A DNA stretch of 64,000 bases from a virus. The stretch covers positions 72,241 to 136,240 of IMG/VR virus record IMGVR_UViG_3300020438_004021; one strand, 5' to 3'. Both the position numbers and the translations under genes were made by a program. Shown in pieces: positions 1 through 64,000 of the stretch. A model generated the notes under the pieces. The model did not search any database and was not told the DNA's origin. It worked only from the letters and a program-made list of their open reading frames with translations. How positions within the stretch are numbered: position 1 is the stretch's first letter; each line of letters starts with the position of its first letter.

Positions 1-382
1 TAATCTTCTTCTTAGCACCTGCGTCTATTGCGGTAGTCATACCGTGACCGGCTACGATTCGTATTTCCGAACCATAGTGCCTGGTCAACCGCATAATATG
101 ATGTTTATATAGGGTGTCTTCTTTACAACCACCGACGGCTACTACACACTTAATCCCATACTCTTTCGCTACTTTTGCTATAATGGCACTTTGTGGGCTA
201 TGGACCGAACTTGCGGTTACAACCCCACCATTGTGGTTCTCGATTATGTCATCTCTGATTTCATCGAATAGTTGTACTGCCTGCCTTACCTTACCACCAT
301 TGATATGGTTGATTCCGTATGGGGCATATAAATCATCCCTCTTGTAGTATACGTCGCCATGTTTTTGGATAGGGGTCATCAT
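1..382 (-). CDS. PLP-dependent fold-type II enzyme (ACC deaminase/D-cysteine desulfhydrase-like), 3' end outside the window
   Basis: Not in the ORF track. Manual translation from ATG 382 gives MMTPIQKHGDVYYKRDDLYAPYGINHINGGKVRQ...VVTASSVHSPQSAIIAKVAKEYGIKCVV, matching the TP...KRDDL...GGKVR (PLP lysine) pattern. Frame stays open to the window edge. Confidence 0.75.
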   Translation of the reverse strand, partial: MMTPIQKHGDVYYKRDDLYAPYGINHINGGKVRQAVQLFDEIRDDIIENHNGGVVTASSVHSPQSAIIAKVAKEYGIKCVVAVGGCKEDTLYKHHIMRLTRHYGSEIRIVAGHGMTTAIDAGAKKKI

Positions 383-420
383 CTTGAGTATTTATTCTGG
401 ATGCCCAAAAGGTACAATAC

Positions 421-541
421 CCCCCTTCCTGATATCACGAGGGCATATACCACTCCTTGTATATGCCCCCAAGGATATACCACCCATTGTATATGCCCTT
501 CTCGGGTATCTCTGAACCCCCTTCCTGATATCAGGAAGGGG
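421..541. repeat. Intergenic direct/inverted repeat cluster
   Basis: CCCCTTCCTGATATC at 422-436 and 518-532; perfect 24-bp palindrome 518-541; inverted repeat GGGCATATAC/GTATATGCCC at 441-450/459-468 with a degenerate copy at ~473-498. Confidence 0.85.
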
Positions 542-578
542 TATGACGATCGTATGTCAGCTGGCATCAATAAAGGGC

Positions 579-607
579 TTGACAGAAGAGCTCCGGTATG
601 ATCTAAT
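579..607 (+). promoter_or_regulatory. Early sigma70-type promoter
   Basis: TTGACA-17 nt-TCTAAT with extended -10 TG; same architecture recurs at 2058, 6193 and 7287. Confidence 0.85.
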
Positions 608-666
608 GGGGGTTCAGGAATTGGGGAAAGACCCCCTTTGAAACCACCATACGGAGACCCAAAAAT

Positions 667-2049
667 ATGGCAACCAAGCAATCGAGACAAAATAGAGCTG
701 ACTTCATCAAAGCGATGAAGGAGGCAGGACTTACTTCACCTGTCACCCGTGAACAGGTCAGGGAAGTCTGCGATTCCACGGGCATCTATGCGGTTCCGCC
801 ATCATGGATTACGTACGATGCTTCCCGCAAGACCGGTGCTCTCGGCGAGTACCACATCCCAGAACTCTCCGAAGGTGCTACCACAACCGCACCCGCCAAG
901 GAGGCAGCACCCATGACTGCTACTATCGTCACCAATAAGGTGAAAACCGCTGATGTCTGCGATACCACTATGGCACTCGCAATGACTGGTGGTGAGAGCG
1001 AGACTCTCGTCCCAGAGCGAATCAGCACTTACGTTCCTTGGGGTCACTTCAAGGACATCGAGCAAATCATTCGTGCGAAGATGTTCTACCCTTGCTTCAT
1101 CACTGGTCTGTCCGGCAACGGCAAGACCACGATGGTTGACCAGGTTTGTGCGAAGCTCAAGCGAGAGCTGTTCCGCATCAACATCACTACTCAGACCGAT
1201 GAGGACGATTTGCTTGGTGGTTTCCGTCTCATCAACGGTGAGACCAAGTGGTGTGATGGTCCTGTCGTGAAGGCGATGAAGCAGGGTGGAATTCTTCTCC
1301 TCGACGAAATCGACCTTGCGTCACATGCAATCATGTGCCTGCAGCCGGTTCTGGAAGGCAAGGGTGTCTTCCTCAAGAAGATTGGTCAATGGGTCAAGCC
1401 CGCAGCCGGTTTCCAGATTTTCGCTACTGCCAATACCAAGGGTAAGGGCAGCGATGATGGTCGGTTCATCGGGACCAACGTTCTCAATGAGGCATTCCTC
1501 GACCGATTCTCAGTTTGCTTTGAGCAGGCATACGCTCCCAAGAAGGTGGAGCAGAAGATTCTCACCAAGGCGATGCAATCGCTCGACTGCGAGGACAAGG
1601 ACTTCACCAAGAAGCTGGTTGACTGGGCAGACATGATTCGTAAGTGCTTCTACGAGGATGCGGTTGATGAAATCATCACCACACGCCGTCTGGTCAACGT
1701 TGCTACGGCATTCTCCATCTTTGGTGACCGTGCCAAGGCAGTTGAGATGGCAGTCACCCGATTCGATGACTCCACCAAGGAGGCCTTCCTCACGATGTAC
1801 GGCAAGATTGATGCCGACACCATCGTGGGCGAGGAGGAGATGGAGGTGGTCGACTACGAAACCGCAGAACGTTTCGACATTGACGTGTCTTTTGACGACA
1901 AGGACGAAGCGAAGAGACTGGGTGCTAGGTGGGACGTTCCCAAGAAGCAGTGGTATGTCGAAGGCGACAAGTACCGCAAGAATCCCGAAAGATGGGTAAG
2001 ATGGAATCCGGTAGCCGTTTCTACCTCCTCCACTCCCGCACCGTTTTGA
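667..2049 (+). CDS. cobS: CobS/MoxR-family AAA+ ATPase with C-terminal DUF5710-like domain
   Basis: Walker A GLSGNGKT, Walker B LLLDEID, ATANTKGKG..GRF..LNEAFLDRF typical of T4-like phage CobS; C-terminal VSFDDKDEAKRLGARWD..KKQWYV resembles DUF5710. Confidence 0.9.
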   Translation: MATKQSRQNRADFIKAMKEAGLTSPVTREQVREVCDSTGIYAVPPSWITYDASRKTGALGEYHIPELSEGATTTAPAKEAAPMTATIVTNKVKTADVCDTTMALAMTGGESETLVPERISTYVPWGHFKDIEQIIRAKMFYPCFITGLSGNGKTTMVDQVCAKLKRELFRINITTQTDEDDLLGGFRLINGETKWCDGPVVKAMKQGGILLLDEIDLASHAIMCLQPVLEGKGVFLKKIGQWVKPAAGFQIFATANTKGKGSDDGRFIGTNVLNEAFLDRFSVCFEQAYAPKKVEQKILTKAMQSLDCEDKDFTKKLVDWADMIRKCFYEDAVDEIITTRRLVNVATAFSIFGDRAKAVEMAVTRFDDSTKEAFLTMYGKIDADTIVGEEEMEVVDYETAERFDIDVSFDDKDEAKRLGARWDVPKKQWYVEGDKYRKNPERWVRWNPVAVSTSSTPAPF

Positions 2050-2057
2050 ACGAAGCC

Positions 2058-2086
2058 TTGACAGAAGTAAGGAGCCATGATCTAAT
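2058..2086 (+). promoter_or_regulatory. Early sigma70-type promoter
   Basis: TTGACA-17-TCTAAT with extended TG. Confidence 0.85.
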
Positions 2087-2093
2087 GGGTGCT

Positions 2094-2231
2094 ATGAAAG
2101 AATTTTTGATGTGGTGTGAGGATAAAGGCTACTATGAGTGGTCTGACCTCAAAGACGACTACGAGTGGGTCGGAGGTAAGACTCATTCAGAAGCAATGAG
2201 TGAATGGATGAAAGAGGAGGTTGGAGGATGA
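2094..2231 (+). CDS. Small hypothetical early protein (probably leaderless)
   Basis: ATG 8 nt after the -10 element, 45 aa, ATGA overlap with the next gene. Confidence 0.6.
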   Translation: MKEFLMWCEDKGYYEWSDLKDDYEWVGGKTHSEAMSEWMKEEVGG

Positions 2232-2482
2232 TAGTGCTTGATGATTTTGATACCCAAATCCAGTGCGAGGATTATTGGTATGATGACTACGATGGCATCC
2301 CCACAGATGACATCATCGATGACGATGATGAGGACGTTCTCGATGATACTGATGAACACGACGCTGTTTGGGATGACGATGATGAAGATGGCTTCGTAAG
2401 CACTCTGATTGACGGAAATGGGATTACCGCCGAAGGTTATAACTACCTTCATGAACTTGATACCAATGGTTACTTTGTTTGA
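2228..2482 (+). CDS. Highly acidic small protein
   Basis: GGAGG SD; 84 aa with about 31 D/E and no K/R. Confidence 0.75.
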   Translation: MIVLDDFDTQIQCEDYWYDDYDGIPTDDIIDDDDEDVLDDTDEHDAVWDDDDEDGFVSTLIDGNGITAEGYNYLHELDTNGYFV

Positions 2483-2496
2483 AGGAGAAAATCAAA

Positions 2497-2820
2497 ATGA
2501 ATAGTAACACACCTAACCCAGAATGGGCATATGACAACCTCACCGAATCACAGAAGCGTTATGTGGAAATGATTCTTACACACGGACCAGACCTAGGTGT
2601 AGACTGCACCAAGGGTTCATTTTGTCGTGCCGAGCTGCGAGCGGTATCTCGCTCGTTTAAGACAAATGATGACATTCCTAACTGGATTGTTAAGACCAAG
2701 GAACGCAGAGCAGATGTGGGTGTCTATTACGTGCCTGAAGTTGCAGAGCACCAAACCCATGTCCTAGGTGAGCAACCATCAGATGTCGAGGTTGAGACAA
2801 TGGAAGAAGTAGCCGTCTAG
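2497..2820 (+). CDS. Hypothetical protein resembling the N-terminal domain of the CobS-like ATPase
   Basis: AAGGAG SD; RAELRAV..IPNWIVK..RR..GVYYVPEV aligns by eye with REQVREV..PPSWITY..RK..GEYHIPEL. Confidence 0.75.
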   Translation: MNSNTPNPEWAYDNLTESQKRYVEMILTHGPDLGVDCTKGSFCRAELRAVSRSFKTNDDIPNWIVKTKERRADVGVYYVPEVAEHQTHVLGEQPSDVEVETMEEVAV

Positions 2821-2832
2821 TACGGTGGTTAA

Positions 2833-2905
2833 AGGCTGGTAGCTCAGCGGTTAGAGCACCCGACTCATAATCGGTTAGTCGTCGGTTCGAATCCGACCCA
2901 GCCTA
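2833..2905 (+). tRNA. tRNA with CAT anticodon (Ile2-like or elongator Met)
   Basis: Acceptor AGGCTGG/CCAGCCT, D arm TAGCTCAG..AGAGC, loop CT-CAT-AA, T loop GGTTCGAATCC; no encoded CCA; GACTCATAATC arm resembles Ile2. Confidence 0.9.
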
Positions 2906-2918
2906 TTTGGAGAACAAA

Positions 2919-3104
2919 ATGGAAATCACACAAGAGCAGGCAAATAAGTTTTTGAACTGGTTACGAGAAAGTGGTAAGACTAACATGTTTGGTGCTACCC
3001 CCTACCTGCAGAAAAAGTTTAAAATCAACAGGTATGATGCACAAAGGTTTCTTATCAACTGGATGGACATGGACAATTTCGACAAGGACAAGACCCAAGG
3101 ATGA
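2919..3104 (+). CDS. Hypothetical protein
   Basis: GGAG SD; LRESGKTNMFGATPYL is a motif I recognise from small phage proteins. Confidence 0.75.
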   Translation: MEITQEQANKFLNWLRESGKTNMFGATPYLQKKFKINRYDAQRFLINWMDMDNFDKDKTQG

Positions 3105-3454
3105 ACACAGACCACCCATATTCCAACCATGCTGGTCATAAGGTATGGTCCCTGATTAAGGATGGGGCCGTTTATGTTTTCAGACAGTATTATGAAGGTG
3201 GAAAGATTGAGATATGTGAGCCGGATGGTGAGGTACTCAAATTGACTGCTGAGCATGCTAGGGTGGTCTGGGAAACCCTAATCAGCTACGGATTCGTGGT
3301 CCAGAATGCATGCCATCACTGGGGTATGGATGAATTCAACAAGATGAAGAGAGAAGAAGAAATGAAATCTGTCTACCAACTTGGTAATAGGAAAGACAGA
3401 AGGAAAAAAGAATGGTTCGACAAGGTACTCAAAAATTATGCACTGGAGGCATGA
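3101..3454 (+). CDS. Hypothetical protein
   Basis: ATGA-coupled ORF in a tightly packed early operon. Confidence 0.7.
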   Translation: MNTDHPYSNHAGHKVWSLIKDGAVYVFRQYYEGGKIEICEPDGEVLKLTAEHARVVWETLISYGFVVQNACHHWGMDEFNKMKREEEMKSVYQLGNRKDRRKKEWFDKVLKNYALEA

Positions 3455-3455
3455 A

Positions 3456-3719
3456 ATGAACGACAACCACCCCACAACTACTTTTGTCCTTAGTGACGCA
3501 ATCGATGCACTTCGTACCTCTGAGGAGAGGATGCAGGACCCCTTTGCACCAATCGAGCAGATGGTCGGAATGTTGCAGGCAACTCTGGCAATCATCATGA
3601 GGCTTACCAGCAGTTACGACGAGTCGAACTTCACTGGTGAAGAGATTGATTTGGTACACAGGGTAACTACATTGGCATCTGAAATCACGAACGAAATGTT
3701 CACCGGAGAGAACCCATGA
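3456..3719 (+). CDS. Hypothetical protein
   Basis: GGAGG SD upstream of ATG 3456. Confidence 0.7.
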   Translation: MNDNHPTTTFVLSDAIDALRTSEERMQDPFAPIEQMVGMLQATLAIIMRLTSSYDESNFTGEEIDLVHRVTTLASEITNEMFTGENP

Positions 3720-3991
3720 ATAAATCGATAATCGAAATTGAATACGATGAGTCCTACAACACAGAGAAGAAAAGAGTCGTGGACCCAAAGAACAGTAAGA
3801 GATGGCATTATAAAGACATAAAGGTTGACGATCCCAAGGCATGGGAAATCATCACAGTGGAAAATAATGTGACCTTGGTTCCCGGTTACCGGCTCAATAA
3901 GAAGCAAGTAGAGGTACTTTGTAAGAACACTAGGTATGACGTGAGAATTGGGATGCCGGGTCAGTTTCGTGTCAGCAATAGCAGGTATTGA
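3716..3991 (+). CDS. Hypothetical protein
   Basis: ATGA overlap, GGAG SD. Confidence 0.7.
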   Translation: MNKSIIEIEYDESYNTEKKRVVDPKNSKRWHYKDIKVDDPKAWEIITVENNVTLVPGYRLNKKQVEVLCKNTRYDVRIGMPGQFRVSNSRY

Positions 3992-3993
3992 TT

Positions 3994-4308
3994 ATGAAAA
4001 TCATCGTTGAAGAAGAGTATGGTTATCGTTACTGGGTGTGGGAGCTTAAGGCATCCTCTAGGGTTGGTGTTGAAAGACACTTTAGTAAGACGACAGGTGC
4101 ATCGGGAGACGATTATTGGTATTGTACTGGAAAACCAGAGGACCACTTCACAATCGGCGAGTGGAAGCAGGTGGAGTTTCCAGAATACAAGGTCATGGTT
4201 GATAAAGATGATTATGATGCGGCTGCTCACATTCATCAGAACGATGACAGTTGGATTAGTTTTAGGGACGACCCAGTACACTGTATAGACACAGGAGAGG
4301 ACGTTTAA
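3994..4308 (+). CDS. Hypothetical protein
   Basis: Operon packing. Confidence 0.65.
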   Translation: MKIIVEEEYGYRYWVWELKASSRVGVERHFSKTTGASGDDYWYCTGKPEDHFTIGEWKQVEFPEYKVMVDKDDYDAAAHIHQNDDSWISFRDDPVHCIDTGEDV

Positions 4309-4889
4309 TGGCATTTAAAGTATTTGACGATTTCATCGATGAAGGATACCGAGACTTAGTAGAGAATATGATGCTTAACACGCACTGGATGTATCAAAAG
4401 CATATGGATTATGACAATGATAAGGTTCTGGTAGATGGTGCTGACTCCTATTCTCAGTTTTCAAGTGTCATTTTTCACCACGGTTCCGTTAGTAACAACC
4501 ACCTTCATGGCATCTTACTTCCAATGGTTAGTAAGGTGATTAATGAAGAGCTTAAAGGTTACGACCTAGCGAGGTCCAGAGCGATACTTCAGGTTCCTAA
4601 TGTAGCGAGACCCGAAATGTATGTGCCTCACATAGACTTCGATAGTAGATACATTATGAGCGTAATTTATTATGCTTGTGACTCTGACGGGGATACCGTA
4701 CTCTTCGAAGAATCTGGATTTGACGTTAGTATGGAGGATAGAGGAGAACATAGTTTCAAAGAGGTGGATAGGGTCTCCCCCAAGAAGGGCAGACTGGTGA
4801 TTTTTCCCTCAGACGAGTACCATTGTGGTTCTCCTCCCTCCAAGTCCAACAGAATGTTGGTTAATTTTAATTTTGAAAGGAATGCATGA
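4308..4889 (+). CDS. 2OG-Fe(II) oxygenase superfamily protein
   Basis: HxD (PHID), IYY..DSDGDT, PKKGRLVIF, distal His (EYH), R.LVNFNF. Confidence 0.85.
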   Translation: MAFKVFDDFIDEGYRDLVENMMLNTHWMYQKHMDYDNDKVLVDGADSYSQFSSVIFHHGSVSNNHLHGILLPMVSKVINEELKGYDLARSRAILQVPNVARPEMYVPHIDFDSRYIMSVIYYACDSDGDTVLFEESGFDVSMEDRGEHSFKEVDRVSPKKGRLVIFPSDEYHCGSPPSKSNRMLVNFNFERNA

Positions 4890-5218
4890 TGGCTGGACAC
4901 GCAATTTTCGTATTTAATAACAATGAGCAGAGAGAAAAATTCTTCTCTCACAGTATCCTCGAGAAGCATTCTGTCAATGAGGACACGATGGATACCGATG
5001 CTAACTGCAGAATTCGCATACCTACTGGTAACTGGAGGACTAGCGACAACCCGCTCAAGGTTCAGAAGCGGCTGCTCGAGGTAGCAGATGTGGCTAAGAC
5101 GTTCGGTGCTGAATGCCATTTGGACTGTGGTGGTGATAATATGACCGACTGCAATAACCATGAGGTGAGCTGCGGACGGCTATGCGACTTCTGCATGTTT
5201 GAGGAAAATAGGGGTTGA
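4886..5218 (+). CDS. Hypothetical protein with Cys-rich C-terminus
   Basis: ATGA overlap; C-terminal CxxxCxxC. Confidence 0.6.
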   Translation: MMAGHAIFVFNNNEQREKFFSHSILEKHSVNEDTMDTDANCRIRIPTGNWRTSDNPLKVQKRLLEVADVAKTFGAECHLDCGGDNMTDCNNHEVSCGRLCDFCMFEENRG

Positions 5219-5243
5219 CAGAAGAAAGAAGCCATGGTATAAT
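5215..5243 (+). promoter_or_regulatory. Early sigma70-type promoter
   Basis: TTGACA-17-TATAAT with extended TG. Confidence 0.9.
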
Positions 5244-5269
5244 GGGTTTTCAACAGTGAAGGAAAAACG

Positions 5270-5617
5270 ATGACAGTACAGACTAAAGAATACAAAAAAG
5301 AAGTCCGAATGGCTGGTCCCACCAGACTTCTGGACATGGATGAAACGACAATCTCAGACATTTATAGTTGTCTGAACGAAGGAATTTGTGAAATCAAGTA
5401 CACTGGTCCTGATGGAGAAGAGGAAATCAGGTCATGCACTCTAAGAGGTTCATGGGTTCAGAATGACATGAAGAATGACTGGGTTGACCATGAGTATGAA
5501 AAAGGAATCATGGTAGTCTGGGATATGAGCGGAGATGAATGGAGAGGTGGGTCTTGGACTCAGATTCCAATCGACCGAATCACTTTCGTTGAGCAGCTTA
5601 CTGGAGTACACAGATGA
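5270..5617 (+). CDS. WYL_2/SH3-barrel-like phage protein
   Basis: I.Y...DGE..R.CTL...VVWD....WR pattern. Confidence 0.6.
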   Translation: MTVQTKEYKKEVRMAGPTRLLDMDETTISDIYSCLNEGICEIKYTGPDGEEEIRSCTLRGSWVQNDMKNDWVDHEYEKGIMVVWDMSGDEWRGGSWTQIPIDRITFVEQLTGVHR

Positions 5618-5829
5618 GTTTTGATTACCAAGTTGGAGACAAAGCAGTTGACAAGCAGTCCATGAGAATGGGTACAATCATTGATTTGGTTGAAGAGTTT
5701 AATGAATCTGGCGAAAGCACATATAACGCCGCCAAGATTGATTTTGGAGACGGTACTACAGAATGGGTGAATGGTGAAAATATGACCAAACTGCTTCTAG
5801 AAGATTGTACGGATGCCCCCTCGTCATAA
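5614..5829 (+). CDS. Small SH3/KOW-like hypothetical protein
   Basis: YQVGD.....GTI...IDFGDG..EWV. Confidence 0.6.
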   Translation: MSFDYQVGDKAVDKQSMRMGTIIDLVEEFNESGESTYNAAKIDFGDGTTEWVNGENMTKLLLEDCTDAPSS

Positions 5830-5865
5830 ATAAGGTAGATAAGAACCTCGAAAAAGGAGGTCACG

Positions 5866-6084
5866 ATGCCTAACGAGAGGAAAAAGAAGAAAGTCTGGAC
5901 AGAACCAGAGGACAAATCGCAGTGGTTACTAGATTTGATTGATGCCGGAGAATCGGTGGTAGTTGGATATGAGAAATACTTGATGAATAAACTTGACTAC
6001 AACCAGCTGGCACAACTCATGCTTCAACTGCGTGAGCTGCTTCCGATGTCCCTTGAGGACAAAATGGAAAAAGACCCAGAGTGA
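5866..6084 (+). CDS. Hypothetical protein
   Basis: AGGAGG SD. Confidence 0.7.
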   Translation: MPNERKKKKVWTEPEDKSQWLLDLIDAGESVVVGYEKYLMNKLDYNQLAQLMLQLRELLPMSLEDKMEKDPE

Positions 6085-6098
6085 ACTTCGTAATGCAT

Positions 6099-6171
6099 GG
6101 GAGTGTAGCTCAGTCGGTAGAGCATCGGTCTTTTAAACCGGTGGTCGTGGGTTCGAGTCCCACCGCTCCCA
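6099..6171 (+). tRNA. tRNA-Lys(TTT)
   Basis: Acceptor GGGAGTG/CGCTCCC, anticodon arm TCGGT-CT-TTT-AA-ACCGG, T arm GTGGG-TTCGAGT-CCCAC; no encoded CCA. Confidence 0.93.
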
Positions 6172-6192
6172 CTTGGGATTGACAATGAATAC

Positions 6193-6221
6193 TTGACAGG
6201 ATAAATAACCTGTGATCTAAT
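6193..6221 (+). promoter_or_regulatory. Early sigma70-type promoter
   Basis: TTGACA-17-TCTAAT with extended TG. Confidence 0.85.
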
Positions 6222-6312
6222 GGAATTTGTGAAAGCATCAATAGGACCTAACCCGATGGGGTATGAGATGCGTGAATGTGAAATCGTCGGGAATTTTAAG
6301 GAGAATGTCATT

Positions 6313-6585
6313 ATGATGACAAAGATCTCAAAGCGTCGTAAGGTTATGAACTTCCTCAGCAACTCTGACAAGGGACTAACCGAGAGCGAAGCCCGCTCAA
6401 TGTTTGGTGTCAATGCACTGCCTTCAGTGATCAGCAGCATCAAGAAGCAGGTCGAATGCAATGGTAATTGGGAAATCGTCAAGGAGCGTACGCCTCGTAA
6501 CAAGGTTCGCTATTTCATGAACGATACCCACCCAGGCACTCGCTCCTACGGTTTCAACCGTGACGGCAGTCGCTACGCTATCTGA
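6313..6585 (+). CDS. Putative winged-helix DNA-binding protein
   Basis: AAGGAG SD; KVMNFL...GLTESEARSMFGV..LPSVISSIK helix-turn-helix pattern. Confidence 0.65.
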   Translation: MMTKISKRRKVMNFLSNSDKGLTESEARSMFGVNALPSVISSIKKQVECNGNWEIVKERTPRNKVRYFMNDTHPGTRSYGFNRDGSRYAI

Positions 6586-6609
6586 TTCCTAACGGAATCG
6601 CCCCCTACA

Positions 6610-7045
6610 ATTCAAGTCTTTTGATGGGTTCACTCCCATTGAAAGACATTCTTGACAAGTGAATAGAATATAAGTGCATTGGGATTAATTACCTCGATGC
6701 CGGACGGTGACAGAATATTTTTCGTTACTGAAGATAATGTATGCAATTCCTCGTGGTAAGGTGCGAATGCTCAAATGAGTGAAGTAGTCTTTGACCAAGA
6801 CAGTTGCAGTGCGAGTAGGAAATAACCAAACTAGGTAACTCCGAAAGTTGTGGGTATAGTTGAGTCCCATCCGTCCATGAATAACGTCTCAGAAGAGGTG
6901 GTTCGAGTCCACCCATTAGGGCTGCAGTCAGACCCTGTAGTGTATGTCAGAGTTCAGCACGCTGAGACAGGATTTTCCGAGGTTGTGTGGGGTGGAGCAG
7001 GGTGGTTGACTTTCTAGTTTGACAGCTCCCCCACACAACCTTTTA
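6610..7045 (+). ncRNA. Candidate large structured ncRNA (ROOL/GOLLD-like?)
   Basis: No credible ORF; nested helices 6616-6628/6635-6647, 6702-6707/6871-6876, 6886-6892/6962-6968; T-loop hairpin 6897-6913; 13-bp terminal stem 6980-6992/7029-7041 followed by Ts; close to tRNA-Lys. Confidence 0.55.
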
Positions 7046-7201
7046 ATCTACCGTTCTAAAGGAGACCTGCTATGGAGACCTAGGATTTTATTAATAAGAT
7101 AGGATTTTAATATTATAGCACGTCAATTGACAGACTCAAAACAGCAACCGAACGAAGTTAACTGGTCTTCCTATCGTTCGGTATTAAAGACCAGCGTTCT
7201 G

Positions 7202-7226
7202 ACCCCGTACGATAACGGGGTTTTTT
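7202..7226 (+). terminator. Rho-independent terminator
   Basis: ACCCCGT-acgata-ACGGGGT followed by a T run. Confidence 0.8.
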
Positions 7227-7232
7227 CATATA

Positions 7233-7315
7233 CCCCCTCCTGATATCTAGAAAACGCTATATCCCCTCCTGATATCGAGAAGGTACTTGACAGGAGGTCA
7301 AAGCCATGATCTAAT
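7233..7315 (+). promoter_or_regulatory. Early promoter preceded by two CCCCTCCTGATATC boxes
   Basis: Boxes at 7234-7247 and 7263-7276; TTGACA(7287)-17-TCTAAT(7310). Confidence 0.85.
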
Positions 7316-7338
7316 GGGTGGAGTAAAAGGAGATATGG

Positions 7339-7530
7339 ATGGCAAAACGAGTATGGGACAGATTTGACGAAGAAGCCGAGAGAGAAGGAGCCGCCTTCAC
7401 CAAGCAGGTAGTCACCCAAATTATAAAAGGTGGGGGTCGTGAAGGCAAGAAAATCCGAAAGCAGAGAAGCGGCATCCAAGCTGCTCTTAACCGTTCTGAA
7501 ATGCGTATTATGAGGAAATATCTAGTATGA
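7339..7530 (+). CDS. Small basic hypothetical protein
   Basis: GGAG SD downstream of the promoter. Confidence 0.7.
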   Translation: MAKRVWDRFDEEAEREGAAFTKQVVTQIIKGGGREGKKIRKQRSGIQAALNRSEMRIMRKYLV

Positions 7531-7742
7531 GTAAGTCTTGCCTAGACTGTGGAACCAATATTCCAGAAGCACGTTTGAGTGCAGTACCCGACACAGACTA
7601 CTGCGTGGGTTGTGTCGACAAGAATTCAAAGCCGGTTGTAGCCAGGTTGATTTTCAATCACAAGACAGCTGGTGAAGTATTCATCGCCAAGGGAAAAGAG
7701 AATGTGAGAATCCTAGAGAGGGAGTACTCAAGGGGCAGGTAA
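7527..7742 (+). CDS. TraR/DksA C4-type zinc-finger protein
   Basis: CxxCG..IP.ARL..VP....CxxC. Confidence 0.85.
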   Translation: MSKSCLDCGTNIPEARLSAVPDTDYCVGCVDKNSKPVVARLIFNHKTAGEVFIAKGKENVRILEREYSRGR

Positions 7743-7748
7743 TATTCT

Positions 7749-7756
7749 TATAAATA
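7749..7756 (+). promoter_or_regulatory. T4-type late promoter
   Basis: Intergenic TATAAATA. Confidence 0.7.
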
Positions 7757-7774
7757 ATTTCAGAGGGACTCCCA

Positions 7775-8038
7775 ATGAAGATTGTGAAAGTGACATGGAT
7801 AGATGCTGAAGAATATGGTGAAATTGGTTGGAATTCTCTTAAATCGATGAAAACCTATGCCAAGAAGCCATGCCCCACTATGACTAGTGTTGGGCATGTT
7901 CTGTATGAAGACGATAATCACATATCACTAATCAGTACCGTTGGTGAAAAAGAGTCCAGCAGTGTAGACAAAATTCCCAAGAGTTTCATTAATAAGATAG
8001 AAGAACTTACTGAAAAGGTGAATGAAAAAGATGCCTAG
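7775..8038 (+). CDS. Hypothetical protein
   Basis: V.V.WIDA...GW...SVG pattern I recognise from small phage proteins. Confidence 0.7.
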   Translation: MKIVKVTWIDAEEYGEIGWNSLKSMKTYAKKPCPTMTSVGHVLYEDDNHISLISTVGEKESSSVDKIPKSFINKIEELTEKVNEKDA

Positions 8039-8324
8039 TTATGAATACGCCTGCAAAGAATGTAAAGAAGTTTGGGAAGAAGTCAGAAAAATATCTGATT
8101 GTATGATACCCACTAACAAGAAGTGCCCACACTGTGGTGCTAAAAGAGGCAGCATCTACCGTCACTTCAGTTCTGCACCATCAATGAAGATGGATGCCAA
8201 TATGGATTTAACAAAACCACACAACCATGGTGGATTCCAAGATGCGATGAGGAGAGTCGCGAATGCACCTGGTGTTAAAGGTACAAAATATGCGGACAAA
8301 ATCAATGAAAAGCATATTAGTTGA
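8031..8324 (+). CDS. FmdB-family zinc ribbon protein
   Basis: MPSYEYACKEC...CPHCG. Confidence 0.85.
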   Translation: MPSYEYACKECKEVWEEVRKISDCMIPTNKKCPHCGAKRGSIYRHFSSAPSMKMDANMDLTKPHNHGGFQDAMRRVANAPGVKGTKYADKINEKHIS

Positions 8325-8395
8325 CAATATCATCAGCAACCGATAAATACAAGTACACAACCAACCAAAACGTTTTATTATGAAGGAGTTTCGTT

Positions 8396-9469
8396 ATGAT
8401 TGAGTCTGGTAAGGTGAATTTTCTTATTGATGGACAGTGGGGAAGCACTGGCAAGGGCAAACTTGCCGGTTACATGTATAGCAGATTTAAGAATCTGAAC
8501 ATGGCAATCAGTGATAATATGCCAAATGCGGGGCATACCTTTACACGCGATGGTAAGAACTTCATCTTTAAGGCCCTTCCTACCGGAGTTTTGTTCGATG
8601 AAGTGACATCTTTAATCGGTCCACAGGCAGTGATGGGTGAAGAGCAGTTCCAATATGAAATGGAGATGGTGAAGAACGAAATAGGTCACTATCCCAAGGT
8701 AATCATCCACCCAATGGCAACCGTTGTAACCGCCAGTGACAAAGATGCTGAAGCAGGAATCGTCAGCAAAATGGCAAGTACGGGTCAGGGTTCTTGTTCC
8801 GCTACCGTTAAGAAGATGTGGAGACGAGGAGAGGCAAACCTCGCCAAGAACAGCAAGGTGTTTGATGAATTCGTCGGTGATACCCATTCCTTCCTTCATG
8901 AAGGACTTAAGAAGGGTGGTGCTGCACTTTCGGAAGGTAGTCAAGGTTTTGACCTTTCAATGAATTGCGGACATGCCTACCCACACACGACGTCACGCGA
9001 TTGCTTGATCGGGAGAATGATGGACAATGCAGGATGCCCAGTCAAGTCTGTAGGTAGCATAATCGCTTGTCTAAGGACACTGCCAATTCGCGTTGGAAGC
9101 ACTGAGAACACGAGCGGTCCTTACTACGACGACCAGAATGAAATCGACTGGAAGACGGTATCCGATATGTGTGGTCATGATGTAGAAGAAAGAACTACAG
9201 TGACCCAGAGAGTTCGTAGAGTATTTACATTCTCGGAAGAACAGACTAGGAAGTTCTGCGAATTTGTTCGTCCGGATTATGCATTCCTTAACTTCGTTAA
9301 CTACTATAAGGAAGAGGGAGACCGACTCAATGCTGTCTCTGAAGTAGCGACAATTCTGGGTGAGTACGGTTGCGACCTTACACTACTAGGTACTGGTGCT
9401 GGACTAGACGATATGGAAATGACCAGCAACGAGCAAATCCTAGGCAAGCAGGAAACACTTTTTGCATGA
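8396..9469 (+). CDS. purZ: PurZ, N6-succino-2-amino-dAMP synthase (PurA paralog)
   Basis: GSTGKG (PurA has GDEGKG), NMPNAGHT, IHPMATV, STGQGS, EGSQG, YPHTTSRD, PIRVG..SG.Y.DQ.E..W, TTVTQRVRRVFTFS, FLNFVNY (PurA has TKLD); 357 aa. Confidence 0.9.
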   Translation: MIESGKVNFLIDGQWGSTGKGKLAGYMYSRFKNLNMAISDNMPNAGHTFTRDGKNFIFKALPTGVLFDEVTSLIGPQAVMGEEQFQYEMEMVKNEIGHYPKVIIHPMATVVTASDKDAEAGIVSKMASTGQGSCSATVKKMWRRGEANLAKNSKVFDEFVGDTHSFLHEGLKKGGAALSEGSQGFDLSMNCGHAYPHTTSRDCLIGRMMDNAGCPVKSVGSIIACLRTLPIRVGSTENTSGPYYDDQNEIDWKTVSDMCGHDVEERTTVTQRVRRVFTFSEEQTRKFCEFVRPDYAFLNFVNYYKEEGDRLNAVSEVATILGEYGCDLTLLGTGAGLDDMEMTSNEQILGKQETLFA

Positions 9470-10020
9470 TTCAGCACTGCGTAATAGGACAGGCTGGTAG
9501 TGGTAAGTCCACATTCATAGAGAAGAAATTCCCTAGGGACGAACACATCTTCTTTGATACGGGTAGCATGCTTAGAAGCATGTTTACCTGTCTCAAGGGG
9601 GAACAGACTAGCAAGAACGTTTGGGATTTTGCAAATCCGTTGGTATATAGTGTTTACAAGCAGTGCTGCACTGTTTCAGAGAACACCGGTTATGAGTTCA
9701 TAACTGACGGTTTCCCTAGGAACTCATCTCAAGTTAAGAATATGCATATGTTTTTGACTTCTCTACCCCATAGCAATTCTATCATATTCCATATGCTGGA
9801 CATTTCAGAAGAAGAGCAGATTAGGAGGATAGAGAAGAGAAATGGAAAGATGAGCGACTATCATATTGATAGGATATCACAGTCTAGGAGAGACTTCGAG
9901 TCTGTATTGGATGAACTAGACAGGATTATGAGTAGCAGCACTGCGAACAGAACCTTAATAGAGATAAAGTGGTATAAGCAAGAAGATGGTGATTTCGTTC
10001 TGGACAGAAGTTATAAATAG
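9466..10020 (+). CDS. Adenylate kinase-like nucleoside monophosphate kinase
   Basis: P-loop GQAGSGKST, TGSMLR, DGFPRN..Q; ATGA overlap with the purZ stop. Confidence 0.85.
   Translation: MIQHCVIGQAGSGKSTFIEKKFPRDEHIFFDTGSMLRSMFTCLKGEQTSKNVWDFANPLVYSVYKQCCTVSENTGYEFITDGFPRNSSQVKNMHMFLTSLPHSNSIIFHMLDISEEEQIRRIEKRNGKMSDYHIDRISQSRRDFESVLDELDRIMSSSTANRTLIEIKWYKQEDGDFVLDRSYK
10012..10019 (+). promoter_or_regulatory. T4-type late promoter
   Basis: TATAAATA just upstream of the AGGAG SD. Confidence 0.7.
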
Positions 10021-10035
10021 TCAGGAGATTTACCT

Positions 10036-10587
10036 ATGGCATCATTCAACTATGAAATTCCAGACGAATACTTAGAAAATGCATCCGACTTCGGGTTTAC
10101 TACGGTAGACTCCGATGCTGTAGAACAACAAGAAAGAGATGTAGCCGAAGAAGTAGCGGGTGAAATATCATCAAATCTTATTGGTCAGATTAGCACCAAG
10201 ATTAGCGGTCTAGAAGGAAAAATCAATTCTGTCCTTCTTAAAATGCAAGATGAAACAGATGAAGACAATGTAGCAGGTGAAATAAATCTGGTTAGGATAG
10301 AAGAGAAGATAGATAAGATTCTTGCTATGGAAAATGAAGAACTTGCCAGTAGCATACAAGCACAAGGTGAGAGCATCCGTGCAGTCATAGATGAAGTAGA
10401 AGAGAGAAAAAGCACACTAGAAGACCAATACCTAGATAAAATGAAGGAAATTGAAAAACTGGTCTTACCTCTATTGGTTAATCTGACCAAGAATCCAGAA
10501 AGAGAGTACCTCTTCTGGCCTGATAGGTCTGAAAAAGTCAATAAGCAGATAGGAAAAGTCCTTTCTATTACAAGAAATGCCGAATAA
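10036..10587 (+). CDS. Coiled-coil hypothetical protein of T4-like phages
   Basis: DFGFTTVD...LPLL.NL.KNPE..Y..WP.R motif. Confidence 0.75.
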   Translation: MASFNYEIPDEYLENASDFGFTTVDSDAVEQQERDVAEEVAGEISSNLIGQISTKISGLEGKINSVLLKMQDETDEDNVAGEINLVRIEEKIDKILAMENEELASSIQAQGESIRAVIDEVEERKSTLEDQYLDKMKEIEKLVLPLLVNLTKNPEREYLFWPDRSEKVNKQIGKVLSITRNAE

Positions 10588-11257
10588 AAAATTCACCCAT
10601 CTATCCAATAAGATAACCGAGGATATAGATGCCGTCACCAACAAGGACGGTTCTAGATTCTACCAAGCACCCAATGGTGAGAAATACCCCAGTGTCACCA
10701 CAGTCACTGGTTGGGAGAAGAAGGCTTTCTTCGCTGAATGGAGGAGGAAGAACCCCAAGGAATCTAAAAGGGTTCTGTCCGTAGGAACCAGTATGCACCA
10801 GGTAGTAGAAGATTTCTTAGATAATAAAGAAACCTACCTCGATGGTGCATCTCAATCTGCCATTAATCTTTTTCAGTACATGAAGCCTGTCCTGATAGAG
10901 AAGATAGATAATATCAAAGCACAAGAAGTCGCCCTATGGAGTAGTTTATTGGGGTTGGCAGGAAGGGTGGATTGTGTTGCTGAATATGATGGTAAGTTGT
11001 CCATCATAGATTTTAAGAGCAGCAGAAGAGAGAAGAAAGAAGAATATATAGGCAACTACTTCGCTCAGGCTACCGCATATGCCATAATGTGGAAAGAGTT
11101 AACTGGTGAGCAAATAGACCAGATAGTTATACTGATATCTTGTGAAGATGGTAGTGTCCAGCAATTCATAGATAAACCAGTAAATCACGTAAAAACGCTC
11201 AAAGAGATGATAGACAAGTACTATCAGAGTCAGGCACTATCGGAGTATTTAGGTTAA
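10577..11257 (+). CDS. PD-(D/E)XK exonuclease
   Basis: YPSVTTV, GT.MH, AGRVDC, IIDFKSS, YF.Q..AYA. Confidence 0.9.
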   Translation: MPNKKFTHLSNKITEDIDAVTNKDGSRFYQAPNGEKYPSVTTVTGWEKKAFFAEWRRKNPKESKRVLSVGTSMHQVVEDFLDNKETYLDGASQSAINLFQYMKPVLIEKIDNIKAQEVALWSSLLGLAGRVDCVAEYDGKLSIIDFKSSRREKKEEYIGNYFAQATAYAIMWKELTGEQIDQIVILISCEDGSVQQFIDKPVNHVKTLKEMIDKYYQSQALSEYLG

Positions 11258-12474
11258 GACCTAGGGACGGTTCTCTTAAAAGTGACATCGATACACGGTC
11301 TAAAGTCTACACGACTATCATTCACCGAATATATCTCCATCATGTGTCTCCAATGGGTGTAATACCCATCTAGAGAACCTTGACCATCTACATGCTCGGT
11401 ATTGGTATCATCGTTGCCAATGAACACCATTCTCAGATCTCCCGTTCTGCTATCTATGCAATCCTGAACGAGAGAAGTAACATCCACCTTGACCTCAGGG
11501 ACCGCAGGTATCGTTCCTAGAGAACCTGCGATTCTCACCCTAGCACCACCTACTGATGGTTTTATCCCTATCATGGCTCCGGTTGTGATTCCACCACCAG
11601 TATCTAATGTAACACCCGTTTCATCACCAGTTCGTCCTGCATCGTCGTCAGGACCTATAGTAACCCCATTGCTGGTATCGTCGTCAGGTTGGTCTGGGAG
11701 TTCGTTTCCATCCCCAAATGGTTTCACACCTAACCAACAATGTCCCAATGGGCTGGCATTCGTTATGTCGGCTGAATTGGTAGCACCAGAAGAATCTCCA
11801 CCGCTTGAACCCCAATAGGCATCAGCAGTTGGAGCACCTTTGAAATGATACCAACCCATAGTATCCATAGAACCAGCAGTCCACCCATTGCTAGCGCCTT
11901 GAACGTTAGCATTCCTAGTACCTCTATAAATGCAATATATTCTGTCTGCTATTGCATAAGTAGCACCACCATCATAGAAGGGTACGTGGTGACCCCATAC
12001 TTTATGGATTTTAAGACTTAATGTAGCACTAACGATGGTATCTCCACCTGTCAGTCCATAAGTTCCACCACCACCAGGATCTGTTGGGTCGTTTGGATTA
12101 CCTGGTGGACCCCAGTCGCTGACATTGGTGTACCAAAAAATTCTAGCAGCTGGAGTTGCTAATTCATAAGCATCACCGAATTCTTGTTCTCCCCACATAT
12201 CTTTGGTCATATAATATCTGGCAGCCGCTCCCAGTTGGAGAATGGCATCAGAACTAGCACCCAATGCTGTCCTATGTAGGTGGAAATCGTTGAAGTAAGT
12301 CTGAGATGTGGGTCCAGTAGCACCATCAATTATTTGTATATCTCGAACATAGGTGTCTTCGTTAGGGTAAAGTCTCACCTTAGCGGTTACTTCAGTCCCA
12401 CCGTCACCACCATCATCTGGTTTGTTGACTTCAGCCTGTCTTCTTTTAGTTAATCTGTGCCTTGCTCGACTCAT
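11254..12474 (-). CDS. Putative virion protein with DNRLRE-like domain
   Basis: EDTYV...IVSATLSL...DVTSLVQ...RPCIDVTF pattern; G/T-rich. Confidence 0.55.
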   Translation of the reverse strand: MSRARHRLTKRRQAEVNKPDDGGDGGTEVTAKVRLYPNEDTYVRDIQIIDGATGPTSQTYFNDFHLHRTALGASSDAILQLGAAARYYMTKDMWGEQEFGDAYELATPAARIFWYTNVSDWGPPGNPNDPTDPGGGGTYGLTGGDTIVSATLSLKIHKVWGHHVPFYDGGATYAIADRIYCIYRGTRNANVQGASNGWTAGSMDTMGWYHFKGAPTADAYWGSSGGDSSGATNSADITNASPLGHCWLGVKPFGDGNELPDQPDDDTSNGVTIGPDDDAGRTGDETGVTLDTGGGITTGAMIGIKPSVGGARVRIAGSLGTIPAVPEVKVDVTSLVQDCIDSRTGDLRMVFIGNDDTNTEHVDGQGSLDGYYTHWRHMMEIYSVNDSRVDFRPCIDVTFKRTVPRS

Positions 12475-12499
12475 ATTTCACATACCTCATGGGTTATTA

Positions 12500-13297
12500 T
12501 CATGTACCAACTATTCTAATGTCCGCAGTGCCGGTCCCTGTGCAGGTTGCTCTAATTCCGTTAGAGTTGGATGCCTCGATAAAGAGACTATCAAATGCTT
12601 GTAGAGCATACCCATTATTGGCACTAGTGATTCCGGTGTCGAATGTACACCCAATGAATGCAGTAGCAGGACCGAAGTTAGTGATTCTGAATCCTGTGGC
12701 AAATGTCCTTGCGGGCAATGTTTGCTGTGCCACTGCTGTAGAACCTGTTGATTTCTGTGCGAAAAGGAAACCGGTAGTGAAACCGGTGCTGTTACTTGGG
12801 TGTGTAGAAGGTATTGCTACTGTAAGAACGTCAACGTCACCGATATTATTAGTACTGGCGGCTAGTTTAACATCACCAGTGATCTGGGCAGTGATTCCTA
12901 GCAGTCCACTTGATGCCACGGAGATGGTAGCACCATCTGCAAACCCTTTAACAGTGCTGACAAAATCTAGAGTACCACCCACCACCTTGTCGAGAGTGCC
13001 ACCACCAATAGTCACATTCGATACATCGAACGATGCACCACCAGTAATTAGGACTTGTACGGGGAGTGTACCTGAGGTGTTACCCGCTACTGGTATGGAA
13101 CCAAATCCGGCTGCATTGGTATGCATGATTGGGACAGGGGCTGCATTGGTCATCAAGGAGTCAACGCCATCGCCTCCGGTGTTGATCTTAATTTCTTGAA
13201 AATGCCCTACATTATCCCCACCATAGTCAGTCGCCAAGGTTGCTCCGACAGGACTTGTCGATGTAATTTGAATATTATCAGATGTTAGTTGTGCCAT
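12500..13297 (-). CDS. Putative virion structural/fibre protein
   Basis: G/S/T-rich, beta-strand-like; GGAG SD. Confidence 0.6.
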   Translation of the reverse strand: MAQLTSDNIQITSTSPVGATLATDYGGDNVGHFQEIKINTGGDGVDSLMTNAAPVPIMHTNAAGFGSIPVAGNTSGTLPVQVLITGGASFDVSNVTIGGGTLDKVVGGTLDFVSTVKGFADGATISVASSGLLGITAQITGDVKLAASTNNIGDVDVLTVAIPSTHPSNSTGFTTGFLFAQKSTGSTAVAQQTLPARTFATGFRITNFGPATAFIGCTFDTGITSANNGYALQAFDSLFIEASNSNGIRATCTGTGTADIRIVGT

Positions 13298-13389
13298 TAT
13301 CAGTACTCTCCAGATTTATATAAGTGTTGACAGGTATTACCCACTAATTATATATAAGATGAAAGCAGTGGACGAAAAAGGGGCTTATC

Positions 13390-13611
13390 TTGATTGAGGA
13401 TGGTATTGATTTTTGTAAGGACGTTGAAAAACTGATTTTGAACGACACCTTTGACAATTATATTGATGCTGTCCTGCATCTTTGTGATGATAAAGGGATT
13501 GAGCCGTTCGTCGCAGCCAGGATGCTAAGCAAACCGATAAAAGAGAAAATAAAAAAGGAGGGGCAGGAGATAAATCTGCTCCCCAGAAAAACACGGCTAC
13601 CAATAAAATAA
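13390..13611 (+). CDS. 33: Late transcription coactivator gp33
   Basis: YIDAVL..C...IEP....LSKPIKEKI..E....NLL; lies upstream of gp32. Confidence 0.8.
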   Translation: MIEDGIDFCKDVEKLILNDTFDNYIDAVLHLCDDKGIEPFVAARMLSKPIKEKIKKEGQEINLLPRKTRLPIK

Positions 13612-13615
13612 TATA

Positions 13616-13644
13616 TTGACAAGAGAATACCCATGTGGTATAAT
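13616..13644 (+). promoter_or_regulatory. sigma70-type promoter of gp32
   Basis: TTGACA-17-TATAAT with extended TG. Confidence 0.9.
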
Positions 13645-13689
13645 GGAATTTGAAACGAAACGCAGTAATACAATACAAGGAGAAATATT

Positions 13690-14592
13690 ATGAGTTTCAG
13701 TAGTATGAAAAAGTCTTCGGGAGACAACACGAAGCTGTTGGATGAATTGAGTAAGATTTCATCTGGAGACAAGGCAAGTTATAAAGACGATAGATTCTGG
13801 AAGCCTGAACGAGACAAGTCCGATAACGGGTTTGCCGTAATTCGGTTCCTTCCTCCAGTAGAAGGTGAGGATTCACCTTGGGTTCGAATGTTCTCACATG
13901 GATTTAAGGGTCGAGGTGGTTGGTACATCGAGAATTGCCCAACTACAATCGGTCGCAAGTGTCCTTTGTGTGAGGCAAACAGCGAACTATGGAACAGTGG
14001 ACTTGAGACCGATAAGGATGTAGCAAGAAACCGCAAGCGAAGACTTAACTACATCTCAAATATTCTGGTGGTAAGTGACCCCAAGAATCCAGACAACGAA
14101 GGTAAGGTCTTCCTCTACAAGTTCGGCAAGAAGATTTTTGATAAGATTATGGAATCTCTTCAACCAGAATTTCAAGATGAAGAGGCGATTAACCCATTCG
14201 ACTTCTGGAAGGGTGCTAACTTCAAGTTGAAGGTCCGTAAGGTAGCAGGATTCATCAACTATGATAAGAGCGAATTTGACATTCAGTCTGAGATGTTCGA
14301 TGGTGATGATGGGAAGCTGGAAGAATTGTGGAAGAGTCAGTACCCTCTTCAACCACTAGTAGCACCCGACCAGTTCAAGAGTTATGATGAACTGAAGGCA
14401 CGTCTGATGCAGGTACTTGGTGGTGGTAACTCTAATATCGCTACCTCTGCTGATGAGGTCACCAACGAAGATGTAAAGAAGGTCGCCGAAGAGCAGTTTG
14501 GTACTAATAAAGAAGAGACTGTTTCTTCTAGTGAACCAAAAGAAGAGACCGATGCACTAGCATACTTTGAGAAACTAGCACAAGAGGATTGA
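13690..14592 (+). CDS. 32: Single-stranded DNA-binding protein gp32
   Basis: DDRFWKP..DK..NG.AVIRFLP, WYIENC, FDFWKGANFKLK, acidic tail. Confidence 0.97.
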   Translation: MSFSSMKKSSGDNTKLLDELSKISSGDKASYKDDRFWKPERDKSDNGFAVIRFLPPVEGEDSPWVRMFSHGFKGRGGWYIENCPTTIGRKCPLCEANSELWNSGLETDKDVARNRKRRLNYISNILVVSDPKNPDNEGKVFLYKFGKKIFDKIMESLQPEFQDEEAINPFDFWKGANFKLKVRKVAGFINYDKSEFDIQSEMFDGDDGKLEELWKSQYPLQPLVAPDQFKSYDELKARLMQVLGGGNSNIATSADEVTNEDVKKVAEEQFGTNKEETVSSSEPKEETDALAYFEKLAQED

Positions 14593-14622
14593 TTATTCTT
14601 TAGTATTTTGTTATGCCTCTTG

Positions 14623-14660
14623 TTGGGGGTGGGTACTTTGAAAAAGGTGTCCACCCCCAA
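14623..14660. terminator. Hairpin terminator between convergent genes
   Basis: TTGGGGGTGGGTAC...GTGTCCACCCCCAA stem. Confidence 0.75.
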
Positions 14661-14668
14661 TGCTTATA

Positions 14669-16201
14669 TCAGGCGATAATTGGGAAGGGTTTGAGGAATG
14701 AAGGGTCTTGTAATACCATAGGTGGTGCTGTGAAGGTATTATTCTCGTTGTTAATGAAGGTGTTGACGCTATTTGAAGATGGAGCGGGTGGACCAACAAA
14801 ACTTGGTTGGTTGGCATAACCTTGTGTAGCATCTGCTTTCTGTTGTTGATCTCTAAGGTCCGTCCCACTTTGGGCGGGTCTCCTAGCGGCTAGCATCGCT
14901 TCTCTTTCGGCCCTCATTGAATCTCTTGCTGCTTTTCTAAGTTGCCTTTCTTTCTCTCTTGCTTGCTTTCTAGCCTCCATCTCCTCTAGTTGTTGCTTCT
15001 CTAGATCAGCATCTTCTTTTTCCAATCTTGCTGTTCTCTCTTTTCTGATCCTTCTCAACTCATCCAGACCAGCCTGTTGTTCTGCAGCAAAATCGTCTCC
15101 TACTAAGAAGTCTCCTAGGGTGGTTGAGTTAATGTAGTTAGTAATTCCGACTTGAATTTCTGCTATTTTCTCTACTAAGAAATAACCGAAATCCATGAAG
15201 AGTCTACCGAACCCCTTGGCGAATCCTATTAATGTGTTCCCCACTGCAACACCCAGTTCAAATATTACTGAACCGATTGTCTTACCTAAGTCGACCACGA
15301 AATCCAGCATGTTCCCAATCAGACCTGACTCGCCTTCTCCAGAGAACCAGCTTATCACACCGTCTATCATATCTCTGATTGCGTTAGGTAACGTGAACTG
15401 GAAGAAGAATGATAGATTATCTCCAAGGATTCCTATATAGTAGGGTACATTGGTGGCAATCCAGTCTATCGCCATTCCACCATACTCAACTATGCCGTTT
15501 AAGATTCTACTCATATTCTCTTGGAATCCAGCCCTTATGTCAATCAGACCAAATGTAAGAGAAGAGACGAAACCGTCTAAGAATGCTAGAAGTACTTCAG
15601 ATATAGTACCTCCTGACTCATATTCACGGAAGGCTGCTATTCCACCCTCGATTGCACCTATTAGTAGTGTCAGAGGGAAGAATACCTTACCAAATATCTT
15701 GCCAACGGTCTTGAACACACCCAACACTTTGCCAAATATTGGGAATACAGCAGTTAATCCTGCTACCAGTTTACCAGGTCCCTTTATTATCTTACCTATG
15801 AAACCAAATATCTGACTGAATACAGGAATCTTATTGCCTATCTGCGTGATTAGACCAATCACTTTAGCAATACCAGGAACCTTCATGAATGCACCTATCG
15901 CTGGACCCACGAATCCGGCAATTAGTGCTGCACCCATTGCAGGCAGTGCTAGCAGTGCGGCTGCTATCCCCTTAGCAAGTGTGCTCGGTTTCACTTTCAT
16001 CATACTCTTAGGGGCAGACAAGATACCTGTCATCTTGGAAAAGAGACTGGAGAAGAAAGCATTTTGCTCTCTTTGATTTTCTTTGTCTTTGAGCTTATCT
16101 TCTTTGCCTTGTTCCTTAATGGCATCTGTTACCTCGGCGTTCCCTTTTTGGATCGCCCAAGCAAGTTTCATTACTTCTGATTTTAAGCCTTTTTCTGCCA
16201 T
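14669..16201 (-). CDS. Tape-measure-like protein (gp29-like)
   Basis: 510 aa, helical with amphipathic/hydrophobic segments and coiled coil; directly downstream of gp26/gp51. Confidence 0.65.
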   Translation of the reverse strand: MAEKGLKSEVMKLAWAIQKGNAEVTDAIKEQGKEDKLKDKENQREQNAFFSSLFSKMTGILSAPKSMMKVKPSTLAKGIAAALLALPAMGAALIAGFVGPAIGAFMKVPGIAKVIGLITQIGNKIPVFSQIFGFIGKIIKGPGKLVAGLTAVFPIFGKVLGVFKTVGKIFGKVFFPLTLLIGAIEGGIAAFREYESGGTISEVLLAFLDGFVSSLTFGLIDIRAGFQENMSRILNGIVEYGGMAIDWIATNVPYYIGILGDNLSFFFQFTLPNAIRDMIDGVISWFSGEGESGLIGNMLDFVVDLGKTIGSVIFELGVAVGNTLIGFAKGFGRLFMDFGYFLVEKIAEIQVGITNYINSTTLGDFLVGDDFAAEQQAGLDELRRIRKERTARLEKEDADLEKQQLEEMEARKQAREKERQLRKAARDSMRAEREAMLAARRPAQSGTDLRDQQQKADATQGYANQPSFVGPPAPSSNSVNTFINNENNTFTAPPMVLQDPSFLKPFPIIA

Positions 16202-16202
16202 T

Positions 16203-16394
16203 TTACATTCCTATTTTGCTTTTCGCTAATCTCTCGTTTTCCTCTTGGATATGATTGCTCAATAAAGTTATATATATTTGTCTTTCCCAAGGTATCATAT
16301 TTTCTATCTCTGTAATAGAATACTTATGATGTTGTGCCATTGCAAAATTGGTCTGATAGAACCCTATCAAGGTGTCATGGAAAAGACTTACACG
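16203..16394 (-). CDS. 51: gp51-like baseplate hub assembly protein; -1 frame continuation of gp26
   Basis: Not in the ORF track. Translates RVSLFHDTLIGFYQTNFAMAQHHKYSITEIENMIPWERQIYITLL...; YxTNF..QHHKYS..EIENMIPWER is the gp51-like signature. Confidence 0.85.
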   Translation of the reverse strand, partial: RVSLFHDTLIGFYQTNFAMAQHHKYSITEIENMIPWERQIYITLLSNHIQEENERLAKSKIGM

Positions 16395-17098
16395 AAAAAA
16401 TCCTGAATCGACTCCAACACCAACTCATTTCTGGTATCGCATTTACCACAAGTAAATGATGCGTCATGCTTCATTGAAGGCATGGTCTCGAAGAATTTCT
16501 GAATCTTCAAAAATTGGTCTTGATTAAGACTTTCAACGAATTCATTTAAGTCTGAGTCTGAATAATCTTTCGCATTATATACTTTATCGGAGTCATATAT
16601 CTTATCGATGCAAGAGTTTACCAACCTAACGGGGTCTTTTGTTATGACTTCTCTGGTGGATTCATCAATAGTCATTCCGAAGGTAGGATATTTCATAACC
16701 ACACCTATTTCTTCCGTAAGTTGTATCTTGCTGTCATGATCATCTACCATGTTCATTTTGACACTTTCTATGTCTATATTCAGGGTATAATCATTTTTGC
16801 AATTCTTACATGGCATCACTACCTTGATGGTCTCACCTATAGACTTAGCCCTAAGGTTGAGGAATAGGTATTCTACATCAAAAGTGGGTAGGTCTTTAAC
16901 CCTAGTACCATCTCTGAAGTCTACACAGTCTTCTAATATGCTACTAATCGCATTGGTCATCTGACTTTCATTGCCAGACTCCACTGCCATCAGCAGGATT
17001 TTCTCTTCTTTCACCAGAAACGGTCTATACTTTACTTCCATATTATTAGATGGTAGTTTCAAAGTATATTCTGGTGTTGCTAGTTTAGGTAATGCCAT
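16388..17098 (-). CDS. 26: Baseplate hub subunit gp26
   Basis: MALPKL..P.Y.L.LPS...YRPFLVKEEKILL, FD.EYLFL.LRAKS.GE, FFETMP. Confidence 0.92.
   Translation of the reverse strand: MALPKLATPEYTLKLPSNNMEVKYRPFLVKEEKILLMAVESGNESQMTNAISSILEDCVDFRDGTRVKDLPTFDVEYLFLNLRAKSIGETIKVVMPCKNCKNDYTLNIDIESVKMNMVDDHDSKIQLTEEIGVVMKYPTFGMTIDESTREVITKDPVRLVNSCIDKIYDSDKVYNAKDYSDSDLNEFVESLNQDQFLKIQKFFETMPSMKHDASFTCGKCDTRNELVLESIQDFFV
16394..16400 (-). other. Putative -1 ribosomal frameshift slippery site T TTT TTC
   Basis: gp26 ends GAT TTT TTC GTG TAA; the -1 frame is open for 63 codons. Confidence 0.7.
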
Positions 17099-17124
17099 TC
17101 AATTCATCTCCTTATAATAAATCA

Positions 17125-17880
17125 TCACGAGAACCAATTACTGAAGTTGCCAAGATTCACCTTGGTAACCTTCTTATTCACCACTGCTCCAGCGTCTGCG
17201 AATCTCTCTATGACCTGAGAGTAGTTAAACGGATTTCCATATTTTCCACCCAATATTCCGACATCATTTATGAGAGAGCCTGCGCTGTCATCAAATTCTC
17301 TCACCGCATCTATGTCATATAAGAACTCTTCTGCAACTGCCAAACCGAAGTTTACAATCGTGGGCACATACCTTCTGAATGAGAGTGTCATTGTCTGTTG
17401 GGCAACTTCGTTGCCCCCCTGATTGGTGAACTCCACTTCTGATACTGCTTTAGGGAACACTTCTTCTAGTCGTATCCTATATATCGGCATGTCGAATTCG
17501 TTGAGAACGTACATGAACATGTCACAGGTATAATCTTTGTAATATCCTAGCCTCCCAGTTATTGGGTCGACTATTGTATCTTGCCAAGTTTCAAATATTC
17601 TTCTTTCCCATAAGTCCTTAGCGAGGTAGAAAGATAAGTTCACCTCACCCGAATATAGCGGTTCATAGGGAATCTCCCTTTGGGGACCGGATGAGTTCCT
17701 GTCTGGTGTAGTTGCTATCGATCTACCCGGCAAGGTCATCGAAGTACACATTAGACTCAGCCTGTTTCCTAGTGCTAAGTCAGCAATACCTAATATACCC
17801 GAGAATTCTATTAGATACTTGTTAGGTGCAAAAACACCGAACTTTTTAATATTTGCTATCATTCTGTCTATTCTTGGCAT
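17125..17880 (-). CDS. Tail tube initiator / gp19-fold protein (gp54-like)
   Basis: LMC....LPG, ER..FE.WQ..I, YY.DY, L.E.FPK. Confidence 0.75.
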   Translation of the reverse strand: MPRIDRMIANIKKFGVFAPNKYLIEFSGILGIADLALGNRLSLMCTSMTLPGRSIATTPDRNSSGPQREIPYEPLYSGEVNLSFYLAKDLWERRIFETWQDTIVDPITGRLGYYKDYTCDMFMYVLNEFDMPIYRIRLEEVFPKAVSEVEFTNQGGNEVAQQTMTLSFRRYVPTIVNFGLAVAEEFLYDIDAVREFDDSAGSLINDVGILGGKYGNPFNYSQVIERFADAGAVVNKKVTKVNLGNFSNWFS

Positions 17881-17893
17881 ATCTACCTCTTTT

Positions 17894-17912
17894 TATTTAT
17901 ATTTTATTTATA
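17894..17912 (-). promoter_or_regulatory. Tandem T4-type late promoters
   Basis: TATTTATA on the + strand at 17894-17901 and 17905-17912. Confidence 0.7.
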
Positions 17913-18508
17913 CTGTCTACCCATACTTTAGTGTCACTAGCACCCACAAAAGATTCTGTTGGAAGATAAATTGCGGTGGTCCAGTCCGAAGGATTTATGA
18001 AAAGCATGTTAGATACTACTCTCTTCCTAAGGTATCTCTTGTAGCATGGTTTGAACCATTTGAATCTTCTACCTCTGATTAGAATATCATAGGTTACCTT
18101 AAATCTGGTGGTCTCATCATATCTATCGTTGTTAGTTATGTCTAAGAGTCTGATTAACAACTGCTGCCTGGCAACGTGAGGAAGATAATGCAGGTTGAGG
18201 CCATGAATGTATTTTCTGTCCCAGCCTAAAGTTATGACTAGAGGTAGTCTGTCGTAATAAGGCAGTGTGTTCTTTCCCTTGGGGCTATATGCGAACATAT
18301 ACATCTTGCCAGATTTCCTAGTGGCAGGACCTTCCATTTCACCAAATTCTTTGATACCAACTTTACTTTTACCGAAGAGTTCCCCAACTTTATCCCTATA
18401 CCACTGCCAGGACGACTTCTGTTGGGGGTCTGCTCCTTGGGAAGGCCTTTTATTATCTAATAATGCTAGCGATGTTATCCTAGAAATGGGCGATGGTTTC
18501 TTTGCCAT
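17897..18508 (-). CDS. 2: DNA end protector gp2
   Basis: Y.PK.K..LPYYD..PLV...GLNLHYLP, W..AIYLPTE.F. Confidence 0.92.
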   Translation of the reverse strand: MAKKPSPISRITSLALLDNKRPSQGADPQQKSSWQWYRDKVGELFGKSKVGIKEFGEMEGPATRKSGKMYMFAYSPKGKNTLPYYDRLPLVITLGWDRKYIHGLNLHYLPHVARQQLLIRLLDITNNDRYDETTRFKVTYDILIRGRRFKWFKPCYKRYLRKRVVSNMLFINPSDWTTAIYLPTESFVGASDTKVWVDSINKI

Positions 18509-18960
18509 TACTTTTTATTTCCCCTCTTGTAAAGGTGGTCTTCTGTCAGTATTTTGAAGTTCCATCCTTTATTCTCTGCGAATTCTCTAGCCGCTTCCCA
18601 CTTAGCGGAGTTTACACCCCACCTCATCACTTCGTTGAAATACCTTCTAGTCTTCCTATTGCCTTTTTTATTCGGTTCCTTACATTGTGCCTTAGGTTTC
18701 ACCTCTATTAGTGTAACCTCTTTGAAACCTCTCTTGTTTATCGTCTCTACGATGAAATCCACATAGTATCTGTGCATCTTATTGTCTTTTGGGGACATAT
18801 AGGGTATTACCACCTCTTCCGAACCCCAAGAGAGTACAGAATCGTTGTCATCGCAGAATACCATGAATCTTCTCTCCCACAGAGAACGATAGATGACCTT
18901 GGTCGGGTCTCCTAAATATTTTTTGGGATTCTTCGGTTTGTACTTTCCCTTGTAAGCCAT
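18508..18960 (-). CDS. 4: Head completion nuclease gp4
   Basis: YKGKYKPKNP.KY.GDP, YRSLWE, W.SEE..IPY, HRYYVDF, IEVKP, N.AKW.AA. Confidence 0.95.
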   Translation of the reverse strand: MAYKGKYKPKNPKKYLGDPTKVIYRSLWERRFMVFCDDNDSVLSWGSEEVVIPYMSPKDNKMHRYYVDFIVETINKRGFKEVTLIEVKPKAQCKEPNKKGNRKTRRYFNEVMRWGVNSAKWEAAREFAENKGWNFKILTEDHLYKRGNKK

Positions 18961-19020
18961 CCCTGTGTAACCTTTATATATAATTATGTATAATTGTCAA
19001 TAAATATTGGGGAGATAAAA

Positions 19021-20313
19021 ATGTCCGAAACACCAGTAGGAGCAGTTGGTCCGATAAATGACGGGGCCGACAGTTCTTCGAACTCAAGAATAGAGAACTT
19101 TGTTAACAACATGGGGGATGCAGCCTTCTTTGATGCTTTCCAAAGTTCTGGTAACCTCCATAACTTAAAAGGTAACCAAGGAACTAGGATAGTATTCCCA
19201 GAGACTATGCATAATGACCCGCAGTTTGGTCATATCATTCATTTTGATATCTTCTACAAGAAAAGTCCGAAGATGGAAGACGTTACAAATGGTATTAAGA
19301 ACCTGTTCTCCACCGTAAAGAATAACCTATCTGGTGTGGCAGATGGTGTAGGCAGTGGTCAAGATATCGGGGAGATTGCCAGTGGTGCTTTACCCGGCGG
19401 TGATGCCGTCTCCAACGAGGCAAACAATTTCATCAGTAATGGTTCTGTCAACGATCAGACTGATGGTCTGATTGGTGGGTTGCTCCAAGGAGTGCTCGCT
19501 AGCACTCTAGGTGGATTCAGTGACATTTTCGGTGGTGGTGGACAGGGATTTGCATTTGATACCAGCGATTTCGGTGCTTTGGGTTCGGTGATATCGAATG
19601 ACCCGGTGACCCAAGACACCAGACTTGGAAAGGCTACCGAAGAATCTCTAGACAAAATCACCTTATATATGCCCAGAGGTTTAAAAAATGTCGACACCCT
19701 AAACTATACTGATGTAGATTTTGCACTTATAAAAGGTGCACTAGAGGGAAACTTGGCAGCACTACTGCCCGGTATGTCAACCAAAGCTGCTGACTTTGTA
19801 GATGGATTAGCAGAAATTGCTGGGACAGAACTAAACACTGGAGAGGCAATCCAAGCGGTCACCGGTGCTGTTAGAAATCCTAGGAAAGAGCAATTGTTTG
19901 AGAGTGTAGGATTCAGGACTTTCGATTTTACTTTCAACTTGTTCCCTAAATCGGAAAAAGAGTCGCATGATTTGATGGAGATGGTAAAACTATTCAGATT
20001 CCACGCACACCCAGAAATAGTGCCCAATCAGGCATTTTATAACTTTCCATCAGAATTCCAAATCACATACATCGACCTCAGTTATAGAAATAACAATCCG
20101 TTCATTAATGGTCAAGTGGATGGAGTGGTTGCCAAAGAGAACCAGTGGTTGACTAAGGTGGGGAGATGTGCACTAACTAATATCGCAGTGGATTATTTCC
20201 CACAAGACAGCATGTCTACATTCGGTGATGGTGCACCCACTTCCATCAATCTGACTCTGACCTTCACAGAGATGCAAACAATCAGCAGAAATCATGTCAA
20301 ACAAGGATATTGA
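19021..20313 (+). CDS. 48: Baseplate tail tube cap gp48
   Basis: I.LYMP, NP..EQLF....FR.F.F.F...PKS..E, L.F.E. Confidence 0.85.
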   Translation: MSETPVGAVGPINDGADSSSNSRIENFVNNMGDAAFFDAFQSSGNLHNLKGNQGTRIVFPETMHNDPQFGHIIHFDIFYKKSPKMEDVTNGIKNLFSTVKNNLSGVADGVGSGQDIGEIASGALPGGDAVSNEANNFISNGSVNDQTDGLIGGLLQGVLASTLGGFSDIFGGGGQGFAFDTSDFGALGSVISNDPVTQDTRLGKATEESLDKITLYMPRGLKNVDTLNYTDVDFALIKGALEGNLAALLPGMSTKAADFVDGLAEIAGTELNTGEAIQAVTGAVRNPRKEQLFESVGFRTFDFTFNLFPKSEKESHDLMEMVKLFRFHAHPEIVPNQAFYNFPSEFQITYIDLSYRNNNPFINGQVDGVVAKENQWLTKVGRCALTNIAVDYFPQDSMSTFGDGAPTSINLTLTFTEMQTISRNHVKQGY

Positions 20314-20316
20314 TAA

Positions 20317-21231
20317 ATGTCATATTTCAAAAGATTCCCTAGAATTAAATACTCGTTTGACAGTGGAAAGACTAATAAAATCGCTGTAGACATCCTAAGA
20401 AGAATAGGATTTAGAGACGAAGCACAAAAAGAGAAGGGACTCCTGATTGACTATATTGTCAAAGACGGAGATACCCCAGAGAATCTCGCTGACAAAATGT
20501 ATGGTGACCCAGAATTCCACTGGGTGATATTGCTTTTCAATAATATTATCAATCCATATCACGACTGGCCCTTATCTACTAGAAAATTTGAGTCTTTCAT
20601 TAAAAAGAGGTATCCTGGACAGGCATTCTTCCTGGTAGGAGATGGCGACGAGCAGTTTCCTAGTTTCAACTTCAATAGGAATGAGACTCTGCTGACAATC
20701 ACCGGCAACACATTTGATGATGTGTCAAATGTGTCATACGGTTCAACCAACGCAGCCCTAATACACAAGTGGGATAAAAATCTTGCCAAGTTAGAACTTA
20801 CTGGGGTATCTGGTGACTACTCTACCGGAGATTTTGTAGTAGTAATAGGAACTTCTGGAGATGGAAGTACATTCAACAAGACTGCTAGGATTAACAAGAT
20901 AGTGTCATTAAATTATGAATCAGTGCACCACTTCGAGAATCCAATCGACCAGACGATACTGAATGCATTTGGAGCACCCCCAACCGGAGGCACTGGAGAG
21001 CAAAAGGTATTGGGTTCTACTGGCAATTACGACGGTGGAACTACATTGGGTATATCTTGGGAGAATACCATATTACAGAACTATATCGTGGACGCAGATA
21101 GTACCTACGTTAAGACTAATCAAGATTTTGAGAACGAAGAGAACGAGAAGAAGAGGAGTATTAAACTTCTAAGACCAGAATTTCTGCAGAGAGTCGTAGA
21201 AGAATTTGACAAATTAGTCAGGGGTGTTTGA
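20317..21231 (+). CDS. 53: Baseplate wedge gp53
   Basis: YF..FP.I.Y, GDTPE.LA...YG....HWVILL.N, E...NE.KR.IKLL. Confidence 0.92.
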   Translation: MSYFKRFPRIKYSFDSGKTNKIAVDILRRIGFRDEAQKEKGLLIDYIVKDGDTPENLADKMYGDPEFHWVILLFNNIINPYHDWPLSTRKFESFIKKRYPGQAFFLVGDGDEQFPSFNFNRNETLLTITGNTFDDVSNVSYGSTNAALIHKWDKNLAKLELTGVSGDYSTGDFVVVIGTSGDGSTFNKTARINKIVSLNYESVHHFENPIDQTILNAFGAPPTGGTGEQKVLGSTGNYDGGTTLGISWENTILQNYIVDADSTYVKTNQDFENEENEKKRSIKLLRPEFLQRVVEEFDKLVRGV

Positions 21232-22658
21232 TGAGCGTTCCAGAGATAGACAAGTACAAGAGACTGAATGACGTAGACGTGTCTAGGGTAGATTTGATAT
21301 CAGACTCTGGTGGTGTTCTAGACATTAAAGATTTATGCACACACGTTACCATCTATGAAGATATGTTCTCACCTACTGGGTTTATGTCTGGGTATATTTA
21401 CATGTCAGATGCTGTTAACCTCAAATCTCACTTCCCCATAAGTGGACATGAGACCATTCACCTTGTTTATAGAACGCCCGGCATGGATGCCGAATATTTA
21501 GATCTAAAATTTGATGTCTACTCTATGACTGATAGAACCAAGTCTACTAACGAGAGAAATGAGATGTATAGACTGAATTTCATCTCAAAGAAGCATAGAA
21601 TTAACTGCCAACAGAGGATAAGTAAGAAGTATAAAGGTTTCATATCTGATATAGTGAGACTCATCATTGAAGACTATTTTCCGGAAGACACCAAATATTT
21701 AATCGAACCCACTCAGGAAGAAATCGATGTGGTAATCCCCAATCTTAAACCTGTTGAGGCGATTAAATGGTTGGCATCTATGTGCAAGACCAAGCAAGGT
21801 CAAAACAACCCTAATTACGTATTTTTCGAGTCTTTTGACCGTCTCAATTTCGTGTCGATGGGTTCTATGTCAAAAGCACCTGTTAGCAGGCAATACAGCA
21901 TGTCCCCGACAGGAGTTAGAACTGATGATTTCAAAGACATCTTTAAACAATTCTTGAATGTACAAGACTTCGCGATATCTAGAGAGTTCAACAGGCATGA
22001 AGAATTCGAGGCTGGGTTATTTACTTCCCGACTCTACACTCACGATATAACTACTAAGGAGTGGGGCATTAAGGTATATAACTACATGTCTGGTTTCTTG
22101 AATGACGACCATCTAGAGGAAAATCCGATTGTGCCAAAGGCTAGCAAGTATCTTCTGTCAACCAACGGTCCAAGTTATTTCAGACCCAAGCAAAAATTTG
22201 GGAACTCCCAACCTTTGGTAGTAGGTGGTGACTCTGCCTCCGAGTGGGAAGGTAAATTAGAAGAAGGTGAATCTTTCATTCCTAACCAGAACAAACCAGA
22301 AGAACATTTCCTTCAGAGGAAATCATCTGTGGGTTCATACAATAATAGGGTGATAAAGGTAAGAGTAGCGGGAGATTCTAGACTGAGGGCTGGTACGGTC
22401 TCAGGAATAAAGATACCGTCCAATGAGCCTCTTGATGATGCAGCCGACAATTGGTTCGATAAGTACACTAGTGGCAGGCATATAATTTCTAGGGTTAGAC
22501 ATTCTATTGATAATGTATCGGGTGGTGACTATACTTGTATGGTAGAACTTGCTAGCGACTCATTGGCAGAACAATACCCAGATAAGAAGACATTTTCTGG
22601 TAGTGATACGACCAATAAAGAAGAAGGTTTTGGAACGGAGCAATTAAATGATGGATGA
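21231..22658 (+). CDS. Baseplate hub protein (gp27-like)
   Basis: IYED.FS...SG, Y.FFE, V.GD..L.AG, SG..II..VRH; lies between gp53 and gp5. Confidence 0.75.
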   Translation: MSVPEIDKYKRLNDVDVSRVDLISDSGGVLDIKDLCTHVTIYEDMFSPTGFMSGYIYMSDAVNLKSHFPISGHETIHLVYRTPGMDAEYLDLKFDVYSMTDRTKSTNERNEMYRLNFISKKHRINCQQRISKKYKGFISDIVRLIIEDYFPEDTKYLIEPTQEEIDVVIPNLKPVEAIKWLASMCKTKQGQNNPNYVFFESFDRLNFVSMGSMSKAPVSRQYSMSPTGVRTDDFKDIFKQFLNVQDFAISREFNRHEEFEAGLFTSRLYTHDITTKEWGIKVYNYMSGFLNDDHLEENPIVPKASKYLLSTNGPSYFRPKQKFGNSQPLVVGGDSASEWEGKLEEGESFIPNQNKPEEHFLQRKSSVGSYNNRVIKVRVAGDSRLRAGTVSGIKIPSNEPLDDAADNWFDKYTSGRHIISRVRHSIDNVSGGDYTCMVELASDSLAEQYPDKKTFSGSDTTNKEEGFGTEQLNDG

Positions 22659-23601
22659 TAAACTGACCGCTGATATGGATTTTGTTTGGTTTCAAGGTGT
22701 CGTAGAAAACCGAGATGACCCTCTGCAATTGGGTAGATGTAAAGTCAGATGCTTGGGTTTTCACACACACAACAACACTCAACTGAAGACAGAAGAGTTG
22801 CCTTGGGCGCACCCATTGCAACCGATTACCTCTGCTGCTATGAGTGGAATCGGTCAGACACCCACCGGTCCGGTTTTGGGTACTTGGGTGTTCGGATTTT
22901 TCAGGGATGGCAGGAGTGCACAACAACCAGTTATAGTAGGAACTATGGGTGGTATCCCCACCGAAAGACCTCCCCAAGAAGTAGGATTCAGTGACCCAAC
23001 AGGGGTCTACCCGAAAGAAGAGTATATTGGAGAGGCTGACACAAATAGACTAGCAAGAGGTGTTACTATGGACACCATCGTGCAGAAGAAGTTAGAAAAT
23101 ATAGACGAGATGGAGTTAGCAACAAGCATAGATGGGTCTGACACAGTTAGGGAACCTGAGACTAAATATTCTGCTCAGTATCCACTAAATAAGGTAACCG
23201 AGTCAGAATCCGGTCACATAATTGAGATTGATGATACCGAAGGCGCAGAAAGAATTCATGTTTATCACAAGTCAGGTACTTTCCTAGAAGTACACCCAGG
23301 AGGAGATATTGTGGTTAAAATAGGTGGTGGTTCAGGAGGATTTTTGACTTTTGGGGCAAAAGATAGTAATATCAACCTTAAGGGTGATTTTAATATAACG
23401 GTAGAGGGAGATTCTAGCATCTACACCAAGGGAGATGCTACCGTTAAGACAGATGGTGATTTTAAACATAACGTCACAAATGGAGACTACGAAGTGAATG
23501 TGAAAGGTGAAATTAGACTCAACGCAGGCGAGGGAGGGTCATCTATTAAGATGGATGGAACTTCAATTAGGGAGAACTCTGGTAGCATATACCTGAACTG
23601 A
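22648..23601 (+). CDS. 5: Central spike gp5 (OB-fold plus beta-helix, no lysozyme domain)
   Basis: WF.GVVE.R.DP..LGR.KVR, LPWA, WVFGFF.DG, YP.N.V.E.ESGH..E.DDT. Confidence 0.92.
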   Translation: MMDDKLTADMDFVWFQGVVENRDDPLQLGRCKVRCLGFHTHNNTQLKTEELPWAHPLQPITSAAMSGIGQTPTGPVLGTWVFGFFRDGRSAQQPVIVGTMGGIPTERPPQEVGFSDPTGVYPKEEYIGEADTNRLARGVTMDTIVQKKLENIDEMELATSIDGSDTVREPETKYSAQYPLNKVTESESGHIIEIDDTEGAERIHVYHKSGTFLEVHPGGDIVVKIGGGSGGFLTFGAKDSNINLKGDFNITVEGDSSIYTKGDATVKTDGDFKHNVTNGDYEVNVKGEIRLNAGEGGSSIKMDGTSIRENSGSIYLN

Positions 23602-23603
23602 TT

Positions 23604-26492
23604 ATGGCAGATATTAACAAAATATTTAACTATCTGAAGAGGCAAGGTGTCAATCTGACAACCGGAAGTGCACCTTTGTCTACGGGTAATCCGTCTTTTA
23701 AGAATTCTCTGCTTCTTTATGCGGATGAAAATGGAGAATTCCTAACACCACTAATGGTTAATGGCATAGTATCAGTTCCCAACAGATCTAATAGTTTGAA
23801 CGATGCTAATATTACTAGCGGTGTTGATAACACTTTTAAGCAGTCCTTGAAAGCGATCGAACGGGCATATAAAAGATGCATACTTAAGGCCATTAGAGAT
23901 TTTTGCACTGCTAACCCTACAAATGAACAGATATGCGATGAATGGGTACAACCATTTGATGGACTTCCTGGTGAAGAATGGGACTTAGAATTGTGGTATG
24001 AAAGAATGCCCACAATAATAAAGGCAGCTATTTTGTGCTGCACTCTACATGCAATTGCAGATGCGCACTGTGCAAATACAGATGCCTTGTTTAGGATAAT
24101 AAACAGACAGAGAAGAGACCTAAGGAGGCTGGAAAGGAGATGTGAAGGTGGGGATCCCGGTGCTTGTTCTGAAGCAGAGGTACTTCGCGAAGCAATTGGT
24201 CTCTTTATTACAATGCATGCAAAAATGGTAGATACATGCAGGGCTTTGAGAAATGAGGCGAATACCTGTACTGAGGGTATTACACCTGAACTGTTTGAAC
24301 CCGGTTTTCCTAGTCCATATGCGGAAATCACGAAAGAGACACTAAAACTATCTGATAGTCTCGACAAACTATTGACAAGCTCAGATGACAGCAAGAGCAA
24401 GCTTACTATCTCTACGGATTCTATTAAATCTTATCTGACAAAAGAAGAGCTTAAGTTAGTCATAGACAATGAAGAAGATTTGATAGAAGAAATCAAATCT
24501 TCTATAGACACATCTAGGCTAGGTTCTCAGAAGAAGTTAATAGGGGTGGGAAATGCAGTTACTTCTGGTGCTCAATCTTCTACCAAGTTAAGAAGTCAGT
24601 CAGAGATTGATAAAAGGTCCAGAGGTCTTTTCAAAAATGTGGAGACATTCAACGGTGAGACTGGAGATATTTTTGGTGTGAACTCCTTGAATGGTGAGAC
24701 CGGAAATATTAAGATAAAAGATTTGCCTTTGGTGTCTTCACTAAACGGCTCCACCGGTGTGGTAGAAGGTGTAAGTGCCTTTAATGGTTCTACTGGTAAC
24801 GTTGAAGGTGTATCTTCTTTCAATGGAAGTACAGGCGATGTAAAACTAGTTGACCTAATTGGTGTAAATACATTTAATGGTGTGTCGGGAGACATACAAG
24901 GCATCAACACATTCAACAGTGCTACTGGTGCAGTAGAGGGTGTATCCACTTTCAACGGTTCTACTGGTAGTATTACCTTCGGTTTGAGCAGTTTGGGTAT
25001 AGCAGCATCAGCAGAAGAAATTAATATCTTAGATGTTAGTGCTTCTTCCATACAAAGCATACTGATAGATGCAGCTTCCGATAGTGTTATAATGAACGAT
25101 GGTGGTACTGGTGGTTCTCTGAAGCATGTTAGCGTTTCTTCTTGGGAGCAGCATCTTAGAAATGTATTGGTTTCAACATTCAACAGTGCTACTGGTGCGG
25201 TAGAGGGCATCAACACATTCAACAGTGCTACTGGTGCGGTAGAGGGCATCAACACATTCAACAGTGCTACTGGTGCAGCAGAAGGTGTCTCTACCTTCAA
25301 TAGTGCAACCGGTGCAGCAGAAGGTGTCTCTACCTTCAATAGTGCAACTGGTGCGATAGATACTTCCACTCTTAGACTTGTCACAAATGGAATATCTGCC
25401 AATAACGGAATTTCTTGCGGAGGCAATATAGAACTACCAGAAGATGGTACAATTAGTGTCGCAGGAGATTCGGAAGTAATAAAACTTAACTTCGGTGGTG
25501 GAATATTAGATATCAGTGCTAACCAACTTGATATCCCCAAAAAATTGAGACACAGAGGAGATTCTGACACCTACCTTGAGTTCAAAACCGACCATATAGG
25601 ATTGCAGGCTGGTGGTACTACCTTCGCTTATGGATATTCAGGAGACTTCGTTGCAAATAAAGGTATGACTGTATTTGGTGATATGTCTATCTCTGGTGAT
25701 ATAATCGTGCAGAGCGGTAAAACCGTCAAAGGAGGAGGTTATACCCTAGGTGCTGGTGGTGCTACCTTCAGCAGTCCAATTACCATAGAGAACACGGGAG
25801 ACGTTGCCCTATTCCTCAATGCAGACTCAGACAACTCCGGTGAAAATGATAATCCAATCATATCAATGGGTCAAGATGGTGGTGTTGGCAGATTTGAAAT
25901 CGGTCTGGTGGGAGATGCGGGTCAAAACTACACCGACTCCACTGCAAATGCAGCCTTCTTGAACACAGGTGCTAGTTACGTCGATTTACAACTCGCCACT
26001 CACGATACCGCTAGGGTGACAATACTCAGAACCGGTGAGGTGGGAATAGGCACTAAGACACCATCACATGGTCTAGACCTAGAAGGTGGTTTCAATGTGA
26101 CTGGGGGTGCTACTTTCACAGGTCCAGTAAATGTCACAGACCATGACGTTATTAGACCCAACTTAAAAGATTTTTCAGAAACTGTTAACGCAATCGGAAC
26201 TGTCACCGGAAACACCGCAGTGAACTTTGAAAGCGGCAATGTTCAGACTATTACGATGAATGGTAATTGTGAGTTCACATTCACCAACCCACCAGCATCT
26301 GGTAAAGCAGGGACAGTTACCTTAATTATCACTAATGGTGGAGCAAACACCACGACTTTCCACTCCTCTGTGAAATGGCCTAGCGATGTTGCACCTTCAT
26401 TAACATCTTCTGGTATTGACATCATAACGTTCTTGACAACCGATGCGGGAAGCAACATTTTCGGATTCGTAGGTGGGTTGAACTTCTCATGA
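23604..26492 (+). CDS. Tail fibre-like protein with 13-aa repeats
   Basis: TFNSATGAVEGIN repeats, G.VGIGT..P, C-terminal F.NPP.SG...W.....P.LT domain. Confidence 0.75.
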   Translation: MADINKIFNYLKRQGVNLTTGSAPLSTGNPSFKNSLLLYADENGEFLTPLMVNGIVSVPNRSNSLNDANITSGVDNTFKQSLKAIERAYKRCILKAIRDFCTANPTNEQICDEWVQPFDGLPGEEWDLELWYERMPTIIKAAILCCTLHAIADAHCANTDALFRIINRQRRDLRRLERRCEGGDPGACSEAEVLREAIGLFITMHAKMVDTCRALRNEANTCTEGITPELFEPGFPSPYAEITKETLKLSDSLDKLLTSSDDSKSKLTISTDSIKSYLTKEELKLVIDNEEDLIEEIKSSIDTSRLGSQKKLIGVGNAVTSGAQSSTKLRSQSEIDKRSRGLFKNVETFNGETGDIFGVNSLNGETGNIKIKDLPLVSSLNGSTGVVEGVSAFNGSTGNVEGVSSFNGSTGDVKLVDLIGVNTFNGVSGDIQGINTFNSATGAVEGVSTFNGSTGSITFGLSSLGIAASAEEINILDVSASSIQSILIDAASDSVIMNDGGTGGSLKHVSVSSWEQHLRNVLVSTFNSATGAVEGINTFNSATGAVEGINTFNSATGAAEGVSTFNSATGAAEGVSTFNSATGAIDTSTLRLVTNGISANNGISCGGNIELPEDGTISVAGDSEVIKLNFGGGILDISANQLDIPKKLRHRGDSDTYLEFKTDHIGLQAGGTTFAYGYSGDFVANKGMTVFGDMSISGDIIVQSGKTVKGGGYTLGAGGATFSSPITIENTGDVALFLNADSDNSGENDNPIISMGQDGGVGRFEIGLVGDAGQNYTDSTANAAFLNTGASYVDLQLATHDTARVTILRTGEVGIGTKTPSHGLDLEGGFNVTGGATFTGPVNVTDHDVIRPNLKDFSETVNAIGTVTGNTAVNFESGNVQTITMNGNCEFTFTNPPASGKAGTVTLIITNGGANTTTFHSSVKWPSDVAPSLTSSGIDIITFLTTDAGSNIFGFVGGLNFS
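25176..25355 (+). repeat. 39-bp coding tandem repeat (about 5 copies)
   Basis: Unit ACATTCAACAGTGCTACTGGTGCGGTAGAGGGCATCAAC; degenerate copies also at ~24640-24970. Confidence 0.9.
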
Positions 26493-27247
26493 GTTTAGGT
26501 GCAGCAAGAGCAGCTAGTACGAGACAGTACCAGGTATTGTCTACCACCAACATCACCTCCACTGGATCACAGAGTTATACTGTCCCAGAAGGAACAGTTT
26601 TCATTGAAATAGAGATGTATGGTGGAGGCGGTGGAGGTGGTGCAGGTCACGTAGCGGGTGGTAGAGGTGGGTCAACTCATAAAAGAGGAGGAGGTGGTGG
26701 TGGTGGTGCTTATGTAAGACATAAACTATTCATCGCCCAGTTAGTTGAGGATGCAGTCATCAACTTCACCGTTGGAGCAGGAGGAGCGGGTGGTGGTAAT
26801 GGTGGTGGACTCTTCCCCAATGATGGTGTTGACGGTGGGGACACCACATTAGTCAATATCGTCGCGCCTGGAGGTGGTAGTACCACAAGTTTGTCTGGAC
26901 CTTCTGCCGGTGGTGGGGCTAAAGGACTCAAAGGGAATAACAATGCTGCCGGAGGTCAGGTAGGAGTGGCAGCGGATGGAAACATAACCAACACGAACGG
27001 CAGTGCAGGGGAAGCACAGTCTGGTATTGGGTCTAGTGGTACTACTATTGCAGGTGGTGACGGTGGTGATGCTGGAGGTCCAGATGGTGGTGCAGGTGGT
27101 GACGGAGGTATCACAGGCTTTTCTGCTAAGGGCTTCGCAGATAACGGTGCTGCTCCAGGCGGTGGTGGTGGTGGAGGTGCGACTACTGTTGAAGACGATG
27201 GTGGTTCAGGTGCTGATGGAAAAGTTATTGTAAAGGCATTTGGATGA
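26489..27247 (+). CDS. Glycine-rich virion protein
   Basis: YTVP.G...IE..GGGGGGG...TVGAGG...G.DG.VIV. Confidence 0.8.
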   Translation: MSLGAARAASTRQYQVLSTTNITSTGSQSYTVPEGTVFIEIEMYGGGGGGGAGHVAGGRGGSTHKRGGGGGGGAYVRHKLFIAQLVEDAVINFTVGAGGAGGGNGGGLFPNDGVDGGDTTLVNIVAPGGGSTTSLSGPSAGGGAKGLKGNNNAAGGQVGVAADGNITNTNGSAGEAQSGIGSSGTTIAGGDGGDAGGPDGGAGGDGGITGFSAKGFADNGAAPGGGGGGGATTVEDDGGSGADGKVIVKAFG

Positions 27248-27251
27248 AGAA

Positions 27252-27259
27252 TATAAATA
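27252..27259 (+). promoter_or_regulatory. T4-type late promoter
   Basis: TATAAATA. Confidence 0.75.
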
Positions 27260-27279
27260 CCGATAAGAGGATTATTTGA

Positions 27280-27546
27280 ATGGCAGGAGCATCCAGAATA
27301 GTAATAGATTCTGCTGGTGGTATAATACTGGGACCTGGTTCTCAGTCGGTATTCATCAATGGTCTTAGTGCCAGTGTATTAGGAGACGCTGTTGAAGGAC
27401 ATGGGAATGGTAGTCACTCTTCTCCGAACGTGGTGACAGCATCCTCTAGTGTTTTTGCGGATGGTCAAGGAATGGTAGGCGAGACAAGTGTCACTAGTTG
27501 TGGCAAGAGTCCTACTGGTTCTGGTGACGTTTTTATAGGAGATTGA
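27280..27546 (+). CDS. PAAR-like spike tip (gp5.4-like)
   Basis: GS.SVFING....LGD...H...H....SSSVFA.G...CG....GS.DVF. Confidence 0.85.
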   Translation: MAGASRIVIDSAGGIILGPGSQSVFINGLSASVLGDAVEGHGNGSHSSPNVVTASSSVFADGQGMVGETSVTSCGKSPTGSGDVFIGD

Positions 27547-27547
27547 T

Positions 27548-28393
27548 ATGACATACTTTCACGAGACATTTCCGACCCAAGACATCAAAGACGGAATCAC
27601 TTTCGCAGTTAACATCCCTTCTGCAGAATTAACAGAAGAAGAAAAAGATGTAATTAATTTAGCATTGAGTGGTAACCACCCACTGGCAAATCCATATGGT
27701 TCAAGGATTGAGGATAGGGCATCTTCTGCCGATTCAATAGCAGATATTTTGTATGGTTTGGTGAATAGCATACCTCCCCCACCAGGTCAGGCTAGCGAAC
27801 TACAACTGGCACTCCTCAGGTCAGACACTGCTGATAACTTCGCAAGAATAGCCGACCACCTGAACAACGAATTTAGCGAGACCGGAACCGGTCCAAGTTT
27901 CAAAGAGCACACGGATAGGATAAGTGGGGAGACTCTACAGTCTGACGGTGAGAGATACCCTTTCACTGGTGTCCAAGGGATTGCTAGGGCATATAACGGA
28001 ATGAGAGAATCCATGAGGAACGAAGGTGAACCTGTTGAGGATAACTACTCAATTCTATTCACAAGCATACTGAGAGCAGGTAAAGACGTGATGAGAGACG
28101 TCGAAAGTCTAGTCACGTCCGATACCTCTATCTCAGGGATAACGATATCAGAAATTACACCGGCGGACATCGAAGGGATATCAGCAGACTCATTCAGGGT
28201 CGCCAATGGTATCATAGGGTTAATAGAAGAAGATAATGGTAATTTTGATGAAGCATTGAACTATGTGAAGGCTTATGGTCTGGGTAGCATGATACTTGGT
28301 ATGAATAGAGATACCTATTTTGGCAAGAGACTACTAGACGAGTCAGGAATAGCTACTGAGGAACTTCGTCAAGAACTAGATGATATTGTTTGA
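27548..28393 (+). CDS. Hypothetical protein
   Basis: Long ORF in the late operon. Confidence 0.7.
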   Translation: MTYFHETFPTQDIKDGITFAVNIPSAELTEEEKDVINLALSGNHPLANPYGSRIEDRASSADSIADILYGLVNSIPPPPGQASELQLALLRSDTADNFARIADHLNNEFSETGTGPSFKEHTDRISGETLQSDGERYPFTGVQGIARAYNGMRESMRNEGEPVEDNYSILFTSILRAGKDVMRDVESLVTSDTSISGITISEITPADIEGISADSFRVANGIIGLIEEDNGNFDEALNYVKAYGLGSMILGMNRDTYFGKRLLDESGIATEELRQELDDIV

Positions 28394-28396
28394 TTG

Positions 28397-28404
28397 TATA
28401 AATA
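28397..28404 (+). promoter_or_regulatory. T4-type late promoter
   Basis: TATAAATA. Confidence 0.75.
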
Positions 28405-28437
28405 ATAGTAGTTTACTATAGATTTAGAGGAACCCCC

Positions 28438-29103
28438 ATGACCACAGAGACCATAGAAATAGTTGACAACTCGTTCAACAATATTGATATATTGGGGTCT
28501 TGGGTCGAGGTGGGTATGGTGATAGGTGCAACAATAGTTGGTTTCATCATACTGCTACCAACTGTCAGACATTTTCTCAAATTAAACAAAACCATTCACC
28601 CGTGTTCTACCAAGTTCAGGGGTGTACACTCTAGAGTTCATGAGTTTCTGACTGAGTTGAGAGTTAAACTGCATGCCGATAGAGCAGTAATATTACAATT
28701 CCATAATGGTGGTTCTTTCCTAGATGGGTCTTCTATGAAGAAATTCTCGTCTACTCATGAATCTTGCTCGGTAGGTGTATCTGAGACCGCCAGTGTTAGG
28801 GCTGGTCTTCTTGCATCTAACTACATAGACATGCTGGAACATTTATCTTTGAACACACCTGACATCCATGCTACCTCCAGCATATCTGACTGCCAGTTTA
28901 GAAGGCATCTAGAATCCAACCATACCTTGGTATATAGTATGATGCCCATAAAAGACGTTAGAGGTGTTTCAGTTATGGGTTGTCTGTTGATAGAATGGTG
29001 TAATTGGGACAGGGCAGACCTAATAGACGAAGATAAAGTATCCGTAATCATCCCTGAGTATACTAGACATATCTCAGGTCAACTACATACTGGGGGGACA
29101 TGA
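28438..29103 (+). CDS. Putative holin (T4 gpT-like: one TM helix plus GAF-like domain)
   Basis: TM segment WVEVGMVIGATIVGFIILL; ADRAVILQFHNGG...THE. Confidence 0.5.
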   Translation: MTTETIEIVDNSFNNIDILGSWVEVGMVIGATIVGFIILLPTVRHFLKLNKTIHPCSTKFRGVHSRVHEFLTELRVKLHADRAVILQFHNGGSFLDGSSMKKFSSTHESCSVGVSETASVRAGLLASNYIDMLEHLSLNTPDIHATSSISDCQFRRHLESNHTLVYSMMPIKDVRGVSVMGCLLIEWCNWDRADLIDEDKVSVIIPEYTRHISGQLHTGGT

Positions 29104-29105
29104 TA

Positions 29106-29486
29106 ATGGTTAGATGGAAAGACTTAGATTTAGACTTCGATGCTCACCCGGTCACGGGTGAATTGAGCATACTAGAAGATGAAGAATCAGTGAAGAGGTC
29201 TGTAAGGAACCTGGTGTTGATGGCAAGATATGAGAAGCCCTTCAACCCAGCGATACAGTGCGGCATTAGACAAATGCTATTCGAACCTCTATCACCCATC
29301 ACTGCCCTGCATATGAGGCAGAACATTATAAGTGCCATCAAACAGTTCGAACCAAGAGCACATTTGATGGAGGTTCAGGTATTGGCAAAGACAGACCAGA
29401 ATGCTTTCAGCATAGAAATATATTTCAGAGTTAAGAATGCACAAAACGTGGTCAGTCTGGATTTAACCTTGGAGAGGCTAAGATAA
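29106..29486 (+). CDS. 25: Baseplate wedge gp25
   Basis: DLDL.F..HPVT, SV.NLV....EKPF.P, FEPR. Confidence 0.93.
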   Translation: MVRWKDLDLDFDAHPVTGELSILEDEESVKRSVRNLVLMARYEKPFNPAIQCGIRQMLFEPLSPITALHMRQNIISAIKQFEPRAHLMEVQVLAKTDQNAFSIEIYFRVKNAQNVVSLDLTLERLR

Positions 29487-31310
29487 ATGGCAACTAATAA
29501 TTCTAACTTAACAATCAGCAATCTGGATTTTGATGCAATAAAATCTAACTTGAAGAGTTATCTATCCGGTCAGACCGCATTCGCAGATTATAACTTCGAG
29601 GGTTCTGGTATGAACATCCTTCTGGATGTTCTAGCATATAATACCCACTACGAGGCATTCTATAATAATATGATTGCCAACGAGATGTTCCTAGATAGTG
29701 CAGTAGATAGAGATAATGTGGTTTCGATAGCTAAGCACCTTGGTTATACACCAACTTCCAAGAAGGCAGCAACCGCTACAGTAGACATAACACTAGGTGC
29801 TGGTCAAACAGCCGCCAATGAAACCACTTTTCCGGTAGGTTCGGTGTTTGGTGCTAATATGGATGGGAAAAGTTTCCAATTCGTAAACACGAGTGTGGGG
29901 ACTATTGACCCGTTTTCTTCAGGTGCACACATAAAAGGTTTGGAAATCAAGCAAGGGAAGTTGGAATCATTCACCTATGTCAAAGATGACAGCAAAGAGC
30001 AGAAATTCATCGTCCCTTCTTCTGATGTGGACATTAGCACCTTGTCTATTAGAGTTCAAGAATCAACTACCGATGACACCGGATATGGTGACAGTTGGAA
30101 ATTGTCTTCTGATTACAACGATATAACTTCAACCACCAAGGCATATTTCATTCAAGAGAATAGAGATGGCAGATTTGAGATTTACTTTGGAGACGGGTCC
30201 GTAGGGAAGACCCTTGGTGACGGAAATTTGATAGTATTTAACTACTTGAAAACCAATGGTTCTGAGGCTAATGGTTTGGGTCTGAGAGATACTTCATCAT
30301 CTAGAACCTTCACCTATGGAAGTTCCAGTGTAGTGTCAGTGGTCGGTGCAGCCGAGGGGGGTGCTGATAAGGAGTCTATTAACTCTATCAAAAGATTAGC
30401 ACCTCTAGCATACCAAGCACAGAACAGAGCGGTGACTACCGAAGATTATAAAACTCTACTCGTCAAAGATTACCCAGATGTAGAGTCTATCACCGTTTGG
30501 GGTGGAGAAGAAAACGACCCACCAAACTATGGCACTGTCTATGTATCTTTCAAACCTACTGTGGGGACCACAATTTCCGAAGTGACCAAAAGGTCCATCA
30601 AAAACTCATTGGCGAACGACAATTCTATAGTGGGCATTAATACCGAGATATTGGACCCAGAGTACATTTACGTTAGAGTGGACAGCGAGATTAACTATAA
30701 TAGTGCAAATTCGTCAGTGGATGAGAATGCTCTGAAGCAATTGGTATCTAATAAGATATATGAATTTGGAGATGAACAACTTGAGAAGTTCGACAAAGGT
30801 CTTAGATACTCAAAATTAATTAAAGAAATAGACAGTGTAGAAGATTCTATACTCAGTAATGAGACCAATCTAACTATGGAAATCAGGATGTTCCCGTTCA
30901 TTAACGAGAGTTATTCCTACAATGTGGAATTCGAGAACGAAATATTCCACCCACATTCAGGTCATAGTCCAGTCATCTCTAGTTCTGAATTCATTTACAT
31001 GGACTCTTCTGGTGTATCCAGACAAGTATTCTATGAAGACAACGGTGAAGGGACTATCAGGTTGATGTACTTCTTGGGTGGTGTTAAGACAGTTCTGGAT
31101 GGCAATGTTGGTTCAGTTGATTATGGAACTGGAAAAGTCGACCTAGACAGAATCAATGTCAAATCCGTGGTGGATGATGCCTTCATAAGAGTTAAGGCTC
31201 AACCTAAGGGGAAAGATATAGATAGTAAAAGAAGGACTATTCTTATCATTGATAGAGATGATCAAGAGTCGGTAACCGTTAGATGCAGCAGAGAGACATA
31301 CCTTAGTTGA
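29487..31310 (+). CDS. 6: Baseplate wedge gp6
   Basis: LDFD.IK.NL, DY.FEGS....LLDVLAYNTHY, FGDG..G, QNRAVT..DY. Confidence 0.95.
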   Translation: MATNNSNLTISNLDFDAIKSNLKSYLSGQTAFADYNFEGSGMNILLDVLAYNTHYEAFYNNMIANEMFLDSAVDRDNVVSIAKHLGYTPTSKKAATATVDITLGAGQTAANETTFPVGSVFGANMDGKSFQFVNTSVGTIDPFSSGAHIKGLEIKQGKLESFTYVKDDSKEQKFIVPSSDVDISTLSIRVQESTTDDTGYGDSWKLSSDYNDITSTTKAYFIQENRDGRFEIYFGDGSVGKTLGDGNLIVFNYLKTNGSEANGLGLRDTSSSRTFTYGSSSVVSVVGAAEGGADKESINSIKRLAPLAYQAQNRAVTTEDYKTLLVKDYPDVESITVWGGEENDPPNYGTVYVSFKPTVGTTISEVTKRSIKNSLANDNSIVGINTEILDPEYIYVRVDSEINYNSANSSVDENALKQLVSNKIYEFGDEQLEKFDKGLRYSKLIKEIDSVEDSILSNETNLTMEIRMFPFINESYSYNVEFENEIFHPHSGHSPVISSSEFIYMDSSGVSRQVFYEDNGEGTIRLMYFLGGVKTVLDGNVGSVDYGTGKVDLDRINVKSVVDDAFIRVKAQPKGKDIDSKRRTILIIDRDDQESVTVRCSRETYLS

Positions 31311-31321
31311 GGAATAATTAA

Positions 31322-33700
31322 TTGGCACTCATACCTTTACATCTTGGAGTCGACGGAATAACAATCAATGTTTTAGAGGGGGTATCTCTAGACATAGACA
31401 ACGGCGTCTCTTACCTGTTAAAGGACCAGATTCCCGATTTTGTTGTGTCGGACCATACTAAATTCTTAGAATTCTTAGAAGCATATTACGAATGGATGGA
31501 GACCGAAGGGAATCCTAAGTACGAATCCAACAAGCTGCTTAGCTATAGAGATATCGATGATACTATAGATGAGTACATAGACTTCTTCTCTAAGGAGTTC
31601 ATAGTCAACTTCCCCAAAGAGTTTGCAGACAAGAATACTGATAAGACGACTCTAATCAAAAACATCAAGGATTTCTATAAGTCTAAAGGTACAGAGAAGT
31701 CATATAAGCTGCTATTTAGACTGCTTTATGGTGAAGAACCTGAGTTGAAGTACCCCAACAGAAATATCCTGAAACTTTCTAGTGCTAGATGGATTGAGCC
31801 TACAGTATTGAAAACAACGAGGACTTTCTCTCCAGAGAAGATACCCGCAATGACGGGCGTCAAGATAAACCAGATAAATCCCACCAATGGCAACTTAGAG
31901 GCCTATGGATTCGTAGACTCAGCAGTTGCATATGAAAGAGACGGGTACGAGGTACTGGAGCTGGAACTATCTGGTATATTTGGTTCTTTCTCCCCAGAGC
32001 AGTACATAACGGCGACTCTTAATGATGGCACAGTTATATTTGAATATGTCTATCCAGTCTTAGATTCTATAGGGGTGTCTTCAGGGGCTAGCGGTTCAAA
32101 ATACTCTATAGGGGATACAGTCAATATATCTGGAAGTAGTTTAGGGGTAGGTGCGTTAGGGACCATTTCATCTGTAGGTATTAGTGGTGAGATAAATGCC
32201 ATAGAGGTGATTGATTCAGGAATCAACTATAGGTCTGTTGAGTCACTTACTGCCACCATATCTTCCAACGGAGGAACCGGAAGTGGTGCAACTCTAGGTG
32301 TTACTGGTGGTGGTTCCATTGTGAAAAAGAGCGGATTCTGGGAAGGAGACTCCGGTCTCCTCAGTTCCAGTATGAAGAGTCAAGACAACAGTTATTATCA
32401 ATCTTTCTCCTATGTGCTAAAATCTTCTAGGGATTTGTCTGACTATGCTGATATCATAAAGAAAATTGTCCACCCAGCAGGTTTCAAGCTGTTCGGAAGT
32501 GCACTCTTGAAAGAGACTATGGCAAAGGGTGCAACACTTACTGAGACTCTGAAAAAATATGAAGTCCCTCTCAACGGTCATTACACACCATATAGGTTCA
32601 TCACCGCTAGAAACTTAAGAGCGAACGGAATTGGAGGTTCAGGTGGTACTGACCTTTATCCGGATGGTTACGGTTGGTCAGCAGGTAGCACAGGATTCAT
32701 AGTGGGAGAAACTGCAGGAGTTGCCCACGCACCTAATGGGGGGTCGGGTCCACTTGGTGGAACAACCCACATAAATGAGAGTGTGGGTTCAGGAGCATCA
32801 AGCAATCAGATGACCGTAGCCGCTCATGGTACTGTAACAATATCAGATGCTTCCAAATTAGCAGTATCTCCTGCCCACTCCGTAACAATTTTGACTACAG
32901 ACGGCACAGCAATCACTGCTTCAGCACATGCCAGCACCACCACCACTACTAATACAAATACCCCAACATTCGAATTGGATACAAGCAGTGGACTATCCAC
33001 AGCCGCCAATCTAGCCACGTGTCTCAATGGCAATGCTAAAGTCACTGCCAAAACGGGTGGCAATGGTACAGTTGTTGGTATTACGCAAGCAGCCGTCGGT
33101 TCAACGGGTGAGACCGGTATTACACTAACGGACCCAGGTGATGATGGAATGACTAAGGTAGATTTCTCAGTCCACTATGAGCAGTCTGCAGGTCCTGGTG
33201 GCACCTTAAATGGTCCTAGAGGCGCACAATTCAACGTTGTGGGTGGTATATGGGGTGCTTCTGCTATGTCTTCCGGAGAGACTGGTGGTGGTTACTGGGA
33301 GATTTACCCACACCCCAACTCCAGAAGTATTTCAAGTATACCGAATACTTTGGGTTACACAGCGGACGTTATATTGATAGACCCACCACCTTCTGGTACG
33401 ACCTTCTACGTCGATGAGTTCGTTGTACAGCAGAACCCGTATTCACAATTGTCGGTAGGCAAGATATTGTCTTATGTAATAGACCCATTCCAGCATAGAA
33501 TCGAAGTTCAAAAGCTGGGTGGAGAATTCCTTCCCTTTGATATAAATATTATTGGAGGTTCTGCAGGAATGCTTGTGGGGCAATCTGGGGGTGCTACTGC
33601 AAATATAAATAGTGTGGATTACAGGTCCGCTACCGGTGACACGCAAAACGAGTTCACCTACATCAGTATTAGAGATTTCTTATTTGGGATAGAGAGATAA
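31322..33700 (+). CDS. 7: Baseplate wedge initiator gp7-like
   Basis: Q.P.FV...F..FLEAYYEW.E, KDFYKSKGT..S, QDN.YYQ.FSY, VHPAGF. Confidence 0.85.
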   Translation: MALIPLHLGVDGITINVLEGVSLDIDNGVSYLLKDQIPDFVVSDHTKFLEFLEAYYEWMETEGNPKYESNKLLSYRDIDDTIDEYIDFFSKEFIVNFPKEFADKNTDKTTLIKNIKDFYKSKGTEKSYKLLFRLLYGEEPELKYPNRNILKLSSARWIEPTVLKTTRTFSPEKIPAMTGVKINQINPTNGNLEAYGFVDSAVAYERDGYEVLELELSGIFGSFSPEQYITATLNDGTVIFEYVYPVLDSIGVSSGASGSKYSIGDTVNISGSSLGVGALGTISSVGISGEINAIEVIDSGINYRSVESLTATISSNGGTGSGATLGVTGGGSIVKKSGFWEGDSGLLSSSMKSQDNSYYQSFSYVLKSSRDLSDYADIIKKIVHPAGFKLFGSALLKETMAKGATLTETLKKYEVPLNGHYTPYRFITARNLRANGIGGSGGTDLYPDGYGWSAGSTGFIVGETAGVAHAPNGGSGPLGGTTHINESVGSGASSNQMTVAAHGTVTISDASKLAVSPAHSVTILTTDGTAITASAHASTTTTTNTNTPTFELDTSSGLSTAANLATCLNGNAKVTAKTGGNGTVVGITQAAVGSTGETGITLTDPGDDGMTKVDFSVHYEQSAGPGGTLNGPRGAQFNVVGGIWGASAMSSGETGGGYWEIYPHPNSRSISSIPNTLGYTADVILIDPPPSGTTFYVDEFVVQQNPYSQLSVGKILSYVIDPFQHRIEVQKLGGEFLPFDINIIGGSAGMLVGQSGGATANINSVDYRSATGDTQNEFTYISIRDFLFGIER

Positions 33701-33701
33701 A

Positions 33702-35687
33702 ATGGCAATCAAAAATGCTCTAAAAACACACATGCTACAGACTTTAATTGATAGCTTCTCTATCAATTCTAAAGACTCTTCATATCTCTTCATTTCAAGA
33801 CCAGAGGGATGGTCTGATGATTCATCTCCAGATAACTTTATTGACTGCACAAACGATTTTAATGATGTATGGAAGAGGATGATAGCGGCTAAGAAAATAT
33901 CTTCTGTGGATGCCTACCTGATGATTCCTAGGAACTCATGGGTCTCTGGGTCTACCTACGGGATGTATACCGACAACGATGATATGTCTGGTATAACGTT
34001 TTATACTACCAATTCTGAGAACAACGTATATAAATGTATCTTCAATGGTCTCTCTGGTGGTAGCACAACCAGCACCAAGACTTCAACGGACCAACCGTTA
34101 GGTGCACAGAGCAGTACGATAACTACTGGTGACGGTTTCAAGTGGAAGTTCATGTACAAAATCCCTGAGGCATGGACCAAATTCGCTGATAATGACTACA
34201 TTCCAGTTAAAAAATTGAAGATAGAAGATAACGTACCAGAAAAATACTCTGACGATAGATTCCTGCAATACTCAACTCAGTATAACTCCGTTAATGGAAC
34301 AGTTGAATACATTGATTTGACGGCATCTGGTTCGTCTTATGGTAATAATGTGCAATCTAAGAACTTTGGATTTGATGTTAATATCAGGACCAAGGCACTA
34401 GCCGCTGCGAACGTAGGCACAGGTGGTACTATACAGTTCAATCTCGGAGAGTCTACCACAGATGACTTCTACAACACTTATTCAGTGAATATTGTAAGTG
34501 GTGTGGGTGTTGGTCAGAGTAGAAGAATCGACGACTATACGGGTTCCACCAGAACTGCTACCCTAAGCTCTAGTTGGGATACAATTCCTGATACCACTAG
34601 TATCTATGAAGTCATGCCAGAGGTCATAATTGATGGAGATGGGGTTGGAGCAGAGGCTACTGCGGTCATAGAGTCCGCTGGTGGAATCACGTTAGAAGGG
34701 GTTCGAGTAACCAAACCTGGCAGCGGTTACACAAGAGCTATCGCTAGCATTAAAACATCTACCCCAATAGGTGCAGCCCTAGAACCATATCTATCTCCTT
34801 ATGGGGGTCATGGTTTCGACCCAGTTTCAGAACTCAGACCATCTAGACTGATGGTTATTGTTACATTGGACAGGGAAGATTCTGCTATAACCGGTGGCAA
34901 CTTAACTGGAACCTTCCCCATAGTTAATGACTTCAGGCAATATGGATTAATAAAGAATCCTGTATTAGCAACTGGTCCTAGGAAGGGTGAAGTCGCTGGT
35001 ACAGAAGTACAGTCAACTTCAACATTAAATGTAAGTGCTGCTACAGGTTCTGTATTCAATTTCGGTGACTTTACTGTCGGTGACTTGGTCATCGGAGAGA
35101 GCAGTAAGTCCTGTGGTGAGGTGGTCAACTGGTTCAGAAATACAGACACCTCTAAAGGTACATTGAACCTCCTGGATGTCGATTCAGAATTCTTAGTCGG
35201 CGAAAGCATCAGAGGACTTGGAACTGGTGCAGAGTGGACATCTAGCAATAAGGGTCTAGGATACGTTCAGTTCCAAGAAGACCCTGTAATCACGCAAACA
35301 AATAGCAGTTACAGATTGACCACATACTTAGAGATACAGTCAACCGCAGGTAATGCGGGGCATACCTACTTAGCCTCCAACTTCGATTTAGACCAGGTAA
35401 TTGGTGGTGCTAGTGGTAGTTCTGCCACCATTGTAGAGTATATTCCTAGCGGTGGTCAGACAGCATCATTATACCTGACTACCTTATTAGGTTCATCTGG
35501 AGCAGACTCGCACGGTTTCACGATAAACGAGAAGTTGGCAGGAGTTACTATATCATCTGCAATAAATAAGATAGAAATACCAGAATTTGTCAAGGGTGCT
35601 GGTGAAATATTATACATAAATAATAGTACACCCATTACCAGACAGAACGAGCAAGAAGAAGAAGTCAAAATCATAATAGACCTATGA
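33702..35687 (+). CDS. 8: Baseplate wedge gp8
   Basis: VYKCI.N, DG.KWKFMY, GGHG.D, NDFRQ.GL, G.ILYI.N..PI.R...Q.EE.KII. Confidence 0.9.
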   Translation: MAIKNALKTHMLQTLIDSFSINSKDSSYLFISRPEGWSDDSSPDNFIDCTNDFNDVWKRMIAAKKISSVDAYLMIPRNSWVSGSTYGMYTDNDDMSGITFYTTNSENNVYKCIFNGLSGGSTTSTKTSTDQPLGAQSSTITTGDGFKWKFMYKIPEAWTKFADNDYIPVKKLKIEDNVPEKYSDDRFLQYSTQYNSVNGTVEYIDLTASGSSYGNNVQSKNFGFDVNIRTKALAAANVGTGGTIQFNLGESTTDDFYNTYSVNIVSGVGVGQSRRIDDYTGSTRTATLSSSWDTIPDTTSIYEVMPEVIIDGDGVGAEATAVIESAGGITLEGVRVTKPGSGYTRAIASIKTSTPIGAALEPYLSPYGGHGFDPVSELRPSRLMVIVTLDREDSAITGGNLTGTFPIVNDFRQYGLIKNPVLATGPRKGEVAGTEVQSTSTLNVSAATGSVFNFGDFTVGDLVIGESSKSCGEVVNWFRNTDTSKGTLNLLDVDSEFLVGESIRGLGTGAEWTSSNKGLGYVQFQEDPVITQTNSSYRLTTYLEIQSTAGNAGHTYLASNFDLDQVIGGASGSSATIVEYIPSGGQTASLYLTTLLGSSGADSHGFTINEKLAGVTISSAINKIEIPEFVKGAGEILYINNSTPITRQNEQEEEVKIIIDL

Positions 35688-35711
35688 TTTACCTAGGAGC
35701 GATTTCCAAAG

Positions 35712-38700
35712 ATGCCATATTCCCAGACACCTTATGATTCAAATCTGTTTAATAAGAGTCCTTATTACGACGACTTCAGTGAAGACAAGAAGTTCCTCAG
35801 GACACTTTTCAGACCCGGTTATGCTGTTCAGGCAAGAGAACTGACACAGCTACAAACTGTTCTACAATCTCAGCTCGAAAGAATGGGGACCCATATATTT
35901 GAAAATGGTGCGGTCATTGCGGGTGGTGGTATTGCAGAATCTAATATCGCCTATGCTAGACTTGGAACAGCAGATGCCCTAAGCACTTCTAATCTAAACA
36001 GGCTCATCAATCAGAACATTTCAAATGATTCTGGTGTAAATGCTAGAATCCTCCACGTACTAGACGGTTCTACTTTGGATATTGACCCGTCTCAGGTGGT
36101 ATTCTTCCAGTTCACTTCCAATGGTGGATTTGTAGAAGGAAGCACTTTAGGGACTACTGGTGCTAATAGTGCCGGTCTAACGTTCTCTATTGCAGCTGCT
36201 GGTAACACCGCACCATCTGTTGGCAATGATGCAATGATATTCAGTGTGGACGAGGGTGTTTACTACGTAGACGGGTACTTCGTCAAGAACGATAAGCAAG
36301 TCACAGTTCCATTTTATGAAGCAGGTTCCTGTGCAGATAATAATGACCACAGATATAGAGGATTCGTCAGTCCAACATCTTCAGTAGGTTGGAACATATC
36401 CAGAACTATAGTCACTGCCAATGATGACGAGTCCCTAAAAGACCCAGCGGCCGGTTTCTATAACCAGAACGCACCTGGTGCAGATAGATACAAGATAGAC
36501 CTATCATTAGGTCACAAGGGTTTCACGTCATCTCTAGGAAGTGCTTCCGGACTCACCTTCGATGACCAAGACTTCATCGAGCTTGTGAGGATAATCGGTG
36601 GCAGTAGTACAAAGACAGTCAAATATACTGACTATGCAGAGATTGAAGAGACATTCGCAAGAAGGACATTCGACGAATCCGGCAACTTCACGGTGGGTGC
36701 ACCTAAGATCAGGATAACCACCCATGATGCTGCCTTTACTCCCGCAGACAGCAGTAAATTCGCGGTAGGGGTAGAACCAAATAAATCTTATGTTGGTGGT
36801 TTTGAGGTCGATACCCAAAGCACGGCCTACCTAGAGGTAGACAAGGCGAGAGATATTGGAAAGATACCACCATATTTCGAGCAACTCAACTCTCAACTGG
36901 GTAACTATGTATTCATAGAACCTAGCGGTGGTGGTGTTTATGGTGGTGGATGGGGTTCCGGTACTAGTGCCGATAATTCGTTCTCTGCCAATTCTATAGA
37001 CAAACAATACTCTTACAGCATCTATAAAGAAGACGTACACACAGCACCAGAAATTGGTCCAACACTAGGAAGTTGTAATGTTAGATCCATTGCCAGAGAA
37101 GGTGATGACCTCAAACTATACCTCTTCAACATCAAGATGGCAATTGGAGAAGATGGTACACCAAATAACTTCACAGATGCCCAATACATAGTATCCCATG
37201 ACCCCGTTCAGGGTGGTACTGGTGGAACTGGTTCCTACTTCAAGGTGAAAACGGATAGCAGTGGTTTCATTGGTCCCCATGATGCTGGAAACAAGACATT
37301 GGTATTCCCAGTCTCCCAAAATAAGGTAGTGACTGAGACTGGACCTGGTAAACAACTAGACACAGCATCTACTTTCACCGTACTAGAGACCCATGACGTT
37401 CACTTCACCAACGGAAAATCTACGGCAATTGTGTCATTAGAAGATGGTAAGCAGTTCTTAGGCAGTGACGATGAAGATGTCTTAGTTTGGTTTGGAGCAA
37501 CTGCCTCTGATTCAGGTTTAGATGCCGGATACACTGCTGACTTGCTACCTTTGAGTCAGTTCAGGTGGACCAGTTACGGTAGTAGAGGTCAACTAGAGCT
37601 ATTGGAAGGTCTAGACGCCCCCTCAGCAGGTGCTACCGCTACGATGGTGTTACCAGTAATGTATGACTCCGAAAGAGTGGTGGGAGACGTTTATAGAACT
37701 CTTACCACAACAACTGGGTCGGTAGTTGGTGCAATATCCGATGCGGTGGTGTTCCATGAAGGTGCTACTTGTGCTAGGTTCAAACTAGACAACTCTCACA
37801 TCAAATCGATAGATACGGTCGCCGATGGAAGTGGAGTTAAACCATCCACAAGTTATTTCTTTGATGATGGTCAGAGACAATCAGGATTTTATAAAGGTCA
37901 GGTATTTGTACCGACCAATGTCCTATCAGGTAACGACACAGATGGTTATGTTGCTAATATTAGCTATTCTTACTACTCCCATACTGGTAAGGGTCCAATC
38001 ACAGTAAACAGTTATCCAGTAGGGTATGAGCAAATACCCGAGTTCACAGACACGGAAAGCGGTAGACTGTACAGACTTAGGAACTGCATTGACTTCCGAC
38101 CGGTAGAAGATAGCGATGGTACTTTCAGCAGCTTTGGAATTCCTTTCTATAAGTATAACCGGTCTTATAGCAAGATCAGTTACAACTACTATATGCCTAG
38201 AATAGACAAGGTATGCTTATGCAGGGATAGGACCTATAGGTTGATTAAAGGTGTAAGTTCAATCGAACCACAAGCACCAGAGACTACTAGCGATGACATG
38301 GACCTATACCTGATTAAGATAAGTCCATACGTTTTCGACCTTAATAGGGACGTGACTGCCAAATATATCGACAATAAGAGATTCACTATGAGGCAGATTA
38401 GTGAAATTGAGAACCAAGTTGAGAAGGTCGACCAAGAAAGATATCTAGACAGACTCTACTCAGATGCTGTCGCCAAGGGCAACGCTGATGTAGGAACTGG
38501 AATCAATGAATCTATTATGGTAGATGATTTTAGTAGTCACGCATTCGCAGACGTTACTAATAGAGACCACAACTGCAGTATGGATACCTCTTTCAGGGGT
38601 CTTCTTCCACCGAAGGTTACCAGTGTTTACAACTTCGCAAGCGGTTCAATTCCATCTGGAATGACATTAACCGAGGGCAGACATGTCGTTTATGACTTCC

Positions 38701-40781
38701 AAGAGGTACAGGTAGTGGGTGGCAACACCGGAACTGCCACTCTAGCGGTAAATCCATTCGGAAGTACAGATTTCTTGGGTCACATGAGTCTTAACCCATC
38801 TTCAGACATCTATTACGACACCAGCAAGAACGGTCAGGTAATTGTAAACTCATTTGGAGAAAACAACCTATACAAAACGGTAGGCAAATCTTGGACTCAA
38901 GGTAGAACAGCTGGTTGGGGTGGTGAAGACAATGAATGGATAAACAGGTGGTTGGGAAGCGAAGACTTATCTGAAAAATCCCAAGCAGAAGTGGATCATA
39001 CGGAGAGAGATTATAGACTACCCAATAAGGTTGCTAGGGTCAAACTTCCAGACAGGATTCTCAGAACCGCAGGCGATAGAACTGTTGATGAGAGTGTAGT
39101 ACCTTATGCTAGATCTAAGGGATTCACATTTGAGGCAACAGGTCTTCTACCTGGTTCCACGGTATACGCAATCCTAGATAATACCTTGGTGGGTGCTTCA
39201 GGCACTGGTTACGCAGTTAGTAGTCAGGGTGGTGTTTCAGGACACATCGAAGTTGATAACTCATTCCTATCTGGACCAATAAGTTTCAGAGTGTCGGACA
39301 GCAATACCAACACGTTAAGTTCTACAAACACAGCAGCCGATTGTAAGTTCTACTCTCAGGGACTGCTGGATACTAGGAATTCTACAATCGTTTCTACTAG
39401 GACACCTCAGGCGAGGAGAAAGTCCGTTGCCAGTGAGAGTGTAATTGATGGTCCGTTCTTAAATGTAGTCGACGGCAATTTCTCTTCTGTACAAAACGGT
39501 TTAGACCCATTAGCACAAGAGATTTCGGTAGATGCTGGCACATTCCCCCAAGGAGTGTTCTTGAGAAGTATTGACCTATTCTTCAATCAGGTTGATCCTA
39601 ACGTACCAGTGAACATTCATATTAGACCGATGATAAATGGTGCTCCACATGATTTCTTAGTCCTACCAGACTCCGAAATCACTGTAAAACCCACGGTTGT
39701 TGGAGATGGACCTCAGTTCTCACAGAATACGAACTTTAAGTTCAAAAACCCCGTATTCCTACCACCTGGTAACTGGGCAGTGTGCATAAGCAGTAACAGT
39801 GCCGATAACATATTATTCTTATCTGAGATAGGTGGTATATGGTTAGATTCTAACGGAGCACAGAATACCGACTCCTATGAGGTAACCGGTGCTAACGGGA
39901 ATGGTATCAGACTGAAGGGTATCCTTAAACCCCTGAACAACGGCAGCAGAACCAAAGAATCTGGTCAGAACCTAATGATGGGCATAAACAGATGTCAATT
40001 CGTCGGTGGGGCATCCGAAGCACCAGATAGAACGGCATCATTCAATCTCACCATACCATCCGGTAGCACTGGAGCAGGACTGATTGCCAATGTTATATCT
40101 AACAAGCAGTTGTTCACCGATTCTGATATTAGACCGACATACAACCTACAGATGGGCAATCAATCGTATAACGGTGTGGTTCCCAATAAAGATATTGTTC
40201 TAGATCAAAGGCATTTCGTGAATTCATCTTCACAGCAAAGTCTAGACGTTATATTTGGTTCCACCACAACCAACAATGTGTCTCCTGTGGTAGACATGGA
40301 CAGGTTGGGTCTACTGATAGCGGACAGTGCTCTTAGAGCATCTATGACGCCGGGTGATACTGGTTTCAGGGTAGGAGAGACACAGAATAATTCCTCAGCC
40401 GCTAGAACCTATGCCAGATATGTCAGCAAGAAGATTACCTTCGGGAATTCTATTGCAGACGACATCAGGGTCTTCCTAGATGTTGCACCAAATGAAGGGA
40501 ATGTCAAAGTGTTTGTTAAATTGGGAACTTCTGGAGAAGATTTCGATGACTTGGATTACGTCCAACTATATAATGATGGGGACAGCAGTTCGGAATCTGA
40601 GTGGTTCGATTCGGGAAGTCAACTACTTACAAGTTATTCCTTCAAACCAGCAGCGGGGACTTCGATAGGAGAATTCTCCTCTTATGCAGTAAAGATTGTA
40701 ATCAGCAAGAGTCAATCTACAATCACAGAAGACAAGTTGCCAATCATTAAAGATTTGAGAGCGATAGCTATCAAGAACTGA
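35712..40781 (+). CDS. Large virion structural protein (DUF4815/VrlC-like)
   Basis: PYYDDF, LFRPG.AVQARELTQLQ, APGADR, RRTFDESG, DPLAQ. Confidence 0.88.
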   Translation: MPYSQTPYDSNLFNKSPYYDDFSEDKKFLRTLFRPGYAVQARELTQLQTVLQSQLERMGTHIFENGAVIAGGGIAESNIAYARLGTADALSTSNLNRLINQNISNDSGVNARILHVLDGSTLDIDPSQVVFFQFTSNGGFVEGSTLGTTGANSAGLTFSIAAAGNTAPSVGNDAMIFSVDEGVYYVDGYFVKNDKQVTVPFYEAGSCADNNDHRYRGFVSPTSSVGWNISRTIVTANDDESLKDPAAGFYNQNAPGADRYKIDLSLGHKGFTSSLGSASGLTFDDQDFIELVRIIGGSSTKTVKYTDYAEIEETFARRTFDESGNFTVGAPKIRITTHDAAFTPADSSKFAVGVEPNKSYVGGFEVDTQSTAYLEVDKARDIGKIPPYFEQLNSQLGNYVFIEPSGGGVYGGGWGSGTSADNSFSANSIDKQYSYSIYKEDVHTAPEIGPTLGSCNVRSIAREGDDLKLYLFNIKMAIGEDGTPNNFTDAQYIVSHDPVQGGTGGTGSYFKVKTDSSGFIGPHDAGNKTLVFPVSQNKVVTETGPGKQLDTASTFTVLETHDVHFTNGKSTAIVSLEDGKQFLGSDDEDVLVWFGATASDSGLDAGYTADLLPLSQFRWTSYGSRGQLELLEGLDAPSAGATATMVLPVMYDSERVVGDVYRTLTTTTGSVVGAISDAVVFHEGATCARFKLDNSHIKSIDTVADGSGVKPSTSYFFDDGQRQSGFYKGQVFVPTNVLSGNDTDGYVANISYSYYSHTGKGPITVNSYPVGYEQIPEFTDTESGRLYRLRNCIDFRPVEDSDGTFSSFGIPFYKYNRSYSKISYNYYMPRIDKVCLCRDRTYRLIKGVSSIEPQAPETTSDDMDLYLIKISPYVFDLNRDVTAKYIDNKRFTMRQISEIENQVEKVDQERYLDRLYSDAVAKGNADVGTGINESIMVDDFSSHAFADVTNRDHNCSMDTSFRGLLPPKVTSVYNFASGSIPSGMTLTEGRHVVYDFQEVQVVGGNTGTATLAVNPFGSTDFLGHMSLNPSSDIYYDTSKNGQVIVNSFGENNLYKTVGKSWTQGRTAGWGGEDNEWINRWLGSEDLSEKSQAEVDHTERDYRLPNKVARVKLPDRILRTAGDRTVDESVVPYARSKGFTFEATGLLPGSTVYAILDNTLVGASGTGYAVSSQGGVSGHIEVDNSFLSGPISFRVSDSNTNTLSSTNTAADCKFYSQGLLDTRNSTIVSTRTPQARRKSVASESVIDGPFLNVVDGNFSSVQNGLDPLAQEISVDAGTFPQGVFLRSIDLFFNQVDPNVPVNIHIRPMINGAPHDFLVLPDSEITVKPTVVGDGPQFSQNTNFKFKNPVFLPPGNWAVCISSNSADNILFLSEIGGIWLDSNGAQNTDSYEVTGANGNGIRLKGILKPLNNGSRTKESGQNLMMGINRCQFVGGASEAPDRTASFNLTIPSGSTGAGLIANVISNKQLFTDSDIRPTYNLQMGNQSYNGVVPNKDIVLDQRHFVNSSSQQSLDVIFGSTTTNNVSPVVDMDRLGLLIADSALRASMTPGDTGFRVGETQNNSSAARTYARYVSKKITFGNSIADDIRVFLDVAPNEGNVKVFVKLGTSGEDFDDLDYVQLYNDGDSSSESEWFDSGSQLLTSYSFKPAAGTSIGEFSSYAVKIVISKSQSTITEDKLPIIKDLRAIAIKN

Positions 40782-40789
40782 TATAAATA
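40782..40789 (+). promoter_or_regulatory. T4-type late promoter
   Basis: TATAAATA. Confidence 0.75.
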
Positions 40790-40810
40790 ACTTAGCAGGA
40801 TAAGATATAC

Positions 40811-42940
40811 ATGGGAACATCAACTACAACACCACCTTCAGGAACTACGGCAGATCCAGTACCTAGTCTGTATCTATCTGATACTTTCTATACTTGGTTT
40901 AATACCACCAATGATGTAATCAACAAAGTCAACCCAATAGAGGTCTATACTTTAGCGGCTGCCACAGGTGGTTACAACTCCAACTCCATAGCAGCAGCAT
41001 ATGGAAGCACCACTGGTATTGGTGGTGTCACTATAGATGACTTGGGTAACGGCAACTTTAAACTAGGGTATGTCATCCCAGAGAAAATTACGGGTGGTCA
41101 TACATTTTATGGTCATATTGACTTCAAGAAGGGTCCATCTGGTCACATCGCAAACAGTTTCTGCGGTAGGACGGGTGAAATCGTTGGTGTTAACACCGTA
41201 AGTGGTAGACTGCCAGTAGTCTCTGGTGGAACTGGCAATATTACCGGTTGTGTCATTCAAATCAATGGTATTCTTGCAACAGAAGGTGGCACTATCGCAA
41301 TCACCGCTGGTGATATCGAGGGTTCACTAGCGAGCAGCACCGGTCCTGCGGGATTCATCATTACCGCTACTGGCGGTTTCGAGATGGATGCTCAGACTAA
41401 ACTATTCGATGGAATCCCAGATAGTCTTCAGGGAACAGATACACAATACCAAAACGCACTTCTAGTTCATGGTGCTTCTGGTGCTTCGACTGGTACTAGA
41501 CCAGCAGTCGCCATTGGTGGACAGTCTTGTGACGCATCTTATGGTCTTTTGGTAGACGGTGGTGCTTGGTATGGTGGTCATCCTCAGGATGGTAGTGATA
41601 AGCACAGCGGTGGAATCAAACTAAAGGGCAACAACAAGGACAACTACTTCGATATCTCAGCGGTAGACAGCCTACATATTGGTGCTTGTGCTGACATCAT
41701 CATGAATATCGACCACGTTGCCGATGGTTCTGCTGAATTCAAAGTTACCAAGTCCAGCACTGCTAATGGCACACCTGGTCAGATATCCAACCTGATGAGA
41801 GTCAACTCAAGCGGAGAGCTGTTCGTAGATAAAATTAGAGGTGTTGACGACTCTGCCACGATGATTACCCTGTCTGGTGGTACTGATGTCAAGATTAATA
41901 AGACACTTCACATCGCCGATTTTGTTAAAGATAATGGTGGACAGTCTAGTAATTCATATAGGCAGAACTCAGTTTCAGGCACAGATGCCTCAGGGTTCGT
42001 ATTAAGACCAAATACAGCCGGTAAGATGGACTGGCAGAATGATTACGTTATTGATGATTCGGAAGCACCTAGCAGTGCTACTGGATACTCCGATGGTGCA
42101 GTGTGGTATCAGACCGGTGGTGGAGCGGCTGGTGGTGCTGGAACAGCGGTAGGAAATAAGACTCACCACGTAAGTATCACCAACAACACTAAAGTCTCAT
42201 TAGAGAATATGACTTCGTTGGATTTGTTCCAACCAGTTCGACCAGGCATCACTTCTTTCGATAAGTGGCAGGGAGATGTCAATATTGGAAGCGGCAGAAC
42301 ATCTAAAGCAGAAAGAGGTTGGGATGTTTATGAGGTAGGGACAGACAGTAACGGCATCTTCACAGTCAAAAGACTCACTGCCAGACCTTACATAAACGGC
42401 GGTGCGGATGACCTAAGCGGTACTGGTTTGCTCCCAATAGGCCTCGATATGGCAGGTACGCATGCCTCGATAAAGATAAGTGGTCAGTTTGGTGTCGCCC
42501 AACCTTTAAGCAACCATAGTCATGACGAAATATCATCAATTGGGTCTAACTGGGCAATCCATGCATATGTAACTCAGTCTCCAGCCCCAATGTACTACAG
42601 TGGTGACGGTTGGTCGCACACCGACCCGGTTATCTATGATTTTTGTGAGTCACAGTCTGAGATAGGAACTGGTGTTAACTGGAGTTATACTCTTAAATCA
42701 GAAGTTCACCAGAGCAGATTGGACTTCCGAGAGAGAGACAACAATCAGTTGGGTAGACAACTAATTAGAGATGGGTCAGTCGAACTTGGCATCCCAATTG
42801 GGAGCAGCACTAACAATAGACTATTCATATGCGTTTCAGACGAGAGACCGTTAGCCGCAGGTTCGACAACTTGGGCCCCATCAACAGACAAATTCCAACT
42901 AGATGAAGTAATGATTGACGCATATTCTTTTGATGCTTAA
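40811..42940 (+). CDS. Tail fibre-like protein
   Basis: N-terminal SDTF..W...TN..I baseplate-attachment motif; G/S/T-rich. Confidence 0.7.
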   Translation: MGTSTTTPPSGTTADPVPSLYLSDTFYTWFNTTNDVINKVNPIEVYTLAAATGGYNSNSIAAAYGSTTGIGGVTIDDLGNGNFKLGYVIPEKITGGHTFYGHIDFKKGPSGHIANSFCGRTGEIVGVNTVSGRLPVVSGGTGNITGCVIQINGILATEGGTIAITAGDIEGSLASSTGPAGFIITATGGFEMDAQTKLFDGIPDSLQGTDTQYQNALLVHGASGASTGTRPAVAIGGQSCDASYGLLVDGGAWYGGHPQDGSDKHSGGIKLKGNNKDNYFDISAVDSLHIGACADIIMNIDHVADGSAEFKVTKSSTANGTPGQISNLMRVNSSGELFVDKIRGVDDSATMITLSGGTDVKINKTLHIADFVKDNGGQSSNSYRQNSVSGTDASGFVLRPNTAGKMDWQNDYVIDDSEAPSSATGYSDGAVWYQTGGGAAGGAGTAVGNKTHHVSITNNTKVSLENMTSLDLFQPVRPGITSFDKWQGDVNIGSGRTSKAERGWDVYEVGTDSNGIFTVKRLTARPYINGGADDLSGTGLLPIGLDMAGTHASIKISGQFGVAQPLSNHSHDEISSIGSNWAIHAYVTQSPAPMYYSGDGWSHTDPVIYDFCESQSEIGTGVNWSYTLKSEVHQSRLDFRERDNNQLGRQLIRDGSVELGIPIGSSTNNRLFICVSDERPLAAGSTTWAPSTDKFQLDEVMIDAYSFDA

Positions 42941-42982
42941 TAAATACTAGTGAATATAAAAGACTTAACGAGGATAATATAA

Positions 42983-44101
42983 ATGGCAGGAAAAGATTTT
43001 GATACCGGTGGTGTTTTTAGGGACCCTCAAGGTAAGATATATATTAAGAACGTCATCGATATTGGTAGTGCTATCACCACCAAATCTGTTGCGTCGATAT
43101 CTAGTGTAAATATAGATACTCTGACAACCGGCTCTTCTTTCAATGTAGGCACTGGTCCTAGTGGTGCAGGCAAGTCTGGTGATGGTTATTACCTGTCTAA
43201 GATGCTTATATCAGAAAGCCCAGTATCTTCAAGACAGTTGAAATTCAATCCCAAAGGGTCTGGTACTTCTACCACAAGATCAGCTACTGTATCCATTCCT
43301 GACCCCAGAACTGAGTTTGTTGTGGCATTCACCGCAGGTGCGTTCAGCGGTCAGGGGCATATAACGTCTGGAAGAGGATTCTCTCTAGATGAAACAGTTC
43401 AGGCATATGTCAATGGTACTACGTGGCTTGGTAGGGTTTCTTATGCAGACAATGTTACCGGATCTTATAATGAAGACTACGGCATAACTGGTGCTGTAGT
43501 AGGTTTTTATAACTGTGGACCCACATATGCTACTGGTGGTGCAACTGGTCCATGTGGTGGTCACAGTGGTGATACTGGACCCGGTATTAGTGGTTTATCT
43601 AGTGGTGCTTTCGGTTATCCTTTCACTGTTTACACGGTAATGTCACCCGACAATATCAGAAGTCAACTCCTGTTTGGAGGAAATAATACCGCTGGATTTA
43701 GTAGTGCACAGGAGTTGAACGACCCATCCATGGTAGAGTTTACATATGGAACAGGTCCTGCTGGTGCTACCCTGCCCAAGGGTTACATTATGAACACACT
43801 ATCAGATAAAGCACAAGTTGTTAGGACTAATCATGAGTTATATGGTGCTGGTCAAGCTTCAGAATTCATCTCCTCAATGAAAGTACACTTGGTAACAGGT
43901 GCTACTCTGGTGTTGAGCACTACTGCTGGTTCATCTGGTGGTGGTTCTGGTGGTGCATCTGGACCAGGCATATTCCAAGAATTTGCTACAACCGCGTTGG
44001 AGACGGTGAACAACAACACAGACGCATTCTTTGAAATTCGCAATGAGCTTAACCAATTGGACTCAGTTCATAAATTGCTCTATGCTGGTCTGACTAACTG
44101 A
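42983..44101 (+). CDS. Putative virion protein
   Basis: G/S/T-rich ORF in the late cluster. Confidence 0.65.
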   Translation: MAGKDFDTGGVFRDPQGKIYIKNVIDIGSAITTKSVASISSVNIDTLTTGSSFNVGTGPSGAGKSGDGYYLSKMLISESPVSSRQLKFNPKGSGTSTTRSATVSIPDPRTEFVVAFTAGAFSGQGHITSGRGFSLDETVQAYVNGTTWLGRVSYADNVTGSYNEDYGITGAVVGFYNCGPTYATGGATGPCGGHSGDTGPGISGLSSGAFGYPFTVYTVMSPDNIRSQLLFGGNNTAGFSSAQELNDPSMVEFTYGTGPAGATLPKGYIMNTLSDKAQVVRTNHELYGAGQASEFISSMKVHLVTGATLVLSTTAGSSGGGSGGASGPGIFQEFATTALETVNNNTDAFFEIRNELNQLDSVHKLLYAGLTN

Positions 44102-44120
44102 TTTAAGGTGATTATAGTAT

Positions 44121-45431
44121 ATGGCATATGGAAACAAGACAAGCGGTATATCTGGAGCGGTTTCAAAAAACCAAAGTGGAAGTAATTCTCAATTCCACTG
44201 GTTGAATAAGGTCTATGTCGCTAAAAGCAACCTGTTCGAAGAAATCAAAGCATCTTGGGTAGTGCAGTCTGGTAATTGGGTGAAATGGTATGACCCAGTG
44301 TTTGCGGTCGCTTTCTTCGCAGATAAAGCAGCCTCAGACGGCACACCAGGTAGTATATCCGGTAATGTACCTAAATGGAATGTTCCTGTAGGAACCAAAA
44401 CGTTTTATGCTAGACTATTCGGGGCTGGTGGAAAAACATACACCCCTTGTCCTCAGAAACCAACCCACGGTGGACATGGTGGGTGCACCGACATACAAGT
44501 CAGGACAAGTGAATATAATGCTAATAACGACTATTTCGTAAAGACCGGAAACGATTTACATGTATGCGTAGGTGTGCAAGGTGGTATTGCCAATGTTGAT
44601 GTGACCCATGGAAGTGGTGGATCAGTGTATGTCGGTGGGGGTGGAGGCGGTGGAGGAAGTTGGTTAGTACAAACTACAGACGCTTTTCAGGACTGGAGTG
44701 GAACTTGTCCAGCTGATTCTATAGGAGGTGGACAACGTGCACTTTATGGTCGTGGTGATCTTTTCGGTACACCAGAAGACAACTGGCCTGTAGCCTGGAG
44801 TAACCTTCAAAAAGCGGTCTACAACAATTTCTTAGCCTGCGCCGCAGGTGGTGGTGCTGGATCGGTGAATGCGGGTGCTAATGACCATGCCTGCAAGTGT
44901 GGTGCCGGGGATGTGGGATGCTATGGACCAAGAGGTGGTGACGGTGGAGGTGGTTACAACTTCTATGGATGCGGTACGGGATGGTGCGATCCTCCCGCTA
45001 GTCCTCAAGAATGCACGACATCCCAAGGATGTGGTAATTTCCAAGGTAAGGGTTCTGGTGTGAATCAAGGGGGCGTCGGGATTGGAGATGGGTCGAGAAA
45101 TGGTCAGTTCTTCAGAGGTGCTGCCTCTAATAAGAATAGAGAAGCAGGTGGTGGAGGCTGGGGAGGCGGTGGAGCAGGAGAATATGGTGCAGGTGGCGGC
45201 GCTGGCAATATTAGACAAGGTGCTAACTGGGCTAATCCCAGTGACACGGGCATATATCAAAACCTACAACTAGGCAGAGCGAGAACCACTGAACCTGGTT
45301 GGGAACAAGGTGGTGGTAACTGGAATCGAGTAATACCTCAATGGGTCAGAACTGCTTATGGTTCTCAATATAATTTCGGCACTAGAGACAGCCATGGTCT
45401 GGTTATAATATCTTCAGAACCAATTAGTTGA
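44121..45431 (+). CDS. Glycine/Cys-rich virion protein
   Basis: W.VP.G.., GGGGGGGGS, AGGGAG, GGGWGGG. Confidence 0.7.
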   Translation: MAYGNKTSGISGAVSKNQSGSNSQFHWLNKVYVAKSNLFEEIKASWVVQSGNWVKWYDPVFAVAFFADKAASDGTPGSISGNVPKWNVPVGTKTFYARLFGAGGKTYTPCPQKPTHGGHGGCTDIQVRTSEYNANNDYFVKTGNDLHVCVGVQGGIANVDVTHGSGGSVYVGGGGGGGGSWLVQTTDAFQDWSGTCPADSIGGGQRALYGRGDLFGTPEDNWPVAWSNLQKAVYNNFLACAAGGGAGSVNAGANDHACKCGAGDVGCYGPRGGDGGGGYNFYGCGTGWCDPPASPQECTTSQGCGNFQGKGSGVNQGGVGIGDGSRNGQFFRGAASNKNREAGGGGWGGGGAGEYGAGGGAGNIRQGANWANPSDTGIYQNLQLGRARTTEPGWEQGGGNWNRVIPQWVRTAYGSQYNFGTRDSHGLVIISSEPIS

Positions 45432-45442
45432 CATCGGGCAGT

Positions 45443-45450
45443 TATAAATA
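45443..45450 (+). promoter_or_regulatory. T4-type late promoter
   Basis: TATAAATA. Confidence 0.75.
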
Positions 45451-45479
45451 GTATAGACTAACAAAATAGGGATGCTAAT

Positions 45480-45848
45480 ATGTCGTCAGAAACACACATA
45501 GAAGGAACTTCAGAAGTTAACTTCGTAACAGATTATTTAAGACCTTTAAGTTGTGCACTCCTCAATCTGGACAGCAACTTCTTGCAATCTTATACCACGA
45601 TGTATGCTATGGTAGAATCTTCATTCCAAGAAGAGAATCAGACTAAGATAGTTAGCGATGGTCAGTCTGGAGATGCTTTCTCACGACTTTTAGGTGCTAA
45701 CGTTACTGAAATTTCGGACCAAATAGAACAAATGTCGGTTGCTATTGGATCTATCAGTGGAATCTTAAGACTGGCAGCAGATTCTGAAGCATTTTCTACT
45801 AATGCTATAAACTTAAGAGGTGCTGGTACTGGTGGTTGTGCTTGTTGA
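45480..45848 (+). CDS. Hypothetical protein
   Basis: ORF following a late promoter. Confidence 0.65.
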   Translation: MSSETHIEGTSEVNFVTDYLRPLSCALLNLDSNFLQSYTTMYAMVESSFQEENQTKIVSDGQSGDAFSRLLGANVTEISDQIEQMSVAIGSISGILRLAADSEAFSTNAINLRGAGTGGCAC

Positions 45849-45872
45849 ACAAGGTAAACAGGGAAATGTACA

Positions 45873-46622
45873 ATGGCTAAACCCACGTCTAGACAAACTT
45901 TAAAAGATTATGCACTGAGGAGACTAGGTGCTCCTGTCATCGATATTAATGTCGACGACTCTCAGATGGAGGATGCTCTAGATGATGCTTTGCAATTTTT
46001 CGCTGAGTACCATTTCGATGGTGTTGAGAAGGTATACCTTAGTCATCAAATCACCTCAACAGACCAAACCAACAAATATCTAGATATGAATGCGATAGAC
46101 AGCAATGTCATTAGTGTTATCAAGATGTTTAATGTTAACACCAATTCCATCAATATGTTTGATGTATCTTACCAGTTAGCACTGAATGACTTCTTCGGAA
46201 CTTTCTCTACTGGGACTTTGACTAATTACACCATTACCAAACAGCATCTAGAAATGCTCGAAGACATACTGGACCCAGAAAAGAATGTAAGATTCAGCAG
46301 GGTAACCAATAAGTTATATGGAGATTTTGATTGGGAAAACGATGTAGATGCTGGAGACTATCTGGTAATAGAGGCATATAGTGTTCTAGACCCAGAAACA
46401 TATACGGAAATTTACAACGATAGACTCTTGAAAAGGTATACTACTGCTCTCATAAAAAGAGCATGGGGTGCTAATTTATCTAAATTCGAGGGAATACAAC
46501 TGCCTGGTGGAGTCCAGTTTAATGGACAGAGGATTCTGGAAGAAGCTATGTCGGAAATTGAGAAGATCGAAGAAGAGGTTCAGGATAAATACGAACTACC
46601 ACCTGACTTCATGATGGGTTAA
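45873..46622 (+). CDS. 13: Neck protein gp13
   Basis: LRRLGAPVI.INVD, YHFDG, WG.NL.KF.G.QLPGG. Confidence 0.95.
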   Translation: MAKPTSRQTLKDYALRRLGAPVIDINVDDSQMEDALDDALQFFAEYHFDGVEKVYLSHQITSTDQTNKYLDMNAIDSNVISVIKMFNVNTNSINMFDVSYQLALNDFFGTFSTGTLTNYTITKQHLEMLEDILDPEKNVRFSRVTNKLYGDFDWENDVDAGDYLVIEAYSVLDPETYTEIYNDRLLKRYTTALIKRAWGANLSKFEGIQLPGGVQFNGQRILEEAMSEIEKIEEEVQDKYELPPDFMMG

Positions 46623-46634
46623 GGGAGGTGATTC

Positions 46635-47504
46635 TTGGCAACTAATTCTCATTTCAGACCTCAGAGGGATGAGCAGAAGATTATTGAAGATTTGTCTATA
46701 GAGGCTATTAAAATCTATGGGCATGACTTCGTTTATATACCCAGAACTCTGGTCAAGGAAGACGAATTATTCGGTGAAGATGTCCTGTCCACTTTCGATA
46801 ATGGTGTGGAACTGGAAATGTACATTCAAAACATAGATGGTTTTGAAGGAGATGGAGACTTTGTCTCTAAGTTCGGTTTAGAGGTCAGAGATTCCATGAA
46901 ATTGGTAGTCTCCAAGAAGAGATTTGAAGAAGAAGTATCACCTGTTGAATCTTCAATTAAATACCCAAGAGAGGGAGACTTAATTTTCTTCCCCATGACC
47001 AAAGGTCTCTTCGAGATTAAATTTGTAGAGCATGAAAATCCATTTTATCAACTCAACAAGTTATATACCTATTCTCTATCGTGCGAGCTGTTCCAATACG
47101 CACAAGAAGACCTCAACACTGGTTGGACAGACGTAGACAAGATAGAAACAGACAGATACGACTCTGTGGTACAGCTGACCACATCTGGTGGTGTAACCGG
47201 TACATTCTTGGTCGGAGAGTTTGTGTTTGATGGACCATCGTATGCTACATCTGTTAACACTGCAACCATCGTTAAATGGGATGGTTCAGTAATGCAGATA
47301 GCCGGACAATCAGGTGCTATAGGGACTACGGGAATCACTGGAAGCGATTCAAGTGCCTTCGCAGTAGTTGGTTCCACTGGTGCACCCAATACAACGATAA
47401 TTGTACCACCTACCAACTTCACTGACAACAGGGACATTCAGGTAGAGGCTGACGATGTATTCGACTTCACTGATAAAGACCCATTCTCGGAGGGTAACTA
47501 TTAA
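46635..47504 (+). CDS. 14: Neck protein gp14
   Basis: E.IK.YG....Y.PR, SKFGLEVRD, P.EGDLI.FP, FEIKFVEHE.PFYQL. Confidence 0.95.
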   Translation: MATNSHFRPQRDEQKIIEDLSIEAIKIYGHDFVYIPRTLVKEDELFGEDVLSTFDNGVELEMYIQNIDGFEGDGDFVSKFGLEVRDSMKLVVSKKRFEEEVSPVESSIKYPREGDLIFFPMTKGLFEIKFVEHENPFYQLNKLYTYSLSCELFQYAQEDLNTGWTDVDKIETDRYDSVVQLTTSGGVTGTFLVGEFVFDGPSYATSVNTATIVKWDGSVMQIAGQSGAIGTTGITGSDSSAFAVVGSTGAPNTTIIVPPTNFTDNRDIQVEADDVFDFTDKDPFSEGNY

Positions 47505-48346
47505 TGTTTGAAGTCTTTTATAATCAGACTATTAGAAAGATGACTGTAGCCTTCGGTTCCATGTTCAACAATGTCTATGCAACTAGACTGAACTCCGATG
47601 GTACAACTGCAGCCCATGTTAGGGTTCCTCTAGGGTATGGACCAAAAGATAAATGGGTGAGAAGGCTAAGAGAGCAGAATCCTCTAGACGAAGATTCAAA
47701 CGAGACTTCAATAACACTGCCCAGATTGAGCTTTGAAATGACATCTCTTACCTATGACCCAGATAGGAAGAAGAACACAATACAGAAAAGGTTTCTAAAA
47801 GGAACCCAGAACGAGAAGATAATGAGGAACTACGTAGAGGTTCCCTATGATATTGAGTTCAGTGTATCTGCCATGGTTAAATTCATGGAGGATGGTCTCA
47901 GCATTATGGAACAGATACTTCCCTACTTCACACCAGAGTTTACAGTTACTATCAACTTCAATGACATCAACCAAAAAGTAGATGTACCCATAGTTTTAAA
48001 TTCTGTAAATGTTAATGAAGATTATGAAGGTGATTTTGATACTAGAAGGTTAATAACTTTCGACATGAACTTCACTGCTAAGACTCATGTATTTGGACCA
48101 ATCAAGACCAGCTCTACAATTCAGAACGTTACTGCTACACTTCTTCAACCAGACTCATTCTACCACGACGGTACTTCTTTGGGTCTTTCAGGTACTAATG
48201 CAGCAATGTCCAAGGTATTGGTGGGTGTCACCGGTCCTTCTGGTTCCTCATCCGGTGTGGATAACTTCACCGCGTATACTACAGATGTAAGAGTTTATGG
48301 AATGACTGGAGAAGATGGCATTAGCCTAGATGGGACTAACTTATAA
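47504..48346 (+). CDS. 15: Tail terminator gp15
   Basis: FY..TIRK....FG..FN, VPL.YGP, LPR.SFE, EQILPYF.P. Confidence 0.95.
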   Translation: MFEVFYNQTIRKMTVAFGSMFNNVYATRLNSDGTTAAHVRVPLGYGPKDKWVRRLREQNPLDEDSNETSITLPRLSFEMTSLTYDPDRKKNTIQKRFLKGTQNEKIMRNYVEVPYDIEFSVSAMVKFMEDGLSIMEQILPYFTPEFTVTINFNDINQKVDVPIVLNSVNVNEDYEGDFDTRRLITFDMNFTAKTHVFGPIKTSSTIQNVTATLLQPDSFYHDGTSLGLSGTNAAMSKVLVGVTGPSGSSSGVDNFTAYTTDVRVYGMTGEDGISLDGTNL

Positions 48347-48852
48347 TGGGTAAGAAGAAGAGCATTGACGAGAAAATCGCTGATGCTTTGGATATCGATT
48401 TGACAACTGAAAATGTGGAAATTGTGTCTAAAGAATCAGATGATGTAGAAATAGAAGAAGTGTCCGAGAGAGAAGCGGACATGGGTAGCGACTATGACCT
48501 GGTCAGGGGCAACCTAAAAGATATAATCAAGACTGGTCAAGGAGCGATAGACGGCATCCTAAATGTAGCATCCGAGGGTGAAAGTCCTCGCGCCTATGAG
48601 GTGGTATCACAGTTAATAAAGACGGTCGCAGATGCCAATAAAGACCTTATGGACCTGCATAAGAAAGTGAAAGATTTAGAGAAAGATGACTCTACCAAGC
48701 AGTCTGCCGGTAGAATCACCAATAATGCTATATATGTGGGTTCTACCAAAGACCTACAAAAGCTGGTTAAAGATTCTAGAAATCAGGCTGAGACAATAGA
48801 TGCCGATTTCAATGTGATTGAGGGTGATATTAATGGCGATGAGAGAGAATGA
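48346..48852 (+). CDS. 16: Terminase small subunit gp16
   Basis: DY..VR.NL, ESPRAYEV, NNA.YVGST.DLQK. Confidence 0.93.
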   Translation: MGKKKSIDEKIADALDIDLTTENVEIVSKESDDVEIEEVSEREADMGSDYDLVRGNLKDIIKTGQGAIDGILNVASEGESPRAYEVVSQLIKTVADANKDLMDLHKKVKDLEKDDSTKQSAGRITNNAIYVGSTKDLQKLVKDSRNQAETIDADFNVIEGDINGDERE

Positions 48853-50488
48853 TTCTTATCTAGGCAACCAAAACCTTAAGGGTATTGGGGTAGAACAAGA
48901 ATTTACTAAAGAGCAGGTAGAAGAGTATGTTAAATGCTCTGGGGACCCTCTATATTTTGTCAAGAACCACGTCAAAATTGTCACCCTAGACGAAGGTTTG
49001 GTCAATTTTCAACCATGGGACTTCCAAGAAGACATGCTTGAAAAAGTACATGACAACAGATTCATTATATGTAAATTCCCTAGGCAGACCGGTAAAAGCA
49101 CCACGATTATATCTTATCTTCTTCACTATGTCTTGTTCAACTCAGATGTGAGGGTAGCAATATTAGCAAATAAGCAGGCTACTGCTATCGAACTCTTACA
49201 CAGGCTCAAGATAGCATATGAGCATTTGCCTAAGTGGTTGCAACAAGGAGTAGAAGAATGGAACAAAGGTTCTATCGTCCTAGAGAACGGTTCTAAGATA
49301 ATCGCATCAGCAACCTCTTCCTCAGCTGTTCGTGGTGGTTCTTTCAATATGATATTCTTAGACGAATTCGCATACGTACCGCATGGAGTAGCAGAAGAAT
49401 TTTTCAGTTCTGTCTACCCCACCATCTCTTCTGGTAAAGACACCAAAGTTCTGATAGTGTCTACACCAAAAGGTCTGAATATGTTTTACAAACTGTGGGT
49501 CAATGCACAGAATGGGAGAAATGAGTATATACCCATCGAGGTAGAGTGGGACCAGGTGCCAGGTAGAGATGAAGCATGGAAAAAGCAAACTATTGCCAAT
49601 ACCAGCGAAGAGCAGTTTAAGGTAGAGTTTGAATGTGACTTTGTGGGTTCCTCGAATACCCTAATATCCACTTCTAAACTGAAGAACTTAGTATTTGAAG
49701 ACCCAATACACCGATCAGAAGACGGTCTTAAGATTTTTGAGAGACCCGTCAAAGACCACATCTATAATATGTGCGTGGACGTATCTAGAGGTCAGGGATT
49801 GGACAACCATGCTTTCACGTTAGTAGATGTCACAGAGATGCCCTATAAAGTTGTAGCCTCTTTCAAGAACAATAGCATTCCACCGATGGTCCTCCCAGAC
49901 TTGATTAACAGGATATGTACAGAGTATAATGAAGCATATTGTTTGGTAGAGGTAAACGATATAGGTGGTCAGATAGCAGATATCCTAGCCTCGGACATTG
50001 GATATGAGAACGTATTAAGAACTGCTTCTAGGGGTCATAGGGGTCAAGAACTAAGCAGTGGTTTCAAGGCTAACTCCAAACCCGGTGTGAAGACTTCCAC
50101 TTCGGTGAAGAGGGTTGGTTGTGCTAATTTCAAGTCTTTGATAGAAGAAGATAAGCTCATAGTCAGGGACATCGACATTATAGAGGAGATATCTACCTTT
50201 ATATCCAAGAAGACCTCTTATTCAGCCGATACCGGACATCACGATGACTTGGTAATGACATTAGTCATACTCGGATGGATGACCAGTCAACAGTATTTTA
50301 AAGAGATATCAGACATAGATATTAGAAGAGAGATATATCAAAAAAGAATCGATGATATGGAGCAAGATCTGACTCCTTTTGGTTTTTCCAATGAGGACTC
50401 GGAGCAAGATGCGGGTTATGAGGTTGATTCAGATGGTAATGTATGGTTTAAGGGTGATAGTGAATATGGTGGTTGGTCTGATTGGTAA
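48833..50488 (+). CDS. 17: Terminase large subunit gp17
   Basis: PRQTGKST, LDEFAY, VSTPKG.N.FY, HDDLVM. Confidence 0.97.
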   Translation: MAMRENDSYLGNQNLKGIGVEQEFTKEQVEEYVKCSGDPLYFVKNHVKIVTLDEGLVNFQPWDFQEDMLEKVHDNRFIICKFPRQTGKSTTIISYLLHYVLFNSDVRVAILANKQATAIELLHRLKIAYEHLPKWLQQGVEEWNKGSIVLENGSKIIASATSSSAVRGGSFNMIFLDEFAYVPHGVAEEFFSSVYPTISSGKDTKVLIVSTPKGLNMFYKLWVNAQNGRNEYIPIEVEWDQVPGRDEAWKKQTIANTSEEQFKVEFECDFVGSSNTLISTSKLKNLVFEDPIHRSEDGLKIFERPVKDHIYNMCVDVSRGQGLDNHAFTLVDVTEMPYKVVASFKNNSIPPMVLPDLINRICTEYNEAYCLVEVNDIGGQIADILASDIGYENVLRTASRGHRGQELSSGFKANSKPGVKTSTSVKRVGCANFKSLIEEDKLIVRDIDIIEEISTFISKKTSYSADTGHHDDLVMTLVILGWMTSQQYFKEISDIDIRREIYQKRIDDMEQDLTPFGFSNEDSEQDAGYEVDSDGNVWFKGDSEYGGWSDW

Positions 50489-50500
50489 AGTCCACCAATT

Positions 50501-50508
50501 TATAAATA
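50501..50508 (+). promoter_or_regulatory. T4-type late promoter
   Basis: TATAAATA. Confidence 0.75.
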
Positions 50509-50579
50509 TTCTAGTAAAAAATACCTAAGAAGTACACATCCTATTTTTGTACATTAAAAGACTCTAAGGAGAAGTAAGT

Positions 50580-52418
50580 ATGGCATTTCAAGTAAGCCCC
50601 GGCGTGGTCGTCAAAGAAGAAGACCTAACAAGTCTGATTCCTGCAGTATCTTCAACTATTGCCGGTTTCTGCGGTCACTTCCATTGGGGACCAGCAAACG
50701 AAATCATTACCGTGGACAGCGAAAATGAGCTAGTCCAACTATTTGGTCCTCCTGCAGACGACAACTTTAAAGAATGGTTCACCGCTGCTAACTTCCTTGG
50801 TTATGGTAACAACCTTAAATTGGTTCGAACCATAGACCAGGCAGCTGGAAAGGCCGCTAACGCATCTGGTCCATCTGGTCCTGGTGCGGTAACTCTCGTC
50901 AAAGGTTCAGGCAGTGTATCAGATGCCGCACAAACCACTGGTAGTTCTGGTGGTCAGCATTTTATAGGTAAATATCCTGGTGCCAGAGGCAACTCATTGA
51001 AGGTCGCAATGTGGGACGGTGGTTATACTACCGGTATTTCAGCAGGTGCTGCCCACACTGCGGTATCAGCAGGTGCTTATAAAAACTGGACATATGTAGA
51101 CAATTTCCAAACCAACATGCCATTCACCACTGGTTGGGCTAATAACCTAACTGGAAGTGATACTGTTTTCGATGGTGTTAATGTTGCAATCATCGACGAA
51201 GACGGCGATTTCACTGGTACTAAGGGAACGGTTCTAGAGGCATTCAACGGTCTTTCTAAGGCAACAAATGCTAGGAATTCAGATAATACATCCAACTATT
51301 ATGTGGATGTTATCAACGAGACATCAAAATATGTAAACTCATTGGCACACCCATATGAAGCAGGTTCATCGCAGGAAAAAGGTGTGGGTGTCTCTGGTGG
51401 TTCTCAAAACTGGGGTACGGTCCTTACCACAGCCGGTGGTACTTTCGATGTCATATTCGCATCCAATACAGCCGGTTATGAAATAAGTTTAGCCGGTGGT
51501 TCTGGTTCTACAAGTGGTACGATATCCTGCACCAAGGGTGGTACAGTTGACTACGGTCTGTTCTATGATTCAGAGACAGTTGATGTTAGTCTGATTCTAG
51601 GTGGACCCGCAGACAACACCCTCGCCGGTGCTCTAGTAGACTTGTGTGATGATAGAAAAGACTGTGTTGCATTCCTCTCGCCAGAAGAAGCAGATTGCCT
51701 TTCTAATAATACACCACTAGTTGAATCAACTACCGAGACCGCTATATTGGACTTCAGAAATACTCAGCTGAACAAGAGCAGTTCTTATGCATTCCTAGAC
51801 TCTGGTTGGAAATATCATTACGACAGATACAATGATAAGTTCAGATGGGTTCCACTAAACGGCGATATTGCCGGTGTAGCCGTTAGGTCTGACGAAGTTG
51901 CGGAGACATGGTTCTCCCCAGCAGGTTTCAACCGAGGTCAGGTCCGTGGTGCAATTAAACTCGCATTCAATCCGAGGAAAGCCCATAGAGACAACTTGTA
52001 CCAAGATCAAGTCAACCCAGTGGTTTCATTCCCTGGTGAAGGTACGGTCCTCTTCGGAGACAAGACACTTCTCGCTAAACCAAGTGCTTTCGATAGACTC
52101 AATGTTAGAAGACTCTTCATTGTACTCGAGAAGGCAATCTCTACAGCCTCTAAATACCAGTTATTTGAGCAGAACGATGAATTCACACGTGCTAACTTCA
52201 AGAGCATGATTGAACCATTCCTTAGAGATGTTCAAGCAAGAAGAGGTCTACAAAGCTTCAAGGTGGTGTGTGACGATACTAATAATACTTCGGCAGTTGT
52301 CGATAGAAATGAGTTCGTCGCGGACATTTTCATCAAACCCACCAAGTCCATTAACTTCATCACCCTAACGTTCATTGCAACTTCACAGGGTGTTGATTTT
52401 ACTGAGATTGGTTCTTGA
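50580..52418 (+). CDS. 18: Tail sheath gp18
   Basis: SPGV.V.E.DL, W.SPAG.NRG, FGDKT, NVRRLF, IKP..SINFI. Confidence 0.97.
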   Translation: MAFQVSPGVVVKEEDLTSLIPAVSSTIAGFCGHFHWGPANEIITVDSENELVQLFGPPADDNFKEWFTAANFLGYGNNLKLVRTIDQAAGKAANASGPSGPGAVTLVKGSGSVSDAAQTTGSSGGQHFIGKYPGARGNSLKVAMWDGGYTTGISAGAAHTAVSAGAYKNWTYVDNFQTNMPFTTGWANNLTGSDTVFDGVNVAIIDEDGDFTGTKGTVLEAFNGLSKATNARNSDNTSNYYVDVINETSKYVNSLAHPYEAGSSQEKGVGVSGGSQNWGTVLTTAGGTFDVIFASNTAGYEISLAGGSGSTSGTISCTKGGTVDYGLFYDSETVDVSLILGGPADNTLAGALVDLCDDRKDCVAFLSPEEADCLSNNTPLVESTTETAILDFRNTQLNKSSSYAFLDSGWKYHYDRYNDKFRWVPLNGDIAGVAVRSDEVAETWFSPAGFNRGQVRGAIKLAFNPRKAHRDNLYQDQVNPVVSFPGEGTVLFGDKTLLAKPSAFDRLNVRRLFIVLEKAISTASKYQLFEQNDEFTRANFKSMIEPFLRDVQARRGLQSFKVVCDDTNNTSAVVDRNEFVADIFIKPTKSINFITLTFIATSQGVDFTEIGS

Positions 52419-52420
52419 GG

Positions 52421-52428
52421 TATAAATA
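52421..52428 (+). promoter_or_regulatory. T4-type late promoter
   Basis: TATAAATA. Confidence 0.75.
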
Positions 52429-52456
52429 AAGAAAATACATCCCTAAGGAGATTTAG

Positions 52457-53014
52457 ATGAATATCGATAAATTCAAAGAAGCACTATCACAGGGCGGAGT
52501 CCGAAAGAACCTTTTCAGAGTACAAGGTAATATAGGTACTACTTCCCTTCCTACCAAGGTTGGGTTCCTATGTAAGGCGGCTTCTCTTCCCTCTTCAACG
52601 ATCACCCCCATTGAAGTACCATATCGGGGAAGAAAGTTGAAACTACCTGGTGATAGGGAATACGCAGAATGGACTCTAACATTCATGTGTGATGGAGACT
52701 TCGAGGTCAGGAACGCATTCGAAAAATGGATGGATGACCTGAACAAGACAGTAGACAATATTGCCACTGAGAACTTGAACCTAACTGGGGAACTGTTCCC
52801 AGATTGGAGATTTGACCAACTAGACAGACAAGGTAAGGCGATTAAGTCCTACCAGTTCTTCCACTGTTGGCCATCTGAGATTAGTGCCATTGATGTTACA
52901 TATGAAGACACTGACTTGATGGAGTTCACAGTAAACCTACAATACACATACTTCATTACTCAAGATACAGATGTGAGTGTTGGTACAGGTATTGCAGCCG
53001 CACCAGGCAACTGA
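52457..53014 (+). CDS. 19: Tail tube gp19
   Basis: GG.R.NLF.V, CKAASLP, VPYRGR.LK..GDR, QLDR.G. Confidence 0.95.
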   Translation: MNIDKFKEALSQGGVRKNLFRVQGNIGTTSLPTKVGFLCKAASLPSSTITPIEVPYRGRKLKLPGDREYAEWTLTFMCDGDFEVRNAFEKWMDDLNKTVDNIATENLNLTGELFPDWRFDQLDRQGKAIKSYQFFHCWPSEISAIDVTYEDTDLMEFTVNLQYTYFITQDTDVSVGTGIAAAPGN

Positions 53015-53042
53015 TATCTGAGCAACACATAAGGAATTTATT

Positions 53043-54551
53043 ATGCCTATTGAACTATTTGGTTTCAGTCTAGGAAAAGCGAAGAAGACGAATGAAGAAA
53101 AGAAGTCAGAGCTTAAGTCTTTCGTTAGACCAGACTCTGAGGATGGTGCAGCCATACTCGACTATGGTGCTGGCAGTGGTTACTTCGGAACCTATATGGA
53201 CTTCAATTCAGAAGTCAAAGGTGATATGGAGGCCATCAGCAGGTATAGAGAGATGGCACTCCACCCCGAATGTGAATCAGCAATCGAAGACCTCTGCAAT
53301 GAATCTATAGTTTATAGAGAAGAAGGCAAGTCGATTGAGATTGAGTTAGACAATGTCGATATGTCAGATAGCATCAAAGACAAAATACATGAAGAGTATG
53401 ATTATCTTTATAGACTGTTAGACTTCTCTAACAAAGGGTATGAGGTATTCAGAAGATGGTATATTGATGGCAAGTTATACTACCATATGGTGGTAGACGA
53501 CAAGAATCCTAAGAAAGGGATTCAAGATGTAAGATATGCCGACCCAATGAAGATTAAAAAAGTGATAGAGGTAAAGAAAGAAAAGTCCGACCAGAAGGAC
53601 CATCAATCTTTAGAGGTAGTAAAAAAGACAGACGAGTATTTCGTTTACAGAGAGAAAGAAACAGATGCCAACGGTCTCAGGATAGCACCGGAGGCAGTCT
53701 GCTATGTCACCTCAGGTCTTTATGATTCTAGTAACAAAAAGGTTATTAGCTACCTACATAAGGCAATAAAACCTCTGAACCAGTTGAGAATGATTGAAGA
53801 TGCCGTTGTAATCTATAGAATATCGCGTGCTCCAGAGAGAAGGATATTTTATATTGATGTGGGCAACCTACCTAAGAATAAAGCAGAGCAATATGTTCGT
53901 GGAATCATGAATAAGTATCGCAACAAGTTGGTATATGATGCTAGCACAGGGGCGATAAGAGACGACAAGAGACATATGAATATGTTAGAAGACTTCTGGT
54001 TACCCAGAAGAGAAGGTGGTAAAGGCACTGAAATACAAACTCTAGATGGTGGTCAGAATCTAGGTGAAATGGAGGACGTTCAGTACTTCCAAAAGAAATT
54101 ATACCAGTCTCTAAGTGTTCCCAGAAGCAGGTTAGACATCGGTGACCAATATGGTATGGGTAGAGCATCAGAAATAAATCGAGATGAACTTAAGTTCATG
54201 AAGTTAATAGACAGACTTAGAAATAAGTTCAGTATGTTATTCCTTCAGATGCTAAAAACCCAACTAATATTGAAGGGAGTATTGAAGGAAGATGACTGGA
54301 ACGGAATCGCTACAGATATAAAGTTCGACTTTGCTAGAGACAACCATTTTGCTGAACTTAAAGACTATGAAATATTGTCTGAGAGAATGAACATCCTTAG
54401 AGATGTCAACGACTATGTTGGTAAATACTACTCTACTGAGTGGATAAGAAGGAACATACTGAGACAATCTGATTCACAGATGAAAGACATAGATAATGAG
54501 ATAAGCCGTGAGAGAGAAGAAGGAATCATCACAGACGACGGAGAGTACTAA
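53043..54551 (+). CDS. 20: Portal protein gp20
   Basis: FRRWYIDG, YRISRAPERRIFYIDVGNLP, DFWLPRREGG.GTEI. Confidence 0.97.
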   Translation: MPIELFGFSLGKAKKTNEEKKSELKSFVRPDSEDGAAILDYGAGSGYFGTYMDFNSEVKGDMEAISRYREMALHPECESAIEDLCNESIVYREEGKSIEIELDNVDMSDSIKDKIHEEYDYLYRLLDFSNKGYEVFRRWYIDGKLYYHMVVDDKNPKKGIQDVRYADPMKIKKVIEVKKEKSDQKDHQSLEVVKKTDEYFVYREKETDANGLRIAPEAVCYVTSGLYDSSNKKVISYLHKAIKPLNQLRMIEDAVVIYRISRAPERRIFYIDVGNLPKNKAEQYVRGIMNKYRNKLVYDASTGAIRDDKRHMNMLEDFWLPRREGGKGTEIQTLDGGQNLGEMEDVQYFQKKLYQSLSVPRSRLDIGDQYGMGRASEINRDELKFMKLIDRLRNKFSMLFLQMLKTQLILKGVLKEDDWNGIATDIKFDFARDNHFAELKDYEILSERMNILRDVNDYVGKYYSTEWIRRNILRQSDSQMKDIDNEISREREEGIITDDGEY

Positions 54552-54554
54552 TAA

Positions 54555-55010
54555 ATGAAGAACGATACCAATAAAGAAGAAAAGAAGTATGAGAACTTCA
54601 ACAAGATAATCAGAGACAGGTTAGCAGACCTTTCTATGAAAGAAATATCTTCTAGGTCCGGCGAGATTTGTAAAGGGATTTTTGAAGAAGAAGACAAAGA
54701 TGCCGTTTCCGTTCAGGGTACGACTGAAGACCCTACTCTAGACCCCGAGATGAGCAAAGAATATTTCTTGAATTCATTTGAGGAAGGTGATACATTGGTA
54801 ACTCTCAAGACGATCGGTGTTGGGAGAAATAAACCAGTGTCGGTATACTTCAATGAGAAGAGATGGGAAATGTTTCCTGGTCCTAAAAAGGCGAAAAGCG
54901 AAGCTATTAAATTCATCAAGAGTAGACAGTATGAGGCATGGAAAGAAAGACACACAATGGTCAAGAAGACCGAAGAAGTCAGTTCTGAAGACTCTGACAG
55001 TGATAAATAG
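54555..55010 (+). CDS. Hypothetical protein (prohead core region)
   Basis: Lies between portal and protease. Confidence 0.65.
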   Translation: MKNDTNKEEKKYENFNKIIRDRLADLSMKEISSRSGEICKGIFEEEDKDAVSVQGTTEDPTLDPEMSKEYFLNSFEEGDTLVTLKTIGVGRNKPVSVYFNEKRWEMFPGPKKAKSEAIKFIKSRQYEAWKERHTMVKKTEEVSSEDSDSDK

Positions 55011-55043
55011 TTTATAAAGTCATCAACTAAGGGAGGGACCAAT

Positions 55044-55400
55044 ATGGTTTCTGGTAAGGATATACTAAAGAGAATTCTGGACGAAGACCCAGCACAGGCG
55101 TTGAAAGATACGAAAACTGCTTTATACCTAAATGTCGGAAAGAGGGTGGGGGAAGAGAGACCCACCATCGTCGCTAGGAACTTCAAAGAGGAGAACTACG
55201 GCAAAATGGTAGAGGCAGAACTTAGTCCAGAGCAAGAGGCATTTAGAAGTCTCTTTAAAAAGATGCTGGACAAGCACGGTGTAGACTCGCCCAATGAGTT
55301 GGATGACGAGAAGAAAGCCCAATTTTATGATGAAGTAGAGAAAGCTTGGGAAAAAGACCCCAAGAATGACAATGAGGGCGAAGGGGAGGAACAAGACTAA
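55044..55400 (+). CDS. Putative prohead core protein
   Basis: FKKML.K.GV.SP.EL..EKK..F...W motif; position corresponds to gp67/68. Confidence 0.6.
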   Translation: MVSGKDILKRILDEDPAQALKDTKTALYLNVGKRVGEERPTIVARNFKEENYGKMVEAELSPEQEAFRSLFKKMLDKHGVDSPNELDDEKKAQFYDEVEKAWEKDPKNDNEGEGEEQD

Positions 55401-56050
55401 TGCTACTTTTCACTGAATCAAACCTAGAAAACGTAAAGCTTCTCAAAGAAGAAAATGAAGACGGCATCAGGAGTTACTTCATCGAAGGTGTCTTCATGCA
55501 GTCAGAGAAGAAAAATAAAAACGGAAGAGTGTACCCTAAAGATATCCTAATGAAGGAAATGAAGAGGTATAACGACGACTACGTTATTAAAAAGAGAGCC
55601 TTGGGAGAACTAGGTCACCCAGAGGGTCCAACCGTAAATCTAGATAGAGTATCCCATATGGTCGAAAGTCTTTGGTCTGATGGTGATGATATCTATGGAA
55701 GAGCAAAAATAATGGACACCCCAATGGGTAAGATTGTCAAGAATCTTATCGATGAAGGTGTCTCCATCGGTGTATCCTCCAGAGGGATGGGTTCGCTAGA
55801 AGAGAAAAACGGTGTGAAGTATGTTAAAGACGACTTCGTGCTTTCGGCAGTAGACTGTGTATCAGACCCTTCTGCACCAGATGCCTACGTTAATGGTATC
55901 ATGGAAGGCAAAGAATGGGTATGGGATAACGGAATCCTAAAAGCACGAGAAATAGAGAACCATAAAAAACTAATTGAAAGTGCCTCTAATAAAGAGGAAA
56001 TCGAGAATCGAACATTATTTGCGTTTATTGATTTTTTATCTAAAATATGA
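55400..56050 (+). CDS. 21: Prohead protease gp21
   Basis: IEGVFMQ, GELGHP, GVSSRG.GS, DPSAP.A. Confidence 0.96.
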   Translation: MLLFTESNLENVKLLKEENEDGIRSYFIEGVFMQSEKKNKNGRVYPKDILMKEMKRYNDDYVIKKRALGELGHPEGPTVNLDRVSHMVESLWSDGDDIYGRAKIMDTPMGKIVKNLIDEGVSIGVSSRGMGSLEEKNGVKYVKDDFVLSAVDCVSDPSAPDAYVNGIMEGKEWVWDNGILKAREIENHKKLIESASNKEEIENRTLFAFIDFLSKI

Positions 56051-56122
56051 AGCCTTTATATATATAAGGTAACATATACGCCTAAACCAATGCCTTTACA
56101 AGGATTTAAGGAGAGATTGCTA

Positions 56123-57244
56123 ATGTCCACTACAAACCAAGACCCAGTTGCTGTTGCCAGAGAAATTCTGGAAGGCAACAGTGGTAAAAAAGAATCGTCT
56201 GAGGGTCTTAAGAAGGCTCTCAAAACTGCTGTAGAAGAAGGTAAGTCTGAATTCAATTTCGAAGGAAAGACCTATAAGGTTTCTGACCTCGAAGAGGGTA
56301 AAGAGATGAGTGGTGGGGATACAGTCCCAGCCGCCGACACTACAGCCGCTGAAAAATCAGGCACTAAGAAGATGAAGCATGACAAGAATAAACCTTCTCA
56401 TGCTGATGATGAAGATGTCGAAGATGCGGAAGCACATGTGGGTCAACCCCAAAAAGAGGGTGTTGTTATCGACATCGATGATGTAGTGGCATCCCTAGAA
56501 GAGTCCGATGAATCAGAAGATATGGTCGCATTATTCGGTGGTGAAGAACTTACCGAAGACTTCAAGAACAAAGCAAGAACTATCTTTGAAACAGCTGTTA
56601 GAGCAAGGGTCAAAGATGTCGCAGTTAAGCTTGAAGAGCAGGCAAACAGCAAGGTAGAAGACCTAGTTGAATCAACCAAGGCAGAACTAACTGAGTCAAT
56701 CGATGACTACCTCAACTATGTTGTGGAACAGTGGATGAAAGAGAATCAGGTAGCAGTAGATAAGGGTATCAAGACCGATATCGCTGAAAGCTTCATGATG
56801 GGTCTCAAACAATTGTTCGAAAGTCATTACATTGACATGCCACAAGACAGATATGACATGCTTGCAGGTCTACAAGGTCAAGTATCACAGCTTCAGAAGG
56901 AACTAAGTGAGTCTATTTCAAACAACGTAGAACTCAATAAAAGACTTGGTGCTTCTAAATGTTCCGAAGTCTTCAGTGAAGTCTCTGAAGGTCTCGTTGA
57001 TACTGAGGTTGAAAAACTTGCTAAACTGGCAGAAGGTATCGAATTCGATTCGACAGACCAGTACGCAGAGAAGTTAAACATCCTCAAGGAGTCATACTTC
57101 GAGAATACGGCACCTTCGAAGAACGTCCTCAACGAGGAAACAAACGAAGATGTTCCCGATGACAAAAGTGCTAATTTCCTAACTCCAGATGTAAGGAACT
57201 ATGCACAGTACATGGACAGACAGCAAAAGCATAACAACTTTTGA
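56123..57244 (+). CDS. 22: Prohead scaffold gp22
   Basis: FK.KA.TIFE.AV, YL.YVVE.W, ESFM.GLK.LF. Confidence 0.93.
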   Translation: MSTTNQDPVAVAREILEGNSGKKESSEGLKKALKTAVEEGKSEFNFEGKTYKVSDLEEGKEMSGGDTVPAADTTAAEKSGTKKMKHDKNKPSHADDEDVEDAEAHVGQPQKEGVVIDIDDVVASLEESDESEDMVALFGGEELTEDFKNKARTIFETAVRARVKDVAVKLEEQANSKVEDLVESTKAELTESIDDYLNYVVEQWMKENQVAVDKGIKTDIAESFMMGLKQLFESHYIDMPQDRYDMLAGLQGQVSQLQKELSESISNNVELNKRLGASKCSEVFSEVSEGLVDTEVEKLAKLAEGIEFDSTDQYAEKLNILKESYFENTAPSKNVLNEETNEDVPDDKSANFLTPDVRNYAQYMDRQQKHNNF

Positions 57245-57318
57245 TTTAATTAGTTTTTAACAGAGTCTATTATAGACTTATTATTACGTAAAGATAAGCA
57301 ATTTAAGGAGAGATTAAT

Positions 57319-58728
57319 ATGCTTACTAACCAACCAGACCCTTCAGCTATTGCAGAACAGCTGAAGCAAAAATGGAACCCAATTCTTGAGCACAAGGATT
57401 GTTCCCCTATTCAAGATCATTATCGCAGAAATGTAACTGCGATTCTACTAGAGAACCAAGAGCAGGCAATGCTTCAGGAAACTACCAACGTATCAGCAGC
57501 AATGCCCGATACCGGTGGTGTCGCTAAGTGGGACCCCGTTCTTATTTCACTAGTACGTCGTTCAATGCCTAACCTTATGGCATATGATATCTGTGGTGTC
57601 CAGCCTATGACTGGTCCTACAGGACTCATCTTCGCCATGAAGGCTAAGTACTCCACAATGGGTGGAACTGAAGCACAACCAATCAACATTGATGATAGCT
57701 TCAGTGGAACAACTGCAGCCTACGCTGCACAAGACAATGACCCGTTATTCCAGCCAGCATCAGTCGGTGCTGTTGACCAGCAAGCTGAAGGCGTTGCAAT
57801 CACCAAGTTGGACATCGGTAGAGGTATGACTACCACTGCTGTTGAAGGTGAAGCAGCATTCAACCAGATGGCATTCGAAATTGCTCGTACGTCTGTTACT
57901 GCTAAGTCACGTGCACTCAAAGCTGAGTACACAACTGAGCTTGCTCAGGACCTCAAGGCAGTACACGGTCTCGATGCAGAAACTGAGCTTGCTAACATTC
58001 TTAGCACTGAGATTCTCGCCGAAATCAACCGTGAAGTCGTTAAGACAATTTATGTTGGTGCTAAACTCGGTGCTCAGCAGGGAGATCTGCTCTACAAGGG
58101 TGCTGGTCAACCCGCATCACACGTTACCGGTGGTGGTACATTCGGTGTTGGTGGTGCTAGTGGTGCAGGTGGTATCTACGACCTATCATTAGACTCAGAT
58201 GGTCGATGGAGTGCTGAACGATTCCGTGGACTTATGTTCCAAATCGAGAGAGAAGCAAACCAAATTGCTAAGGACACTCGTCGTGGTAAGGGTAACATCG
58301 TTATCTGCTCCTCAGACGTTGCATCCGCACTAGCAATGGGTGGTTTCATGAACCTCTCAGGTGGTGATGCTGGTAACCTAGTCGTTGACGACATGGGTAA
58401 CACCTTCGCTGGTACAATCGGTGGTGGTCGCATGAAGGTCTACGTTGACCCCTATGCATCCACTGATTACGTCTGTGTTGGTTATAGAGGTGCTAATGCA
58501 TACGATGCCGGTATGTTCTACTGCCCATACGTTCCACTACAGATGGTACGTGCGGTTGGTGAAAACACATTCCAGCCCAAGATTGCATTTAAGACCCGAT
58601 ATGGTTTGGTAAACAACCCATTCGTCGGTTCTTCTTTCAGCGATCCATCAGCGGTTGCATCTAATAGACGCAACCAGTACTATAGAATCTTCCGAGTTGA
58701 TTCACTACACGGTGGTTCAACAGTCTGA
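57319..58728 (+). CDS. 23: Major capsid protein gp23
   Basis: LISLVRR.MP, GVQPMTGPTGLIFAM, ELAQDLKA.HG.DAE.EL, FYCPYVPL. Confidence 0.98.
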   Translation: MLTNQPDPSAIAEQLKQKWNPILEHKDCSPIQDHYRRNVTAILLENQEQAMLQETTNVSAAMPDTGGVAKWDPVLISLVRRSMPNLMAYDICGVQPMTGPTGLIFAMKAKYSTMGGTEAQPINIDDSFSGTTAAYAAQDNDPLFQPASVGAVDQQAEGVAITKLDIGRGMTTTAVEGEAAFNQMAFEIARTSVTAKSRALKAEYTTELAQDLKAVHGLDAETELANILSTEILAEINREVVKTIYVGAKLGAQQGDLLYKGAGQPASHVTGGGTFGVGGASGAGGIYDLSLDSDGRWSAERFRGLMFQIEREANQIAKDTRRGKGNIVICSSDVASALAMGGFMNLSGGDAGNLVVDDMGNTFAGTIGGGRMKVYVDPYASTDYVCVGYRGANAYDAGMFYCPYVPLQMVRAVGENTFQPKIAFKTRYGLVNNPFVGSSFSDPSAVASNRRNQYYRIFRVDSLHGGSTV

Positions 58729-58758
58729 TTCTAGTTAATAGTAACTAAAAGCAAAATT

Positions 58759-58787
58759 GGGGTGCTCCTTTGGAGCACCCCTTTTTT
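58759..58787 (+). terminator. Rho-independent terminator after gp23
   Basis: GGGGTGCTCC-TTT-GGAGCACCCC-TTTTTT. Confidence 0.92.
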
Positions 58788-58788
58788 G

Positions 58789-58796
58789 TATAAATA
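58789..58796 (+). promoter_or_regulatory. T4-type late promoter
   Basis: TATAAATA. Confidence 0.75.
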
Positions 58797-58841
58797 ATAT
58801 GTTAAAGTAACTATACCGAACATATTTACGGGGAATTAAAA

Positions 58842-60449
58842 ATGGCAACCTATTATTGGACTGGTCAAGCACTAAACGCAAACGGTTCTGTTTATAACGC
58901 AGCCTCTGGTGGTGGTACTGCCGGTGGTCACACAGGAAACTTTTGGAACTGGCATGGAAACTGGAAACAATTTGTTTATGGGGCAACCGCTGGCGGTGGC
59001 TCTGGTGGGCACGATTTCCATTTCGTAGACCCCGCAGCTAATGTATTCCCTAAAAGTGGTGATGACGTTATCTTTGCCTACTTACCAGATATCGAAGCAA
59101 TAGGTCTTAGTGGTGGACCGTTTCCTAAAGCACCTTGCCTTTTTGGTGGGTGCTATGGTGACCCTGAGACTGGTCTTACATGGGGTGGTGTAACCTTACC
59201 AACTAATGCTGGTATTGCAGGTAACAGTGCGGACCTTGGCTACTTTGAAGTGCAAACTGGTTACCATCAGCATTTAGGTGCTGTAAGTGGTGACTATAAG
59301 TACAGCATGGGTGGTGAAGGGACTTCTTCCGCTAGGTATTCCGGTATGAGAGGTTATGATAGTCTTAAAATTAGATGTGATGGCATGCTTATCAACAGTG
59401 CAGATGCTGAATTATTTTGGACACACGGTGGACGAAGTTACCACCGTATAGACAGGAACAGAACTACTCATGGTCCTTGTGAAGTTGAGGCGAGTCAAAT
59501 ACCAAGTGGTTTTAGAAGTGCAAGAAGTAATATCACTAAACTTAAAAATTGGAAATGTGATGGGACCTTGGCAATCGAAGGTAATTCTTACTTCGAAATA
59601 GAAGACAGTACCTTAACTAAAGTCGATATCGAAAGAAGTTGGTTCTTACAGCAGCCTGGTCCTAGTGCAGCCGACGTAGGTGCAGAGAATTCATGTTCAT
59701 GGCCTTATAGTTTAGGTATAACTAGAACACGTGGGTGTACTTTCAACAACACCATTAGTATGGGTGTATTCGGAGCCTTTGCCGATCAGAAACTTCCACC
59801 CCAAGGTTCAACTTTCACATGGGCTCCAGCACTAACCTCGATCCATGGTTATGGTTCTTCTGGTTCTGGCAATGGACAAATTGAGGCTGTAGCCGTCTTT
59901 GGACCACGTGGAACTACTGCTGATAACAATTACGGAACTGTTTCCCTAGATTGTGATATCAGGCTATTAAGGATTTTCCCAGAATTGGACAATACAGACC
60001 TAAGCGGTAGCAGTAACGGTGTTGGGTATTTTAGTCCTGTAAGAATGGTGGGCACGAATAGGCATACCATCGGCACTCTTGATATGCTAGATAAGGGTGT
60101 AGGTGCTACCTATAATAACAATTTCGAAATTCATTGTGGTTGTACAATAGATTCTGCAGAAATCGATGCTGGTAAGTTTAGTCTAGGTCAGTTTCTACCC
60201 CGTACCTCTAAGGTATGTGTAACAGACGGGTTCTTAAAACAGAAAGCATATGTAGATTGTAGACACCCAGTATATGGTTCAGACTACACTGGTTTTGCAA
60301 TAGGTTCCAACCAAGGTAACACCGTTGAAGGATTCAACATCGTTGATTCAGGTGCACAGATTGTGTTCCCAGAAGGCATATATGTCCTAGCAGATTATTC
60401 CTATGGTGTAACAGGTGCATTCCTATCTGCCCAACGTAAGGGCGGTTGA
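58842..60449 (+). CDS. Putative virion surface/decoration protein
   Basis: YYWTG...W...GNW...P...DDV.F N-terminal motif; beta-helix-like body; late promoter. Confidence 0.6.
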   Translation: MATYYWTGQALNANGSVYNAASGGGTAGGHTGNFWNWHGNWKQFVYGATAGGGSGGHDFHFVDPAANVFPKSGDDVIFAYLPDIEAIGLSGGPFPKAPCLFGGCYGDPETGLTWGGVTLPTNAGIAGNSADLGYFEVQTGYHQHLGAVSGDYKYSMGGEGTSSARYSGMRGYDSLKIRCDGMLINSADAELFWTHGGRSYHRIDRNRTTHGPCEVEASQIPSGFRSARSNITKLKNWKCDGTLAIEGNSYFEIEDSTLTKVDIERSWFLQQPGPSAADVGAENSCSWPYSLGITRTRGCTFNNTISMGVFGAFADQKLPPQGSTFTWAPALTSIHGYGSSGSGNGQIEAVAVFGPRGTTADNNYGTVSLDCDIRLLRIFPELDNTDLSGSSNGVGYFSPVRMVGTNRHTIGTLDMLDKGVGATYNNNFEIHCGCTIDSAEIDAGKFSLGQFLPRTSKVCVTDGFLKQKAYVDCRHPVYGSDYTGFAIGSNQGNTVEGFNIVDSGAQIVFPEGIYVLADYSYGVTGAFLSAQRKGG

Positions 60450-60463
60450 TAACTGGAAACCAG

Positions 60464-60471
60464 TATAAATA
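60464..60471 (+). promoter_or_regulatory. T4-type late promoter
   Basis: TATAAATA. Confidence 0.75.
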
Positions 60472-60508
60472 ATTTGTTAGAATAATAAATCTATGGAGAG
60501 AAACAAAA

Positions 60509-60760
60509 ATGAGAGATCAATATAATCGAATCCAGACTATCACCCCCAGCGATACGGCTCCTATAGTAGGTGTCAAGGCGTTTATGGTTGGTTCAGGTGG
60601 AACCATGCATATAGACTGTAGTGCTTTTACCGGAGTGGGTGCTAGTGGAGATGGTCTTGATATTAAGATAAATGCCAATGCAGGTGAAATATATCCAATA
60701 GCCATCCATAAGATCAGAGATACTGGATGCAGTGCTGGTAGTATCATAGGTCTAGCATAA
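60509..60760 (+). CDS. Small virion protein (head decoration-like)
   Basis: ITPSD....A.MVG.GG...G.IYPI...I..TG pattern. Confidence 0.65.
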   Translation: MRDQYNRIQTITPSDTAPIVGVKAFMVGSGGTMHIDCSAFTGVGASGDGLDIKINANAGEIYPIAIHKIRDTGCSAGSIIGLA

Positions 60761-60761
60761 T

Positions 60762-61319
60762 ATGGCGAACTATGGGATTACAGGTTCTGACCTATTAGGT
60801 ACTCCTGCCAATCTATCTGCGGATGTAAATCAAAGACAACCGAGTAACACCAGTTATCTAAGTCCTACATCATTCAGATTCTACATAGGCAGAGTCCCTG
60901 CTGTTACCTATTTCTGTCAGGCTGCCAACATCCCTTCAATAGACCTACCAGAGTTAACACATGCTAATGCTTTTGCTGATGTGAAAGAGATAGGTTCCAA
61001 GCCTGAATTCGGTGAACTTACAGTTAGGTTCATAGTCGATGAGGATATGGTCAACTGGAGAGAAATATATGATTGGATGAAAGGGATTAGCAACTTCGAA
61101 GACTTCAGAGAAAATATAAATCCTGAGGGCGACCATAAATCCGACACCAGACTAGTGGTATTAACCGGCTCTATGAATGCTAACCTAGAAGTGACCTTCA
61201 AAGACTGCTTCCCCAAAAGTATAGGTGCAATCAACTTCGATAGCGCTATATCTGATTTAGAATATGTTACCTGTGAAGTGGTATTCGGCTACGATACCTA
61301 TGAAATAACCAAGCTATAA
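60762..61319 (+). CDS. 3: Tail tube terminator gp3
   Basis: N..YLSPT.F.F, YFCQ.ANIP, F.VDED..NW.EI..W. Confidence 0.92.
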   Translation: MANYGITGSDLLGTPANLSADVNQRQPSNTSYLSPTSFRFYIGRVPAVTYFCQAANIPSIDLPELTHANAFADVKEIGSKPEFGELTVRFIVDEDMVNWREIYDWMKGISNFEDFRENINPEGDHKSDTRLVVLTGSMNANLEVTFKDCFPKSIGAINFDSAISDLEYVTCEVVFGYDTYEITKL

Positions 61320-61321
61320 TC

Positions 61322-61350
61322 TTGACTAGAGAAAATCCTTGTGGTATAAT
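61322..61350 (+). promoter_or_regulatory. sigma70-type promoter of uvsY
   Basis: TTGACT-17-TATAAT with extended TG. Confidence 0.8.
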
Positions 61351-61365
61351 GGATAATAATACCCT

Positions 61366-61818
61366 ATGGAGACTTTGTATATGGAATTTGATAAACTGAA
61401 GAGAATGGCTGAGGAAGATTGTAAGATGGACGGTACTGAACTGGATATCGAATCACTCAGGTTACCACAACTACACAACAAATACCTTAATCTTCTTCAG
61501 GATGAGAAACTCGTCCTTAGGAAACTCATGTCTGAGCAAAGTAAAATGTACAGACTTAAATGGGAATACTATAATGGTAAGATGGATAAAGATGTTCTGG
61601 ATAATTTGGGGTGGGAACCGTTCCAACTAAATATTTTGAAGAAGGATATTGATATCTACTTGAATTCAGATAAAGAGCTTTCTTTAATAGCAGATAGAAT
61701 GTCCTATCAAGAGGTGAAATTGCAGTTTCTAGAAGAGACTTTGAAAGAGCTTAATAATAGACACTGGAAGATTAGGAATGCAATAGAATGGAGAAAATTC
61801 ACTAGCGGTGGTTTCTGA
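61366..61818 (+). CDS. uvsY: Recombination mediator UvsY
   Basis: LD.ESL..PQLHNKY, KWEYY.GK, I.NAIEW.KF..G. Confidence 0.93.
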   Translation: METLYMEFDKLKRMAEEDCKMDGTELDIESLRLPQLHNKYLNLLQDEKLVLRKLMSEQSKMYRLKWEYYNGKMDKDVLDNLGWEPFQLNILKKDIDIYLNSDKELSLIADRMSYQEVKLQFLEETLKELNNRHWKIRNAIEWRKFTSGGF

Positions 61819-63314
61819 TGATTAATGTATTCAAAAAAGATGATGTCACCATGAAGATTAGGTGTGAGGAGAGGGGAATCCTCAAAGAACTCGCACAATT
61901 CTTCACTTTCTCTGTGCCCGGTGCAGAATATATGCCAGCATATAGAAAGAGAAAATGGGATGGGAAGATTAAGCTATTCAACTCTCACACTCAAGAGCTT
62001 TATGTGGGTCTATATGACTACCTAGAGAGATTCTGCTCCGACAGAGGGTATAAGATAGAAGGTCATGACCCAAGAAGCAAGAAGAAAGAAATACCAAGCG
62101 AACACATAGAGAAATTCATTAATGGTCATCTAAGACCCGTTGCTGGTGGCAATAAAATAAAAGCACACAAGCACCAAATCGATGCCATTAAGCATGCTGT
62201 TGATAAAGACAGATGTCTACTTCTGTCCCCCACAGGCTCTGGTAAAAGTCTTATGATATATGCTCTAACCAGGTATTACCTAGATATTATACCCGAAGAT
62301 AAAAAAATACTGATAGTGGTTCCCACCACATCTCTTGTTAACCAAATGTATTCTGATTTTGAAGAGTATTCTGAGGGAAACGATTGGGACGTGAAAGATA
62401 TATGCCACAAAGTGATGGCAGGTAAAGACAAGATAAATCCTTCTAAGAGGGTAACCATTTCTACATGGCAGAGCATTTACAAGCTTGATAGAAATTACTT
62501 CAACAATTATCACGTGGTATTCGGGGACGAATGCCATCTCTTCAAGTCTAAATCCCTAACCTCTCTGATGTCAAAAATGTGTGACTGCCCTTATAGAATC
62601 GGGACTACGGGTACGTTAGATGGAACTAAGGTACATAAGCTGGTAATTGAAGGTTTATTCGGTCCGGTGTATAAGGTGACTTCCACAGAGACCCTAATCA
62701 AAAAAGACATATTGTCTGAATTCGAGATAGATTGTCTACTCCTTAGATATCCTAACGACTTTCGCAACAAATATAAGAGGGTGACATATCAGGAAGAAAT
62801 AGATGCACTGCTCGAATATGAGAACAGGAATGAGTTCATAGCCGATCTTGCTAGCAATGCCAAAGGTAATACGCTTGTCTTATTCCAATATGTCGCCAAG
62901 CACGGTAGACCTTTATATGAACTAATAAAATCTAAGGTAGGTGAAGATGATGTATTCTTTGTCTATGGTGGGACAGACTCCGAGGTCAGAGAGAAAATCA
63001 GGAAAATTGTTGAAGGGAAGGATAACGCGGTTATAGTAGCCTCTTATGGGACCTTCTCAACGGGAATATCGATTAGAAAATTACACAATATTGTGTTTGC
63101 CTCTCCTTCTAAATCTAGAATACGGGTTCTTCAATCAATTGGAAGACAGCTCCGGAAATCCGAGCACAAAGAGGTAGCAAGACTTTATGATATATCAGAT
63201 GATATAAGATGGAAATCATACAAGAACCACACTTATAGGCATCATGAAGATAGGTTGAAGATATATCAGTCAGAGAACTTTCAGCATAGAACAATTGTTA
63301 TAAATATAAAGTAG
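61818..63314 (+). CDS. uvsW: SF2 helicase UvsW
   Basis: WDGKI.LF, SPTGSGKS, DECH, GTTGTLD, LQSIGR.LR. Confidence 0.96.
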   Translation: MINVFKKDDVTMKIRCEERGILKELAQFFTFSVPGAEYMPAYRKRKWDGKIKLFNSHTQELYVGLYDYLERFCSDRGYKIEGHDPRSKKKEIPSEHIEKFINGHLRPVAGGNKIKAHKHQIDAIKHAVDKDRCLLLSPTGSGKSLMIYALTRYYLDIIPEDKKILIVVPTTSLVNQMYSDFEEYSEGNDWDVKDICHKVMAGKDKINPSKRVTISTWQSIYKLDRNYFNNYHVVFGDECHLFKSKSLTSLMSKMCDCPYRIGTTGTLDGTKVHKLVIEGLFGPVYKVTSTETLIKKDILSEFEIDCLLLRYPNDFRNKYKRVTYQEEIDALLEYENRNEFIADLASNAKGNTLVLFQYVAKHGRPLYELIKSKVGEDDVFFVYGGTDSEVREKIRKIVEGKDNAVIVASYGTFSTGISIRKLHNIVFASPSKSRIRVLQSIGRQLRKSEHKEVARLYDISDDIRWKSYKNHTYRHHEDRLKIYQSENFQHRTIVINIK

Positions 63315-63326
63315 AAGGAGGGTCTT

Positions 63327-63920
63327 ATGTCTAAGAAGAACCTCAAGAAGAGCAGAGACAGAGGTTATAGAATTGTCCGTCTAGTGAATGGTGAACGTCT
63401 AATTGCAAAAATTTCCGGCTCTAATTCAGATAAATTGTTCCTAGACAGACCCATGAGCATTAGGGGTGTTATCTCCCCTCCGAACGAGATGAGCGGTATG
63501 TCCAAAGAATTTCTGGTCCTAAACAACTGGAATGAATTCTGCTCCAATAATGTAGTGGGGATTCCTAGACAATTCATCCTCACAATATCTGATCCTGACA
63601 CCTTCATCGAAGATGCCTATGAGACTCAGAAAGATCACGAAGATACCTATGATACTACTAAATTATTAGACAGCTCTAAGAACCGTTCTGATAGTCTTAT
63701 GGACAGAATAGAAGAAGAAATAGGTAAATCTAATGTGGAAGATATCATCCAAGACATAATAGGTGACATCATATCCAACTTCGACGATGGGGAACCAGTG
63801 GAAGAATGGAGTGAAGCCGATTTGGATGAAGATAGGGAAGATTTTGGTAACGAATTAGACGATTGGTCGCCTTATCCGGAAGACTACCTTGATGGTGGTG
63901 AACCTCCAAGTCAAATCTGA
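63327..63920 (+). CDS. Conserved T4-like hypothetical protein (Sm-like N-terminus)
   Basis: IVRL.NGE.LIA...P pattern downstream of uvsW; TATAAATA at 63299-63306. Confidence 0.7.
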   Translation: MSKKNLKKSRDRGYRIVRLVNGERLIAKISGSNSDKLFLDRPMSIRGVISPPNEMSGMSKEFLVLNNWNEFCSNNVVGIPRQFILTISDPDTFIEDAYETQKDHEDTYDTTKLLDSSKNRSDSLMDRIEEEIGKSNVEDIIQDIIGDIISNFDDGEPVEEWSEADLDEDREDFGNELDDWSPYPEDYLDGGEPPSQI

Positions 63921-64000
63921 AGTCTTTTTTTTTGGCACCCGGACACTAGTATTTATCGGGGCTTGATAGGATTTGTCAATATACTTGACGAGAGAACAGA

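Follow-up and report, generated by a model that had tools for sequence, protein, structure and literature searches.

The gene at positions 8396..9469 (+) of the window, by which we mean the whole stretch of 64,000 nucleotides analysed here, raises the question of whether a large T4-like myovirus makes 2-aminoadenine (Z) nucleotides and builds them into its DNA. This purZ homologue (P0001) is one intact open reading frame of 357 aa with the Shine-Dalgarno sequence GAAGGAG (8382..8388, +), read from the sequence, 8 nt upstream. The translation contains GSTGKG (residues 16-21), NMPNAGHT (41-48), IHPMATV (104-110), TTVTQRVRRVF (267-277) and NFVNY (299-303). A reading of the sequence alone had proposed a PurA-fold protein of this length with all of these motifs, which is borne out by the ORF listing and the translation, and we consider the motif set to lie far beyond chance.

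The protein matches Pfam PF00709 (Adenylsucc_synt) with 6.3e-27 and PHROG 1211 ("2-aminooxy adenylosuccinate synthetase") with 4.7e-61. Its top match in the PDB is the PurZ of phiVC8 (6FKO/6TNH; residues 6-343, 6.8e-55, 189.8 bits), with lower scores for the structures of S-2L PurZ (105.9 bits, 2.3e-29), an archaeal PurA (87.6 bits, 8e-24), the PurZ0-type 7VF6 (75.6 bits, 3.5e-20) and E. coli PurA (52.4 bits, 4e-13). The NCBIfam ranking places the PurZ model NF038379 first with 211.7 bits, under the cut-off of 300 bits, which is a threshold of the model and no biochemical criterion; the archaeal-type PurA (137 bits) and the bacterial PurA (112 bits) are the runners-up.

Individual residues were compared in an alignment of the query with sequences from annotated records, namely seven PurZ from phages, four PurZ0 and the E. 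coli PurA. S17 aligns with VpPurZ S14 and EcPurA D14 (Met = 1) and thus presents a Ser for the catalytic Asp, a residue (Asp13) for which PMC12884076 gives 99% conservation within the PurA group. T267, F300 and Y303 of the query equal T262, F295 and Y298 of VpPurZ, and P230, Y244 and W252 are also identical between the two proteins. In a preprint (bioRxiv 10.1101/2025.10.22.683976), VpPurZ F12 and T262 are assigned to dGMP's 2-amino group and F295 and Y298 to the adenine ring of ATP. The position of F12 is occupied in the query by W15, which is aromatic and the same as in E. coli PurA, and further differences from VpPurZ are G145, S256 and T278. The shared catalytic residues K20, N44, H47, T129, R143, Q183, T199 and R274 are retained, and where PurA has the GTP-base motif TKLD, the query has FLNFVNY, in the manner of ATP-using PurZ. 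The substitutions which had been taken to define PurZ are therefore upheld by the residues (S17, T267, F300, Y303) and by the HMM ranking.

A PurA/PurZ/PurZ0 phylogeny, proposed earlier as a check, likewise sets the query in the PurZ clade, apart from PurA and PurZ0. A careful IQ-TREE analysis comprised 47 rows, namely the query, 12 references and 34 metagenomic hits selected across the score range from the 120 listed, with E. coli PurA as the root; in it the query falls into an 8-row clade (100/99) which is nested in PurZ (99/91) and separate from PurZ0 (100/99). A second, quick tree of 94 rows with SH-aLRT support only resolves the Z-cluster type as a 42-row clade (97), which takes in all PurZ from named phage records apart from the one of Bacillus phage vB_BpsS-140. 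All experimentally studied PurZ proteins in this tree (phiVC8, SH-Ab 15497, PMBT28) belong to that clade, which is sister to the subclade of the query. The same clade holds the PurZ of ZP6, which is annotated only. Another clade of 28 rows (98), which includes a 10-row T4-like group (100), consists wholly of the kinase type described below, and a mixed group of 13 rows comprises nine kinase-type, three neither-type and one Z-type sequence.

By these trees the query belongs to a kinase-linked PurZ subclade, distinct from the characterised PurZ proteins in the tree. With phiVC8 PurZ and the datZ-mazZ-purZ Z-cluster phages it has in common the fold, the length and a position in the same PurZ clade as opposed to PurZ0 and PurA, and with phiVC8 PurZ also the Ser of the GSTGKG P-loop, NMPNAGHT, PIRVG, TTVT-RVRRVF and FLNF-NY. 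Nevertheless it stands in a sister subclade, and its identity to the studied Z-cluster proteins is only 36-39%. Residues, HMM ranking and phylogeny together support a product of the PurZ type rather than of the PurA or PurZ0 type. The separation from all characterised PurZ in the tree, the W15 in place of F12, and G145, S256 and T278, which are unlike VpPurZ, could also be read as signs that the kinase-linked subclade uses another substrate, a ribonucleotide or other 6-oxopurine nucleotide, and that its product is not dZMP. We regard this as highly improbable in view of the identity of four of the five residues which the preprint ties to dGMP/ATP recognition, along with P230, Y244 and W252, and of neighbouring genes for deoxynucleotide enzymes of the Dut or dUTPase_2 type.

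The phage which carries this PurZ-type gene has a large genome of the T4 type. An IMG/VR record of 136,240 bp (G000), to which CheckV assigns 75% completeness, contains the window as its 3' part. Circular permutations of G000 are seen in two sister records, G001 (136,012 bp) and G002 (126,210 bp): in both, its final genes (g152, g153) have their homologues directly before those of its first genes (g1, g2), and the two ends of G001 fall within a single G000 gene. Because the ends of G000 are adjacent in its sisters, the genome is essentially complete at ~136 kb. It encodes the T4 core genes gp55, gp47, gp46, gp45, gp44, gp62 and RegA as well as a family-B polymerase (gp43), UvsX, gp41 and a gp32-type single-strand DNA-binding protein (13690..14592 of the window, +; phrog_224, 8.8e-114). 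A morphogenesis block in T4 order (48833..58728, +; PHROG matches of 2e-66 to 8e-201) comprises TerL, sheath, tube, portal, protease, scaffold and major capsid protein. The latter and its counterpart in Pelagibacter phage HTVC008M share 53.5% identity, and the values lie within 52-54% for HTVC008M, C48C1, Mosig and Melnitz, four pelagimyophages/Kyanoviridae with which the phage has the T4-like core, the gene order and the size class of 132-164 kb in common. The expectation of a T4-like phage with a family-B gp43 and gp55 is confirmed by the replisome, gp55 and morphogenesis genes, and by this gene content the phage is a T4-like myovirus. It is present in marine or estuarine virome DNA, with 14 runs that contain at least 95% of the words sampled from it.

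A megablast of window positions 7000-12000 against INPHARED gave no match, and a scan of genome contigs yielded relatives of at most 38% identity, so that no close prophage copy was found. The purZ-kinase pair is flanked by a T4-like backbone gene, a phrog_298 exonuclease (10577..11257, +; PHROG 1.7e-60), which is found in all seven compared genomes. The upstream neighbour encodes a Zn-ribbon protein (8022..8324, +; 100 aa; Pfam Zn_ribbon_8, 1.8e-9), which has a homologue 5' of purZ in all eight close loci and no tblastn match in the four PurZ-less relatives. PHROG scans of nine small ORFs 5' of purZ mostly remained without a match. The RNA libraries of one sample contain short contigs which match the 5' part of purZ at 99% or more. 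Such contigs cover only short pieces of the region, outside of which they are uninformative; since DNA carry-over is possible, they give a weak hint of purZ expression at most.

According to PMC8342488, the Z-cluster consists of datZ-mazZ-purZ, mazZ is "always co-conserved", and the carriers are all Siphoviridae or Podoviridae. The sequence-only reading had seen no datZ, mazZ or dpoZ in the window, and this absence extends to the whole 136,240-bp genome. In a six-frame HMM search of G000 and its sisters, no match was obtained for HD (PF01966), YfbR-like (PF12917) and HD_3 (PF13023) domains, nor for MazG (PF03819), DUF550 (PF04447), DUF5664 (PF18909) and dUTPase_2 (PF08761), and control searches recovered DatZ/MazZ in phiVC8 and SH-Ab 15497 where present, DatZ in ZP6 and dUTPase_2 in G006. 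PF05014 (NDT) was also unmatched in G000 and its sisters, and no control phage held a match either. PF01966 alone is a poor probe for DatZ because the DatZ of SH-Ab escapes it; PF12917, PF13023 and a custom HMM were used in its place. The custom HMMs for DatZ and MazZ-2/DUF550, which retrieved every training sequence as well as two held-out controls, found nothing in G000-G003 (best E 0.4). When DatZ, DpoZ, primase and neighbour proteins of phiVC8/SH-Ab 15497 were compared with the genome by tblastn, PurZ alone matched, and the PolA of phiVC8 and SH-Ab likewise had no match. No recognisable dATP-specific hydrolase was found in the G000 genome. The suggestion that the partners reside in a missing 25% of the genome is ruled out, as the contig is a complete permutation. 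With neither DatZ nor MazZ/DUF550 detected by these searches, the phage is outside the datZ-mazZ-purZ definition of the Z-cluster.

The purZ gene is instead followed by a gene for an adenylate-kinase-like NMP kinase (9466..10020, +; 184 aa), whose ATG overlaps the purZ TGA (ATGA), and this overlap indicates that the two genes are translationally coupled. The kinase matches Pfam ADK PF00406 (7.5e-8, 33.1 bits, cut-off 26.8) and scores 38.6 against 168 with the NCBIfam adk equivalogs; as it lies below these equivalog cut-offs, it is no orthologue of cellular Adk. In E. coli Adk numbering, derived from an alignment with that protein, the P-loop, R36, DGFPR88, Q92, R123 and R167 are retained in 40/40 or 39/40 clade members, and Q92, R36 and R88 are also invariant in 19/19 more distant cassette kinases (59/59 overall). 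Gln92 of Adk is the residue which we take to contact the 6-amino/N1 edge of the adenine of AMP. No tblastn match to the kinase exists among 50,697 phage records, and an index of 5.8 billion proteins holds only 39 clusters of relatives, all of which are at least 41% identical. Eleven source contigs of these clusters equal those of PurZ clusters in size, and the kinase is directly 3' of purZ in all seven related loci which extend far enough.

The association of kinase and purZ is also evident from a wider census. A profile scan of IMG/VR for PurZ relatives gave 551, and the 80 best of them, taken together with earlier loci, make up 82 loci, a sample which contains several identical pairs and is biased towards the query. 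Scans with HMMs for the kinase, DatZ and MazZ divide them into 36 loci with the kinase, DatZ and MazZ being absent, 37 which lack the kinase and have DatZ and/or MazZ (26 with both, nine with DatZ only, two with MazZ only) and nine with neither, one of them cut at purZ and one with only 855 bp downstream. The kinase occurs together with DatZ or MazZ in none of the 82. In all 36 kinase loci, 16 of which lay outside the HMM training set, the kinase ORF is on the strand of purZ and directly 3' of it, an arrangement which spans several phage backbones. Long forms of the kinase are fused to a dUTPase_2 NTP-pyrophosphatase domain (6/6), and other kinase loci have a trimeric Dut 3' of the kinase. The purZ-kinase pair is likewise present in small PolA-type phage contigs, beside Dut or dUTPase_2 genes. 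By its clear split from DatZ/MazZ, the kinase provides an easy marker in genomes for a PurZ system of a second type.

A second T4-like lineage (G007; 141,960 bp, 32.7% GC) possesses, within the replication module, a PurZ with 36% identity; its capsid protein and PolB are 45% and 34% identical, respectively, to those of the present phage, and no kinase, PurB, DatZ or MazZ was found in it. The occurrence of PurZ in these two lineages implies that it entered T4-like genomes at least twice.

Further purine genes specific to the clade came from a comparison of the 153 called ORFs with G001-G003 and four PurZ-less cultured relatives (HTVC008M, Mosig, Melnitz and C48C1), followed by family scans. PurZ, the kinase, PurB, an IMP dehydrogenase, a DUF4406 protein and a Dut are all found in G001 and G002, and none has a tblastn match in any of the four relatives. 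PF00709 and PF00406 are matched in 4/4 clade genomes, and in 0/4 relatives is there any match to PF00709 or one above the cut-off to PF00406. Melnitz has two weak PF00406 matches below the cut-off (E about 0.013-0.015).

The PurB gene (2188-3642 of G000) is located between gp47 and gp46, and its product scores 331.5 bits with TIGR00928 (cut-off 326.2). PurB homologues are rare in INPHARED, with 40 records, 15 of which are phages of Gordonia, Streptomyces and Acinetobacter, genera in which phages with PurZ or PurZ0 also occur. The annotation of Streptomyces phage Hiyaa lists a PurB-like lyase as well as a synthetase of the PurZ0 type. The IMP dehydrogenase (44858-45973 of G000) lacks the CBS domain and scores 392.9 bits with TIGR01302 versus 184 for GMP reductase, which rules out the latter enzyme and with it a G-to-A route. 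Between gp45 and gp44 lies the gene of a DUF4406/NDT-like protein (10253-10657 of G000; DUF4406 1.3e-19, NDT weak at 0.0016). Homologues of DUF4406 are present in 624 phage records, so that this protein is non-specific. The trimeric Dut homologue (g34; 26323-26916 of G000), encoded just upstream of gp43, retains all five dUTPase motifs and is 34-38% identical, over 94-99% of its length, to the Duts of PurZ-less T4-like phages, to which it is closer than to the Dut of Ghobes. A relationship to DutZ is unsupported (25% identity to Ghobes Dut, E 3e-4). The genome also encodes a GlnII-like glutamine synthetase, ThyX and an RTPR-like class II reductase, and because of this reductase dATP should still be made. 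The helpers (NMP kinase, PurB, IMPDH, DUF4406, Dut) had escaped the sequence-only reading because they lie mostly outside the window; together they appear to constitute a previously undescribed set, standing in place of the known partners.

The identities of the genes, the residues, the trees, the linkage and the lack of known partners are direct observations, and from here we infer the substrates of all enzymes and the entry of Z into DNA. In the proposed pathway PurZ would join dGMP and aspartate with ATP or dATP, phage PurB would take off fumarate to give dZMP, the coupled adenylate-kinase-like enzyme would convert dZMP to dZDP, from which a putative nucleoside-diphosphate kinase would form dZTP, and the family-B gp43 replisome would finally insert dZTP opposite T. 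The CBS-less IMPDH may supply the guanine pool used by PurZ. Control of dATP, if any, would fall to non-DatZ enzymes, and candidates for the clearance of adenine deoxynucleotides are the trimeric Dut homologue, the DUF4406/NDT-like protein and the use of dATP by PurZ itself. If the pathway runs through these four steps, the phage DNA is expected to carry 2-aminoadenine.

The same genes have to be weighed as ordinary purine auxiliary metabolism, in which the IMP, adenylosuccinate, AMP, ADP branch runs beside an IMPDH/GlnII guanine and nitrogen side so that more nucleotides are available to the infection, and the DNA stays canonical. A PurA-like protein, PurB and Adk are exactly the canonical branch from IMP to ADP, the genome indeed contains PurB, an Adk-like kinase, IMPDH and a GlnII-like glutamine synthetase, and DatZ, MazZ and DpoZ are missing from it. 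According to PMC7029224, moreover, adk is an auxiliary gene of the pelagimyophage groups PMP-A and PMP-B, adenylosuccinate being unmentioned in its main text; HTVC008M, of group A, has no PF00406 match. We nevertheless rate this explanation as unlikely, because Ser replaces the catalytic Asp13 of PurA, the base pocket is of the ATP type (FLNFVNY in place of TKLD), the protein nests in PurZ in the trees, and the purZ-kinase pair stands elsewhere, in PolA-type contigs, beside Dut/dUTPase_2 genes and therefore in a deoxynucleotide context.

It is also conceivable that PurZ is active and adenine is replaced partially or not at all, the enzyme draining dGMP/dATP or providing a decoy nucleotide against host defences. 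A family-B polymerase in a phage that does not exclude dATP would then produce hybrid A/Z DNA at most. A complete genome without a DatZ-type or MazZ-type enzyme, an RTPR-like reductase which should provide dATP, and the PurZ of G007, which stands without kinase, PurB, DatZ and MazZ, would all be consistent with such a role. On the other hand, PurZ0 phages, according to PMC12884076, lack DatZ and use Dut-like dATP/dGTP hydrolases, this genome encodes both a Dut homologue and an NDT-like protein, and that dedicated genes are retained, three or four in number, speaks for a high flux. We consider this role improbable. Most likely the phage has a dZ-nucleotide pathway that works and belongs to a new accessory type, and we think that this complete ~136-kb T4-like marine myovirus probably has a functional PurZ pathway and that its DNA can be expected to carry some 2-aminoadenine. 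More tentatively, and with less than even confidence, it is possible that a widespread oceanic T4-like clade has a fully or largely 2-aminoadenine (ZTGC) genome, replicated by a family-B gp43 and supplied by a self-sufficient set of PurZ, PurB and dZMP kinase, as a third, independently assembled route to Z-DNA without DatZ/MazZ.

The probable dZ pathway of this phage resembles, in the logic of its helpers, the PurZ0 systems, in which the place of DatZ and MazZ is taken by Dut-like and NDT-like enzymes (PMC12884076). In these systems, described there for Arthrobacter and Gordonia phages with DutZ, DmtZ and DUF5664, DatZ is absent as it is here, and the genomes hold a trimeric Dut-family and an NDT-superfamily protein, as does the present one; some PurZ0 phages (Hiyaa) also encode a PurB-like lyase. 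Unlike in the PurZ0 systems, the synthetase here is PurZ, PF05014 was not matched in the six-frame search, and the Dut is merely 25% identical to that of Ghobes. The differences from the Z-cluster phages concern the genome as a whole, which is a 136-kb T4-like backbone with a family-B polymerase rather than that of a siphovirus or podovirus.

That the known PurZ phages are small, as had been claimed, is in agreement with INPHARED, in which 105 listed rows of PurZ-like hits, of 211-213 records, all belong to records of at most 89 kb. Z-phages are described as Siphoviridae and Podoviridae in PMC8599892, and over 2000 viruses are predicted to have dZ-DNA through PurZ homology according to PMC13128860. 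None of the literature matches listed puts PurZ into a myovirus by its title or abstract; the words "myovir", "T4-like" and "family B" are absent from the text of the two most recent surveys, as are "kinase" and "PurB" from the main text of PMC12884076. A mention of Myoviridae in PMC8515928 refers to an unrelated Alteromonas phage.

Z-genomes in the literature examined are those of small Siphoviridae/Podoviridae only, whose replication relies on PolA or PrimPol and whose helpers are DatZ/MazZ or DutZ/DmtZ. If the proposed pathway is true, Z-DNA would extend to a family-B replisome, to large genomes and to abundant marine T4-like phages. PurB and a dedicated NMP kinase would then be phage-encoded for steps which the same literature assigns to the host, and part of the DNA of the ocean virome may be modified, which would bias restriction-based and long-read methods.

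PurZ is also found in a second T4-like lineage, represented by the IMG/VR contig G007 (141,960 bp, GC 32.7%), where the encoded protein (locus L242, G007 44640-45605) is 36% identical to that of the phage genome studied here (G000). The G007 gene sits between gp41 and downstream replication genes, with Dut and PolB nearby, and no NMP kinase, PurB, DatZ or MazZ was found in this PurZ-carrying lineage. At loci L203, L204, L207, L208, L210 and L211 of other IMG/VR phages, the ORF directly downstream of purZ encodes an NMP kinase with a dUTPase_2 domain (PF08761) fused to its C-terminus. Such a fusion links the NMP kinase with an NTP pyrophosphatase.

Two further metabolic genes characterize the PurZ clade of G000. 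The GlnII-like glutamine synthetase (G000 34094-35179; 411 bits, which is under the 500-bit cut-off) is clade-specific, and a 45% identical homologue immediately follows purZ on an unrelated 185-kb contig (L246 11652-12704). The PurZ clade likewise encodes an IMP dehydrogenase without the CBS subdomain (G000 44858-45973; 371 aa, matched in two stretches), which the four cultured relatives compared do not have.

Although CheckV estimates its completeness at 75%, G000 holds the whole genome of about 136 kb in circularly permuted form, because the gene order of two sister contigs places its two ends side by side. A block of about 10 kb (ORFs g18-g30, G000 13469-23450) is common to G000 and the sister contig G002 at 46-88% identity, and is largely missing from the other sister, G001, and from the cultured relatives. 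Glycosyltransferase-like genes (g17 and g32) lie on either side, and the block is possibly a variable island with surface or host-interaction roles.

The window itself also carries a CobS-like AAA ATPase (667-2049; phrog_249 "porphyrin biosynthesis", 1e-111), a classic auxiliary gene of marine T4-like phages. The best match of a 193-aa protein (window 4308-4889) is phrog_274 "DNA endonuclease V" (1.3e-33), with weaker hits to 2OG-Fe(II) oxygenase families; Mosig is the only compared genome that has a counterpart. The 1689-aa protein at window 35712-40781 (phrog_358, a family of unknown function; 3e-218, in four stretches) is kept in all T4-like relatives compared. A minus-strand pair, a PLP-dependent (PALP) enzyme and a trypsin-like protease, lies just before and across the window start (window 1-382 and G000 70954-71712).

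Of the words sampled from window 8000-12000, 95% or more are present in each of 14 public runs, comprising viral, marine and estuary metagenomes, of which eight may be sources of the assembly. These runs derive from at least 10 studies, and the phage is therefore geographically widespread.

What the first reader, a model, noticed from the sequence alone, without database searches (positions are those of the whole stretch)
9466..10020. Adenylate-kinase-like gene coupled to purZ: candidate dZMP kinase
Seen: ATGA overlap with the purZ stop, P-loop GQAGSGKST and the AK signature DGFPRN. Known: in described Z pathways host PurB and host kinases complete dZTP synthesis. Inference: a phage-encoded AK-fold kinase in the same operon could phosphorylate dZMP and define a different Z module.
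Basis: partly seen in the sequence, partly recalled or inferred. Interest (0 to 1): 0.75.

Follow-up and report, generated by a model that had tools for sequence, protein, structure and literature searches.

The report
Adenylate-kinase-like gene coupled to phage purZ
A small kinase gene overlaps the end of the gene that starts 2-aminoadenine (Z) DNA-base synthesis in a T4-like marine phage; it is probably the phage's own kinase for the Z nucleotide, a step so far credited to host enzymes.

Summary
ORF 9466-10020 (184 aa) starts in an ATGA overlap with the stop of a PurZ-type gene (8396-9469). It carries GQAGSGKST and DGFPRNxxQ, passes Pfam's ADK threshold and folds as a short-LID adenylate/UMP-CMP-type kinase (pLDDT 89).

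The pairing is conserved. All 10 IMG/VR loci, and all 23 metagenome loci with enough upstream sequence, have purZ directly upstream. Among 80 PurZ loci surveyed, 17 have an AK-like gene immediately downstream. With the window these PurZ form one clade of 18 (SH-aLRT 99), sister to the phiVC8-type PurZ clade.

The host record is a 136-kb T4-like phage with a family-B polymerase, its own PurB and a Dut. No DatZ-type HD enzyme, MazG, PolA or T4 gp1-type kinase was found in it. No phage record in the isolate/GenBank collection searched has the kinase, and the papers I could read assign dZMP phosphorylation to host enzymes.

Best reading (0.55): a dZMP-to-dZDP kinase that defines a distinct Z module. 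The substrate is inferred, not shown. I class it as a new variant of a known kind; interest 0.7.

The parts
8396..9469 (+). purZ-type gene (357 aa), N6-succino-2-amino-2'-deoxyadenylate synthase-like
   Evidence: NF038379 211.7 bits. phiVC8 PurZ PDB chains E 6.8e-55. Keeps Ser17 (= S14 of phiVC8 PurZ; Asp13 in E. coli PurA), TTVT, FLNFxNY, W252, Y244 and I34. Falls in the PurZ part of the tree.
9466..10020 (+). AK-fold NMP kinase gene (184 aa), candidate dZMP kinase
   Evidence: Pfam ADK 33.1 bits against cut-off 26.8. Model pLDDT 89.1. Foldseek best matches are AK1-type adenylate kinases and UMP/CMP kinases, TM 0.5-0.63. purZ lies directly upstream in every related locus that can be judged.
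9466..9469 (+). ATGA start/stop overlap (translational coupling)
   Evidence: Sequence. The same 4-nt ATGA or GTGA overlap occurs in 16 of 21 junctions examined; 3 more overlap by 8 nt, 1 has a 6-nt gap and 1 copy looks broken.
9487..9513 (+). P-loop GQAGSGKST (residues 8-16)
   Evidence: Invariant in 28 of 28 aligned homologues. Aligns with the E. coli Adk P-loop.
9562..9576 (+). NMP-binding motif G33-S-M-L-R37
   Evidence: G33, L36 and R37 are invariant. The motif aligns with TGDMLR of E. coli Adk, whose R36 I recall as an AMP-phosphate ligand.
9616..9648 (+). Family-specific segment N51-V-W53-D-F-A56-N-P58-L-V60-Y61 in the NMP-binding domain
   Evidence: N51, W53, A56, P58, V60 and Y61 are invariant in the family. 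The stretch differs from E. coli Adk. Lower model confidence here, block means 67-75.
9706..9732 (+). DGFPRNSSQ (residues 81-89): acceptor-site Arg85 and Gln89
   Evidence: D81, G82, P84, R85 and Q89 are invariant in the family and in distant relatives, and in the PurZ-linked kinases of L070-L077. The motif aligns with DGFPRTIPQ of E. coli Adk, R88 and Q92.
9826..9888 (+). Short LID-like region R121-x3-R125 ... Y132 ... R136 ... S140-R141
   Evidence: R121, R125, Y132, R136, S140 and R141 are invariant. R121 and R125 align with R119 and R123 of E. coli Adk. The remaining arginines cannot be matched one to one.
10036..10587 (+). Next ORF on the same strand (183 aa, acidic, no family match)
   Evidence: Only 15 nt after the kinase stop, with AGGAG before its ATG. 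No Pfam, NCBIfam or PHROG match.
10577..11257 (+). PD-(D/E)XK exonuclease gene, overlapping the previous ORF
   Evidence: PF12705 E 1e-8. phrog_298 exonuclease E 1.7e-60.

Best explanation
ORF 9466-10020 encodes a divergent adenylate-kinase-fold nucleoside-monophosphate kinase, made in step with PurZ through a start/stop overlap. Proposed pathway: PurZ condenses dGMP with aspartate to give dSMP. The phage's own PurB (outside the window, G000:C1:2188-3642) releases dZMP. This kinase transfers the gamma-phosphate of ATP to dZMP to give dZDP. A nucleoside-diphosphate kinase, none of which was identified on the phage, makes dZTP for the phage's family-B polymerase. Shown: the gene, its fold, its catalytic motifs, its strict linkage to one PurZ clade, and the make-up of the module. 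Inferred: the acceptor substrate, and a preference for dZMP over dAMP.
For: (1) AK-family fold and motifs: Pfam ADK above its threshold; Foldseek probability 1.00 to AK1 and UMP/CMP kinases; P-loop, R37, R85, Q89, R121 and R125 align with E. coli Adk K13, R36, R88, Q92, R119 and R123.
(2) Gln89 sits four residues after the DGFPR arginine, as in adenylate kinases, whereas the aligned UMP/CMP kinase has Asn there. That this Gln reads the N1/N6 face of adenine is recalled knowledge. Z has the same face.
(3) Linkage: purZ is directly upstream in 10 of 10 IMG/VR loci and in 23 of 23 metagenome family loci with at least 200 nt upstream. The 4-nt overlap occurs in 16 of 21 junctions.
(4) Depth of the pairing: 17 of 80 surveyed PurZ loci carry an AK-like ORF immediately downstream. 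Their PurZ, with the window's, form one clade of 18 of 18, SH-aLRT 99, needing one change of the label. The kinases are only 20-26% identical to this one, yet score 44-62 bits on the family profile against 18 bits for E. coli Adk.
(5) The neighbour is a PurZ by signature residues and by position between Wayne PurZ0 and phiVC8 PurZ.
(6) The phage has its own PurB (TIGR00928, 331.5 bits against cut-off 326.2), present in 3 of 3 large related contigs.
(7) No other small NMP kinase was found in the 136-kb record: no phmmer match to T4 gp1, and no other short P-loop ORF. The T4 record itself states that gp1 is not active on dAMP.
(8) The papers read assign dZMP phosphorylation to host or uncharacterised enzymes.
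(9) Weak hint of expression: contigs from RNA libraries at 99% identity or more lie on purZ, across the junction (9387-9537, 9433-9583) and on the kinase gene. DNA carry-over in those libraries is not excluded.
Against: No substrate was tested or modelled. Gln89 fits dAMP or AMP as well as dZMP, so an ordinary adenylate kinase cannot be told apart by sequence. All NCBIfam adenylate-kinase models are far under their cut-offs (38.6 against 168), and the LID arginines cannot be mapped one to one, so even kinase competence is inferred. That this phage's DNA contains Z is unproven. No DatZ-type HD enzyme or MazG was found, so how dATP would be excluded is unknown. The record is only about 75% complete, so absences are provisional. 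PurB is encoded about 78 kb away from purZ in the record, not in the same operon. The founding papers (Zhou 2021, Sleiman 2021, Tong 2023) were not held, and supplements are closed, so an earlier mention of such a kinase cannot be excluded.
Confidence: 0.55

Rival explanations
1. It is a general (deoxy)adenylate kinase. It phosphorylates AMP or dAMP, or interconverts ADP, ATP and AMP. That would raise adenine-nucleotide turnover, for example by recycling the ADP that PurZ produces, with no special preference for dZMP.
For: It belongs to the AK family and has the adenine-type Gln at the acceptor site. The ESM Atlas neighbours are all adenylate-kinase clusters.
Against: The family is found only directly downstream of purZ and in no phage without it: 0 matches in 50,697 phage records. 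A dAMP kinase would work against A exclusion in a Z phage. The family has its own invariant NMP-domain residues (N51, W53, A56, P58, Y61) that E. coli Adk lacks.
Confidence: 0.2
2. It works in reverse as a supplier of dGMP for PurZ (dGDP + ADP to dGMP + ATP). In that role it would replace the missing MazZ-type dGTP pyrophosphatase.
For: No MazG was found in this lineage. The DUF550 search found nothing either, but its control also found nothing, so it is uninformative. NMP kinases are reversible (general knowledge). The gene sits next to the dGMP-consuming enzyme.
Against: The acceptor-site Gln is of the adenine type. GMP kinases belong to another family (general knowledge). Every tested genome of the clade has a Dut-family gene that could supply dGMP, as DutZ does (PMC12884076, discussion read).
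Confidence: 0.08
3. The three genes form an adenylate-synthesis auxiliary module (IMP to adenylosuccinate to AMP to ADP). On this reading the upstream enzyme is a PurA, not a PurZ, and the kinase is a plain AMP kinase.
For: PurA-like, PurB and AK together make up that textbook pathway. The PurZ model score is under its curated cut-off (211.7 against 300). No DatZ or MazG was found.
Against: Ser replaces the catalytic Asp13 of PurA in 10 of 10 aligned clade members. Five further PurZ-marker residues are kept; the other three that I checked (F12, P144, S273) are replaced by W, G and T. The sequence scores far better against PurZ than against PurA (189.8 against 52 bits). The clade lies between PurZ0 and PurZ on the tree rooted with E. 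coli PurA.
Confidence: 0.07
4. It is not a metabolic kinase. It would be a P-loop partner that regulates or stabilises PurZ, or a kinase of another substrate such as a polynucleotide 5' end.
For: Start/stop coupling is common for subunits of one complex. Polynucleotide kinases appear lower in the fold list (4gp6, 4jt2). The C-terminus is a beta-hairpin with invariant W169 and F177 instead of the usual AK helices.
Against: The best-conserved part across the whole PurZ-linked group is the NMP acceptor site, G33-R37 and DGFPR-x3-Q. That argues for a mononucleotide substrate.
Confidence: 0.07

Closest known systems
Short-LID adenylate kinases (AK1 type) and eukaryote-type UMP/CMP kinases (Pfam PF00406)
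   Same: Same fold (Foldseek E about 1e-7, TM up to 0.63). Shares the P-loop, the GxxLR motif, the DGFPR motif with Gln four residues after the Arg as in adenylate kinases, and an RxxxR LID entry.
   Different: Only 16-21% identical. All curated adenylate-kinase equivalog models are far below their cut-offs. It has its own invariant N51/W53/A56/P58/Y61 segment and a C-terminal beta-hairpin with W169 and F177. It occurs only next to purZ.
Classical Z cluster of S-2L and phiVC8 (PurZ, DatZ, MazZ, with or without DpoZ)
   Same: A PurZ-type enzyme with the dGMP-specific signature residues.
   Different: phiVC8 has DatZ and PolA beside PurZ and no kinase. This phage has the kinase, PurB, a Dut and a family-B polymerase; no DatZ, MazG or PolA was found. 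The papers read say the later steps are done by the host (PMC8342488 passages, PMC12884076 introduction).
PurZ0 modules of Arthrobacter phage Wayne and Gordonia phage Ghobes (PurZ0, DutZ, DmtZ, DUF5664)
   Same: A Dut-family gene goes with PurZ in place of DatZ. In L072 and L075-L077 the Dut-like ORF lies directly after the kinase. This phage also has an NDT-superfamily gene (DUF4406).
   Different: Wayne has no AK-like gene; the gene after its PurZ0 has no P-loop. Here the Dut's best matches are ordinary dUTPases of distant T4-like phages. The PurZ clade is separate from Wayne PurZ0.
Phage kinases for non-canonical or phage-specific nucleotides: T4 gp1 dNMP kinase, and the dUMP kinase induced by PBS1/PBS2
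   Same: The same logic: a phage supplies the monophosphate kinase its unusual DNA needs (T4 record annotation; PMC12697855 introduction passage).
   Different: No sequence relation to T4 gp1 (no phmmer match). The T4 record says gp1 does not act on dAMP. The present enzyme has an adenine-type acceptor site.

Membership tests
Adenylate kinase / NMP kinase family (PF00406) | Walker A P-loop GxxGxGK[ST] at the N-terminus | tested here: met
   GQAGSGKST, residues 8-16, invariant in 28 of 28 homologues. Aligns with the E. coli Adk P-loop.
Adenylate kinase / NMP kinase family (PF00406) | Score above the family's curated threshold | tested here: met
   PF00406 scores 33.1 bits against 26.8. The stricter NCBIfam adenylate-kinase models are not met (best 38.6 against 168).
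Adenylate kinase / NMP kinase family (PF00406) | Three-domain AK fold (core, NMP-binding domain, LID) | tested here: met
   Model pLDDT 89.1. Foldseek probability 1.00 to AK1 and UMP/CMP kinase chains, TM 0.5-0.63. The C-terminal hairpin is atypical.
Adenylate kinase / NMP kinase family (PF00406) | Acceptor-site arginines (E. coli R36, R88) and the base-reading residue four positions after DGFPR (Gln in adenylate kinases) | tested here: met
   R37, R85 and Q89 are invariant and aligned. The roles of these residues are recalled knowledge.
Adenylate kinase / NMP kinase family (PF00406) | LID arginines (E. coli R123, R156, R167) | tested here: inconclusive
   R125 aligns with R123. R136 and R141 are invariant but cannot be matched one to one, and Tyr132 sits where one alignment puts the LID Arg.
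Adenylate kinase / NMP kinase family (PF00406) | ATP:AMP phosphotransferase activity | not testable with these tools
   Needs an enzyme assay.
PurZ (the upstream partner) | Ser in place of PurA's Asp13, plus the other PurZ-marker residues (phiVC8 numbering S14, T262, F295, Y298, W252, Y244, I34) | tested here: met
   All seven are kept. F12, P144 and S273 are replaced by W, G and T.
PurZ (the upstream partner) | Curated NCBIfam PurZ cut-off | tested here: not met
   211.7 bits against 300. PurZ is still the best-scoring family, ahead of archaeal-type PurA at 137 bits.
PurZ (the upstream partner) | Position within the PurZ/PurZ0 radiation rather than with PurA | tested here: met
   In the tree rooted on E. 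coli PurA, Wayne PurZ0 branches first, followed by the AK-linked clade and the phiVC8-type clade. Only one PurA and no archaeal PurA were included.
Classical Z cluster (PurZ + DatZ + MazZ, with or without DpoZ) | HD-family dATP triphosphohydrolase DatZ | tested here: not met
   PF01966, PF13023 and PF12917 give no match in G000. PF12917 rings in phiVC8 as a control, and not in G001, G006 (100% complete) or G008 (98% complete). phmmer with phiVC8 DatZ gives no match.
Classical Z cluster (PurZ + DatZ + MazZ, with or without DpoZ) | MazG or DUF550 (d)GTP pyrophosphatase MazZ | tested here: inconclusive
   PF03819 gives no match. PF04447 gives no match, but its control rang nowhere, so it is uninformative. 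DUF5664 was not searched.
Classical Z cluster (PurZ + DatZ + MazZ, with or without DpoZ) | Family-A polymerase DpoZ | tested here: not met
   No PF00476 match in G000, which has a family-B polymerase. PolA is present in G006, G007 and G008 of the same PurZ clade.
T4 gp1-type dNMP kinase | Sequence similarity to T4 gp1 | tested here: not met
   phmmer of T4 gp1 against all six-frame ORFs of the 136-kb record gives no match at E up to 10.

The most novel reading that the evidence does not exclude
A whole PurZ lineage carries a dedicated dZMP kinase. The lineage is found in T4-like marine phages with family-B polymerases, in a complete 262-kb jumbo phage and in small high-GC phages. With a phage PurB, these phages would have a host-independent route from dGMP to dZDP. 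That would be a different way of excluding adenine from that of the S-2L and phiVC8 systems, and it would extend Z-DNA to T4-like marine myoviruses.
Probability: 0.3. Interest if true: 0.85.

Novelty: new variant of a known kind. Interest (0 to 1): 0.7.

Why it matters
In every paper I could read, the steps from dSMP to dZTP are left to host or uncharacterised enzymes. A phage-encoded dZMP kinase would fill that gap. It would be a useful part for engineering Z-DNA synthesis in cells whose own kinases handle dZMP poorly. It would also mark out a separate, uncultured branch of Z-type phages. That branch includes T4-like marine phages that replicate with a family-B polymerase and lack the dATP-clearing enzyme DatZ, which raises the question of how, and how completely, they replace A. 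The window's stretch recurs almost word for word in 14 DNA runs, though every one is flagged as a possible source of the window, so this is not independent evidence that the lineage is common.

Tried and rejected
- tblastn of the kinase, and of a high-GC relative, against 50,697 phage records gave no match. blastn of the region gave none either. No cultured phage could therefore be used for annotation.
- A single-sequence IMG/VR scan found nothing; the alignment-based scan was needed.
- The PF04447 search is uninformative because its control found nothing anywhere.
- Four distant AK-like loci (L045-L048, 25-32% identity) have no purZ by tblastn or by profile. I treat them as other AK-family genes, outside the PurZ-linked group.
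- The longer TTG start at 9370 was rejected.
- I checked whether the phage Dut is a DutZ. Its best matches are ordinary dUTPases of distant T4-like phages, so nothing can be claimed.
- RNA-library contigs cover only parts of the stretch at depth 2-5. Uncovered parts mean nothing, and DNA carry-over is possible.
- Zhou 2021 and Tong 2023 were not held. Sleiman 2021 was not requested. Supplements are closed, so the lists of Pfam domains associated with dZ contigs in the 2025 preprint could not be checked for ADK.
Full report
**1. The observation**

ORF 9466-10020 on the plus strand encodes 184 residues. Its ATG (9466-9468) overlaps the TGA (9467-9469) of ORF 8396-9469, giving ATGA. An AGGA lies 12 nt upstream of the ATG. 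GQAGSGKST is residues 8-16 and DGFPRN is residues 81-86.

The protein passes Pfam's adenylate-kinase threshold: PF00406 scores 33.1 bits against 26.8, E 7.5e-8. It is far below every curated NCBIfam adenylate-kinase model (best 38.6 against 168).

The best sequence matches among solved structures are weak: Dictyostelium UMP/CMP kinase at E 0.002 and human AK1 at E 0.0035. An AlphaFold2 model built on 28 homologues has mean pLDDT 89.1 and pTM 0.85. Foldseek matches it to short AK1-type adenylate kinases and UMP/CMP kinases, with E about 1e-7, TM up to 0.63 and 16-21% identity. ESM Atlas neighbours are all adenylate-kinase clusters. It is a real, very divergent AK-fold kinase.

**2. The upstream gene is a PurZ**

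- It scores best on the NCBIfam PurZ model: 211.7 bits, under the cut-off of 300, against 137 for archaeal-type PurA.
- It matches phrog_1211 at E 4.7e-61.
- It matches phiVC8 PurZ structures at E 6.8e-55, S-2L PurZ at 2.3e-29, Pyrococcus PurA at 8e-24 and E. coli PurA at 4e-13.
- A 2025 preprint (section 4 read) lists residues that separate PurZ from PurA. I checked ten of them. Seven are kept: S14, T262, F295, Y298, W252, Y244 and I34. Three are replaced: F12 by W, P144 by G and S273 by T. All ten aligned clade members have Ser where E. coli PurA has Asp13.

**3. The genome**

The window is bases 72241-136240 of a 136,240-bp virus record, estimated 75% complete. It is T4-like. It encodes:

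- replication and recombination proteins: gp46/47-like nuclease, RNase H, gp45 clamp, gp44/62 clamp loader, RegA, a family-B polymerase, UvsX, a gp41-type helicase and gp32;
- baseplate proteins;
- nucleotide-metabolism enzymes: ThyX and a class II RTPR-like reductase.

It also encodes an adenylosuccinate lyase at G000:C1:2188-3642 (TIGR00928, 331.5 bits against cut-off 326.2). This gene is present in 3 of 3 large related contigs and was not found in 2 short fragments. A Dut-family gene is present as well (TIGR00576, 109.1 against 102.55).

Not found in the record:

- HD-family enzymes (PF01966, PF13023, PF12917), although PF12917 does detect DatZ in phiVC8 as a control;
- any phmmer match to phiVC8 DatZ;
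- MazG;
- PolA;
- a T4 gp1-type dNMP kinase;
- any other short P-loop ORF.

The PF04447 search is uninformative because its control found nothing.

**4. The pairing is conserved**

The kinase has 39 homologues at 41-99% identity. In an exhaustive search of 1.84 billion representatives, only 3 score below E 1e-30, and the next best drop to 92 bits or less. The family is narrow.

- All 10 IMG/VR loci have purZ directly upstream; one is cut by the contig end.
- Of 27 family-level metagenome loci, 23 have purZ directly upstream. The other 4 have at most 153 nt upstream and cannot be judged. Some metagenome loci are the same contigs as IMG/VR loci.
- Four distant AK-like hits (25-32% identity) have no purZ.
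- The junction is a 4-nt ATGA or GTGA overlap in 16 of 21 cases. It is an 8-nt overlap in 3 and a 6-nt gap in 1, and one copy looks broken.
- PurZ is 66-92% identical across these loci, while the kinase is only 44-84% identical.

**5. The pairing is older than this phage group**

I surveyed 80 PurZ loci from IMG/VR with the family profile. It found an AK-like ORF immediately downstream of purZ in 17 of them. One more locus is cut inside purZ. The other 62 have none within the fetched flanks.

In a PurZ tree of 82 rows (2 partial rows dropped; E. coli PurA as root), the 18 AK-linked PurZ, including the window's, form one clade with SH-aLRT 99. This clade is sister to the 61-row clade that holds phiVC8 PurZ, and Wayne PurZ0 lies outside both.

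The more distant partners (L070-L077) are only 20-26% identical to this kinase. They keep the P-loop and DGFPR-x3-Q, and all but L072 (Lys) keep the GxxxR arginine. They score 44-62 bits on the family profile, against 18 bits for E. coli Adk.

These loci lie in very different genomes: a complete 262-kb record that has PurB, a 98%-complete 41.6-kb high-GC record without PurB, and a 19-kb AT-rich contig. All of these have a Dut-family gene and PolA, and none has an HD_3 or YfbR-type gene. In L072 and L075-L077 the order is PurZ, kinase, Dut-like, and in L072, L075 and L076 a helicase-sized ORF follows. phiVC8 and Wayne have no such kinase.

**6. Mechanism**

Against E. coli Adk, the following residues align: K14, R37, R85, Q89, R121 and R125 with K13, R36, R88, Q92, R119 and R123. 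The Gln four residues after the DGFPR arginine is the adenylate-kinase state; the aligned UMP/CMP kinase has Asn there. That this Gln reads N1 and N6 of adenine is recalled knowledge. Z shares that face.

Across the whole PurZ-linked group, the acceptor site is the best-conserved part. Family-specific invariant residues (N51, W53, A56, P58, Y61) lie in the NMP-binding domain. I could not model what they contact.

Strict linkage to PurZ, an adenine-type acceptor site and the absence of any other NMP kinase together point to one reading. The enzyme takes the PurZ/PurB product dZMP to dZDP. This is an inference, and I give it 0.55.

**7. Literature**

Searches for PurZ together with kinase, adenylate kinase, guanylate kinase, dZMP, PurB or Z-genome found no paper describing a PurZ-linked kinase. 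Neither did a search for aminoadenine with monophosphate kinase.

- PMC8342488 (passages read) says the enzymes for dSMP to dZMP to dZTP were not found on the phage genomes.
- PMC12884076 (sections 19, 25 and 26 and passages read) says host enzymes or uncharacterised phage proteins do these steps. The word 'kinase' does not occur in its main text.
- The 2025 preprint names host PurB and GMP kinase.
- Zhou 2021 and Tong 2023 were not held, Sleiman 2021 was not requested, and supplements are closed.

**8. Other evidence**

The stretch recurs almost word for word in 14 DNA runs from estuary, marine and viral metagenomes. All 14 are flagged as possible sources of the window, so they are not independent support. 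Contigs from RNA libraries at 99% identity or more lie on purZ, across the junction and on the kinase gene, at depth 2-5. DNA carry-over is not excluded.

**9. Verdict**

It is a new variant of a known kind: a Z-DNA module with its own kinase.

Noticed in passing
G000:C1:10244-10657 (outside the window): A DUF4406 gene (nucleoside 2-deoxyribosyltransferase-like superfamily) sits between the gp45 clamp and gp44 clamp-loader genes. NDT-family enzymes (DmtZ) were recently tied to Z metabolism in PurZ0 phages (PMC12884076). Its phage matches are widespread and not specific to Z phages.
   Followed up: partly
G000:C1:26323-26916 (outside the window): A Dut-family gene with an N-terminal extension of about 80 residues lies about 400 nt upstream of the family-B polymerase gene, with one small ORF between them. 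Every tested genome of the AK-linked PurZ clade has a Dut-family gene, and in L072 and L075-L077 the Dut-like ORF directly follows the kinase. Whether it is a DutZ-type dATP/dGTP pyrophosphatase is open.
   Followed up: partly
G000:C1:16354-25676 (outside the window): A run of sugar-nucleotide and polysaccharide biosynthesis genes in a T4-like phage: Polysacc_synt_2 dehydratase, HAD hydrolase, nucleotidyltransferase, fucosyltransferase-like GT10, DegT aminotransferase, epimerases, a methyltransferase and a GT2.
   Followed up: no
G000:C1:34082-35179 and 38280-39449 (outside the window): A GlnII-type glutamine synthetase gene (411 bits, under the cut-off of 500) and an ORF with a weak match to phosphate-selective porin O/P. 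Both are possible auxiliary metabolic genes.
   Followed up: no
window 2833-2905 and 6099-6172: tRNA-Met (CAT) and tRNA-Lys (TTT) genes upstream of the purZ operon.
   Followed up: no
window 667-2049, 4308-4889, 7527-7742: A MoxR/CbbQ-type AAA_5 ATPase with a C-terminal DUF5710, a 2OG-Fe(II) oxygenase and a DksA/TraR zinc-finger protein, all on the same strand upstream of purZ.
   Followed up: no
L043:4980-5563: In one metagenome relative the kinase ORF is short at its N-terminus (136 aa, 172-nt gap after purZ). This may be a broken copy or an assembly error.
   Followed up: no
L070 (G005) and L071 (G006): Identical PurZ sequences with the same kinase ORF coordinates (the kinase sequences were not compared) occur in a 93.6-kb record classed as a provirus and in a 262.65-kb record rated 100% complete. 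The latter would be a jumbo phage with PurZ, an AK-like kinase, PurB, a Dut and PolA.
   Followed up: partly
L086 (370.8-kb contig): A PurZ-like gene on a 370-kb viral contig branches outside both the AK-linked clade and the phiVC8-type clade, on a long branch. No AK-like gene lies within 5 kb.
   Followed up: no
window 11254-13297 (minus strand): Two ORFs (406 and 265 aa), rich in Gly, Thr and Asp, with no match in PHROGs (the only library searched for them), lie between the exonuclease gene and gp32.
   Followed up: no
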